DNA from: Bdellovibrionales bacterium
GTDB lineage: Bacteria; Myxococcota; XYA12-FULL-58-9; SYDY01
Length of the DNA stretch: 64,000 nucleotides
Assembly (NCBI GenBank): GCA_005801425.1
Contig: SYDY01000026.1
Coordinates: 23,350 to 87,349 of the forward strand
Direction of reading: 5' to 3'
Below the pieces are notes generated by a model, which ran no database searches, was not told the origin of the DNA, and worked only from the letters and a program-made list of their open reading frames with translations. Both the position numbers and the translations under genes were made by a program. Shown piece by piece: positions 1-64,000 of this stretch (its first letter is position 1; each line of letters opens with the position of its first letter).

Positions 1-1
1 C

Positions 2-1540
2 GGACTCCATTTTTCTATCACTGATCTTCTTTCTGTGCGCCGTATCGCAGTCCCTGGAGCCATTGCGCAGATCATCGCGGCAGCAATTCTTGGTGCCTTC
101 GTTGCATGGCTGTGGGGTTGGTCGTGGGGCAGTGGCCTTGTCTTTGGACTTTCGTTATCCGTGGCAAGTACGGTTGTTCTTCTGCGTTCGCTTGAAGATC
201 GTGGCGCGCTGGATTCGGTGGATGGTCGGATCGCAGTGGGATGGCTGATCGTTGAGGATCTTGTCACCGTGCTCGTGCTTGTGTTGCTTCCTCTTTTTTC
301 CAAAGTGCTAGGGGATCTGGCGCAAGAAAACGCCAATACCGCTGGTTTTTCTGGCATATTTGGCATCGATTTTATGAAAATCCTCGGCTTGATGCTGCTT
401 AAAATGGCGACATTTGGGATCCTCATGTTCGCTGTGGGCAGACGTGTTGTCCCCTGGTTGCTTGGGAATGTTGTCAAGACAGGATCACGGGAACTTTTTA
501 CACTTGCTGTCTTGGCTATTGCACTTGGCATTGCTGTGGGGGCGGCGACATTGTTTGGCGTCTCGATAGCGCTCGGCGCATTTTTTGCAGGAGTGATCGT
601 CAATGAATCGGATTTCAGCCACGAGGCTGCGTCCAATGCGCTCCCTCTTCAAGATGCTTTCGCCGTTCTTTTTTTTGTATCGGTGGGGATGCTCTTTGAT
701 CCGAGGATCCTCATCCAGCAGCCGTTGGATGTGATCGCCGTCGTGCTTATTATTCTTGTTGGAAAATCACTGGCGTCGTTTCTTATCGTTCTCGCATTTG
801 GCTACCCATTGCATACGGCTTTGACGATCTCCGCGAGTCTTGCCCAGATCGGTGAATTTTCATTTATTCTCGTCGCACTGGCGATCTCGCTGGGATTGCT
901 CCCCAAAGAAGCCCAAAGCCTGATTGTTGCGGGCGCGATGATCAGTATTACCATCAATCCATTCATTTTTCGGAGTCTGGCACCTGTTGAGCGTTGGATA
1001 CGCCGCTGGCGAGGACTTGCATCGGCGCTGGAGCGACCTGCAGGGGCGCTTGCGCAGTTGCTTCCCTCGGTGGATGCGGGGCGCTTGCACGATCATGTTG
1101 TGCTTATCGGCTATGGGCGCGTGGGTGCATCCGTGGTCGAAGAGTTGGCCCTGCACAACATCCCTTATGTGATTATCGAACAAAGTCGTGAGCGTATTGA
1201 GGCGCTTCGTGAGATCGGTTTGCCCGTGATTTTTGGGGATGCAACACGGCCCGAAGTTCTGGGTGATGCGCATCTTGAACGTGCGCGATTGGTCCTTGTT
1301 TCAACACCCGATGCCTACCATTCGCGTGCAATTCTCGCATTGGCCAAGCGACTCAATCCAGCGATCGATGTTGTCATACGGACCCATAGCGACGAAGAGC
1401 GGATGTTTCTTGAATCCAACGGTGCGGTTCGTGCCTTGGTGGAGGAGCGTGAAATGGCGATAAGTCTTACCCGACACGCCCTGCGACGTTTTGGTGTTAT
1501 TCATGACATGGAGGCAGTGGCAGCGCGTGCTTTGAAGTAA
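2..1540 (+). CDS. CPA2-family cation:proton antiporter (YbaL/RosB/KefC-like) with C-terminal TrkA-N/KTN domain; 5'-partial
   Basis: Many TM segments; SVASTVV, LGAFFAG and LAQIGEFSF motifs; GYGRVG Rossmann motif near the C-terminus. The frame is open from base 2 (GLHFSITDLLSVRRIAVPGA), so the start lies upstream of the window. Confidence 0.92.
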   Translation, partial: GLHFSITDLLSVRRIAVPGAIAQIIAAAILGAFVAWLWGWSWGSGLVFGLSLSVASTVVLLRSLEDRGALDSVDGRIAVGWLIVEDLVTVLVLVLLPLFSKVLGDLAQENANTAGFSGIFGIDFMKILGLMLLKMATFGILMFAVGRRVVPWLLGNVVKTGSRELFTLAVLAIALGIAVGAATLFGVSIALGAFFAGVIVNESDFSHEAASNALPLQDAFAVLFFVSVGMLFDPRILIQQPLDVIAVVLIILVGKSLASFLIVLAFGYPLHTALTISASLAQIGEFSFILVALAISLGLLPKEAQSLIVAGAMISITINPFIFRSLAPVERWIRRWRGLASALERPAGALAQLLPSVDAGRLHDHVVLIGYGRVGASVVEELALHNIPYVIIEQSRERIEALREIGLPVIFGDATRPEVLGDAHLERARLVLVSTPDAYHSRAILALAKRLNPAIDVVIRTHSDEERMFLESNGAVRALVEEREMAISLTRHALRRFGVIHDMEAVAARALK

Positions 1541-1554
1541 TAGGCTTGAGCAAA

Positions 1555-1631
1555 TGGTGCGCCCGGCAGGAATTGAACCTGCGACCTACGGGTTCGAAGC
1601 CCGGCGCTCTATCCAACTGAGCTACGGACGC
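1555..1631 (-). tRNA. tRNA-Arg (anticodon TCG)
   Basis: Reverse complement GCGTCCGTAGCTCAGTTGGATAGAGCGCCGGGCTTCGAACCCGTAGGTCGCAGGTTCAATTCCTGCCGGGCGCACCA has an acceptor stem, D-arm, anticodon loop CT-TCG-AA, GTTCAA T-loop and encoded CCA (77 nt). Confidence 0.96.
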
Positions 1632-1751
1632 ACACAGTATGCAATGCGTACCTACTCCGACCCCATGGCATCTTGCAACCCCTTACAGCATACCGGCGAT
1701 TTTTGGGGTAGGATCTGGGTAGGTGATGTGTTGCCCAAAAGGGGGATGTAG

Positions 1752-2549
1752 GTGTTGGTTGGGTTGGAAAATGAAGGGGCCATGGGGGATGATCTGCAAA
1801 AGGCAGCAGGGGTGGGTGCGTTTACGCTGCACTATCAGCCGATGATCGATTTACGGCGAGGCTGTGTGAGCAGTTTTGAAGCGTTGTTGCGCTGGGAAGT
1901 AACGTCCGGTTCTTTTGTCAGTCCAGCCGTGTTTGTACCACTCCTTGAACGACAGGGGCTTATTGCCGATGTGGGGGCATGGGTTCTTCAGGAAGCCACA
2001 CGGCAGTTGCGGCGCTGGTTTTCTGTGGGCGGCGCGTCGGGACGCATCGCGGTGAATGTTTCACCCAAGCAATTTGAACGTCATGATTTTCTCGCCACTG
2101 TGGAATCGGCCTTGCTGGCATCGCGCATTGAACCTGGTCAGCTTGAGCTTGAAATTACAGAAGGCTTATTGATGGGCGATGCGAGCCAAACCATTGCGCA
2201 TTTAAAAGCCTTGCGTGCTCTAGGGGTTCGTATTGCCATCGATGATTTTGGTACGGGATATTCGTCGCTTGCTTATTTGCATCGTTTTGATGTCAACGTG
2301 CTTAAAATCGACCGTTCATTTATCAATGCCATAGGCTATGATGTTGCGGCTGAAAAAATAATCACCGCGATTATCGGACTTGCGCAGCATCTTGGCTTGG
2401 AAGTGGTCGCTGAAGGCGTTGAGACCGAAGCCCAGCTTCAGTTTTTACAGCAAGCGGGCTGCGACATGGTGCAAGGCTTTTTACTTGGGAAGCCGCGCGA
2501 TGATTGGGATTTACGCGAAGTGCATGCCCGCAATTGGGGAATTTTTTGA
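1752..2549 (+). CDS. Stand-alone EAL-domain c-di-GMP phosphodiesterase
   Basis: YQP, FEALLRW, NVS, ELEITE, DDFGTGYSS, KID, EGVE and QGF are all intact. ATG 1782 is an alternative start. Confidence 0.92.
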   Translation: MLVGLENEGAMGDDLQKAAGVGAFTLHYQPMIDLRRGCVSSFEALLRWEVTSGSFVSPAVFVPLLERQGLIADVGAWVLQEATRQLRRWFSVGGASGRIAVNVSPKQFERHDFLATVESALLASRIEPGQLELEITEGLLMGDASQTIAHLKALRALGVRIAIDDFGTGYSSLAYLHRFDVNVLKIDRSFINAIGYDVAAEKIITAIIGLAQHLGLEVVAEGVETEAQLQFLQQAGCDMVQGFLLGKPRDDWDLREVHARNWGIF

Positions 2550-2569
2550 TGATCCTTTAATGTGATTGG

Positions 2570-3355
2570 GTGCTCCAAGAAGATCTCATTTTCCTTATTG
2601 CTGCACCTAGATCAGGTGCATCGTTGTTGCAGCAGATGATGATGGTCTGCACATCTGCCACCGTGAAATCCGGATTGCATCTGATAGCGCCTCTTAGCAC
2701 ACTCGGCTTTTACGATTTTTTGGGTAATGCTTCGTCAAATATTTTGGCGCTACCGTTGTTGAGCAAGCTTTATCCGTCAGCACGCTATGTGGTGCTCACG
2801 CGGCATCCCATGGCTCTTTTGCATTCATGTGCCTATGGATTGTTTGCAGGAGACTATGGGCGCGTCGATCGTGAAAATCCATATATACCAGCCATTGCCG
2901 CTTTTATCGCAACGCCACCTGCACGATTTCTGCATGTGCGTTATGAGGATTTACTGCGTGATCCGAACAGCCATATTGAGCGGCTTTGTGACTTTTTGGG
3001 AATTCCTGTCAATCCCTCGATGATGCATGCAAGCACCTATCCTGTGCTAGAAAGGGCTGATCGATGGCGATCTGATTTTTCAGCAAGACCCGATGCCTTG
3101 GCTTGCGGATATGCGGTGCTTGAAACGTTAGGAACCCAAGATCTTCAAATGTGGGGCAATGCAAAAGCGGGTATTGTTCGTGAGCTTGCCGAATGTGCAG
3201 GAAACAAAAAAGCAAGGCCATCGTATTCTCGGTTCACGGGTGTTTTTCTAAAACGCCGGATTTTTCTTGGGTTTCATCGCATGGTGCGCGTATTGCGATG
3301 TCAAAAAATGGTGGTGTGGGTTCGTGATCTGTGTGTGATGTTACTGCGTGATTAA
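2570..3355 (+). CDS. Sulfotransferase-family protein (possibly degenerate)
   Basis: PAPS-binding-like APRSGASLL, LYPSARYVVLTRHP and VRYEDLLRDP...LCDFLG. Confidence 0.75.
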   Translation: MLQEDLIFLIAAPRSGASLLQQMMMVCTSATVKSGLHLIAPLSTLGFYDFLGNASSNILALPLLSKLYPSARYVVLTRHPMALLHSCAYGLFAGDYGRVDRENPYIPAIAAFIATPPARFLHVRYEDLLRDPNSHIERLCDFLGIPVNPSMMHASTYPVLERADRWRSDFSARPDALACGYAVLETLGTQDLQMWGNAKAGIVRELAECAGNKKARPSYSRFTGVFLKRRIFLGFHRMVRVLRCQKMVVWVRDLCVMLLRD

Positions 3356-4150
3356 CACTTCATGGACAGGGCCACGTTTTTCGGCGTTGCTGTTGATTGA
3401 TCGGCGCGCCAGTACTTTTCGGATCCGATAACCACGATACAAATCGCGGATTAGAGGCGTGTCAGAATTGGAAAGCACTGCATGCACGCCGCGTTCTATC
3501 AAGCGACCAAACATAGCTGCCAATTGGACTTGTTCATTTTCGCCGAATGGCGTGGAGGTATACGAAGTAAATGATGCTGTGGGAGTGAGTGGATCATACG
3601 GTGGATCAAGATACACCAAATCGCCTGGGGCTATTTTGTGTTCTATTTCAAACACCGTGGCATGCATTAATTTGGCGCCTTTTAAGGCTTTTGCGGCAGC
3701 ACGCAAAACTTTTTCGTTGCATATCGTTGGATTTTTGTTTTGTCCAAAAGGGACATTGAATTGCCCCTTCTTGTTGACGCGATACAATCCATTAAAACAA
3801 CATCGATTTAAAAAAAGGATGCGTGCTGCGGCTTCTGCTGGATTGAGATCGTTTTTATCGAGGGCGCGAATTTTATAATAATAATCTTTGTCTGCGCGAT
3901 GTGTTTTAAGCGCATCGATCACCGCTTGTACGTCTGTTCTTATCGCTTTGTAGGTGATGATCAGATCTTCGTTGACATCAACAAGCGTCGCTTTGGGTGG
4001 AAGAAAACGAAAAAAAACAGCGCCGCCACCAAAAAATGGCTCCCAGTAACGTGTGTATGTTGCGGGAAACAACGGCAAAATGTGGCTTAGAAGCTGCGAC
4101 TTGCCTCCTGCCCATTTTAAGATCGGTCGCGCTGTGGGAGATGCGGTCAT
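3341..4150 (-). CDS. dam: DNA adenine methyltransferase, Dam/DpnM (D12) family, orphan
   Basis: LKWAGGK, EPFFGGGAV, FNGLYRVN and the catalytic LDPPY motif. Confidence 0.92.
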   Translation of the reverse strand: MTASPTARPILKWAGGKSQLLSHILPLFPATYTRYWEPFFGGGAVFFRFLPPKATLVDVNEDLIITYKAIRTDVQAVIDALKTHRADKDYYYKIRALDKNDLNPAEAAARILFLNRCCFNGLYRVNKKGQFNVPFGQNKNPTICNEKVLRAAAKALKGAKLMHATVFEIEHKIAPGDLVYLDPPYDPLTPTASFTSYTSTPFGENEQVQLAAMFGRLIERGVHAVLSNSDTPLIRDLYRGYRIRKVLARRSINSNAEKRGPVHEVLITQ

Positions 4151-4158
4151 TTCCTATC

Positions 4159-5778
4159 TCAAAGCATATACGGATAACCGACGGCAAGCGGTGGCTTCAA
4201 ATTTTCTTTGACAGTACGCATATTGATCCATCGAAGCAGGTTGAGTGGACTTCCTGCTTTGTCGTTGGTTCCCGAAGCGCGGCCACCTCCGAAGGGTTGT
4301 TGTCCAACCACCGCGCCGGTGCATTTATCGTTGATGTAAAAATTGCCGGCGGCGAAGCGCAAGACATTGCTGGCTTGTAGGATCGCATAACGGTCACGTG
4401 CAAAGATGGAACCCGTTAAGGCGTAAGGTGCGGTTTCATCCACAAGCTTTAGCATTTCTGTGTATTGTGCGTCCGGATAACAATAAATAGTGAGTACGGG
4501 TCCAAAAATTTCTTCCCGCATCAGACGATGTTTTGGGTCGGTTGTAAGCACGATGGTCGGTTGAATAAAATAGCCCGTGCTGTCGTCGTATGTTCCACCG
4601 GTGACGATCGTGGTGCTGCTGTCTTCCTTGGCAAGGTCAATATAAGCTGCAATTTTACGATATGCGCGCTCATCGATGACAGCACCCATGAAATTTGAAA
4701 AATCACTGGTATCGCCCACTTTGAGCGCAGAGACTTCCGCAATCAATCGTTCCGACAATTCAGGCCACATGCTTTCGGGAATATAAGCACGGGATGCGGC
4801 GGAGCACTTTTGGCCCTGATATTCAAAAGCGCCGCGAATCAATCCTACCGCAAGCGCTTGAATATCGGCAGAAGGGTGCGCAACAATGAAATCCTTGCCA
4901 CCTGTTTCACCTACCAACCGCGGGTAGCTTTTGTACGTATTGATGTTCTGCCCCACCATGCTCCACAACGATTTAAACACCTGTGTGGAACCTGTAAAAT
5001 GAACACCCGCAAGATCCGGGTGCATCATGGCTACGTTGCTTATTTCGGGGCCTGTGCCGTGCACAAGATTGATTACCCCGTTGGGCAATCCGGCTTCGCG
5101 TAAAACATCCATGATGACTTGATTGGAAAGTGCTGCGCTCGATGCGGGTTTCCATACCACGGTGTTCCCAAGCAGCGCGGGCGCGGTGGGTAAATTGCCT
5201 GCAATGGCGGTGAAATTAAAAGGTGTGATTGCAAGCACAAAACCGTCAAGAGGCCGATGTTCCACTTGATTCCATATCTCATGGGTGGAGATGGGCTGAT
5301 CGAATTGAAGCTTGCGTGCGTAATGAACATTAAAACGCAGAAAATCGATCAATTCACAGGCACTGTCTATTTCTGCTTGGTGCGCTGTTTTTCCCTGCCC
5401 TAGCATGGTGGTTGCATTGATGCGTGCCCGGTAAGGGCCTGCAAACAATTCGGCTGCGCGTAAAAAAACGGCCGCGCGTTGTTCAAAGGGCAAGGCAGCC
5501 CAATCATGGCGCGCACGCATGGCAGCCACAATAGCAAGCGATGTTCCTGACTCGCCGGCCTGATGGGTTCGTGCAATGATCCTGTGATGATCATGAGGTG
5601 ACCGTACATCAATCACAGGGCCAGTAATTTCTTGTCCATCGATGATGGAAGGGAGATCCCGTGTTTCTTCGCGCATGGCGGCGAGTGTGGCTTGGAGTGT
5701 ATGCCTGGTTGCTGTCCCTGGTGCGTAGTCGAAAGCAGGTTCGTTGACAGGATTTGGGGTTTGAATGATACCGTCCAT
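4159..5778 (-). CDS. pruA: L-glutamate gamma-semialdehyde (P5C) dehydrogenase
   Basis: PVNEP, TPFNF, FTGST, YPRLVGETGGKDF, YQGQKCSA, EEIFGP and GTNDKAGS. Start set at ATG 5778, which has a GGAGG RBS. Confidence 0.93.
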   Translation of the reverse strand: MDGIIQTPNPVNEPAFDYAPGTATRHTLQATLAAMREETRDLPSIIDGQEITGPVIDVRSPHDHHRIIARTHQAGESGTSLAIVAAMRARHDWAALPFEQRAAVFLRAAELFAGPYRARINATTMLGQGKTAHQAEIDSACELIDFLRFNVHYARKLQFDQPISTHEIWNQVEHRPLDGFVLAITPFNFTAIAGNLPTAPALLGNTVVWKPASSAALSNQVIMDVLREAGLPNGVINLVHGTGPEISNVAMMHPDLAGVHFTGSTQVFKSLWSMVGQNINTYKSYPRLVGETGGKDFIVAHPSADIQALAVGLIRGAFEYQGQKCSAASRAYIPESMWPELSERLIAEVSALKVGDTSDFSNFMGAVIDERAYRKIAAYIDLAKEDSSTTIVTGGTYDDSTGYFIQPTIVLTTDPKHRLMREEIFGPVLTIYCYPDAQYTEMLKLVDETAPYALTGSIFARDRYAILQASNVLRFAAGNFYINDKCTGAVVGQQPFGGGRASGTNDKAGSPLNLLRWINMRTVKENLKPPLAVGYPYML

Positions 5779-5817
5779 GGTTAAGCCTCCAAGGGGAGGT
5801 ATACGCGAAATGGGGAG

Positions 5818-6309
5818 ATGGATGCCATGGCCGAAAAAAAGTCGAAGCCGTCTGTATGTTTTGTGTGTTTGGGAAATATCTGTCGATCGCCTACGGCAGA
5901 AGCGATTTTTCGGGCTTTGGCTGAAGAACAAGGGATCGCACATCAGATCTTTATCGACTCGGCGGGTACGGCAAGGGAACATGCAGGTGAAGCGCCTGAT
6001 CCACGTTCTGCCGCTGCTGCTCTCAAGCGCGGCGTAACTCTGGCAGGGTATTCACGGCAATTTAACGGGGATGATTTTGCACGCTTTTCATGGATCGTCG
6101 CCATGGATGCGAAAAATCTTCGGGATATCAAAAAAGTAACCGGGGCTGAAAATTACAAAGGCCGTTTGTGTTTGCTGCGTGATTTTGATCCCAAAAGACC
6201 AGGGGATGTCCCTGATCCTTATATTGCAGGATCCGAAAGTTTTGATGCTGTCTTTGATGTTTGCGACCGCAGTTGCAGGGAATTGCTAAAGGCGGTGATG
6301 GGCGGGTGA
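5818..6309 (+). CDS. Low-molecular-weight protein-tyrosine phosphatase
   Basis: P-loop VCLGNICRSP, DSAGT and DVPDPY. Confidence 0.93.
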   Translation: MDAMAEKKSKPSVCFVCLGNICRSPTAEAIFRALAEEQGIAHQIFIDSAGTAREHAGEAPDPRSAAAALKRGVTLAGYSRQFNGDDFARFSWIVAMDAKNLRDIKKVTGAENYKGRLCLLRDFDPKRPGDVPDPYIAGSESFDAVFDVCDRSCRELLKAVMGG

Positions 6310-7554
6310 CTATCGCTCGCCACGACCGCGCACGATGACACCGTGTGCTTTCAGACGCAATGATTGGATGCGAATGAAACCGGCGGAATCGGCTTGGCTG
6401 AAGCCACCCTCAATGTCCATGCTTGAAAGATCGCGGTTGTACAACGAACTTGGTGATGTACGTCCCACGGGGATCGCATTGCCTTTGTACAATGCGAGAA
6501 CCACGGTGCCGTCAATAAGCTCTTGGCTCTTCTTCACAGCGGCAGTGAGGAATTCCATTTCAGGACTGAACCAAAAGCCGTTGTAAATGATCTGCGCAAG
6601 CTTGGGCGCAAGGGTGTCGCGCAAACGTTGCACTTCAACGTCCATGGCCACACCTTCAATATCGCGATGGGCAATGTGCAACAAAGTACCGCCTGGGGTT
6701 TCGTAGACACCGCGGCTCTTGATGCCGATGTATCTGTTTTCGACGATATCGATGCGGCCAACGCCGTTTTTGCGCGCCACTTCGTTGAGCAAATTAAAAA
6801 GTGGCAGAGGTGATCGTTCTTCTTCACCCGTGCGGCAATTTTTGGCACGTATGGGCATGCCGTCTTTGAATTCGATTTCTACCAATGTTTCTTCATCGGG
6901 TGCATCTCTTGGGTCGACGCATACGGTGAACATCTCTTTGGCAGGACGCTGCATCGGGTTTTCGAGCACACCCGATTCGTAACTTTTGTGCATTAAGTTT
7001 TCATCGGTGCTGTATGGTTTTTCAAGGGTGACAGGGATGTCGATGTTTTGTTCTTTTGCGTAAGCGATCAGATCGGATCGGCCTTTGAACTTTTCAAGAA
7101 ATTCAGGATCTTTCCATGGGGCAATGATGCCAAGCTCAGGGGCCAAGGCGGCATAAGCAAATTCAAATCGGAGTTGGTCGTTGCCTTTGCCTGTTGCACC
7201 ATGGGCCACGTGGGTCGCCTTGCATGCGCGCGCCACTTCAATGTGCGCTTTCGCGATCACAGGGCGGGCCAGTGATGTGCCAAGCAAATAACGGCCTTCA
7301 TAGATGGCATTGCCCGCAACCGCGGGAAAAATATACTGGGTGACAAAATCTTCTTTAAGATCGCAGATCACAACCTCATCGGCCCCGATCATGATCGCAT
7401 TGCGTTTGACTTGTTCGAAATCTTCGCGTTGACCCACGTCGGCGATGAACGCGACAACCGTGAAGCCCTTCAGCTTTAACCAACGTAAAATACAACTGGT
7501 ATCGAGTCCACCGGAATAGGCCAAAACTACTTTTTTGGAATTGCTCTGGGGCAT
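6310..7554 (-). CDS. argG: Argininosuccinate synthase
   Basis: [30 protein letters not shown] and [11 protein letters not shown]. Confidence 0.97.
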
Positions 7555-7804
7555 GGGGGTCTCCTGTTCATCATTAATGACGCGGAGCAGCCTTTAGCAC
7601 AGGTCATGCAAGGCGGGTAGATGGTCGTGCATATTTGGATCATTCCCTATTCTCGACTTTCGTAGGCCATGGTATGCGACATCATTATCCGCCGTCGTAC
7701 AGTGGCGATTTTGACAGAATGCACAATAGGTGCCTTACTGGTGATGGACTGGATGAATTGGATTAATGGTAGTGGCAGTTTAATTGCGGTGCAGGGAGAG
7801 GTGT

Positions 7805-9709
7805 ATGATTTGTTGGGTGACTCGTTTTCATGCCCTCGTGCTAGGTCTTTTTGTGATGTGCGGTGCCTGCCAGACACATCCTCTCAACGAAGATAGCAAA
7901 GTCCCTCAAACGGTGTTGTGCGACTCTGATTCAGAGTGCAATGGGCTCAAGGGTGAGTTTTGCGCATTCGGTGAATGTATTACCGCGCGGTGCCTGGGCG
8001 GCAATGTCCCTTTGGCAGAAGTCAAACCTACGCGTTTGGACTTTGGCCGTGTGAATTTAAATTCAGGCATCGGCAAAGTGGTCAATCTTAAAAACGTGGG
8101 CTCATGTGAGTTGACGATTTACGGTGCGAGCATGTCACAGCTGTCGGATCGTGCTTTTAATTGCGATCCATGCGATGTGGCGTCCTATCCCCGCCGTGTA
8201 GCACCCGGTGCGTCCTTGCAAATTGTGGTGGGTTACGACCCTGTGAGCGTGGGCGAAGTGCGTGGAACACTGCAGGTGAGTACCGACGATGAAAGCGTGG
8301 GCCAAAGCGGCTTGGTCGAAATACCTGTGGTTGGTACCCATGAAGGTGTTGCGGTGCTCACGACTGATCCCCGTGAACTCAACTTTGGCTATGTGGCCTA
8401 CGAAGGCAATTTCACCACGCCATCCAGAAAAACGATCCGTGTGTTTAACGCGGGGGTAGGTACGGCCGCATTGACCGTGAGCAATCTCACCGTGAATGGC
8501 GGCCCTTTTGAAGTGTTGCGTACGACGGGACTTCCAACACCCACCGCACCGCGTATTTTGCCTGTGTACAAGCGCGATGATCCAAGCACCTATGTGGATG
8601 TTGTGGTGGAGTATGCACCTCTTGGATTTCAAACGAGTGAACGCATGCTTACCGTGGTGGGAGAAGTGGATGGTGTCACTCAAACACTTGATGTCAAACT
8701 TACAGGATCGTCCGTAGGACCACCCAAAATAGCGATTACACCCAGCAGCATTCAATTTCGCAATGTAAGAGGCGGAGCCCTTGAAGTCACCGATGTGGTG
8801 TGTCGCACGGTCACGATTGCTAACACGGGTTCGTCGGATCTCCTTCTTTCTGATATCAAAGTGCTTGGTGATGTCAGTCAGTTTATGCTGCGTCCGTTTG
8901 ATCTGTTGCCGATTCATATCGGTGAACGATCCCGTGTGGATGTATGTTTTCAGCCGGTCGCGGGAACTGATCCCTCGAACTTGGAAAATCCAACCCGCAC
9001 CTTAACGGCCTTGCTTGCGGTGAGCAGCAATGATCCTGAAGCGCGCATTGCAACCGTGGGGCTCGATGGGCTTGCACGACAAAATCGTTCCGACGATTAT
9101 CTCAGGCTTGATCTCTCGTTTAGCAACAGCGACAGCAGTTGGGCGGCGGGTGATTTTCGCGATGTCGATCTCGAAGTGGTGGGCCCCGTGACGACGTGCG
9201 GTAAACCACAAGCCCATTACCAGCCAAGCCCAGGCGGAAATTTTAGCCTTGTGGGGATCAATGACTCATGTGCCGATTGGTCGACAACGCCAGGATTTGG
9301 ACGTGCCAAATGGTCCTCGGTGGGCGCCTATGAAGAACCTGAACGTATTATGATCTACGGTATGGGGCCTGAAAGTGGTCAAGGCCTTTACGAAGTTTAT
9401 GCGCATTACGTGGATGATTGTTCCCAGGTGGCGACAGGCATGCTTGCGAGTGTGGTGGGACTTGGCATTGATGTTCTCTTGGGCGCCGTCGCTGCAGGGA
9501 CAGGCGTGATCGTCCCCTTGGACACCAAAGGTGTGCGCGATCTTATCCAAGGCAATTGTTGGGATCATTCAAGTGTGACCGCCAATGTTTCGGTTCGTAT
9601 CAACGGTATCGAGGTCGCGAGCCCGAGCGTGTCATTGGGATCGACAGGTGATTCACGACGCGTGGTGAAACTGCGCCGATCCAACGGTCAATTTACCATC
9701 GAACCTTAA
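7805..9709 (+). CDS. Secreted lipoprotein with repeated choice-of-anchor-D/ASH-like Ig domains
   Basis: Lipobox-like MCGAC, Cys-rich N-terminus, three repeats of 'P..L.FG.V...N.G...L.I...(S/T)(N/D)D'. ATG 7805 follows GGAGAGG. Confidence 0.7.
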   Translation: MICWVTRFHALVLGLFVMCGACQTHPLNEDSKVPQTVLCDSDSECNGLKGEFCAFGECITARCLGGNVPLAEVKPTRLDFGRVNLNSGIGKVVNLKNVGSCELTIYGASMSQLSDRAFNCDPCDVASYPRRVAPGASLQIVVGYDPVSVGEVRGTLQVSTDDESVGQSGLVEIPVVGTHEGVAVLTTDPRELNFGYVAYEGNFTTPSRKTIRVFNAGVGTAALTVSNLTVNGGPFEVLRTTGLPTPTAPRILPVYKRDDPSTYVDVVVEYAPLGFQTSERMLTVVGEVDGVTQTLDVKLTGSSVGPPKIAITPSSIQFRNVRGGALEVTDVVCRTVTIANTGSSDLLLSDIKVLGDVSQFMLRPFDLLPIHIGERSRVDVCFQPVAGTDPSNLENPTRTLTALLAVSSNDPEARIATVGLDGLARQNRSDDYLRLDLSFSNSDSSWAAGDFRDVDLEVVGPVTTCGKPQAHYQPSPGGNFSLVGINDSCADWSTTPGFGRAKWSSVGAYEEPERIMIYGMGPESGQGLYEVYAHYVDDCSQVATGMLASVVGLGIDVLLGAVAAGTGVIVPLDTKGVRDLIQGNCWDHSSVTANVSVRINGIEVASPSVSLGSTGDSRRVVKLRRSNGQFTIEP

Positions 9710-9721
9710 AGGACGCATGCT

Positions 9722-10909
9722 ATGAATACGTATCACCGCGTTTTTTGTATCCTGACCACGGCATTATCTGTCACAAACTTTTTGGCATGCAATTATGCAA
9801 ATCGTGGTGCGAATTGTGACAATCCACAAGCCGAATGTTCCTCAGACAAATATCCCGAAGGAACATCACGCTTGGTCGTGGATCCTCCACTGGGCTTAGG
9901 CTTTGCATGCGTGAGTCTCGGATGTGACGAAACACAGTCCATGATGTTGTCCAACGCAGGTGATAGCGTTGTGCATGTGACCGATCTGCGTATCGTTTCG
10001 GAAACATCCGATGATTTTATAGTCTCACTGTGGCGTGTGCACGAGGATGGTTACCGTATTGCTGATTATTGGCCCACGCAAGCGCATCCACTTGCCATTC
10101 CGGCCCATGAGCGTGTCGAAATGCGTGTACGTTACAAGCCAACGGATATCCACAGCGATGCGGGGATTGTTCGTTTGGCATGGTTTGATGGGCTTAATGC
10201 AGGGCCGTTAGGAGAACCTTCGCGTATTACACTTCCACTTCGCGCACGTACCTTGCAAGCTGCATCTGCCCACATCGAGTCGCCTGAATTGCGTTTTGGT
10301 TACGTAGAACTTGGCGAATTGTCACAGATGCCTGTGCGCATTAAGAATATCAGTCAGCGTGATTCTATTTTAGAAATAACACGCATGGATACTTCTGCGC
10401 TTCCGCAGGGTGTGTGGATCTTGCCAGGCTATTCGCCTACGGCCAACGCAGGAGAAACGTTGAGTATTCCTCTCGTGTATCGACCCAGTACGCTTGCGCC
10501 ATCCATCGGGCATTTAACGGTATTTACCAACGACCCCAGTCAACCCTCGCTCCGTATCGATGTGCAGGGGACTTCGCTTGCCGATGGACAATTTGTATTA
10601 AGTGCGGCCACCCTGCCTGTGCTTGATATTGTGCTTGATGATCCAACCGAGCCCTTTAAAGTAACGGTCGTTGTGCAAAATGTGGGCGGTATGTCTGCCA
10701 TTGCGCGCCCAGAGGTGGTGGCCTCCCATATTTTTGGTTACGATGTGTTGTTCCCGAATGGTGGTGTGCAAACCATGGTTGAACCTTTTGGATTTGCTGC
10801 ATTTGAAGTCAATTTTGTACCGCAATCGCTCGATGATTCAGAACCGCGTATTGTCGTTGGGGATGGGGCCGTGGTTCGACTGCGGCCTCGCATTCGTGTT
10901 GTACCGTAG
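9722..10909 (+). CDS. Lipoprotein with choice-of-anchor-D/ASH-like Ig domains
   Basis: FLAC lipobox, ELRFGYV, IKN and FTNDP motifs; paralogous to the next gene. Confidence 0.68.
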   Translation: MNTYHRVFCILTTALSVTNFLACNYANRGANCDNPQAECSSDKYPEGTSRLVVDPPLGLGFACVSLGCDETQSMMLSNAGDSVVHVTDLRIVSETSDDFIVSLWRVHEDGYRIADYWPTQAHPLAIPAHERVEMRVRYKPTDIHSDAGIVRLAWFDGLNAGPLGEPSRITLPLRARTLQAASAHIESPELRFGYVELGELSQMPVRIKNISQRDSILEITRMDTSALPQGVWILPGYSPTANAGETLSIPLVYRPSTLAPSIGHLTVFTNDPSQPSLRIDVQGTSLADGQFVLSAATLPVLDIVLDDPTEPFKVTVVVQNVGGMSAIARPEVVASHIFGYDVLFPNGGVQTMVEPFGFAAFEVNFVPQSLDDSEPRIVVGDGAVVRLRPRIRVVP

Positions 10910-10953
10910 TGGCGTAGCTTGCTGCGCCATGACAACGCTTCGGGGGAGGCGCT

Positions 10954-13035
10954 ATGGCGACAAAAATTGGGAGGCATGTGCTGTGGCTTGGGCTGTTGCT
11001 GGAGCTTGCAGCGTGTGAGCGCGGCGGTCGTGCGGTGGTATGCAACGAGGATGGGGCGTCCTGTGTCTCCGGCTCGGTCGGTCTTGGTGATCCTCGGCTG
11101 TATGCGGATCCCCCTTATGGTTTGGGTTTTGCGTGTGTGGAGATCGGTTGTGATGAAGAGCAGATCATCACATTAAGCAATCGTGGACGTCCTGATGTGA
11201 TGATTACAAAGCTTCGTGTGCGCACGGAGACGTCTCCCGATATGCACGTGCGCCTTGTAAAAAATGCAGGAACATCCACCGAGCAAGAAATTCCATGGCC
11301 AACGACCGCAGCACCGTATCGTTTGCGCGATGACACCCTCGACCTTGCTGTGCGTTACACACCGAGAGATGCTATCAGCGACAGTGGTTTGATTGACGTG
11401 GAATGGTATGATGGCGAAGTAAAAGACGGAAGCGCCAAGATTATTCACGAAGAATTGCCGTTGCGCGCGCGTTCATTGGGGGATGCGACTGCATTGCTTG
11501 AACCTAGCACGGTGTCATTTGGCTATGTTGCGGTAGAGGCACACAGTGATGCGGTGATCCGCATTAAAAATATTTCCACCGAAAATTCGGTTCTTGTCAT
11601 TCATAGTGTGGATATCTCACGTTTGCCTGTCTCCATGCATTTGGGTCTTGGTTGGAATAACATGGCCAATTCAGAACATGCGATTGAGATCCCGTTGTCG
11701 TTTTTGCCCACCGAATTGGGGGGATTTTTCGGCGATGTGGTCCTGCACACCAATGATCCTCAAAATCCGGAATTGACAGTGAAGATACAAGGGACATCGC
11801 TTCCCATGGGGCAATTGGTACGCAGACAACCATTTTCAGGCATTGCGGATTTTAGAGAAAAGCGTGTTGATGAGCATGCCTCGGTGACCATGGTCGTGCA
11901 AAACATCGGTGGAACCTCCATGGATGTGCGACCGATCATTGAAGGGACAGGCAATCACGGTTTTTCTTTGCTGATGCCGGGGGATGTGCCGGAGGTCGCA
12001 CTTGCACCTTTTGCCATGCTTTCGTTTCAGGTGGTGTTGCACGTTCTGGTTCCGGGTGATGCGACGGTGGATGTGATTGCCAGTGACACCGCCCGTTTGC
12101 GTGCTCATGTCACAGGGCTGGCACCGCATTTGACGGTGACGCCTGTTGCCATGCGGTTTGCGCCGATTGCACAGGGCTGGCTTTCAGAACCCACGATGAT
12201 GCAATTGAAAAACGATGGGTATGGTCCGCTCACCATTTGGGATATCGCATCGTGGGGCAATACCGAAGCCATTCGTGTCATGACAACACCTGATTTTCCA
12301 TTGACACTGTGGCCTGGCGAACCTGCCATTGAGATCCCTGTGGTGATCCGTGGTTTGGATTTGGGGGCTGTGAATGGTGAAGTTCGGATCCGCAGCGATT
12401 CCATCGATACGTCGGTGTATCGCGTGTTGGTCTCAGGGCAGGTAAGTTCATGCAATGAGGTTTGTTTTACGCCCCATGCAACACCAAGTTGCATGTCCGG
12501 AACGTGCACCATCCAGCAGTGCGACGCGGGCTGGTACAATATGGATGAAGCAAACGTGAACAACTGGCGCAATGGATGTGAATGCCAAGCCGAACGTGAT
12601 GGCCGAGATATCGCGGGCAATTGCGCCGATGGGTTTGATGGTGGCGATGTTGGGGACCGATGCTCATCGGCACCCGACAACAAAACTTTTAAAGGCGTTT
12701 TGCAAAGCGCGACGGATGTGGACGTGTATTACTTTCACAACCGCGATTCGGGTTGTATCGAGGATTTTTTTACGGGCGATTCCTCGGAAAGCCGCGTGAC
12801 ACTTCTCGATGGACCGCCCGGCCTCGCTTTGTGCGCACGTATCAGAAGCAATGGCTCAGGTTGTGGCGATTACACCACCGTTTTTGACCCTTCGGTATGC
12901 GGACAAACGCAATACAGGAAGGGCAATACCTATGGGTCGGATGATTCCCGCGATACGACCTTCTGGCTCTTGTGGCGTCCAGGGGCTGCGCCTGTGTGTC
13001 AGCCTTATGCGGTACAGATAAGTGGCCGGGATTAG
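10954..13035 (+). CDS. Lipoprotein with Ig-like repeats and Cys-rich C-terminal region
   Basis: LAAC lipobox; shares DPPxGLGFACVxxGCDExQ with the previous gene; C-terminal Cys-rich CxxGWYNxD...NGCEC module. Confidence 0.68.
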   Translation: MATKIGRHVLWLGLLLELAACERGGRAVVCNEDGASCVSGSVGLGDPRLYADPPYGLGFACVEIGCDEEQIITLSNRGRPDVMITKLRVRTETSPDMHVRLVKNAGTSTEQEIPWPTTAAPYRLRDDTLDLAVRYTPRDAISDSGLIDVEWYDGEVKDGSAKIIHEELPLRARSLGDATALLEPSTVSFGYVAVEAHSDAVIRIKNISTENSVLVIHSVDISRLPVSMHLGLGWNNMANSEHAIEIPLSFLPTELGGFFGDVVLHTNDPQNPELTVKIQGTSLPMGQLVRRQPFSGIADFREKRVDEHASVTMVVQNIGGTSMDVRPIIEGTGNHGFSLLMPGDVPEVALAPFAMLSFQVVLHVLVPGDATVDVIASDTARLRAHVTGLAPHLTVTPVAMRFAPIAQGWLSEPTMMQLKNDGYGPLTIWDIASWGNTEAIRVMTTPDFPLTLWPGEPAIEIPVVIRGLDLGAVNGEVRIRSDSIDTSVYRVLVSGQVSSCNEVCFTPHATPSCMSGTCTIQQCDAGWYNMDEANVNNWRNGCECQAERDGRDIAGNCADGFDGGDVGDRCSSAPDNKTFKGVLQSATDVDVYYFHNRDSGCIEDFFTGDSSESRVTLLDGPPGLALCARIRSNGSGCGDYTTVFDPSVCGQTQYRKGNTYGSDDSRDTTFWLLWRPGAAPVCQPYAVQISGRD

Positions 13036-13063
13036 AAACGCGTATTTTAAGAATTGTTCTTTT

Positions 13064-13138
13064 GTAGGGGCGGTTCGTGAACCGCCCGATAAGAGTTTGA
13101 GCCAAAGGCCGCATGGGCGCTTCGCGAAGCGCCCCTAC
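13064..13138. repeat. GTAG-type REP doublet (REPIN), 75 bp
   Basis: GTAGGGGCGGTTCGTGAACCGCCC...GGGCGCTTCGCGAAGCGCCCCTAC: two hairpins in inverted orientation. Confidence 0.9.
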
Positions 13139-13177
13139 CCATGACAAGAATGCAATCAAATGCAATAGGAATATAGA

Positions 13178-14110
13178 ATGTTCTTTGTTCGCTTTTTTCT
13201 ATATATTAGCGTGTTGTGTTCTGCGTGCGCCGGCGATGAATTGATCGACGCCCCCGTTGCGCCTTTTTCCAGCGACGATTGGCATATTTCGCCAGCCTCT
13301 GTGGGCGTGCTCGCAAATGGTGGTATGACCTATCTTACGCTCGAAGGAACCACGATCGATGCATACCCAGTTCAATGGACAAGCGATGATCCAAGCATCG
13401 CAACGATCGAAAATGGCACAGTGCAAGGTGTGGGTGTTGGCCAAACGCGGGTGACTGCCACAGTGGAAGGTGTTGTGCTTGAAGCTTGGGTTGGGTCTGT
13501 CGCCACGCAAACAGAGGCCGCTTTTTCTGAAATGAAGGGGTTGCGTGTTGAGCTTGCGCGGGGTGCATCCATGGAACTCAACGTGGGTTTGTATGATGTG
13601 CGTGGTGGCGTTCTCCCCGTGACATCGACCACCTATCATGTGGAGCCCCCGTCGTTGCTTGCATTGCAAAATGGAAAAACAAACACGTTTGAGGGTATCG
13701 CTTCGGGCAAAGCACGTGTTTATGCGATCGTTGATGGGCTCCGAACCTCTTCGGGCATTGTGCATGTGGTGTCACCGGGCGATGGTCGGGTTGCGGTGCT
13801 CGCATACCCAGCACACGGACCGCGTGCGTTAGGTTCGGTGCATGTGCAAGTGCGTGCCGATGCGCGGGTATTGGTGACGATTGATCCTGATTTTCAATCT
13901 GACATTGTGCCGATGACTGAACTTGTTTTTTCGAAGTCGGGTGTTGTTGATCGCAATGTGTTGCGCGTGGGGTTGCTTGATAATCAAGGCGGTCAAGCGT
14001 TTGTTTTAGATCAAGGTGCGGGCCTTTATACGTTTGACTGGGTGCTTGTGTGGTCGGCTTCGGCCAACGTGGTGCTTGCCCGTGGGAGGCTCACCGATGT
14101 TGTGCCGTAA
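13178..14110 (+). CDS. Lipoprotein with bacterial Ig-like (Big_2) domain(s)
   Basis: CSAC lipobox; VQWTSDDPSIATIENGTVQGVGVGQTRVTA is a Big_2 signature. Confidence 0.72.
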   Translation: MFFVRFFLYISVLCSACAGDELIDAPVAPFSSDDWHISPASVGVLANGGMTYLTLEGTTIDAYPVQWTSDDPSIATIENGTVQGVGVGQTRVTATVEGVVLEAWVGSVATQTEAAFSEMKGLRVELARGASMELNVGLYDVRGGVLPVTSTTYHVEPPSLLALQNGKTNTFEGIASGKARVYAIVDGLRTSSGIVHVVSPGDGRVAVLAYPAHGPRALGSVHVQVRADARVLVTIDPDFQSDIVPMTELVFSKSGVVDRNVLRVGLLDNQGGQAFVLDQGAGLYTFDWVLVWSASANVVLARGRLTDVVP

Positions 14111-15116
14111 AGCAAAGTCGTTATCTCTCCTGGTTTGCTGCTTTCCTAAGAAATTTAAATTTAGCAGTTGCTCTATTGTAGGGGCGGTTCGTGAACCGCC
14201 CGATAAAATGTTGATTCAAAGGCCGCAAGGGCGCTTCGCGAAGCGCCCCTACATCAGAAAAATAAGTGGGTTCGGCACGTCTCTCATCTTTTTCTTTCTT
14301 TTTTTTGTCTCACAAACCGCCGTTGCTGCCCCCTGGCTCCAGGACAGCGGTGCAGGTCTTGTTCGATTAAATACGCAGGTATTTCGTTCCTCAAGCTATC
14401 GGGATGTGCGTGGTGATCGTGTGTCCATGCCGACCATGACCGATGTTCGCTTTTCGTTCGATGGTGAATATGGTCTCGGAAAACGTGTGACGTTGTTTGG
14501 GCGTTTGGATTGGCTTGATCACAACAGCATCAATGGGCAGACCGTGCGTGGTTCTGGCTTTTCGATGACCGAGCAAGCGAGCAACACGCAGTTGGGTGAT
14601 GCGGAGCTTGGTCTTCGTATTATGCTAGGCGACTGGGGACGTGGTGTTCTTGCCACAGAACTTGTGCTGGGATTGCCATCGGGTGATTCCAACAACAAAT
14701 ATGGCTTGCAAACCGGCGACGGCGAATTCAATGCGCTTACGGTGGTGAGTTCAGGTTATCGTTTTGAGCGAATTCCTTTGTCATTTTGGGCATACGTGGG
14801 TTTCAATCAGCGCACCCATGGCTTTTCCGACGAAGTACGTATGGGTGGTGAAGCATCTTGGACATCTTGGCGTCTTACGCTGTCGTTTTTTACCCATGCC
14901 ACCTTGCCGTTGCGTAATGGAGATCCCCGTGTTCAGGGCGGCCTTGGTGGCTTGTATGGCAACAACGTACAGGTTGTTTGGCTTGGTGGCCGCATCAATA
15001 TGCGAATGACCGATCATTTCGATGCGATGTTTGCTGTGGAAGATGGCGAAGCCCAAAAAAACGTGCCAAACAAAATGGCGTACCATGGTGGCATAGGCTA
15101 TCGCTGGGGAAATTAA
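14097..15116 (+). CDS. Outer-membrane beta-barrel-like protein; 5' end contains an in-frame REPIN
   Basis: Signal-peptide end AVA-APW, amphipathic beta strands, EYGL, LGDAELG and terminal GIGYRW. ATG 14097 has GGAGG; an alternative ATG at 14208 lies inside the repeat. Confidence 0.65.
   Translation: MLCRKAKSLSLLVCCFPKKFKFSSCSIVGAVREPPDKMLIQRPQGRFAKRPYIRKISGFGTSLIFFFLFFVSQTAVAAPWLQDSGAGLVRLNTQVFRSSSYRDVRGDRVSMPTMTDVRFSFDGEYGLGKRVTLFGRLDWLDHNSINGQTVRGSGFSMTEQASNTQLGDAELGLRIMLGDWGRGVLATELVLGLPSGDSNNKYGLQTGDGEFNALTVVSSGYRFERIPLSFWAYVGFNQRTHGFSDEVRMGGEASWTSWRLTLSFFTHATLPLRNGDPRVQGGLGGLYGNNVQVVWLGGRINMRMTDHFDAMFAVEDGEAQKNVPNKMAYHGGIGYRWGN
14178..14252. repeat. GTAG-type REPIN, 75 bp
   Basis: Same two arms and same length as 13064..13138, with a related spacer (CAAAGGCCGCA shared). 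Confidence 0.9.
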
Positions 15117-16889
15117 ATGACTTTTATTAATATTGCTGCCTATCGATTTGCCCGCGACCTTCCGCTTGAGACCATGCGTAGTGTTCTCTATGCATTGAGC
15201 GACGAATATCATGTGCGTGGCAGTATTTTACTCACCCCCGAAGGCATCAATGTTTTTATTGCGGGCTTTCGCGAGGCTGTTGATGTTATTTTGGACTACT
15301 TGCGATCCTATCCGCAGCTCAAAGATCTGGAAGTGAAAGAAAGTTTGAGCGAAACGCAATCGTTCAATCGGATGGTCGTCAAAATAAAACAAGAAATTAT
15401 TTCTTTTGGGCAGGGCATAGAACCTGATAAATTCACGGGTGCACGTATTAGTCCTGCCATGTTCAAACAATGGCTTGACGAAAATCGCGACATGACCATT
15501 CTCGATACCCGTAACAATTTTGAATACGACGTGGGAAGTTTTGAACGGGCGATCCCAGCCAATATCACAGGGTTTCGTGAATTTACGGAAACCACCGCCC
15601 GTATGCCCGAAGAAGCCAAGAACAAACCCTTGGTGATGTTTTGCACCGGTGGTATTCGATGTGAAAAAGCATCAGCGTATATGATCCAGCATGGCTTTAA
15701 AGATGTGTATCAATTGGATGGTGGGATCTTAAAATATTTTGAAGACGTGGGTGGTGCCCATTATCGGGGTGATTGTTTTGTATTTGACCAACGTGTGGCC
15801 CTGAAGCCCGATCTTACCGCTGCGGACACCAAGCAGTGCTTTGGTTGCCGTGCTGTTTTATCTGCCGAAGATTTGGCCAACCCATTTACTATTCCGGGCG
15901 AGCGTTGTCCCCATTGCGTGGATGCACTTCGGCCAGCCAATCGAATTAAACGCAGATCACGTGCGGAACAAATTCGTGCACGTCTTAACCCATTGCCTGG
16001 GGCATCGCCTGTGACCAATCAGCGGCCTTTAAACATACCGGGGCGTTACGCAGGCATGACTGCGTGGGATTTTTTAACAACACAGCACGGGCATTGTGGT
16101 GAAGATTATTGGAAAAATGCGTTTCAAGAAAAATGCGTGAAATACAAAGATGGCCTTGATGTGGAAGCGCATCACGTTTTGAACGAAGGTGCAGAACTTG
16201 TGGTGTTGGAACCCAATCACATTGAACCTTCGGTGAACACAAGCATTGATGTTCTTTATGAAGACGATGCGATGTTGGTGGTGAATAAGCCTGCACCGCT
16301 TCCTGTGCATCCAAGCGGTCGTTATCACCGCAATACACTGACGCAGTTTTTAGAGGGGATTATCCCTGGTGTGGAATTGCGCCCTGTGCATCGTCTTGAT
16401 GCAGATACAAGTGGTGTATTGATTTTTGCCAAACATGCCGAGGACGCACGTAATCTTTCAATGCAGTTTGAACAACAACAGATCCAAAAAGATTATCTTG
16501 CCGAAGTGGTGGGGTGCCCAGCCCATCAAACCATGGCGTGCACGGTGCCCATTGACGCCTCTGTGCAAACTGCGGGTTCACGTAAAACCAGTGATGCAGG
16601 TTTGAGCGCGCGCACGACGATCAAACTTCTCAAAGAAACGCGTCCAGGTCATAGTTTGTTGCAACTGACACCGCATACAGGACGCACCCATCAACTTCGG
16701 GTGCATCTGGCCCATATGGGTTTGCCTGTGGCAGGCGATCCTGTTTACACCTCAGACGCAGAATCGAACGCGCCGCTAACCTCGGATGCGGGATCCTTGC
16801 GGTTGCACGCCTGGCGCTTGCGTATGCTGCATCCACGATCTGGAAAAGTGCTTACGCTGCATGCACCAAAGCCGGATTGGGCGCGTTGA
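15117..16889 (+). CDS. Fusion of TrhO-type rhodanese (tRNA U34 hydroxylase, UPF0176) and RluA-family pseudouridine synthase
   Basis: N-half: EGIN, LDTRN, FCTGGIRCEKA, QLDGGILKY, CFVFD. C-half: VNKPAPLPVHP, VHRLDADTSG, TGRTHQLRVH, GDPVY, LHAW. Confidence 0.88.
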   Translation: MTFINIAAYRFARDLPLETMRSVLYALSDEYHVRGSILLTPEGINVFIAGFREAVDVILDYLRSYPQLKDLEVKESLSETQSFNRMVVKIKQEIISFGQGIEPDKFTGARISPAMFKQWLDENRDMTILDTRNNFEYDVGSFERAIPANITGFREFTETTARMPEEAKNKPLVMFCTGGIRCEKASAYMIQHGFKDVYQLDGGILKYFEDVGGAHYRGDCFVFDQRVALKPDLTAADTKQCFGCRAVLSAEDLANPFTIPGERCPHCVDALRPANRIKRRSRAEQIRARLNPLPGASPVTNQRPLNIPGRYAGMTAWDFLTTQHGHCGEDYWKNAFQEKCVKYKDGLDVEAHHVLNEGAELVVLEPNHIEPSVNTSIDVLYEDDAMLVVNKPAPLPVHPSGRYHRNTLTQFLEGIIPGVELRPVHRLDADTSGVLIFAKHAEDARNLSMQFEQQQIQKDYLAEVVGCPAHQTMACTVPIDASVQTAGSRKTSDAGLSARTTIKLLKETRPGHSLLQLTPHTGRTHQLRVHLAHMGLPVAGDPVYTSDAESNAPLTSDAGSLRLHAWRLRMLHPRSGKVLTLHAPKPDWAR

Positions 16890-16987
16890 TAGTTGGAGGG
16901 AGGACTTCCAGTCCTCCAACAATGGCCAGCGCGTTGATTCAAAAATTTTCCTGGAACGCCATGATGTGATGCGTTATGCGCTGAAGT

Positions 16988-18643
16988 ATGTCGGTCGCTA
17001 AGACGCTCAAAAAGAAAGAACCCGCTTCATTTCATCTGCTTGATGGGGGCGGGGAGCCATCACGTCGCTATCGTATCACGCCGGATCATAATCTCACCCA
17101 GTATCCCAAAGGGGTTGCCTATATCGTGGGCAACGAAGGGTGCGAGCGTTTCAGCTACTACGGCATGAACGCCATCTTATGGATGTATGTCGCGTTGCTT
17201 TTTGAGCAAACAGGCATTGCCCAAGCACTGGCCGAAAGTCAGGCCACAGTCGTGGTGCATACGTTTAAAGCAGGCGTGTATGCCCTTCCGATGATCGGTG
17301 CCCTCGTGGCCGACCGTCTTCTTGGAAAATACAAAACGATTTTATGGGTGTCGCTTATTTACTGTGCGGGCCATGTGGTGCTTTCGATGACCGAAGGCAG
17401 TCTGCGCGGCATGTACACGGGCCTTGCGCTAATCGCCATAGGTTCTGGTGGCATCAAGCCATGTGTTTCTGCCCATGTTGGCGATCAGTTTGGCCGCGGC
17501 AACCAACACTTGATCGGCCGCGTGTACCAACTTTTTTACTTCATGATCAATTTCGGATCGTTTTTTTCCACACTCCTCACACCGTTGTTTCGTGAGTGGT
17601 GGGGATGGCGTGTGGCATTTGCAATCCCGGGTGCGTTGATGTTTGTTGCGACGCTCGTTTTCTGGATGGGTCGCAATTCCTTTGTGCAAGCCCAGCCAAC
17701 GCCTGGCGGTAAATTGGGCATGCTTGATGTTGCCAGTGGTGGTCTGTTGTTTATGACGTTCGGTTCGTTGTTCTTTACCGCATCGCAATCGCTTGGTGTT
17801 AAATTAGGTGTGAGTGCTGCGTGTTTCGTTTTGGGCTTGCAGATCTTTTTTAAACGCCAGCGCATGCAGCAAGATGACGGATTTCTTGCGGTTATGCTTA
17901 CCAGTTTGCATGCCAAGCTCACAGGCCAAAGTGTGCGTGGTGATTTTTTTGGTGTCGCGCGAAAACGTTTTGGTCAAGAAGCTGCAGCGGGACCCCAGGC
18001 GGTGATGCGTATTATCAGTGTGTTTGGTTTGGTGAGTGTCTTTTGGGCGTTGTTTGATCAACATTCGTCTTCATGGATCCGCCAAGCCACCATGATGGAC
18101 CGCACGTTTTCTTTGCCATGGTTTGGAACGTTCACCATGACCGCCGATCAAATTCCGAGTGTTAATCCTGTTTTGGTCATGGCGCTTATTCCCCTGATCA
18201 GTTTTGGTCTTTATCCGCTCATCGAACGCATAGGCATTGCCATGACGCCTTTGCGACGCATGAGCATGGGTATGCTCATCGCATCGTTTGCCTTTGTCGC
18301 AGTGGCTCTCTTGCAAGGCCGTATTGATGTAGCGCCTGAAGGAAGCATCCATGTGGCGTGGCAACTCATACCTTATGGCATCATTACGGCCGCCGAAGTC
18401 ATGGTGTCGATCACGGGACTTGAGTTTGCTTATAGCCAAGCGCCTGCACGGATGAAATCGACAGTGATGGGATTTTGGCTACTTACCGTAACGGTTGGTA
18501 ATATTATGGTGGCACTGTTGGCTGAGTTTGGGAACCTGGCACTTCGTGATTTTTTCTGGACCTTTGCAGGACTGATGATGCTTGCTGGTTTGCTGTTTTC
18601 CGTGCGGGCCTATTTCTATAAGAGTGTTGATCTTCGCGCTTAA
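16988..18643 (+). CDS. POT/PTR-family proton-dependent oligopeptide transporter
   Basis: NEGCERFSYYG (ExxERFxYY), GGIKP, FYFMINFG and LEFAYSQAP. Confidence 0.93.
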   Translation: MSVAKTLKKKEPASFHLLDGGGEPSRRYRITPDHNLTQYPKGVAYIVGNEGCERFSYYGMNAILWMYVALLFEQTGIAQALAESQATVVVHTFKAGVYALPMIGALVADRLLGKYKTILWVSLIYCAGHVVLSMTEGSLRGMYTGLALIAIGSGGIKPCVSAHVGDQFGRGNQHLIGRVYQLFYFMINFGSFFSTLLTPLFREWWGWRVAFAIPGALMFVATLVFWMGRNSFVQAQPTPGGKLGMLDVASGGLLFMTFGSLFFTASQSLGVKLGVSAACFVLGLQIFFKRQRMQQDDGFLAVMLTSLHAKLTGQSVRGDFFGVARKRFGQEAAAGPQAVMRIISVFGLVSVFWALFDQHSSSWIRQATMMDRTFSLPWFGTFTMTADQIPSVNPVLVMALIPLISFGLYPLIERIGIAMTPLRRMSMGMLIASFAFVAVALLQGRIDVAPEGSIHVAWQLIPYGIITAAEVMVSITGLEFAYSQAPARMKSTVMGFWLLTVTVGNIMVALLAEFGNLALRDFFWTFAGLMMLAGLLFSVRAYFYKSVDLRA

Positions 18644-18696
18644 TAACGTGTTCACGATTCAGAATACCGATTGAAAAACTTGGGGGGGGACCCATA

Positions 18697-21600
18697 ATGC
18701 GATCTCGAGTCTTGGTATTGATTGCAGCGTTGATACAGTGGCATTGCTCGTCGGCTGATAACATATTCGTCCCCTACGATGCACCGGATCTCATTGATTC
18801 ACGCACGGTGGAAACGCTTCCCATCAGCGTGAACGTCTTTGCCGGCGGCGTGGCCCAGGTGCGTTGTGTGATCAGGCGTGATGGCGAATGGTTGCAGAAT
18901 GAAATCCCCTCGCTGTTGGTGGAACCTGCACCACGATCGATAAGCACCGAAGCCGATGGATCCGCCTCGTTTGTCGCCGAAGTTTCGGGAGAATACCGCG
19001 CGCGATGCGGCACATCCGATGGCATTGTTGTGGATCAGCGCGGGGTAGGGGTGCATGTCACCGCGCTTGCACCTATCACGATGGATACAGCGCTTGCTGC
19101 ACCTGAAGTGCAACTTGGTGTGGCAGTGCAAGTGACATGCAGTGGCTTCGATCCCTATGGCAACCCATCGTTGCCTTCTGATGTTGATTTACAAGTGCCT
19201 GAAGGTGCCCTTGGCGCGGAAGCCGATATCGAAACGCGCTACCGTGTGCGTGGACTCGCACTGGGTGAACAGCAGGTGGCATGTCGATATGGCCACGTGG
19301 TCGATGCAACACCTGCAACACTTTGGGTGCGCGCAGGATTGCCGTATTCCATCGACACGGAAGTGTCCAAATTGGAACTTGCACCCGCCGAAGTGACACC
19401 GGTGACTTGTATCGTGCGCGATGCGTTGGGCAATGCGTTGGAAGGCATTGCCACCGAAGTGCGCGTGTTGCAATTGACGGGCAGTGGTCCGCGCCAACGT
19501 CCCGATCTGATTTATCAACGCAATTTTTCATCCACCGAAGCGATGACTTACGCCGTATATTGTACGATGCCTGCGCTTGCCGCATCCGATACAACGCCGG
19601 TGGAAGTGGTTGTCAATGCAGGTTTGGCCCATACGTGGGTGATTCAACTTCCCGAACAAGATTGCTATTGGCAGGGCAGGGCTTTGCCCTTCGATGTTCG
19701 TGTTTTTGATCGCTATGGCAATACGGTCCCTGATCCTCGGGTTCACGTGTATTCCACATCAGGCCCAGGTTTTAGTGTGGATTATGAAGCCGGCGTTCGT
19801 TTGTTGCAAGAAGCCGATTATGTGGTTGTCTTTGAACTGCTTGACCCCAAAGACGACGATAGCAGTATCCAAACCATGGCCATCCCACTGCGTGCCGATT
19901 CAACACCACCACGTGTGAAAGTGTTGAATATGGATCGTGGTGCGATGTTGGAAACAGGCAATTTCGATCCATCACCGGTGACGTGGTCCATGAGCGCCAG
20001 CGATGGTTTGAGTGGTGTGCGCAATGTCATGGTGAATGGTCAATCACATCCTGAGCATGCCCGAGATATGAATACGGTCACATGGAGTATCGAAACACAA
20101 GCACCCTGGGGACTCTCGAGTATCTGGAGTACCGTTGACGATGCATGCGGCAATCGTACGCTCTTTTCGCAATCGGTGATGCGAAGTCCTGCCTATTATG
20201 GTGTGACAACACAAAATGATCCGGCATCGCATGTGACATCGGGTGTCATGGCGCGGCTTCGTCAAGAAGTCTTGGATGACAGCAATCGAAACGATCTGGA
20301 TGATCTGGCGACTGTTGCAGAACATGCGCTTGAACGCATTGATTTTAATAAAGTGGTTCCGCCAGGCACGGTGCTTGTTGATAAAAAAATGGACCGAGAA
20401 TGCGACGGCTTTTGGGGGAAACCTGAGTACAGTTTTTTGATGAGTCGTTGGGGCGAATGGCCTTTTATCATGGGCAAACCCAAGGTGACCTCGGCGCGTT
20501 TTCTCGACAACGGTTTGCACTTTGGCATCAATGCCGGACCGATTTCATTTCCCATCGATATTGACAGTTTGCGAAGTTATTCGTGCGAGTTTTGGCTTCC
20601 CACGGATATTTCTCTGGGTGATCATCGCTTTGCCGTTGAGGCGGATAACGTGCGCGCGGATATTGAATTTACCATCGGCGTTCGTGATGGAAAAGCCTAT
20701 GTCGCCTCACGTGATGTGGATCTTGATACCGACGGTTTGACCATTGATTTCGATTGTCCTGGATGGATCGATTGGCTTTGCGATGGTTTTGGATCCATCG
20801 TTGGATTTTTTGCAAAGAATGCCATTGAGAAGGCGGTGGAAAAAGGGATTGCATCAAAACTTCCCGATGTGCTCACCGGTTTCATTGATAACTTCAGCAT
20901 TGCGAAATCAATTGATTTGCCAAGCCCACTTCAAGGCGCGTTGGTGATTCAAAGTGGTCTTGATGAGGCGGCGTTTACCACGTCCGATGGGGGCTATGGT
21001 GATCTGGGTTTGCATATGCAGGTGCATCCGAAAGCCTTGGCGGTCAATATGGATCCGCCCAAAGGGCCCGTGCGTGGACGTCGTACATTCCATGCGTTTC
21101 GGCCTGAAGACCGAGCACCTTTTGCCATTGCACTGAGCGATGATGTGCTTAATCAAGTGCTGTGGTCCATTTGGGCTGCAGGTGGTTTTGAAATAACTGA
21201 TTTGACGTCGGTGATGAACGTGGGTGGCAGAGCAAATCTTGAAGGGGTGGAGGTCAATATCAAGGCGATGTTGCCACCCGTGGTAATGCCCGGTGATGCG
21301 GCGTATCCTTTTCATGTGGCCATGGGTGATGTGTTGATCGAAGCGTGGCTTGATCCTGGTGTGGTCTCTGGACGTCTCACCGGTCAGCGTATTCGCGTGT
21401 TTGCCTATCTCTCCGCGCAGCTTGCGGGCGATATCCGCTTTGATCCTGTCCGCGGAAGTTTGTCGACGAACCTGCGCGATGCACCCAGCATTTATGTTGA
21501 TGTCGTTGAACTTGATGACATGGGTTATCAAGCCCGCGTGAGTTCATTTCTTGCAGAGTTGTTTTCCATCGCGATGCCCAGTTTGCTTCATTCGGTGATT

Positions 21601-21750
21601 GGCAGTGTGCCGCTTCCTGTGTTGAATATCAGCAAGCTTATCGGTTTGGATGGCCCAGGTGCGCAATGGTGCATCACCGATGGTGATATTCGTCGTGCTG
21701 AAGGCGATGATTACGTGACGGTGTATGGTTCGCTGCGCGAAGGGCAATAA
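18697..21750 (+). CDS. Large secreted/lipoprotein: Ig-like repeats plus a C-terminal BPI/LBP-like region
   Basis: Signal peptide ending in Cys; repeated 'V.C...D..GN' Ig units; C-terminal LDD..R.DLDDLA and AIALSDDVLNQVLWSIWAAG. Confidence 0.55.
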   Translation: MRSRVLVLIAALIQWHCSSADNIFVPYDAPDLIDSRTVETLPISVNVFAGGVAQVRCVIRRDGEWLQNEIPSLLVEPAPRSISTEADGSASFVAEVSGEYRARCGTSDGIVVDQRGVGVHVTALAPITMDTALAAPEVQLGVAVQVTCSGFDPYGNPSLPSDVDLQVPEGALGAEADIETRYRVRGLALGEQQVACRYGHVVDATPATLWVRAGLPYSIDTEVSKLELAPAEVTPVTCIVRDALGNALEGIATEVRVLQLTGSGPRQRPDLIYQRNFSSTEAMTYAVYCTMPALAASDTTPVEVVVNAGLAHTWVIQLPEQDCYWQGRALPFDVRVFDRYGNTVPDPRVHVYSTSGPGFSVDYEAGVRLLQEADYVVVFELLDPKDDDSSIQTMAIPLRADSTPPRVKVLNMDRGAMLETGNFDPSPVTWSMSASDGLSGVRNVMVNGQSHPEHARDMNTVTWSIETQAPWGLSSIWSTVDDACGNRTLFSQSVMRSPAYYGVTTQNDPASHVTSGVMARLRQEVLDDSNRNDLDDLATVAEHALERIDFNKVVPPGTVLVDKKMDRECDGFWGKPEYSFLMSRWGEWPFIMGKPKVTSARFLDNGLHFGINAGPISFPIDIDSLRSYSCEFWLPTDISLGDHRFAVEADNVRADIEFTIGVRDGKAYVASRDVDLDTDGLTIDFDCPGWIDWLCDGFGSIVGFFAKNAIEKAVEKGIASKLPDVLTGFIDNFSIAKSIDLPSPLQGALVIQSGLDEAAFTTSDGGYGDLGLHMQVHPKALAVNMDPPKGPVRGRRTFHAFRPEDRAPFAIALSDDVLNQVLWSIWAAGGFEITDLTSVMNVGGRANLEGVEVNIKAMLPPVVMPGDAAYPFHVAMGDVLIEAWLDPGVVSGRLTGQRIRVFAYLSAQLAGDIRFDPVRGSLSTNLRDAPSIYVDVVELDDMGYQARVSSFLAELFSIAMPSLLHSVIGSVPLPVLNISKLIGLDGPGAQWCITDGDIRRAEGDDYVTVYGSLREGQ

Positions 21751-21786
21751 ACCATTGAGAACGAAAGCTCATGTCGATTGTCTTTT

Positions 21787-21846
21787 GTAGGGGCCGTTCG
21801 TGAACGGCCCGTTTCTCTCATAGGGCGGTTCGCGAACCGCCCCTAC
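21787..21846. repeat. GTAG-type REPIN, 60 bp
   Basis: GTAGGGGCCGTTCGTGAACGGCCC...GGGCGGTTCGCGAACCGCCCCTAC. Confidence 0.88.
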
Positions 21847-21884
21847 AAAAACATGCACGCAAGAACGATGTTATTTTTAGAACC

Positions 21885-21922
21885 CGTCATTGAGAGGCCG
21901 GTGACTCGGGCTCGCAATGACG
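21885..21922. repeat. CGTC-type palindromic repeat
   Basis: CGTCATTGAGAG...CTCGCAATGACG inverted ends; related to the end at 53516. Confidence 0.7.
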
Positions 21923-21958
21923 AACATTTTGTTTTGCGGGGGCTATAATACCTAAAAA

Positions 21959-21986
21959 TTGACAAATTTGATCACCGCGCCATTCT
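21959..21986 (+). promoter_or_regulatory. Putative sigma70 promoter, probably leaderless
   Basis: TTGACA-16 nt-CATTCT, 7 nt before ATG 21994, no SD sequence. Confidence 0.45.
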
Positions 21987-21993
21987 CTCCGCC

Positions 21994-22965
21994 ATGATGT
22001 TGACCATCACAGCACTCATCGCATTACTGTCGAGCTCTACAACTGAAACAATCGAAAAATCGGCTGAAGTACCCAAGCCACAAGGCCCATGGGCTTACGC
22101 GCTTAATTTCGGGAGCAACGTTGCGTACAGTCACAGCAGTGGTGTTGTGGGCACGCCCAACGGATCGACGTTCAAGCTTGGTCTTCAGATCGATTCCAGT
22201 GCCACGTGGACACATCAATCGCACAAAGTCGCAAGTACATTTGAAGTCAACGAATCGTTCAGTAAAACACCGCAGCTCAGTCCATGGTTGAAAGCGTTGG
22301 ACACTTTCAAATTCACAACCATGTACACCTATGCGCTGCCTCGTGTGCCTTGGCTTGGTCCTTTTGTTGGGTTTGCTCTGCAAACCCAAGCATTGCCAGG
22401 ATTCAATATAAGCAGCAGCGATACCAACGTTGTGAGAATTCGATCCGATGGTATTCAGGAAGAGCAAGTCTATGCGGCGCAACACCGCATCCCACTTACC
22501 GGTGCTTTTGAACCGTTGCAATTGCGTGAAAGCACGGGATTTTCTGCAACAGCGGTTGAACGTACAGCATTGAATGTACAGGTCAATTTGGGTCTTGCGA
22601 CGCAGCAAATTCTGGCACGCCACGGGTATGTTGTTGATGACGATGCACAAACCAGTGATCTCGAATTGCGTCAACTTCAATCACAGTACCAGACCGGTGC
22701 TGAATTCACGATGAAAGCCTCTGGCGAATGGCACGAACGATTGAGTTACAAAGCCGAAGCCAATGTGCTCCAGCCTTTTTATAGCAGCGATGGACGACAG
22801 GGACTTGATGCTTTGCAGGCAGAATTTAAAGCGACGTTTTCGGTCAAAGTGATTCAATGGATTTCCATCGATTACATTCTGATGGCAAAACGTGTTCCAA
22901 GTATTCTTTCCAATTGGCAGATACAAAATGGGTTGGTTCTTACTGCCAAGTATCAGATTTTTTAG
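21994..22965 (+). CDS. Outer-membrane beta-barrel protein (DUF3078/DUF481-like)
   Basis: Signal peptide, alternating beta-strand pattern, C-terminal YQIF. Confidence 0.6.
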   Translation: MMLTITALIALLSSSTTETIEKSAEVPKPQGPWAYALNFGSNVAYSHSSGVVGTPNGSTFKLGLQIDSSATWTHQSHKVASTFEVNESFSKTPQLSPWLKALDTFKFTTMYTYALPRVPWLGPFVGFALQTQALPGFNISSSDTNVVRIRSDGIQEEQVYAAQHRIPLTGAFEPLQLRESTGFSATAVERTALNVQVNLGLATQQILARHGYVVDDDAQTSDLELRQLQSQYQTGAEFTMKASGEWHERLSYKAEANVLQPFYSSDGRQGLDALQAEFKATFSVKVIQWISIDYILMAKRVPSILSNWQIQNGLVLTAKYQIF

Positions 22966-22991
22966 AACTTGAATCGATCAAGTGTTCTTTT

Positions 22992-23090
22992 GTCGGGGCG
23001 GTTTGTGAACCGCCCTTCCGAAAACGTCATCCCCGCGAAAGCGGGGACCCAATTCAAAATCCGCACGGGCGCTTCACGAAGCGCCCCTAC
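22992..23090. repeat. GTAG REPIN with a CGTC-type hairpin nested in its spacer
   Basis: GTCGGGGCGGTTTGTGAACCGCCC, then CGTCATCCCCGCGAAAGCGGGGACCC (23025..23050), then GGGCGCTTCACGAAGCGCCCCTAC. Confidence 0.85.
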
Positions 23091-23141
23091 ATCAGAACAA
23101 TAATGGGTTCGTCTTTATAGCGTTTCACCACGCCCTAATAT

Positions 23142-23627
23142 TCAATACGTTGTTTTAACAACAAGATTGAGCTTGATCCATTCGGAACGATGGCGATCGT
23201 TGGTGATCTTGATCTGCACATCTTGTCTGTTTTTTTCCACGGGAACACCATGCGAAAATTCTGCACTGAAAGATCGCGATCCGCCCAACATACCACCGCT
23301 TGACCATGGTGTGATGTGCATTTCAAAATCGGCTTGCGGAGCGCCACGTCCACCTAAACGCACGGCTTCGGGTTCATGGTTGCGCAATGATTTGAGATCG
23401 TTCACGAATACTTGGGGTCCGCGAGGTGCCGGCATCCCAGGACCTGTGATTTGTGGCATTTTGTTATTGTAAATGTACATCTCTTTTTTAGGTACACGTT
23501 TGTATTTGCTTGCATGCGTTCCATTGCCAATGCCACCACAGATATCGGGATGCGCGGCGACGGGACGCACGCGACTGCCGTTGCCACCACAGATATCCGG
23601 ACCACTGATTCTTTGTGTTGCTGACAT
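23142..23627 (-). CDS. Hypothetical protein with duplicated PDICGG motif
   Basis: ATG 23627 preceded by AGGGGGG RBS and TACAAT; no recognisable family. Confidence 0.6.
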   Translation of the reverse strand: MSATQRISGPDICGGNGSRVRPVAAHPDICGGIGNGTHASKYKRVPKKEMYIYNNKMPQITGPGMPAPRGPQVFVNDLKSLRNHEPEAVRLGGRGAPQADFEMHITPWSSGGMLGGSRSFSAEFSHGVPVEKNRQDVQIKITNDRHRSEWIKLNLVVKTTY

Positions 23628-23850
23628 ATTTCCCCCCTGAGATTGATTGTATTTTCTATGTGAAAACACACCTCAATGTATCGGGATATATTTTGTCTTG
23701 TTGCAATAAACCGAATCAAACTGTCAGAAGCATTGAATCAGCGATCGTCGATTCTCACATTGCATTGCTGACCTTTATTTAAAGTATTGACAACGAAAGG
23801 ACCCGTGTTGGTTAAGTAAATCCCTCTTAATCTATTGGAGGCGCTTCAGT

Positions 23851-24966
23851 ATGGGATATCTTGTTGTACCCAATCATCCCAATATGTGCATGAATGCAAC
23901 GTATTGTGCCTACCCATCCGGCGGAACACATTTGTGTGGTGATCCTCCGTGGGTGCCTTTTGACCCAACGAGTCCTTTTTGCGATCAATTTATTTTAACA
24001 ACACGTCCGGAATTGCTTGTGACGCCCGAAGGTTTGCCCAATGAAACATTTTTGGGACAAGCGGAAGTGCGCGCAAAAAATCCCAATGCCAACCACGGCA
24101 TTTTCGGTTTGCGTGATGTTGAAACGGTCATGAAGCAATACCAAAATTCATGGCGATGGATGTCTGATGCAGGCAAACTGATGCTGCTCGGGCGTTTGAA
24201 TGACGCCAGTGCATATCGCGCAGATCGGGAACCACCGATCCCCGCAATCACAGGAATGAGTGTCACCAGGTTCCTTGGGCGTGTTGGAGAAATTCAAACA
24301 GCCAAGCCACTGGATGCTGCACAGGGTTTGGGAACATTGCCGCCTAAGCCCTTGCATACGCGCGGTGTGGGATGTCCTGTTGTTTTCGAAAGTCACGAAC
24401 GATGGTCAGGCGCATTGCCGGCGTCCCTTCAGGATATCACACTCGGTTACATGCGTTTGGGGCCTGGCGCAGCCGATACAGCGGCAGGGGCTGCTTTGCT
24501 CTTTTTAACAGACAGGGATCAGGGTGGGGATATCGGATCGGTATTTTTAGGTTTTGGTCATACCTACAGTGCCAGTGGAACCGATCAAACATTGGCTGGA
24601 TTAAGCGCCGTCAATGAAACACTCGGTGCCATGGTTTTTCATGCTGGTGATTCACTGCGTGGGATCAATTATTCAAACACAAGTTGGCCTTCGGATCTGC
24701 GTAAAATACTCAATGGCGAAGGTTGTATCGCGACTATCACAGGAGAAGGGTGGAGCATTGAGGTTCGGCGTCATCCCGATTACAAGGCCCATCTTTCAGG
24801 AATGAACGATCTGTTGCGTTTTCCACACCCAGCCCATTTTAATTGGATGTGGCAAACGGGCTTTACTGCGGTGGCCGCTACCCTTGTTGCAGGCGGTGTG
24901 TGGCTCACACAACGTCTTTCAAAATGGTATAGCAGCGTTCCTACGACGAGAGATTCACAAAATTAA
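23851..24966 (+). CDS. Hypothetical protein, possible catalase-like fold, C-terminal TM helix
   Basis: GGAGG RBS; KPLHTRGV...GYMRLG...GAALLF resembles the catalase-superfamily H..G / R.S / G.A.KF pattern; hydrophobic tail. Confidence 0.5.
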   Translation: MGYLVVPNHPNMCMNATYCAYPSGGTHLCGDPPWVPFDPTSPFCDQFILTTRPELLVTPEGLPNETFLGQAEVRAKNPNANHGIFGLRDVETVMKQYQNSWRWMSDAGKLMLLGRLNDASAYRADREPPIPAITGMSVTRFLGRVGEIQTAKPLDAAQGLGTLPPKPLHTRGVGCPVVFESHERWSGALPASLQDITLGYMRLGPGAADTAAGAALLFLTDRDQGGDIGSVFLGFGHTYSASGTDQTLAGLSAVNETLGAMVFHAGDSLRGINYSNTSWPSDLRKILNGEGCIATITGEGWSIEVRRHPDYKAHLSGMNDLLRFPHPAHFNWMWQTGFTAVAATLVAGGVWLTQRLSKWYSSVPTTRDSQN

Positions 24967-25002
24967 TATTCATATAAAAAGTAATCAACAAAGCCTATAG
25001 GT

Positions 25003-25941
25003 TTGCCGATACTTCGCGCCATGGGACGAACACCAAGCATCCAAAGAAACGCCACGACCACTTACGCACAAAATAAATATGCAAGAAAGCAAAGCGAAGC
25101 CGCATACCCCCAACGGGGCACATGGCAACATCGTGTGAAAAGCGATGCTTTACGCCCCACAAGAGATACATGCCAATCATTTTATGGGAAAACCCCTGAA
25201 GCCTCATACTGCTCTGTGCTCACCCCCACCCCCCAAATCTTTAGAAAAAATTGCTCATATTTTGATTCTAATTTTTATGGGGTACCCTACGCTTCTTACG
25301 AGGGACCATGCCCACCCGCAAATACCGCCAACGTTAAATGCTGGGGTAGTGTAAGTACCTCCACGATGCGCGCCCGCTTGAATTGCCTACCACCCCCACC
25401 GGAAGACGAGAGAGATGAGAAGCGGCACGCCATGATCTTTGGTGCCTCTTTGGCAACGTTTCTCCTTATTGTGGGCGGCGTTATCGTGGTGCGCGCAAGA
25501 AGGTCCTGTCTAAGGGAACAGGCGCGAGAAGCTGCTCGAAGGGAAGCGGGGCGAGAGTTACCATGGGCTGACTTGCAAACATTTGCGCCTATCGCAGGCG
25601 ATTCGCCCGCGCTGCTTCGCAATTTGTTAACGGACAACTGTCCTATCGCAATGGATCGTAACGGCCTATGGTGTGCTGTGCGTACACCAGGCGTTGTTCA
25701 TTTTATGATTTATGATCAGGTTGTGCGCATGCCTCGCGTAGACGGAGCTCAGATACGTCATCCGCTGAGGCAAGATCAGTCATTCAATGTTCGCACCGAT
25801 ATGTACAAACTGGATACGGTGGCCATCGCTGCCATCGAAGCACATCTTGCTGTCCCACGTCCTGCAACAATACTTGCTGAAGCAGCACGCGATGTTTCAG
25901 TAATTATCCTAACTGACACGATTGGAGAATCGGCGGTTTAG
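25003..25941 (+). CDS. Hypothetical single-pass membrane protein; possible C-terminal U-box/NleG-like domain
   Basis: Cys-rich segment, PPPP linker, TM helix AMIFGASLATFLLIVGGVIVV followed by RARR, then CPIAMD...RHPLRQ. Start uncertain. Confidence 0.5.
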   Translation: MPILRAMGRTPSIQRNATTTYAQNKYARKQSEAAYPQRGTWQHRVKSDALRPTRDTCQSFYGKTPEASYCSVLTPTPQIFRKNCSYFDSNFYGVPYASYEGPCPPANTANVKCWGSVSTSTMRARLNCLPPPPEDERDEKRHAMIFGASLATFLLIVGGVIVVRARRSCLREQAREAARREAGRELPWADLQTFAPIAGDSPALLRNLLTDNCPIAMDRNGLWCAVRTPGVVHFMIYDQVVRMPRVDGAQIRHPLRQDQSFNVRTDMYKLDTVAIAAIEAHLAVPRPATILAEAARDVSVIILTDTIGESAV

Positions 25942-25968
25942 GTTTCAAAATAAAATGTTCGTTTTGAT

Positions 25969-26033
25969 GTAGGGGCGGACCCCTGTGTCCGCCCTTGTTC
26001 GTGATGAGGGCAGACACGGGGGTCTGCCCCTAC
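25969..26033. repeat. GTAG REPIN, second subfamily
   Basis: GTAGGGGCGGACCCCTGTGTCCGCCC...GGGCAGACACGGGGGTCTGCCCCTAC, between convergent genes. Confidence 0.88.
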
Positions 26034-26060
26034 ATGAAAGGCTCAATCGAAGCGCAATCC

Positions 26061-27476
26061 TTAGATCAATCGCTTGATCCAACGCGTTTTGGCATCGCTG
26101 TACGGTGGATAGCGCAGCGGGGGTTCCATGCCAAAGGGCTTTCGCATCACGCTCTTCATGTGGCTGAACGTATCGAAGCTTGTCTTGCCATGATAAGCAC
26201 CCATGCCGCTTTCGCCGACGCCGCCAAAGGGCAGATTGTGTCCGACTGCGTGGCTTAAGCATTCATTGATGCATACGCCACCGGAGCTTGTTCGTCGCAC
26301 AATGTCATCGGCGAGTGCAGCATTGCCGGTGAAAATGTACAATGCGAGTGGCTTGGGACGCGCACGCACAAACTGAATCGCTTCTTCGGCATTGTCGATG
26401 GCAATCACAGGCAAAATTGGACCAAAAATTTCTTCTTGCATCACGGGCGCATCGGGCGACACATCGGCAAGGACAGTTGGTGCAATAAATCGATCTTCAC
26501 CGGATGTTTCACCACCTATGACCACGCGACCGTCGCGGAGTAATTTGCATAACCGTTGATGATGACGAAGATTCACGATGCGTGCGAAATCGGGACTTGT
26601 ACGCGGTGTGCTGCCGTAAAACTGGGTGATGTATTTTTTAATGGCTTGCAAGAGGGGCTCTTGCAAACTTTTTTCAACCAACACGTAATCGGGTGCGATG
26701 CACGTCTGCCCTGCATTGAAAAATTTACCCCAAACAATGCGGCGTGCCGTGACATCGATGTCGGGTTGATCGAGTACGATACATGGGCTTTTACCCCCCA
26801 ATTCAAGCGTCACGGGCGTTAGATGTTTGGCTGCCGCAGTCATCACAATACGACCGACGGCTGTGCTTCCTGTGTAAAATATCGTGTCGAATCGTTCAGC
26901 AAGGAGGGCAGTGGATGTTTCGATGCCGCCGTTGATGACGCGAATGGCATCGGGATCAAGATAGGCTTCACACAATTCGGCCATGAGGTCGGCGGTATGG
27001 GGTGCAAGTTCCGATGGTTTGATAATCGCACAATTGCCGGCCGCAATGGCGCCGACCAAGGCACTGAAAGCCAACTGCACGGGATAATTCCACGGTGCGA
27101 TAATCAACGCCACACCAAGAGGTTCAGGTTGGATGTATGAACGTGCGGGTTGAAATGCCACGGGCACCAAAACGTTTCGTGCTTTGGTCCATGTTTTGAG
27201 ATGCTTGAGCGCATATTGTGCTTCGCTCACCACCGCATGAATTTCACCTGCCCAGGCTTCGAGATAGGGTTTTCCCAAATCATCGGCAAGTGCCTTAACG
27301 AGGCGATCTTCTGCTTCGTGCATCATGCGTATTAACGCGTTCAGTTGTTTGCGACGCCACGCGAGTGATTTTGTGATCTCTGCATCAAAGGTTTTACGCA
27401 GTGTGAGAAGGGCAGGCCCTATCTCTTGTTCGATGGTGGGCAATTCGTTCGTGACAGGTGTTGCAAGCATGGCCAT
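26061..27476 (-). CDS. Aldehyde dehydrogenase (ALDH3/fatty-aldehyde type)
   Basis: APWNYP, KPSE, YTGST, LELGGKSP, NAGQTC, EEIFGP and PFGGVGESG. Confidence 0.94.
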   Translation of the reverse strand: MAMLATPVTNELPTIEQEIGPALLTLRKTFDAEITKSLAWRRKQLNALIRMMHEAEDRLVKALADDLGKPYLEAWAGEIHAVVSEAQYALKHLKTWTKARNVLVPVAFQPARSYIQPEPLGVALIIAPWNYPVQLAFSALVGAIAAGNCAIIKPSELAPHTADLMAELCEAYLDPDAIRVINGGIETSTALLAERFDTIFYTGSTAVGRIVMTAAAKHLTPVTLELGGKSPCIVLDQPDIDVTARRIVWGKFFNAGQTCIAPDYVLVEKSLQEPLLQAIKKYITQFYGSTPRTSPDFARIVNLRHHQRLCKLLRDGRVVIGGETSGEDRFIAPTVLADVSPDAPVMQEEIFGPILPVIAIDNAEEAIQFVRARPKPLALYIFTGNAALADDIVRRTSSGGVCINECLSHAVGHNLPFGGVGESGMGAYHGKTSFDTFSHMKSVMRKPFGMEPPLRYPPYSDAKTRWIKRLI

Positions 27477-27485
27477 AACAATCCT

Positions 27486-27953
27486 TTACAAGGGAAGAAG
27501 GTTCTGTCCAGGACCGCGCAGTCTCCAGGCAAAGCCCATCTTCGTTTTGGCGGCAGCGGTGGCCAGTTTATCTGCATATTCGTTCTCTGCAACCCCTGAA
27601 TGGCCCGGTACATAACGTAAACTCCAATTGGGGACCGATGCGAGGGCATTTTGCACGTGTCGGATTAAATCGATGTTGGCTTTGGCACGCCATCCTTTGC
27701 TGAGGACACCAATCGCATAGGTACTATCGGTATGGATCACACAGCCTTGTCCTGGGTACACGGCAGCAACGCGCTCGGCAGCACGCATAATACCGGAAAG
27801 CTCTGCAATGTTGTTGGTTCCCTCGCCAAGATATTCCGCGTATTCCCAAGCCTCGCCATCCAGCTTAATAACAACCCCAAGGCCTGCGGGGCCGGGATTG
27901 TATCGACAGGCACCATCGGTATACGCGATCACTGGGATTTGCATTGGGTTCAT
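27486..27953 (-). CDS. rnhA: Ribonuclease HI
   Basis: YTDGACRYNPGPAG, TNNIAEL, HTDS and GHSG..NEYAD. Start at 27953 or 27944. Confidence 0.88.
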   Translation of the reverse strand: MNPMQIPVIAYTDGACRYNPGPAGLGVVIKLDGEAWEYAEYLGEGTNNIAELSGIMRAAERVAAVYPGQGCVIHTDSTYAIGVLSKGWRAKANIDLIRHVQNALASVPNWSLRYVPGHSGVAENEYADKLATAAAKTKMGFAWRLRGPGQNLLPL

Positions 27954-28021
27954 AGTATCGTAGAGCGGCATCTCTTGGCCATTGTGTGCCAATAAATGAC
28001 CAAAAATTGGGTAAAAGACAT

Positions 28022-30331
28022 ATGCATTTAAACAACGAATCAAAGTTTTCACGGCTGGGACGCATACTTTTGAAGCATCCTGCGTGGGTTTGGGTGGGTG
28101 TTATCGCCATATCGTTGGCCTGTGCGCATCAAATTCATCACAAATTGGTGTTGGATTCGAGTCCCGAAGCGTTTGTTCCTGAAAACTCCCCGGCACAGAA
28201 AGCTTTAGAGAAATCACGTGCCATTTTTGGCAACGACGACATTATTTTGGTGATGGCCAAAGGCGATGTCTTTTCGCTTCCGTTTTTGGATGCTTTGAAA
28301 CAGCTTCAAAACAAATTTTCAGATCTCAAACGAAAAGATATTGGTGTTGTCGCCGTAGGCCACAACGAGAAAGTTTTTGAAGAGATCACATCGCTGGTGA
28401 ATGTGCTGGGGCCTTCTGAAGAGCCTATGCAAGCCTTCAAAGTGCGCGTGCTTGCCAACAGCATGTTGGTGGACAATGTGGTGAGCGCCGATGGACATTT
28501 TGCTGCCATGGCATTGCGTATTCCATCTCTATCGCCTACGGACGGTCAGCTTCTTGCTGATGCCGTCAGCGATATTGCGAAAAAGACAACTCGCGACGAT
28601 TTTTCTCTGACGGTTGCAGGCATGCCTATTCTGAATGCCAATCTGAATACGATGATCAATATTGATCTGCGTAAAATGCTGTCGCTTGCCGGTCTTTTGA
28701 TGGTTGGATTTTTGGTCGCCATGCTGCGTGAGATCCGATCGGTGATGGGCTCTTTTATCGTCGTTGGTTTATCTGCACTGTGGACATTCGGTTTTATGGC
28801 GTTTGCAGGATATCCCGTCACGTTGATGTCCAACATGCTGCCTGCATTTCTTACATGTGTGAGTATCGGCAATTCGGTGCATTTGGTGAGTATCTTTCAG
28901 GATCGACGTCGCAAGGGCGCGAGTGATCAGGATGCCATCTGCATGGCGCTTGGCAGTGCGGGCGAGCCGATTGTGTACACAAGTTTGACCACCATGGTGG
29001 GCCTGCTGTCTTTGCGAACGTCGAGCATGGAAGCGATTTCACAAATGGGAACCGCAGGCGCGGTGGGTGCAGGTATTTCGGCTTTGCTTGCATTTCTCGT
29101 GTTGCCGATTGCATTGCGCAATGTTCACATCAATACCACCCCAGAAGATCACAGAGGTAGGGTTGACCGCAGTTTGATGGCGGCACTTGATCTCAGCTTC
29201 ACGAAGCGAGGCCGTGCAGGTGTTCTCATCGGTGCGCTGATTATCGCCATTGTCTCGGTGATAGGGATGCGTCGTTTGGAATTGTATCACGACCCACTCA
29301 GTTGGATGCCCAAGGGCAATCCATTGCGTGAAGCGTTTATGGAAATCGACACGCATATGGGGGGTGTGGCCCAAATGACGATGCTAGTAGAAACCAAAAC
29401 AGATCAAGGATTGAACGACCCCGAATTGCTCAAAGCGCTGTCTGCGATGAGTGCAGAGATTGCGGCATATGTGTATCCCAAAGATGGACAATCGCTTGTA
29501 ACCCATCAAGGGGGATTTCTTGCACTCGTCGAATCGACCTATCATACGATGATGCCTGGCGCAGATGTGAATGTGTTGTTCGACAATCCACAAATGCTTA
29601 CGCCTGTTCTTGGTGGTTTAAAAGCCTCGAACGATCCGATGCTTCGCCGTTATATCACAGAGGATTTTAAAACAGCGCAATTGCAGTTCCGTATTCGTTG
29701 GCGTGATGCAAGTGCCTACGAGGCATTCTCCAAACATACCCAAGCGGCCATCGATAAACATATTGGGTCGCGCGCTACCATCTCACCGACAGGTGTGGTG
29801 TATACACTTGCCAGCAGTATTGCGGTGTTGATCGGAAATTTGGTGTCATCGTTTGGCATAGCACTTGTGATGATTACAGCGCTGCTCATGATGGCTCTTC
29901 GCAGTGTACGTTGGGGGCTTGTTGCGATGATCCCCAATCTTTTACCCATTATGATGGTGCTCGGCATGATGGGTTTTTTGGGTATTCCTATTGATATGAT
30001 GAATTTGCTCATCGCATCGATTGCCATCGGTATTGCCGTGGATGACACCATCCATTTTGTGCATCATGTGCGTGTGGGCATAGCCGCCGGCAATACACTC
30101 GAACATGCCTTGCATCAGTCCATGCATGATTCAGGGCGCGCCATTGTAGCAGCCAGTGTGGTGCTTATCGCAGGGTTTGGCATTTACACGGCTTCCTCCA
30201 TGACCAATCTTCAACGGTTTGGACTGTTGGTCGCGTGCACTATCTTTTTTGCGCTGATCGCCGATCTTGTTTTGTCACCGGCTGTTCTGCGCTTTTTCTT
30301 TTTGGATAAAAAGGTGCCAGTGAAAAAGTAA
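28022..30331 (+). CDS. MMPL/RND-superfamily transporter
   Basis: Two repeats of TM + periplasmic domain + 5 TM; TSLTTMVG and IGIAVDDTIH. Confidence 0.9.
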   Translation: MHLNNESKFSRLGRILLKHPAWVWVGVIAISLACAHQIHHKLVLDSSPEAFVPENSPAQKALEKSRAIFGNDDIILVMAKGDVFSLPFLDALKQLQNKFSDLKRKDIGVVAVGHNEKVFEEITSLVNVLGPSEEPMQAFKVRVLANSMLVDNVVSADGHFAAMALRIPSLSPTDGQLLADAVSDIAKKTTRDDFSLTVAGMPILNANLNTMINIDLRKMLSLAGLLMVGFLVAMLREIRSVMGSFIVVGLSALWTFGFMAFAGYPVTLMSNMLPAFLTCVSIGNSVHLVSIFQDRRRKGASDQDAICMALGSAGEPIVYTSLTTMVGLLSLRTSSMEAISQMGTAGAVGAGISALLAFLVLPIALRNVHINTTPEDHRGRVDRSLMAALDLSFTKRGRAGVLIGALIIAIVSVIGMRRLELYHDPLSWMPKGNPLREAFMEIDTHMGGVAQMTMLVETKTDQGLNDPELLKALSAMSAEIAAYVYPKDGQSLVTHQGGFLALVESTYHTMMPGADVNVLFDNPQMLTPVLGGLKASNDPMLRRYITEDFKTAQLQFRIRWRDASAYEAFSKHTQAAIDKHIGSRATISPTGVVYTLASSIAVLIGNLVSSFGIALVMITALLMMALRSVRWGLVAMIPNLLPIMMVLGMMGFLGIPIDMMNLLIASIAIGIAVDDTIHFVHHVRVGIAAGNTLEHALHQSMHDSGRAIVAASVVLIAGFGIYTASSMTNLQRFGLLVACTIFFALIADLVLSPAVLRFFFLDKKVPVKK

Positions 30332-30389
30332 TCGACAAGCGCATTTATATATTTCCATGCTACAATTGATTGAACTGTGGGGGTGTAAG

Positions 30390-32027
30390 ATGCAATCATC
30401 CATACGTTCAGGGCTCTTTCTTTTTCTTTTGTGTGCATGTGGTGATGTGGGTGTTCATCGCGATCGGCAGGAGGAGTTTGAACAGGCCTCCTCCGAATCA
30501 CTTGCATCCGCGGTGGTCATCGACGATTTTTCGACCCCATTTTCAGTCTTGCATCCAGTGCTTCCTGGAAATGTCGGGGTGCATTACGACACATCTCCTC
30601 CTCTTCAATTGTCGGTGTTTGATCTCGCACCTGCAGGAAGCATCGGTACACGCTATGCCGCGGTGGATGTTGCTCGTGGCGCACAAGATTCGCAGATAAG
30701 TGTTGTTACACATCTGGCATTTAGCAATGGACCCGATCCTACGGGTTCTGGCTTTGTGGTTGAGTATCGAAAATTCGGTGCAATTGCTGGCGCACCTACA
30801 GGATTTGTACGTTTTGATGTCGTGGGGAGCGATATCTATTGGAGACGCGCCGAGGATGGAATTCCTGTGCGTATTGCTCTTAATGGGGTGACCCGTTCGG
30901 TTTCTGTTGCACCTACGGGCACTTATAGTATCCCACTGAGCAGTTTTACGGGGGTTGATTTGTCACGTATCACGGCCATAGGCTTTTCTTCGACAGCTCA
31001 ATTTTCTGGTGTGGATATCGCATTCGACAATCTGACCATCGATGGCGCGTTCTCCACGTGTTTGATGTCGCAGAGCCGTATTGTCGTGGATGATTTTTCT
31101 TCTGCATTTTCTGTAGCTCATCCCCAATACCCAGGCGTTCTTGGTGTCGATCGCCAAAATCCAGATCTGACAGAGCCGCTTCCCATCGCATCCTATGATG
31201 TGAATCCCGCCGCTGTGCTGGGCAATCGTCACGCATCGATTGAGGTGGACAATACTTTGAATGACTCAAGATTTCAGAGTGTTAAGGAGCTTTACTTTGA
31301 AAATGGTGCGGGTCTTGGGGCTTCACGTTTTGTCCTTACGTACGATGGCTTTCCACCCAAGGCATTTCCAAAAAATGGGGTATTCCATTTTAATTTGGTC
31401 GATAGTGATCTTGATAATCGAGGATTGGGATTTTCATTGCCAGCCGATATTACATTGAACGGTGTGACTCGAACAATTCAAATTTCTAAACCAGGTGTTT
31501 ATGAGATCCCGTTGAGTCGTTTTGTTGGTGTTAATTTAAAACGCGTGAGGTCGATCGCTTTTACGTTTGCGCAGCCCCAAAATGCACCCGGTGTTGACGT
31601 CGTTTTTGATAATTTTCGAATTCTTGCAACGAAGGTAGGGACGTGTGGACCGCCACCTCCGGCCCCTTTGACCGTGAGCTTGCTGTCTGATGCAATGTCC
31701 GTTGTTGAAGGCAATGATGATGATGTGGTTCGTGCTGTTATTACGGTTGTTTTAAATCGTCCAAGCGATAGTGAAGTGACTGTCGATTACGTAACAGAAG
31801 GCGACACAGCCTTGCCATCCTTGGATTATATTTCACCAGCAAGCCAAACCATTTCGGGAACACTTGTTTTTGCTCCCGGAGAAACCGTGAAAACCTATAC
31901 GGTCAATATTGTTTCTGACACCGACCCCGAAGACGATGAAACATTTTTTGTTTTGTTATCCAATCCCGTGAATGCAGAGCTTGGCATTGCATCGGAAGTT
32001 GTGACGATCGTGAATGATGATCTTTAG
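30390..32027 (+). CDS. Lipoprotein, paralogue 1: two tandem beta-sandwich repeats plus C-terminal Calx-beta domain
   Basis: LCAC lipobox; two DDFS...FDN repeats; VVEG...VTVDY.T.G.TA...DY...GTLVFAPGETVKT...D...E.DETF is a Calx-beta signature. Confidence 0.8.
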   Translation: MQSSIRSGLFLFLLCACGDVGVHRDRQEEFEQASSESLASAVVIDDFSTPFSVLHPVLPGNVGVHYDTSPPLQLSVFDLAPAGSIGTRYAAVDVARGAQDSQISVVTHLAFSNGPDPTGSGFVVEYRKFGAIAGAPTGFVRFDVVGSDIYWRRAEDGIPVRIALNGVTRSVSVAPTGTYSIPLSSFTGVDLSRITAIGFSSTAQFSGVDIAFDNLTIDGAFSTCLMSQSRIVVDDFSSAFSVAHPQYPGVLGVDRQNPDLTEPLPIASYDVNPAAVLGNRHASIEVDNTLNDSRFQSVKELYFENGAGLGASRFVLTYDGFPPKAFPKNGVFHFNLVDSDLDNRGLGFSLPADITLNGVTRTIQISKPGVYEIPLSRFVGVNLKRVRSIAFTFAQPQNAPGVDVVFDNFRILATKVGTCGPPPPAPLTVSLLSDAMSVVEGNDDDVVRAVITVVLNRPSDSEVTVDYVTEGDTALPSLDYISPASQTISGTLVFAPGETVKTYTVNIVSDTDPEDDETFFVLLSNPVNAELGIASEVVTIVNDDL

Positions 32028-32039
32028 GTTTTCTATATT

Positions 32040-32245
32040 CGTCATCCCCGCCTTCCTAAGAAACTTGAATTAAGCAGGTGTTCTCTTGTAGGGGCGGTTC
32101 GTGAACCGCCCTGCGGCGCTTGTAATATGCAAACAAGGCGGTTCGCGAACCGCCCCTACATAAAAAATAAGTAGAATCGTAGCGCCACAAGTTTCTCAAC
32201 TGCCGGGTAGCCCCAAAGGGCTGTCTGGAGTTCGCGGGGATGACG
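32040..32245. repeat. Composite palindromic element: CGTC inverted ends enclosing a GTAG REPIN (32088..32159)
   Basis: CGTCATCCCCGC ... GCGGGGATGACG outer inverted repeat; AGAAACTTG ... CAAGTTTCT middle inverted repeat; GTAG doublet inside. Confidence 0.85.
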
Positions 32246-32301
32246 TCTTGAGATAAGCAGAAAGACAGGCGCCCGTAGCAATGGCATGATACCTTTTATC
32301 T

Positions 32302-33936
32302 ATGAGAAAATATCACGTGATAACAAGAAGTCGTGTTGTCAGTGCGCTTTTTCTTTGGCTTTTAGGCGGTTGCGGGGCTGACGTTGAAAGCGACGATTTG
32401 CATGCGCAAACATCGTCGGAGGCGCTTGTTTCGTTGGCTGTCATCGACAATTTTTCGTCCCCATTTTCTGCAGTCCATCCGAGATATCCTGGAAAAATAG
32501 GGGTTTATATCGAGGAGCAATCTCCGCCATTGCCGTTAAATGCGTTTGATGCCGCACCCGCAGGAAGCCTTGGCACCCGCTACGCGATGATGGATGTGGG
32601 ACCCAACATACACGATACCTCACTGGCTGTTTATGGACGGTTGAGTTTTAGCAATGGGTCCTATCGGGAACAGTCTGCCTTTGTGGTTGCATATCGTAAA
32701 TTGGATGTCATTGGGGAACCCACAGGCTCTGTTCGTTTTGATGTTGTGAATAGTGATATTGGTGCACTCCCCGCCGACAGACGCCTTGTGAGCATTGCCC
32801 TCAATGGGATCACAAAGACCGTGAAGGTCGGGCCACCGGGATCATACAGCATTCTACTTAGCAGTTTTCCCGGGCTTGATGTGTCGCACATTACATCCGT
32901 AGATTTTGGTTTTTCGACAGGCATGTCGGTAGGTCTTGATATTTCATTTGATAATTTAGCGATTGATGGTGCGGCTTCCACATGCTCGGTGTCGATCGTC
33001 AGCACCCGTGTCGATGATTTTTCGTCGCCGTTTTCTGCAACCCATCCCCAGTATCCTGGCGTGCTTGGTGTCGACAGTTGGAATCCAAAGCTTACACAGC
33101 AGCTCCCTCAAATCTCATTGGATCTTTGGCCTACAGGTGCAATAGGTGTTCGGCATACATTCATGGTGGTAGACCGTGTTTTGTATGATTCACGACTTAT
33201 TAGTGGGGGGCTTCTTTTTTTCAACAACGGTCCAGAGTATGGGGCTTCGCGCTTTACCATTGCATACAATGCTTTTTCACCGATGGCATTGCCTGTTGAT
33301 AGCGTTTTTCATTTCGATTTGGTCCACAGTGACATCGCTTCGTCAGTACCCGTACAGCTGAAAGTGAATGGCGTGGTTCGTACCATCATGGTTTCCAAAC
33401 CAGGTCCCTATGAAATCCCCTTGCGACTATTCAAAAGCGTTAATTTGAAACACGCAACATCGTTTGATTTTTCTTTCGAACAACCCCTTGGAATGTCGGG
33501 TCTTGATGTTGCTTTTGATAATTTTCGTATTGATTCGACCTTGGCTGAGGATTGTGTGGATCCGCCGGAACCGCCTCTTACCGTGAGTTTGCTTTCTGCG
33601 ACCATGTCAATTGTTGAAGGCAATGAGGATGACATCGTGCGCGCTGTCATCACGGTTTTTTTGAATCGTCCAAGCGACGATGAAGTCACCGTGAATTACG
33701 CGACAGTGGGCGACACCGCTTTGCCATCCTTGGACTATACTTCACCCTCAAGCCAAACCATTTCGGGAACACTTGTTTTTGCTCCCGGAGAAACCGTGAA
33801 AACCTATACGATCAATATTATTTCCGATACCGACCCTGAAGATGATGAAACATTTTTTGTTTTGTTATCGAATCCTGTGAATGCACAGCTTGGCATCGCA
33901 TCCGAGGTGGTGACGATCGTGAATGATGATTTTTAG
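32302..33936 (+). CDS. Lipoprotein, paralogue 2 (tandem beta-sandwich + Calx-beta)
   Basis: LGGC lipobox; colinear with paralogue 1. Confidence 0.8.
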   Translation: MRKYHVITRSRVVSALFLWLLGGCGADVESDDLHAQTSSEALVSLAVIDNFSSPFSAVHPRYPGKIGVYIEEQSPPLPLNAFDAAPAGSLGTRYAMMDVGPNIHDTSLAVYGRLSFSNGSYREQSAFVVAYRKLDVIGEPTGSVRFDVVNSDIGALPADRRLVSIALNGITKTVKVGPPGSYSILLSSFPGLDVSHITSVDFGFSTGMSVGLDISFDNLAIDGAASTCSVSIVSTRVDDFSSPFSATHPQYPGVLGVDSWNPKLTQQLPQISLDLWPTGAIGVRHTFMVVDRVLYDSRLISGGLLFFNNGPEYGASRFTIAYNAFSPMALPVDSVFHFDLVHSDIASSVPVQLKVNGVVRTIMVSKPGPYEIPLRLFKSVNLKHATSFDFSFEQPLGMSGLDVAFDNFRIDSTLAEDCVDPPEPPLTVSLLSATMSIVEGNEDDIVRAVITVFLNRPSDDEVTVNYATVGDTALPSLDYTSPSSQTISGTLVFAPGETVKTYTINIISDTDPEDDETFFVLLSNPVNAQLGIASEVVTIVNDDF

Positions 33937-34006
33937 GATTTCATTCGACGCTCAGATTTTCGATAAATAAATGTATCCACCCTTGATGCTATGCTAGACT
34001 TTTTTT

Positions 34007-35638
34007 ATGAAAATGCATTGTCGTATAGCGAAGCGTTATGTCGGTGGTGTCTTTTTTCTCTGGATTTTGGGCGCTTGTGGAAGTTTGCAAATAAGTGACG
34101 ATTTGCCTGCACAGACATCGTCTGATGCGCTTGTTTCCAGCGTTGTCATCGACAATTTCTCCTCTTGGTTCTCCGCAGTGCATCCAAGATATCCATCCAT
34201 GATAGGTGTTTATGGTGGGGAATCCCTTCCACTGCCATTGTCTGCATTTGATTCTGCAGCGGCAGGGAGTCTTGGCACCCGTTATGCGACCATGGATGTG
34301 GGGCCCAATCTATGCGAGACCTCATTGTACGTTTACGACAGCTTGGTTTTTAAGAATGGACACTATCGTGAGCAATCCGCCTTTGTGATCGAATACCGTA
34401 AATTCGGTGTGATCGCGGGGGATCCCACAGGCTCCATTCGTTTTGATGTGGTGACCAGCAATATTGCGAATGCACCTTCTGCACGGCTTCCTGTCAGCGT
34501 GACGCTTGATGGGATCACCCGTAGCGTGAATGTTGGCCCTGCAGGATCATACACCATTCCACTCAGCAGTTTTACGGGACTTGATATCGCACGCATTACA
34601 GCCGTCGGCTTTCGTTTTGCCACAGGTTCGACCATTGGCATTAACATTTCATTTGATAATTTAGCGATTGATGGCCAGGTTTCCCCATGTCCTGTGTCAA
34701 TCGCCAGCACGCGTGTGGATGATTTTTCATCATCATTTTCTGATCCGCATCCCCAATACCCAGGCGTGGTGGGTATCGATCGTCAAAACCGTCTTCTGAC
34801 ACAGCCGCTTCCCTTGTCGTCATTTGATGTGGCGCCTGCAGGTGCAATGGGCAATCGGTATACCTCGATGCAGATAGACAGTGCTTTACCGGCATCAACA
34901 CTGAAGAGTGGTTCGTCGCTTTTGTTCAATAACGGTTCGGGTGCTGGCGTTTCACGCTTTACACTCAGCTACAATGGATTTTCACCACTGGCATTGCCTG
35001 CGACAGGGGTTTTTCATTTTGATTTGGTGAGCAGTGATCTGAGTTCATGGCACGTGCCAGCACGGCTGACCGTGAATGGTGTGACACGAATTATTATTAT
35101 TTCCAAACCAGGTCCCTATGAAATTCCATTAAATACATTCAAAGGCGTTAATTTGGCGAACGTGACCTCGTTTGCCTTTTCTTTCGCACAACCACGCGAG
35201 ATCGTTGATCTTGATATTGTGTTCGATAATTTACGCATTGACTCAACACAGGCAGAGGATTGCGGGGGAGAGCAGCCTCTTATCGTGAGTTTGCTTTCAG
35301 CGAGCATGTCGATTGTTGAAGGCAACGAGGATGATATTGTTCGTGCGGTCATCACGGTTTTTTTGAATCGTCCAAGCGACGATGAAGTGACTGTCGATTA
35401 CGCGACCGTGGGCGATACAGCCTTGCCATCGCTCGATTATTTTTCACCGGCAAGCCAAACCATTTCGGGGACCCTTGTTTTTGCTCCTGGAGAAACCGTG
35501 AAAACCTACACGATCAATATTGTTTCCGAGAACGATCCAGAAGATGATGAAACATTTTTTGTTTTGTTATCAAATCCAGTGAATGCACAACTTGGTATTG
35601 CCTCTGAAGTGGTGACTATTGTGAATGATGATTTTTAA
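34007..35638 (+). CDS. Lipoprotein, paralogue 3 (tandem beta-sandwich + Calx-beta)
   Basis: LGAC lipobox; colinear with paralogues 1 and 2. Confidence 0.8.
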   Translation: MKMHCRIAKRYVGGVFFLWILGACGSLQISDDLPAQTSSDALVSSVVIDNFSSWFSAVHPRYPSMIGVYGGESLPLPLSAFDSAAAGSLGTRYATMDVGPNLCETSLYVYDSLVFKNGHYREQSAFVIEYRKFGVIAGDPTGSIRFDVVTSNIANAPSARLPVSVTLDGITRSVNVGPAGSYTIPLSSFTGLDIARITAVGFRFATGSTIGINISFDNLAIDGQVSPCPVSIASTRVDDFSSSFSDPHPQYPGVVGIDRQNRLLTQPLPLSSFDVAPAGAMGNRYTSMQIDSALPASTLKSGSSLLFNNGSGAGVSRFTLSYNGFSPLALPATGVFHFDLVSSDLSSWHVPARLTVNGVTRIIIISKPGPYEIPLNTFKGVNLANVTSFAFSFAQPREIVDLDIVFDNLRIDSTQAEDCGGEQPLIVSLLSASMSIVEGNEDDIVRAVITVFLNRPSDDEVTVDYATVGDTALPSLDYFSPASQTISGTLVFAPGETVKTYTINIVSENDPEDDETFFVLLSNPVNAQLGIASEVVTIVNDDF

Positions 35639-35644
35639 ACCAGT

Positions 35645-36460
35645 TTAGCTTCTCGGTGCATTGTTCCAGCCAAATACATCCATCACTTTTTCTGAACATA
35701 CGGGCAATGCCATTCCTGTAAAGATAAGGCGTGCAAATCGAAATGCACCACCCGTATACAACGCAGGAAGCCCACCGATCGCCGCAATATCGCGTATTGT
35801 ATCGAGGAGACCTTTTTTGGTGACACTTTGCAGTGTCCCCGCAGTATCGAGGGGTTGCGTGATTACGCTTACGGTTGCTCCCGCAATGGCTCCACCGAGA
35901 ATGTCGCGTTGCTGTTTTGTTCCATCGGGTAAAAGATGCTTGGTCGCATGTTCAAACAATTCAGGACTGACCACCAAGGCATAGGGATATTCGCGCATCG
36001 CACGGGTTCGTATGGCGGGCCAATTGTAAGATTTCTTCATTGCATGGGCGAATGTCGACCCATTTTGTTGTAAAATTTGCAGTGTTTCGCTTGTTGCCGA
36101 AAAAAATGTGACCCATGTGCCCGATGTTAATGTTGCGAGGATGCGAGCATTGTTGTGACTTGCCCCAGCGTCGATGGCAGCGTGTTTGGTGTAGTCGTTG
36201 AGGCCTCGTGCGACGCCAATGTAGATGGGACGAAGACACATTTGCTGTACAAGGGTTTTTGAAAACGCTGGCCACAGAGGTTTGACGGGTTCCATAAGTC
36301 CCATTTGCGCTCTGATTTTCATGGATTGCAGATAATGTCCCACGGGGACAAGATCACCCAAGGAGCCAGCACCGCAGGCTATGCCGATTTGAAGCGGTGT
36401 ATGACGGTAGGGTGAGGCTTGCGCAGGCTCTGAACGTGATACAGGATCCATATGGGGCAC
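35645..36460 (-). CDS. Mitochondrial carrier family (SLC25/MCF)-like protein
   Basis: About 270 aa with three repeats; GGAIAGATVSVITQPLDT...GLLDTIRDIAAIGGLPALYTG..FR..R in repeat 3, KIRAQ in repeat 1, REYPY in repeat 2. ATG 36451 is an alternative start. Confidence 0.75.
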   Translation of the reverse strand: MPHMDPVSRSEPAQASPYRHTPLQIGIACGAGSLGDLVPVGHYLQSMKIRAQMGLMEPVKPLWPAFSKTLVQQMCLRPIYIGVARGLNDYTKHAAIDAGASHNNARILATLTSGTWVTFFSATSETLQILQQNGSTFAHAMKKSYNWPAIRTRAMREYPYALVVSPELFEHATKHLLPDGTKQQRDILGGAIAGATVSVITQPLDTAGTLQSVTKKGLLDTIRDIAAIGGLPALYTGGAFRFARLIFTGMALPVCSEKVMDVFGWNNAPRS

Positions 36461-36685
36461 TTACGTGTATTGTGCTTTATTTTCAACTTGTATTTTGTAC
36501 ACTGTTCAATCACTGAACCTAAGGCAACTCCCTGATAGTAAAGCGTCCCATTCCAGGGTTGAGGCGCCTGCATGGCAAGGCGCGAGGCGGAGGTGATATG
36601 TACGATATGCCGAGCGCCGAGTAACACAGCCATGCGGGATGGATCGACACTTGAATGGGACGCTTTACTATCAGGGAGTGCCTAA

Positions 36686-39103
36686 ATGGCGGGACATGGT
36701 GAACTGGCGCGTGTGGTAAATCCTTGGGATGGCCCGCACGGTATTGATGCGATGATTTCCTCATGGCGTGGTGAGAAGCTTTGGAAAAGCATCGCACTTG
36801 AGCACGTCACCTCAGCGAAAGAACAAGATTTGGTCCCGTTTCCGGAATCGTTGCCGCGCGATGTGATGCTTGCGCTGCAAGCGCGCGGTTTTTCGGGCAT
36901 TTATCGCCATCAACGTGAGGCGTACGAAGCGGCATTGCTCGGCAAGCATGTGGTGATCGCAACGCCCACGGCATCGGGAAAAAGTCTGTGTTACAACTTG
37001 CCCATTTTAAAAGCACTTGCAGATCACACAGAATCGCGTGCTCTTTATTTGTTCCCCACCAAAGCATTGGCACGGGATCAAGAACACAATGTACGGCAAC
37101 TTTGTGCTGATGCAGGACTCTTACATCCGGTGTGTACCTATGACGGTGACACACCTTCGGATGCACGTCGTAATGCCCGTCAAAACAGCCGTCTGTTGTT
37201 GACCAACCCTGATATGTTGCATACCGGTATTTTGCCCCACCATGCCTCGTGGGCACGTTTTTTTGCCGATCTGCGGTATGTGATCATCGATGAATTGCAT
37301 AGCTATCGTGGGGTGTTTGGATCCCATCTTGCCAATGTGATCAGGCGCCTTCGTCGTGTGGCGCATTTTCACGGATCGGATCCGGTGTTTATGTTGGCAT
37401 CGGCCACCATCGGCAATCCGCAAGAGCATGCATCGCGCATGATCGGATCGCCCGTAACGTTGGTTGATCAAAGTGGTGCGCCGCAAGGACCGCGCACGGT
37501 CTTGTTGTACAATCCCCCGGTGATCAATGCAGAGCTTGGTATTCGCGCGAGTTATGTGAAATCGGCAGTTAGAATCGCCCGTGATCTGATCCGTGCAGGA
37601 GTCTCAACGTTGGTGTTTGGTCAAAGCCGCAACAATGTCGAAATGATGCTTAAGTACTTGCGCGATAGAGCAATCAAAGACCGTATGGACCCTGAGATGA
37701 TCCACGGCTATCGTGGAGGCTATTTGCCCCAAACCAGAAGGCGCATTGAAAACGATTTGCGTGATGGAAAAATCCGTTGTGTGGTTGCCACCAATGCACT
37801 TGAATTGGGCATTGATATTGGAAGTTTGGACGCAGTGGTGTGTGCGGGGTTTCCGGGTTCTGTGGCTGCATTGTGGCAGCGCTTTGGACGTGGTGGGCGT
37901 CGGCAAGAACACTCACTTGCGATCCTTGTCACATCAAGTGCGCCTTTGGATCAATATTTTGCATTGCAACCCGCCGACTTGGTGGGTGCGCCTATTGAGC
38001 ATGCGCGTATCGATCCCGACAACATGGAAATTTTGATCCAACATCTCAAATGTGCAGCTTTTGAACTTCCATTTTCCGAGGGCGATGATTTTGGAAGCAT
38101 CACGACTGAAAATACCAAGCATGCGCTTGATTTCTTAATTGGACATCGCGTGTTGCATGGGAGTGTCAATTCAAAAGGCCATCGTATGGTGCATTGGGCC
38201 TCTGAGGGCTATCCCGCCAACAACGTATCATTGCGAAGTATTGGCTGGGATAATGTGGTGATTATTGATGTCGAAAAAGGAAAAACATTCGCTGAAATGG
38301 ATTTTCGTTCTGCCCATACGATGTTGCATGAGCAGGCCATTTATCAACATGCGGGCTTGCAGTTTGAAGTCGAGCGTTTTGATATTGAGGAACATAAAGC
38401 ATATGTGCGTCAAGTCATCCCGGATTATTTTACAGATGCGATGACGTATGTGCGTGTGCAGGTGATCGACGAAGAGCAACACGGACATATTCAAGCCGTA
38501 GGATCGCTTCATTATGTAGGGGCGCTTCGCGAAGCGCCCTGTGCTCTTCGCGTGGGCTTGGGCGAAGTGAGTGTGGTTGAAAAAGTGGTGGGTTACAAAA
38601 AAATTAAATACCACACCCATGAAAATGTGGGTTATGGCGATGTTCGTTTGCCGGAGATGCAAATGCATACCACGGCGGTTTGGTTTGGTTTTCCTGAAAG
38701 CCTTTGGTTGCCCTTGGCGCTTCCAAGGCCAAGCGTTGTTGATGGCATTTGTGGTGTGGCCCATGCCATGCATACAGTGGCGTCTGTGGGCCTCATGACT
38801 GATCCTCGTGATATTGGCTATACTGTGATCGATGAGCAGGGCAGTGCAGCCATGCCTGCATTTGAACCAACGGCGTATTTGTACGATCACATACCGGGCG
38901 GTATTGGTCTTGCGCCGCGTTTATTTGAAGATCGTCATGAACTTTTACGACGCACCCATCATTTGATTCTCCATTGCCCGTGTCGTTCAGGTTGCCCTGC
39001 GTGTGTTGGGGCGATTATTGAAAAACCAGTCGTGTCGCAGCAAGCTGCGCCGCTACAAAATCGCAAGCAGGTCGCGCGTCTTCTTCTTGAAAGTATTCTA
39101 TGA
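36686..39103 (+). CDS. DEAD/DEAH-box helicase with C-terminal DUF1998 (MrfA/YprA/Hrq1 family)
   Basis: TPTASGKS, FPTKAL, TNPDMLH, DELH, SAT, TNALELGIDIG, QRFGRGGR and CPCRSGCPAC. Confidence 0.92.
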   Translation: MAGHGELARVVNPWDGPHGIDAMISSWRGEKLWKSIALEHVTSAKEQDLVPFPESLPRDVMLALQARGFSGIYRHQREAYEAALLGKHVVIATPTASGKSLCYNLPILKALADHTESRALYLFPTKALARDQEHNVRQLCADAGLLHPVCTYDGDTPSDARRNARQNSRLLLTNPDMLHTGILPHHASWARFFADLRYVIIDELHSYRGVFGSHLANVIRRLRRVAHFHGSDPVFMLASATIGNPQEHASRMIGSPVTLVDQSGAPQGPRTVLLYNPPVINAELGIRASYVKSAVRIARDLIRAGVSTLVFGQSRNNVEMMLKYLRDRAIKDRMDPEMIHGYRGGYLPQTRRRIENDLRDGKIRCVVATNALELGIDIGSLDAVVCAGFPGSVAALWQRFGRGGRRQEHSLAILVTSSAPLDQYFALQPADLVGAPIEHARIDPDNMEILIQHLKCAAFELPFSEGDDFGSITTENTKHALDFLIGHRVLHGSVNSKGHRMVHWASEGYPANNVSLRSIGWDNVVIIDVEKGKTFAEMDFRSAHTMLHEQAIYQHAGLQFEVERFDIEEHKAYVRQVIPDYFTDAMTYVRVQVIDEEQHGHIQAVGSLHYVGALREAPCALRVGLGEVSVVEKVVGYKKIKYHTHENVGYGDVRLPEMQMHTTAVWFGFPESLWLPLALPRPSVVDGICGVAHAMHTVASVGLMTDPRDIGYTVIDEQGSAAMPAFEPTAYLYDHIPGGIGLAPRLFEDRHELLRRTHHLILHCPCRSGCPACVGAIIEKPVVSQQAAPLQNRKQVARLLLESIL
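38516..38539 (+). repeat. Single GTAG REP inside the helicase CDS
   Basis: GTAGGGGCGCTTCGCGAAGCGCCC is identical to 53567..53590 and is translated as VGALREAP. Confidence 0.88.
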
Positions 39104-40323
39104 GTTTTTTGCGCAAGCTTTCAGCTATAAAAACTCCCCCTTCAGAAAACTCCCCCTCTGGGGGAGTCGCTCACGCAGTGAGCGGTGGGGGTGTTCTTCC
39201 GGTGGGTGTGTTCTGCGGTGAGGATGCAGTTGAGCCCGATACACTCCCCGGTATCCGTGAAGAAACCCCGTGGGGCGTTGTGCGCGTGATCCGCGAGCGT
39301 CTGCCTTTGGCGTCATTGTACGGCACGGCATGTTTGGAACATGTGCGTTCGGTGGATGGTGCATACCTCGCAAGCTTTTCTCGAGATCCTGCTTTGTCGT
39401 GTTTTTCGCCCGACGATTTACTTTTTGTAGACACCGAAACAACAGGGTTAGCAGGTGGTACGGGCACGATCGCTTTTTTAATTGGCCTCGGCCGTATTGA
39501 ATCTGAGTCGCTTCTGATTGAACAATTTCTTCTTGAAACATTCGGTTACGAACATGCTGCCCTGCATGCGGTGCATGAGCGTGTTCAACAAAGCGGGGCG
39601 ATTGCCAGTTTCAATGGTAAAAGTTTTGATCTGCCTCTTTTGCGAACACGTTGGGTGATGCACCGTGTGCCCCATGCCACGGATATGCCACATCTCGATC
39701 TTCTTCATGGATCACGCAGGCAGCTGGGACGAAGTGTCACATCCCACCGGTTACAGGTGCTTGAACGCGAAATCTTGGGATATACACGCGAAGGCGACAT
39801 ACCAGGCCATGAGATCCCCGAAGCCTATTTTGACTTTTTGCGTACCGGTGAATCAGAACGCTTGCATACCATCGTCAAACACAATCGTGACGATATTGTT
39901 GCCATGGTGGCATTGCTTGCACGTTTGCACCGTCGCTTTCATGACATTGAACCGGTGCATTGTGCTGAAGAATTTCTCGCCCTTGCAACGCGTGCTTATG
40001 AGCAAAGAAATTGGGAACGCTGTTTGCGTGATGCCTCAAAATCGCTGTTCTCGACATTTCATGGGAAAACAGCATCTGAGGCAGCACTTCTTGGTGCACG
40101 GGCTGCACGGCAATTAAAACAATACGACAAGGCACAACGTGTTTTAGAACATGCGTTGTCTGCATTTGAACATTACGCTATGCCTGACGTTCATTTGGCT
40201 TTGGCAAAACTTTACGAGCATCAACTTGGCAGCGTGAAAGATGCCTTGTTTCATGCCGAAAAATCGCAAAGTGCAGAATCAACAGCGAGTTATCAGCGGC
40301 GTATGGCACGGCTGCGGTTGTAG
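39100..40323 (+). CDS. RNase_H_2/DEDD exonuclease with TPR-like C-terminus (MrfB/YprB family)
   Basis: FVDTETTGL, SFNGKSFD, HLDLLH and HNRDD; ATGA overlap with the helicase. Confidence 0.88.
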   Translation: MSFLRKLSAIKTPPSENSPSGGVAHAVSGGGVLPVGVFCGEDAVEPDTLPGIREETPWGVVRVIRERLPLASLYGTACLEHVRSVDGAYLASFSRDPALSCFSPDDLLFVDTETTGLAGGTGTIAFLIGLGRIESESLLIEQFLLETFGYEHAALHAVHERVQQSGAIASFNGKSFDLPLLRTRWVMHRVPHATDMPHLDLLHGSRRQLGRSVTSHRLQVLEREILGYTREGDIPGHEIPEAYFDFLRTGESERLHTIVKHNRDDIVAMVALLARLHRRFHDIEPVHCAEEFLALATRAYEQRNWERCLRDASKSLFSTFHGKTASEAALLGARAARQLKQYDKAQRVLEHALSAFEHYAMPDVHLALAKLYEHQLGSVKDALFHAEKSQSAESTASYQRRMARLRL

Positions 40324-40376
40324 GGGCGGTTCGCGAACCGCCCTTTGTTTTAGGATCGTTCACGAACGACCCCTAC
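40320..40376. repeat. GTAG REPIN between convergent genes
   Basis: GTAGGGGCGGTTCGCGAACCGCCC...GGATCGTTCACGAACGACCCCTAC. Confidence 0.88.
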
Positions 40377-41923
40377 AAGAAGATTGGCACAGGATCCATC
40401 AGGCACCGCGGCATCATCGGATCATTTCCTGCGCACTGTATGGGTTTTGAAGGCACGGTTGGCGCCACTTGTTTTTTTATTTCGGGAGCAGGAGGTGGGG
40501 GCTCCACTTTCGCCACGATGACTTTTTCTGGCCATACCTGTGCGGCCACGGTGGCCACAAGCACTGCACCTGCAAGACCCCACAACACATCGGTGATTAA
40601 TGCTTTGGTATAACTGTCATTGGCGATGCGTTGTCCTGCCACTTGGTCGACTTCGTAAAAATGAGCGCGATCTTTCAAATTTAAATAGGTCATGACACCT
40701 GCGGCGATGCCTAGTGCAGCCGATGTACTGTACATGGATGCAAGAAATTTAGGCTGTTTTCGTGGTGGCAATGGTTTTTGTTCTAAGAGAACCTTGGGTT
40801 CCAACATATCCGATTTTGTTTTCTTGCCACTCTCCACCGCAATATCTGAACTTTTTTTCTTTTTAGATGCAGTGGGGACTGCAGGGACATAGTCGAAGCG
40901 TAAAAGAACTGCAGCAAGCGACTTTATCTTTTCTTCTGATTTTAACTGTCCTGTGGCTCGCCCGAGGCGCGGAGGGTCGGTAAGCGAACTATACTTAAAC
41001 AAATGATAGTCCTGACCATGATGCGTAAGCACAAGCAAGGTTCGCAGATTCAATGCGCGAAATTGGCTTCGGGCAGTGGGAGAGAGAGGTTCGGGGGATA
41101 CACCGTCGGTCAGTGGTTTTACATAGGATGTAGGATCGAAAGGTGTTGCAAGGTTTACCTCGATAGGCACTTCGCGTGTGCTTACCAGCGTTGTTTGTAC
41201 GACCGCTTCGTGGCGAAATGCTTCCACACGTAAAAAGTGACTTCCACGAATTATTTTTTCAAGGGTCACGGGTGCCATGCCGATGAAATGACCATCCCAG
41301 TAAACGGCACTGTTGGGTACGGTACTGGTGATCGTGACAGTACTTAAGGGTTTGGCGAGCCATACGCTTTGGATGTTGTTGAACTCTTGAAGCATACCGG
41401 GATTGTACAATTCGCCTGAAGGCTGTTGTTTGGGATCAAGCGCAGTGAGCGCATTGATGGTTTCGGTTGCATGGGCGCGATCTTCGAGCAAAAGATAGGT
41501 CGCGGTGAGTGCAAACAAAGCATCTTTAAGTGGGGCCAAATCCAATTGCCATGATGCAGCTTTTGCTAGCAGTACTTGGGCTTTTTGCAGGGATGCAAGC
41601 GCTTTTTCAATGTCGAGATCGTTCAACGCTGCTTTTCCATCTTTAAGAAGTTGTATCCCTTGTTGCTGATTGGCTTGTGCCTTGATGAGGCTTTCAGGTG
41701 TTTCCGGATAACTCTCAACGATGAGTTGCTGATCTGCTTGTAACTGCTCACGCAGAACATGATACATCCATGCTGTTTCGGGACTATCATCGGCTGGATC
41801 GACGACAAAAAGTGTGCGTGGTGCTTGGGGTGCTTGCGCCGCCTGGGGCGTTCGAGGCGGTTGTGCGGTTTGCGGTGTTGTTGCCTGCAATAGGATACAT
41901 GCGATTAAGGGTGATAACGCCAT
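40373..41923 (-). CDS. PEGA-domain exported protein
   Basis: Signal peptide, TPR-like helices, ITSTVPNSAVYWDGHFIGMAP...GSHFLRVE (PEGA) and C-terminal hydrophobic helices. Confidence 0.75.
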   Translation of the reverse strand: MALSPLIACILLQATTPQTAQPPRTPQAAQAPQAPRTLFVVDPADDSPETAWMYHVLREQLQADQQLIVESYPETPESLIKAQANQQQGIQLLKDGKAALNDLDIEKALASLQKAQVLLAKAASWQLDLAPLKDALFALTATYLLLEDRAHATETINALTALDPKQQPSGELYNPGMLQEFNNIQSVWLAKPLSTVTITSTVPNSAVYWDGHFIGMAPVTLEKIIRGSHFLRVEAFRHEAVVQTTLVSTREVPIEVNLATPFDPTSYVKPLTDGVSPEPLSPTARSQFRALNLRTLLVLTHHGQDYHLFKYSSLTDPPRLGRATGQLKSEEKIKSLAAVLLRFDYVPAVPTASKKKKSSDIAVESGKKTKSDMLEPKVLLEQKPLPPRKQPKFLASMYSTSAALGIAAGVMTYLNLKDRAHFYEVDQVAGQRIANDSYTKALITDVLWGLAGAVLVATVAAQVWPEKVIVAKVEPPPPAPEIKKQVAPTVPSKPIQCAGNDPMMPRCLMDPVPIFL

Positions 41924-41981
41924 GATTGCTTCATAGTGCCACGATGTGAGGCCCTACGAAATTTGTCGGTCAAAAATATTA

Positions 41982-44309
41982 TCAGACTACCGTAATGCGG
42001 AGCTGAGGACGCGGTACGCTTTGAGCGGGTGCGGAGATTTGAGCGGGCGTGGGGATTTTTTTCACTTCCCAAGGGATATTCGCCGGCAAGGGAACAAGCG
42101 CGACCACTTCGGGGGAAACACGCCAATGGCGTACGCCATATGAAAATCCTTCAACGCGTAAGGGATGCAATTGCCCAGCACGGTCCAAGGCCTGAATATA
42201 ACGTGCAGCGCGCGCACGCTGTTCGAACGTTCCTGTGGTCCATTTTTGTATCCATTTTGGCGGTCGTGTCGCAGTAGAAACAGAGCTATGAGGAGAAGAG
42301 TTCGCATAGTCCCACTTGAAGCTCGCGCTGCAGCGTGGACATTTATGCTGTGGGCAGCCCGTATCGTGTTCTATCAGTGTTGGACATTTGTCGCAGCTTC
42401 GCAAGGACCCAAATGTATTGGCCTCTGGTGTTGCGTGAGGATCGGTAGCGCGTGCGGCAAGGCCTGCAGCCCACGACCATTCATTGGCTTGGCCTTTACT
42501 GACCAGGGCTGTGTCACAAACACAGCATGGGGTATTGTCTTGGATGGCAAATCCGGCGCAATCGGGTTTTGTACAATCAATCACCACGGCTTCCGCGCAA
42601 ATGAGACGATCGATGTGATACCATAAACGCGCGATAGGTGTCGCATCGGGAATGACGATGGCATTGCAATTGCTCGCAGAACACTCGGCGTTGCTATTTT
42701 CATCAAACGCTGACTTTTCGATATTTGTGATACAGATTTCGCATACAGCATGTGAATCTTCACACAAACTGTTTTTTAAAAGTGTATCACATTCTTCAAG
42801 ACATACAGGGCATGTTCCTGTGCCCATACTTACGGTATTCATGCCAAGACCACGAATAATGGCCTTGGCGCTTGTTTGTGCAAGTGGCACATCTCCTCGG
42901 TGTTGGATGGATGTTTTAACCATATAAAGAACTGTTGCGAGGTTTTGGGGGTCGTCTTTTTGGCGATAGTGTTTAAATATTTCTGAAAAATTTTCTTTGT
43001 TATCGGAATCAAGGAGATGGTCGAGTAAAAAAGCATGCTGGTATACTTGGACTTTTTTCATATCCAAGAGGAGTTCGCTTATGATGATGTTGAATTCCTT
43101 AAGGCGGTCATGGTTGTCCTTAAATGCCGCCTCAAGTGCGGACAACGCTCTATGAGGGCGCGGTGCGAGAAGTGCCAACTGGACGAACGAGCGCAAGTGA
43201 CTTGTGGGAAATATTTGGGTTATTTTAGTTAACGTGTCATTTGCCCAGGATGCCGTTCCAGCTTCGGGAGATGAAAATACATGAACAGAAGATATGCGAT
43301 CTATATATATTGTGATATCTGTTTTTTCCCCAATCGTATGAACACATGCCGCGTTGTGTGATGCGAGATCTGATGGCATGGGCATGCGTGGTGTATGCCC
43401 CAGCATCCACATGCTCAGTCTGTTAAATTCTTGATTTTTATTTTTATCGAATACGTAAAGGGCGTCCCAAACCCATTGCTTATCTTCGGGAGAAACGTCT
43501 TGTTTCAGCCAAGGGTAGATAGGGATCACATATTCTGATGGAGGGAATCCGTGCTTGATCGTCGAATTTTTAAAAGCAACACGATAATCTGCGTCTGTGC
43601 CGATGGATGGCAAAAACCATCGGCGTGGAAGATTGAGATTTCGATAATAGCCTATGGTGTCTTCACGAAGTATGCCACGACGTTTAATTTCCGGAAGACG
43701 CCGCAAGAGGCGCATATCTGTTGTTGTTAATTTAGAACCATGTGCTGGAGTGTGAGGACTTCTTTGCCTGTCATCCCATAGGGTAATGCTTAATACCAAG
43801 GCCCCAGTAAGTACTGAGGGCAAAATGGCGAAACCACAGCTGGCGAATACATCGTAGGTGACTTGCACGGCGAGGGCGCTGCTCACTGCGGGTCCCGCGA
43901 GTGTTAAAGACAATCCACCAGCGAGGCACGCACAAGAACTTCCAATCCACAAAAAAGGTATGGCCTTGCTCTCAGCTGTACTTTCAGCCCATAGACAAAC
44001 ATCATCACCTCGATCGGTCATCCATAGGCAGCAGCCTTGATCACCAGTTTCGACAAGTTCTTGGACCAGCGCCGTGCGTGAAGGCGAGGATTCCGGCACT
44101 GGCGGAACAAGCGGCAGCTGCATTTGTGCGAAAGGTTGCGTTGCAATCACAGCACTTGGGATCGCAGGCTGTTGAATCATCGGTTGGACGGTAATGACAC
44201 GAGGTGCTGGATCCGGCGTTGGCTGAATGGCCATGCCAGGTATTTTTAGCTGCGCTGTCGGTTGTTGGACGATCAGAGGTTTATCATATGTGGCTTCAAT
44301 ACTTGCCAT
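41982..44309 (-). CDS. Membrane-anchored protein with C-terminal RING1-IBR-Rcat (RBR E3 ubiquitin ligase-like) module
   Basis: CPVC-x12-CEDSH-x2-CEIC...CSASNC, then CTKPDC...CCVC, then CDKCPTLIEHDTGCPQHKCPRCSASFKW; two N-terminal hydrophobic segments. Confidence 0.72.
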   Translation of the reverse strand: MASIEATYDKPLIVQQPTAQLKIPGMAIQPTPDPAPRVITVQPMIQQPAIPSAVIATQPFAQMQLPLVPPVPESSPSRTALVQELVETGDQGCCLWMTDRGDDVCLWAESTAESKAIPFLWIGSSCACLAGGLSLTLAGPAVSSALAVQVTYDVFASCGFAILPSVLTGALVLSITLWDDRQRSPHTPAHGSKLTTTDMRLLRRLPEIKRRGILREDTIGYYRNLNLPRRWFLPSIGTDADYRVAFKNSTIKHGFPPSEYVIPIYPWLKQDVSPEDKQWVWDALYVFDKNKNQEFNRLSMWMLGHTPRMPMPSDLASHNAACVHTIGEKTDITIYIDRISSVHVFSSPEAGTASWANDTLTKITQIFPTSHLRSFVQLALLAPRPHRALSALEAAFKDNHDRLKEFNIIISELLLDMKKVQVYQHAFLLDHLLDSDNKENFSEIFKHYRQKDDPQNLATVLYMVKTSIQHRGDVPLAQTSAKAIIRGLGMNTVSMGTGTCPVCLEECDTLLKNSLCEDSHAVCEICITNIEKSAFDENSNAECSASNCNAIVIPDATPIARLWYHIDRLICAEAVVIDCTKPDCAGFAIQDNTPCCVCDTALVSKGQANEWSWAAGLAARATDPHATPEANTFGSLRSCDKCPTLIEHDTGCPQHKCPRCSASFKWDYANSSPHSSVSTATRPPKWIQKWTTGTFEQRARAARYIQALDRAGQLHPLRVEGFSYGVRHWRVSPEVVALVPLPANIPWEVKKIPTPAQISAPAQSVPRPQLRITVV

Positions 44310-44465
44310 CGTGCCCGTCTAGCATGGTCAAATAAATCGGGTAAATGGTTTATTATTGTTTAATTTTTATCATTTATAATGAATGTTCATTACGTGATTT
44401 TGTCATCTCCTTGACCTTTGAGACCACGCCCGGATAGGCTTACCAAGCATTATAGGAGAGTTTCC

Positions 44466-45056
44466 ATGGGCCGTTTGTCGTATACATTCATGGTTTTGGG
44501 TGTGCTCGGTTGTGCGGCGTGCAGTCACGAATTGCCTCCGCCCCAGGTTGTATCCACGACCACACCACCGGAATGGGTGACCCGCGGAAGCGGTGCTTTT
44601 ACCGATCAAAACGCCAAGGTATTTTATGGTGTTGGCTCCGTAAGCGGTATTCGCAATCAAGGTTTGGCACGCAAAACCGCCGATAATCGCGCGCGCAACG
44701 AAATTTCCCAAATATTCGAGGTGTATTCAGCCTCTCTTATGAAGGATTATCAGGCATCCACGACGGCGGGTAATTTCGACAAAACATCCGAAGAGCAGCA
44801 CGTCGAACTTGCGATCAAAACCTTCGCCGCAAACACATTAAGTGGTGTGATGCTCGTTGATCATTGGACGCACCCCGATGGTACCCTTTATGCGCTTGCG
44901 CGTTTGGATCTTGAAGCATTCGCCAACAATCTCGATGCCATGAAAGAACTCAACAATAAAGTGCGCGATTATGTGCGTTCGAACGCAGCCCGTGCCCATG
45001 GCGAACTCGAAGCCGAAGAGGCCAAGCGTGCGGGTGCAAACAATCCAAGTCCATAA
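44466..45056 (+). CDS. LPP20-family lipoprotein
   Basis: CAAC lipobox, PEWV, GVG and A...AR.EI; GGAGAG RBS before ATG 44466. Confidence 0.75.
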   Translation: MGRLSYTFMVLGVLGCAACSHELPPPQVVSTTTPPEWVTRGSGAFTDQNAKVFYGVGSVSGIRNQGLARKTADNRARNEISQIFEVYSASLMKDYQASTTAGNFDKTSEEQHVELAIKTFAANTLSGVMLVDHWTHPDGTLYALARLDLEAFANNLDAMKELNNKVRDYVRSNAARAHGELEAEEAKRAGANNPSP

Positions 45057-45070
45057 TCGAAGGTGGTAAC

Positions 45071-45670
45071 ATGCGAGGGCGTGTGGTCTGTGTTCTTTTG
45101 TTGTCTGGTTGCGCTTCTGCACCTGTACGCCATGTCACCCGTGTGGACGCTACCTCTGAGACGGATCTCTCGGGTGATTGGAACGATACCGATGCGCGCA
45201 TGACATCCAATGCGATGATAGAACAATGCTTCGCATCCCCCTGGTTGGTTCATTTTACGGAGAAGCAAAAGAGAGCACCGCGTATTCGTGTGCGTGGCAT
45301 CACCAACATGAGCAACGAACACATCGATGCCCAAGTTTTCGTGAAGAGTATTGAACGAGCCATGATCAACAGCGGCAAAGTGAGGGTTCTTGCCCAAGAA
45401 GGATCCGAACTTAACGCCATTCGCCGTGAGCAAAATGATTCCGCGTCCGGTTTACAAAGCGACAATTCAGCGGTCTCGGTGGCCAATGAAAGTGGTGCCG
45501 ATTTTGTGGTGGCTGTGCGCATTGCATCTATTGACGATCGTTTGGGTGGACATCGCGTGAAGTTCTACAAAATCAATTTTGAATTGATCGATCCATCCAC
45601 CGGTGAAAAATCATGGATCGGTGATCACGAAATTAAAAAATTTGTAGATCAAGCTGCGATGGGTTGGTAA
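45071..45670 (+). CDS. Penicillin-binding-protein activator LpoB-like lipoprotein
   Basis: LSGC lipobox, DLSGDWNDTD, N.S.EHID, SGKV and GADF. Confidence 0.8.
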   Translation: MRGRVVCVLLLSGCASAPVRHVTRVDATSETDLSGDWNDTDARMTSNAMIEQCFASPWLVHFTEKQKRAPRIRVRGITNMSNEHIDAQVFVKSIERAMINSGKVRVLAQEGSELNAIRREQNDSASGLQSDNSAVSVANESGADFVVAVRIASIDDRLGGHRVKFYKINFELIDPSTGEKSWIGDHEIKKFVDQAAMGW

Positions 45671-45675
45671 CTTAG

Positions 45676-64000: not shown

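Follow-up and report, generated by a model that had tools for sequence, protein, structure and literature searches.

The window, a stretch of 64,000 nucleotides, carries at 35645..36460 on the reverse strand an open reading frame for a carrier-like protein, referred to below as the window carrier. The feature was defined from the open reading frame list, its PF00153 match and its predicted fold in the ESM Atlas. Read from a GTG start it encodes 271 amino acids, with the stop codon included in the coordinates. An alternative ATG start at residue 4 (36449..36451, reverse strand) yields the 268-residue form present in public collections, where P0001 (268 residues) matches residues 4-271 of our query. 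No Shine-Dalgarno-like run was evident by eye before either start codon. The source organism is a freshwater bacterium. As stated in the original prediction, ordinary bacterial genes flank the carrier gene: its neighborhood comprises an MMPL gene, three Calx-beta lipoprotein paralogues, the MrfA helicase gene with an RNase_H_2 partner and, further, ArgG, QueA, Tgt, SecD/SecF and LpoB.

The authenticity of the locus was examined with raw sequencing data. A contig of 3648 bases assembled independently from run X1, with a depth of 15.5, covers positions 35542-39189 with no differences and connects the carrier gene with the end of a Calx-beta gene and with the helicase gene at even depth. Among the other sequencing runs, X2 contained only a small share and X3 almost none. 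The GC content of the carrier gene is 50.5%, its codon adaptation falls at the 50th percentile among 1470 long open reading frames of the genome, and its reading frame of 271 codons is intact with normal codon usage. The bridging contig and the genome-typical composition place the gene firmly in a bacterial chromosome. Since the composition is fully that of the genome, acquisition of the gene was not recent.

The divergent intergenic region contains a palindromic repeat element (36527..36679, no strand assigned), which is located 67 nt upstream of the GTG start of the carrier and precedes the mrfA ATG by 7 nt. Its arms (36527-36562 and 36644-36679) form a 36-nt inverted repeat with 92% complementarity around a core at approximately 36567-36630. 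This core matched the region upstream of C76, one of two more carrier-like genes with intact frames in the genome (C76 and C68), at 30 of 39 positions, a level reached by 1 of 1000 shuffles and by none of 1000 random genome pieces. Co-regulation of the two genes, considered on the basis of this match, was dropped because the match belongs to a dispersed palindromic repeat family: nhmmer detected 12 genome copies at E<0.01, including copies on C12, C56, C20 and C101, and the C76 copy is also self-complementary. The element is not specific to carrier genes.

The original prediction had assigned the protein to the mitochondrial carrier (SLC25) family and named a Pfam Mito_carr scan as a check. 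That scan returned PF00153 for residues 185-264 with an E-value of 7e-8 and a score of 32.5 bits, above the gathering cut-off of 22.3, and a six-frame search of the genome found the same site at 33.6 bits (C15:59018-59257). In an exhaustive search of 1,835,955,588 representatives, all six non-self matches were PF00153 proteins, the nearest relative reaching about 31% identity at best. All 30 ESM Atlas feature matches were Mito_carr clusters. The Atlas model (pTM 0.70, pLDDT 0.74) superimposed on a eukaryotic carrier cluster with a TM score of 0.75 over 257 aligned residues and on another carrier cluster with 0.60 over 236 residues, predicted models being compared on both sides. Other searches gave little: NCBIfam returned no family, a PDB sequence search only a chance match (E 1.9), a word-index search only the protein itself and its profile version few matches. 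A related-locus search of genome contigs with the window carrier, its own genome left out, gave none, and with the G020 carrier as query nothing but its own record came up. PF18405 (SLC25_like) gave no row for the window carrier even at E<=10, and weak sub-threshold rows appeared in three of its distant relatives. Judged by sequence and predicted fold, the window carrier is a real, very divergent SLC25/Mito_carr homologue and not a member of PF18405, so that the family assignment was borne out.

The phylum of the producer is probably Myxococcota: matches of its ArgG, at 69-74%, bear mixed names (MAGs of Planctomycetota, Myxococcota, Deltaproteobacteria and Eisenbacteria), and the Atlas cluster nearest to its SecD is most frequent in Myxococcota. 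The family is rare among related bacteria. Within the order, 2 of 22 genomes carry Mito_carr proteins; the phylum sample has 2 in 401 genomes, among which no credible relative of the window carrier was found. A match in G066 (20 bits, E 6e-4 per genome, with 401 genomes searched) was taken as chance. The C76/C68 type of carrier was present in this genome only (1 of 401), and BLASTP detected no similarity between the window carrier and the C76 protein. The best outside match of the window carrier, the P0002/P0008 group, sits in eukaryotic surroundings that include PH and gelsolin genes. A tree was built from 15 carrier rows, leaving out P0006 (a fragment), P0008, P0009, P0011 and P0013 (near-duplicates) and C68. 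It was a star in which the window carrier sits on a branch of 2.0 changes per site. The bacterial rows required four changes, and 229 of 500 shuffles were as low; forcing the window carrier together with G020a/b cost 6.5 lnL units (p-AU 0.073), and this clade was not rejected. Horizontal acquisition, as originally proposed, fits the rarity of the gene and the eukaryotic context of the outside match, but because the tree is a star neither donor nor direction of transfer can be named.

The residues that form the gates of the transport cycle were located on a carrier alignment. According to PMC12410006, the matrix gate is marked by Px[DE]xx[RK]xxxQ on H1, H3 and H5 and the cytoplasmic gate by [YF][DE]xx[RK] on H2, H4 and H6. 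At the H1 position (Y43-L-Q-S-M-K-I-R-A-Q52; 36305..36334, reverse strand) the proline and the acid appear to be gone while the lysine and the glutamine brace are retained, and at the H3 position (T123-S-E-T-L-Q-I-L-Q-Q132; 36065..36094, reverse strand) proline and base appear to be gone while the glutamate and the glutamine brace are retained; the alignment carries no independent significance at these two sites. The H5 gate (P203-L-D-T-A-G-T-L-Q-S212; 35825..35854, reverse strand) lies in a well-aligned region and keeps proline and aspartate, with a glycine in place of the base. The H3 pattern of a glutamate, no base and a QQ pair is common to P0005 and G020a/b, the closest relatives. Over YLQSMKIRAQ, TSETLQILQQ and PLDTAGTLQS the proline is thus present in one of three repeats, the acid in two, the base in one and the glutamine brace in two, which departs from the matrix motif. 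The cytoplasmic motif is likewise incomplete, with acids at all three positions and one aromatic residue and one in-register base among NDYTK (H2), FEHAT(K) (H4) and SEKVM (H6). With the matrix salt-bridge pairing scheme that we take to apply here, at most one of three pairs could form. The loss of salt-bridge residues noted earlier was thus seen again, on an alignment that is itself uncertain for repeats 1 and 2. Since many true carriers deviate at some positions, departure from the matrix motif makes the window carrier less typical and leaves homology unaffected.

In comparison with eukaryotic SLC25 proteins, the window carrier shares the Px[DE] and a GxxxxYxG-type second signature in repeat 3, the helix pattern, the overall length, the predicted fold and a low helix hydrophobicity. 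It differs in having at most one of three possible matrix pairs, in the loss of two of the three helix-kink prolines, in shorter repeats of 80-88 residues, in a polar 22-residue N-terminal tail and in being encoded by a bacterial gene. Carriers of Nucleocytoviricota are a further instance of the family outside eukaryotic genomes, and a viral cluster matched weakly, with a TM score of 0.47 by query over 169 residues.

We give an even chance to the proposal that the window carrier is injected and directed to mitochondria, where it would act with degenerate gates. The proposal follows from the occurrence in one genome of a divergent carrier together with machinery for injection and a number of eukaryote-like genes. 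Contig C114 encodes a type III secretion (T3SS) core comprising SctU, SctT, SctR, a FliM-like protein, HpaP, SctN with the T3SS ATPase C-domain, FliH and YscJ, and SctV is found on C118. The genome has no flagellin, and the T3SS is non-flagellar. The FHIPEP gene sits amid housekeeping genes. A gene of the IpgD family (102 bits) lies within the C114 cluster and a second IpgD-like gene on C118, both being phosphoinositide-phosphatase homologues; among the 401 phylum genomes the family is confined to this one. The genome also encodes an F-box-like and WD40 protein, four ankyrin-repeat proteins and a T6SS sheath, and a PLD-like gene adjoins the C68 carrier-like gene. With a T3SS core without flagellin and a T6SS sheath, the producer thus has machinery of the kind used for host-directed secretion. 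A TLC match was ruled out as a classical ATP/ADP translocase or a sign of energy parasitism, being a TLC+HEAT fusion.

Several observations count against such a role. FliP was detected in all 22 genomes of the order; T3SS is therefore common there and its presence not special to this genome. T3SS-type systems in this phylum may act on bacterial prey. Neither a secretin nor a needle gene could be recognized, and no upstream 14-mer was common to the carrier and T3SS operons beyond chance. The genome is 3.38 Mb in size and 100% complete, and with ArgG and other biosynthesis genes it has the look of a free-living organism. To our knowledge, six-helix proteins would be unusual T3SS cargo. The effector function suggested in the original prediction thus gained circumstantial support from the T3SS with its IpgD-like gene, the second IpgD-like gene, the F-box/WD40 and ankyrin proteins, the T6SS and a low transmembrane hydrophobicity of the carrier-like proteins, whereas the Dot/Icm route of the Legionella effector LncP, the only one proven for a bacterial carrier, was not found.

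The sequence of events we envisage starts with a carrier gene that would have been taken up from a eukaryote long ago by a bacterium. The window carrier would be synthesized in the bacterial cytoplasm and would avoid insertion into the cell's own membrane, an escape for which we propose its weakly hydrophobic helices as the cause. Export into a eukaryotic cell, probably that of a protist, would follow, with the non-flagellar T3SS as the most plausible route. There the host import pathway of TOM, small TIMs and TIM22 may insert it into the inner membrane of the mitochondria, by analogy with LncP. Uniport or leak by the inserted protein could alter mitochondrial metabolite or nucleotide pools or the membrane potential to the benefit of the bacterium; strict exchange is unlikely because no more than one of the three salt bridges of the matrix gate can form.

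LncP is described in PMC3252375 as being injected and then inserted via TIM9:10 and TIM22, and as catalyzing unidirectional ATP transport besides exchange, an activity that would fit the weakened gates of the window carrier. Compared by description, both are intronless carrier genes in a bacterial chromosome that also harbors eukaryote-like genes, and the injection followed by host carrier import that we propose here would be a further likeness. LncP is produced by Legionella pneumophila, whereas the producer of the window carrier belongs to a different phylum, probably Myxococcota. LncP travels through Dot/Icm, whereas here VirB4 was absent from the genome and DotI/IcmL was not found in a search whose control was itself silent, leaving T3SS as the candidate route. 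All three LncP repeats are Pfam-recognized according to PMC5621508, compared with one in the window carrier. LncP had been put forward as the characterized bacterial example; this was incomplete, since PMC3252375 and PMC5621508 also name Lpg1137 and carriers in L. longbeachae and Neorickettsia sennetsu. Lpg1137, the PF18405 type, resembles the window carrier in being a very divergent bacterial SLC25 homologue, with repeats that PMC5621508 places far from the eukaryotic cluster, the middle one being most divergent. The window carrier is distinguished from it by the lack of a PF18405 match and by a well-retained repeat 3.

Alternatively, the window carrier could have been domesticated and reside in the bacterium's own cytoplasmic membrane, with its matrix side toward the cytoplasm, moving a solute for the bacterium. 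The genome-typical composition identifies the gene as an old resident. Its surroundings are envelope and housekeeping genes; no secretion gene or chaperone adjoins it, which also counts against injection. Three diverged paralogues might be expected where one family serves several functions. The lack of a detected type IV system (no VirB4; DotI/IcmL as above) and the distribution of charge point the same way: a manual count based on helix positions from the alignment gave about 14 Lys/Arg in loops on the would-be cytoplasmic side versus 8 on the other. Against this stands the hydrophobicity of the protein. We relied on Kyte-Doolittle figures, Hessa scale values serving for relative ranking only. 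The best 19-residue mean was 1.26 for the window carrier, 1.79 for C76 and 1.44 for C68, versus 2.18-2.91 in all nine bona fide inner-membrane proteins of the genome. According to PMC6110835, secreted T3SS and T4BSS membrane effectors lie mostly just under the threshold for SRP targeting, and by this criterion the window carrier would probably not be targeted efficiently. Nine eukaryotic and other carriers gave 1.40-1.93; low hydrophobicity is an inherited trait of all carriers and shows only that adaptation to a bacterial membrane has not taken place. Furthermore, no carrier that functions in a bacterial membrane in nature emerged from the literature searched, and the other eukaryote-directed genes of the genome point outward. 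We therefore regard domestication of the window carrier as rather unlikely, and a service of all three carrier-like proteins to the bacterium's own cytoplasmic membrane, in place of effector functions, seems a similarly slim prospect.

The degraded gates could also mean that alternating-access transport no longer occurs and that the protein is a scaffold, a lipid scramblase or an insertase-like protein, roles known from diverged SLC25 relatives, or else a slowly decaying relic. The residue losses in both gate motifs agree with this, as do the long branch in the tree and the fact that none of the 1.84 billion representatives is a relative above about 31% identity. Precedents exist: MTCH2 is reported as an insertase diverged from SLC25 (PMC12934571), and Lpg1137 as an SLC25-like effector with a non-transport activity (PMC5621508). 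Such a reading is difficult to reconcile with an intact frame of normal codon usage, with the good retention of repeat 3 and the glutamine braces, and with two further paralogues that are intact too. Moreover, the title of PMC9104175 describes some matrix-gate salt bridges as non-essential. A non-transport use or drift thus appears quite unlikely.

The remaining question is how much of the protein is a carrier. The strings quoted in the original prediction (GGAIAGATVSVITQPLDT, KGLLDTIRDIAAIGGLPALYTG, HYLQSMKIRAQ, ATSETLQILQQ and MREYPY) are all present in the translation, and of the three-repeat character claimed there, repeat 3 stood. This repeat (residues 185-264; 35669..35908, reverse strand) is the only one recognized by profiles: Pfam showed a single PF00153 stretch at E<=10, a repeat HMM built by us with the window carrier excluded found only residues 188-260 (44 bits), and hhalign aligned residues 169-245 with a probability of 85% (E 5.9e-6). 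Repeats 1 and 2 failed the independent tests. With a carrier profile chosen independently, residues 1-184 scored -0.6 bits, a value that 52 of 500 shuffles equaled, and hhalign against canonical carriers gave E 0.19 for them. Hydropathy periodicity was equaled by 140 of 500 block-shuffles, in a test that two true carriers fail as well. These results would suit a chimera in which only the last 90 residues are of carrier origin and an unrelated membrane segment makes up residues 1-184, with no six-helix carrier. Such an origin is at odds with the Atlas model, which matches carriers over 257 of 271 residues, with the phmmer match of residues 38-261 to P0005, and with the 30.1 bits that residues 1-184 reached collinearly against a profile of the closest carriers, a partly circular profile for which none of 500 shuffles scored as high. 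Furthermore, landmark residues in sequence and alignment recur every 80-88 residues (Y43/T123/P203, W63/W147/Y235 and D89/E170/E257), and the length suits three repeats. Thus, repeat 3 alone appears provable by sequence, the whole-length carrier fold is predicted from the Atlas model and the regular landmark spacing, and we consider a chimera improbable. The idea that the window carrier, C76 and C68 are relatives of the family native to prokaryotes, in a Myxococcota-like lineage, and not eukaryotic imports is exceedingly improbable at best, given the distribution in 2 of 401 genomes, the eukaryotic context of the nearest matches and the star tree.

In the literature consulted, mitochondrial carriers in bacteria have been reported only from a few intracellular groups, namely Legionellales, Rickettsiales and Chlamydiales (PMC5621508, PMC3252375). 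In the present case the family occurs three times in a freshwater, probably Myxococcota-like genome in which a T3SS is present and no type IV system was found. The phylum is known to prey on microbes. If the window carrier is indeed injected and directed to mitochondria, this would be a sign of a protist-associated lineage, so far undescribed, in a microbe-preying phylum, and the range of secretion routes known to handle six-helix cargo would widen. It would also provide natural stripped-gate carriers for testing how much salt-bridge networks matter to transport. Should the proteins work in the bacterial membrane instead, they would be the first SLC25-fold transporters serving a prokaryote itself, and if they were native prokaryotic relatives, they would bear on the origin of mitochondrial carriers.

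The gene at 35645-36460 on the minus strand encodes 271 residues when read from a GTG codon; reading instead from an ATG three codons downstream (36449-36451) yields the 268-residue form of public collections. The original prediction held its product to be a mitochondrial carrier (SLC25) homologue in a bacterial chromosome, and every peptide string quoted there was found in the translation. A Pfam scan, proposed as a check, matched Mito_carr (PF00153) at residues 185-264 with an E-value of 7e-8; the score of 32.5 bits exceeds the curated cut-off of 22.3 bits. An exhaustive HMMER search of 1,835,955,588 representatives returned seven proteins at E<=0.001, namely the protein itself and six others at 35-41 bits. 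PF00153 was present in all six, so that with the above-cut-off match the assignment to the carrier family was confirmed. The HMMER alignment with one of the six, database protein P0005, spans residues 38-261. Feature neighbours in the ESM Atlas were Mito_carr clusters in 30 of 30 cases (top score 0.94), while the NCBIfam scan gave no family and the PDB sequence search only a chance match.

As had been predicted, the gene lies among ordinary bacterial genes, its neighbours encoding ArgG, QueA, Tgt, SecD/F, LpoB, a Dam methylase and an MMPL transporter. The MMPL/RND-type transporter gene (27986-30331) is located directly upstream of three tandem genes for lipoprotein-like paralogues of 543-556 residues, each with a Calx-beta domain at its end (30357-35638). 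An MrfA-type helicase (DEAD, Helicase_C, HRQ1 winged helix and MrfA Zn-binding domains) and then an RNase_H_2-superfamily protein are encoded at 36686-40323; they form an MrfAB-like repair pair, divergent from the carrier gene. A dispersed palindromic repeat of ~150 nt, MITE- or REP-like, occupies 36527-36679; 67 nt separate it from the carrier gene, which it precedes, and 7 nt from the start of mrfA. This family has 12 core copies in the genome at E<0.01, with one (C76:7494-7658) ~100 nt upstream of a further carrier-like gene and others on contigs C12, C56, C20, C101, C75, C97 and C94. Elsewhere in the window, at 7784-13035, three consecutive large proteins carry ASH, HYDIN or Cep192-type Ig-like domains, more familiar from proteins of eukaryotic cilia and centrosomes.

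An independently assembled contig from sequencing run X1 (3648 b, depth 15.5) covers 35542-39189 without differences, and read depth in this run is even over the flanks of the carrier gene. The gene has a GC content of 50.5% (GC3 46.0%), and its codon adaptation lies at the 50th percentile among 1470 long ORFs of the genome. The carrier gene is bacterial and long resident.

The genome carrying the window (G000; 3.38 Mb, 121 contigs, 100% complete) is the sole representative of its family and genus among the genomes compared. Named ArgG relatives carry mixed MAG labels, and the Atlas cluster nearest to SecD is commonest in Myxococcota; the genome is assigned here to this phylum as probable. Only one run strongly contains the window locus; it is a freshwater metagenome that may be its source. 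Two further carrier-like genes were found in G000, encoding proteins of 298 residues (C76:7712-8608; L002:1096-1992) and 443 residues (C68:29788-31119; L037:1289-2620). They are paralogues with 36% identity over 235 residues (tblastn E 1e-39), and neither aligned with the window protein by BLASTP. The C76 protein has a canonical middle-repeat motif, PLENVRQRQ, and this repeat is recognised at 20.9-22.8 bits. The C68 protein, which had no Pfam match, has a polar N-terminal extension of ~195 residues and a significant hydropathy period of 81 residues (reached by 5 of 500 shuffles); a PLD-like gene adjoins its gene. In a 958-residue protein (C32:54256-57132; L033:1257-4133) a TLC (ATP/ADP-transporter-family) membrane domain is fused to HEAT repeats; this is no classical nucleotide translocase.

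Only two genomes, G000 and a second one, G020, carry PF00153, whether the 22 genomes of the order or the 401 of the phylum sample are considered. Among the 401, the window protein had no credible match and the C76/C68 type was confined to one genome. G020 (88% complete, 4% contamination) has three full carrier genes and a fragment on short contigs (C414, C164, C585, C738; L007, L010, L011, L015). Of the full genes, two are close paralogues that share PxxE..QQQ in repeat 2, and the third is more canonical; N-terminal extensions of 37-50 residues, rich in Ser, Thr, Pro and Asn, occur in all, and on one contig a lipocalin gene with a lipobox adjoins the carrier. The best outside match (P0002/P0008 group) comes from contigs on which PH-domain and gelsolin genes are split over ORFs, which indicates a eukaryotic context. 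A carrier tree of 15 rows did not resolve beyond a star; its branches are very long, and it names no donor. In a literature search of limited coverage, no description of carriers in Myxococcota came up.

The explanation that we favour, at about an even chance, is that the carrier was acquired long ago, strongly diverged, and would be exported, most plausibly by a type III secretion system (T3SS), for insertion into the mitochondria of a eukaryotic host. A non-flagellar T3SS cluster is present at C114:10140-25048 (minus strand; L032, L034), encoding SctU, SctT, SctR, a FliM-like protein, HpaP, SctN with a T3SS-specific C-domain, FliH, a FliG_M-like protein, a short YscJ and a sigma-70-family factor; a 92-residue ORF may be SctS. 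SctV is found alone on C118, and no secretin or needle gene was identified in G000. A T3SS is ordinary in the order, since FliP was detected in all 22 of its genomes and flagellin in 16 of them. Most of the 22 have two FliP genes; with one FliP gene and no flagellin, G000 appears to retain the non-flagellar system alone. VirB4 was not found in G000, and neither was DotI/IcmL, for which the control search was also silent. A T6SS sheath gene is present. Between the FliM-like and HpaP genes lies a gene for an IpgD-family protein (C114:15695-17854; 719 residues, 102 bits), and a second is at C118:24447-26897 (L039:448-2898; 816 residues, 59 bits); G000 is the only one of the 401 sampled genomes with this family. 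G000 also encodes four ankyrin-repeat proteins and a 426-residue protein (C12:9197-10477; L038:698-1978) in which WD40 repeats (104 bits) follow an F-box-like domain (28 bits, over its cut-off), the arrangement seen in substrate receptors of eukaryotic SCF ubiquitin ligases.

Domestication as a transporter of the bacterial membrane is unlikely. The best 19-residue Kyte-Doolittle mean was 1.26 for the window protein, 1.79 for C76 and 1.44 for C68, as compared with 1.40-1.93 for nine eukaryotic and other carriers and 2.18-2.91 for all nine native inner-membrane proteins of G000. Most membrane effectors secreted by T3SS and T4BSS are reported to lie just under the SRP-targeting threshold (PMC6110835). 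Because the G000 carriers have not drifted toward the native membrane proteins, hydrophobicity mildly favours export over domestication, although such low values are also simply typical of carriers.

Canonical carriers have the matrix-gate motif Px[DE]xx[RK]xxxQ on helices H1, H3 and H5 and the cytoplasmic-gate motif [YF][DE]xx[RK] on H2, H4 and H6 (PMC12410006). On the carrier alignment the window protein reads YLQSMKIRAQ (H1), TSETLQILQQ (H3) and PLDTAGTLQS (H5), with NDYTK (H2), FEHAT(K) (H4) and SEKVM (H6). In the ADP/ATP carrier, acids on H1, H3 and H5 pair with bases on H3, H5 and H1, respectively. Applied to the aligned motifs, this scheme leaves D205-K48 as the sole matrix-gate pair that could form. 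Loss of the H1 acid and the H3 base, and QQ after H3, are shared in the alignment with the nearest relatives (P0005 and carriers G020a/b). Given its degraded gates, uniport or leak would be the protein's probable mode of action; a carrier fold that is decaying or has a non-transport role is a doubtful reading, to be given little weight.

The three-repeat character originally proposed held for repeat 3, whereas repeats 1 and 2 were not demonstrable by sequence. A repeat HMM made without the window protein matched residues 188-260 only (44 bits), and hhalign against canonical carriers gave 85% probability for residues 169-245 and an E-value of 0.19 for residues 1-184 alone. The latter segment scored 30.1 bits, collinear, against a closest-carrier profile (0 of 500 shuffles as high), half of which had been chosen by query similarity, and −0.6 bits against a profile of members found independently of the N-terminus (52 of 500 shuffles equal). 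Hydropathy periodicity (r 0.32 at shift 83) was reached by 140 of 500 block-shuffles, a test that two true carriers also fail. Three sets of landmarks at 80-88-residue spacing were read on the carrier alignment, namely the Px[DE] positions (Y43/T123/P203), the second-signature aromatics (W63/W147/Y235) and the cytoplasmic-gate acids (D89/E170/E257). The protein very probably adopts the full six-helix carrier fold. A single-repeat chimera, to which the restriction of sequence evidence to repeat 3 would correspond, is improbable, as the Atlas's own model (pTM 0.70, pLDDT 0.74), when aligned with a carrier cluster from eukaryotes, gives TM 0.75 across 257 residues.

The proposed export and mitochondrial insertion would parallel LncP, the carrier effector of Legionella pneumophila (PMC3252375). 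Bacterial carriers are already known in Legionellales, Rickettsiales and Chlamydiales (PMC5621508); compared with these, the window carrier comes from a new lineage and has a different likely delivery route.
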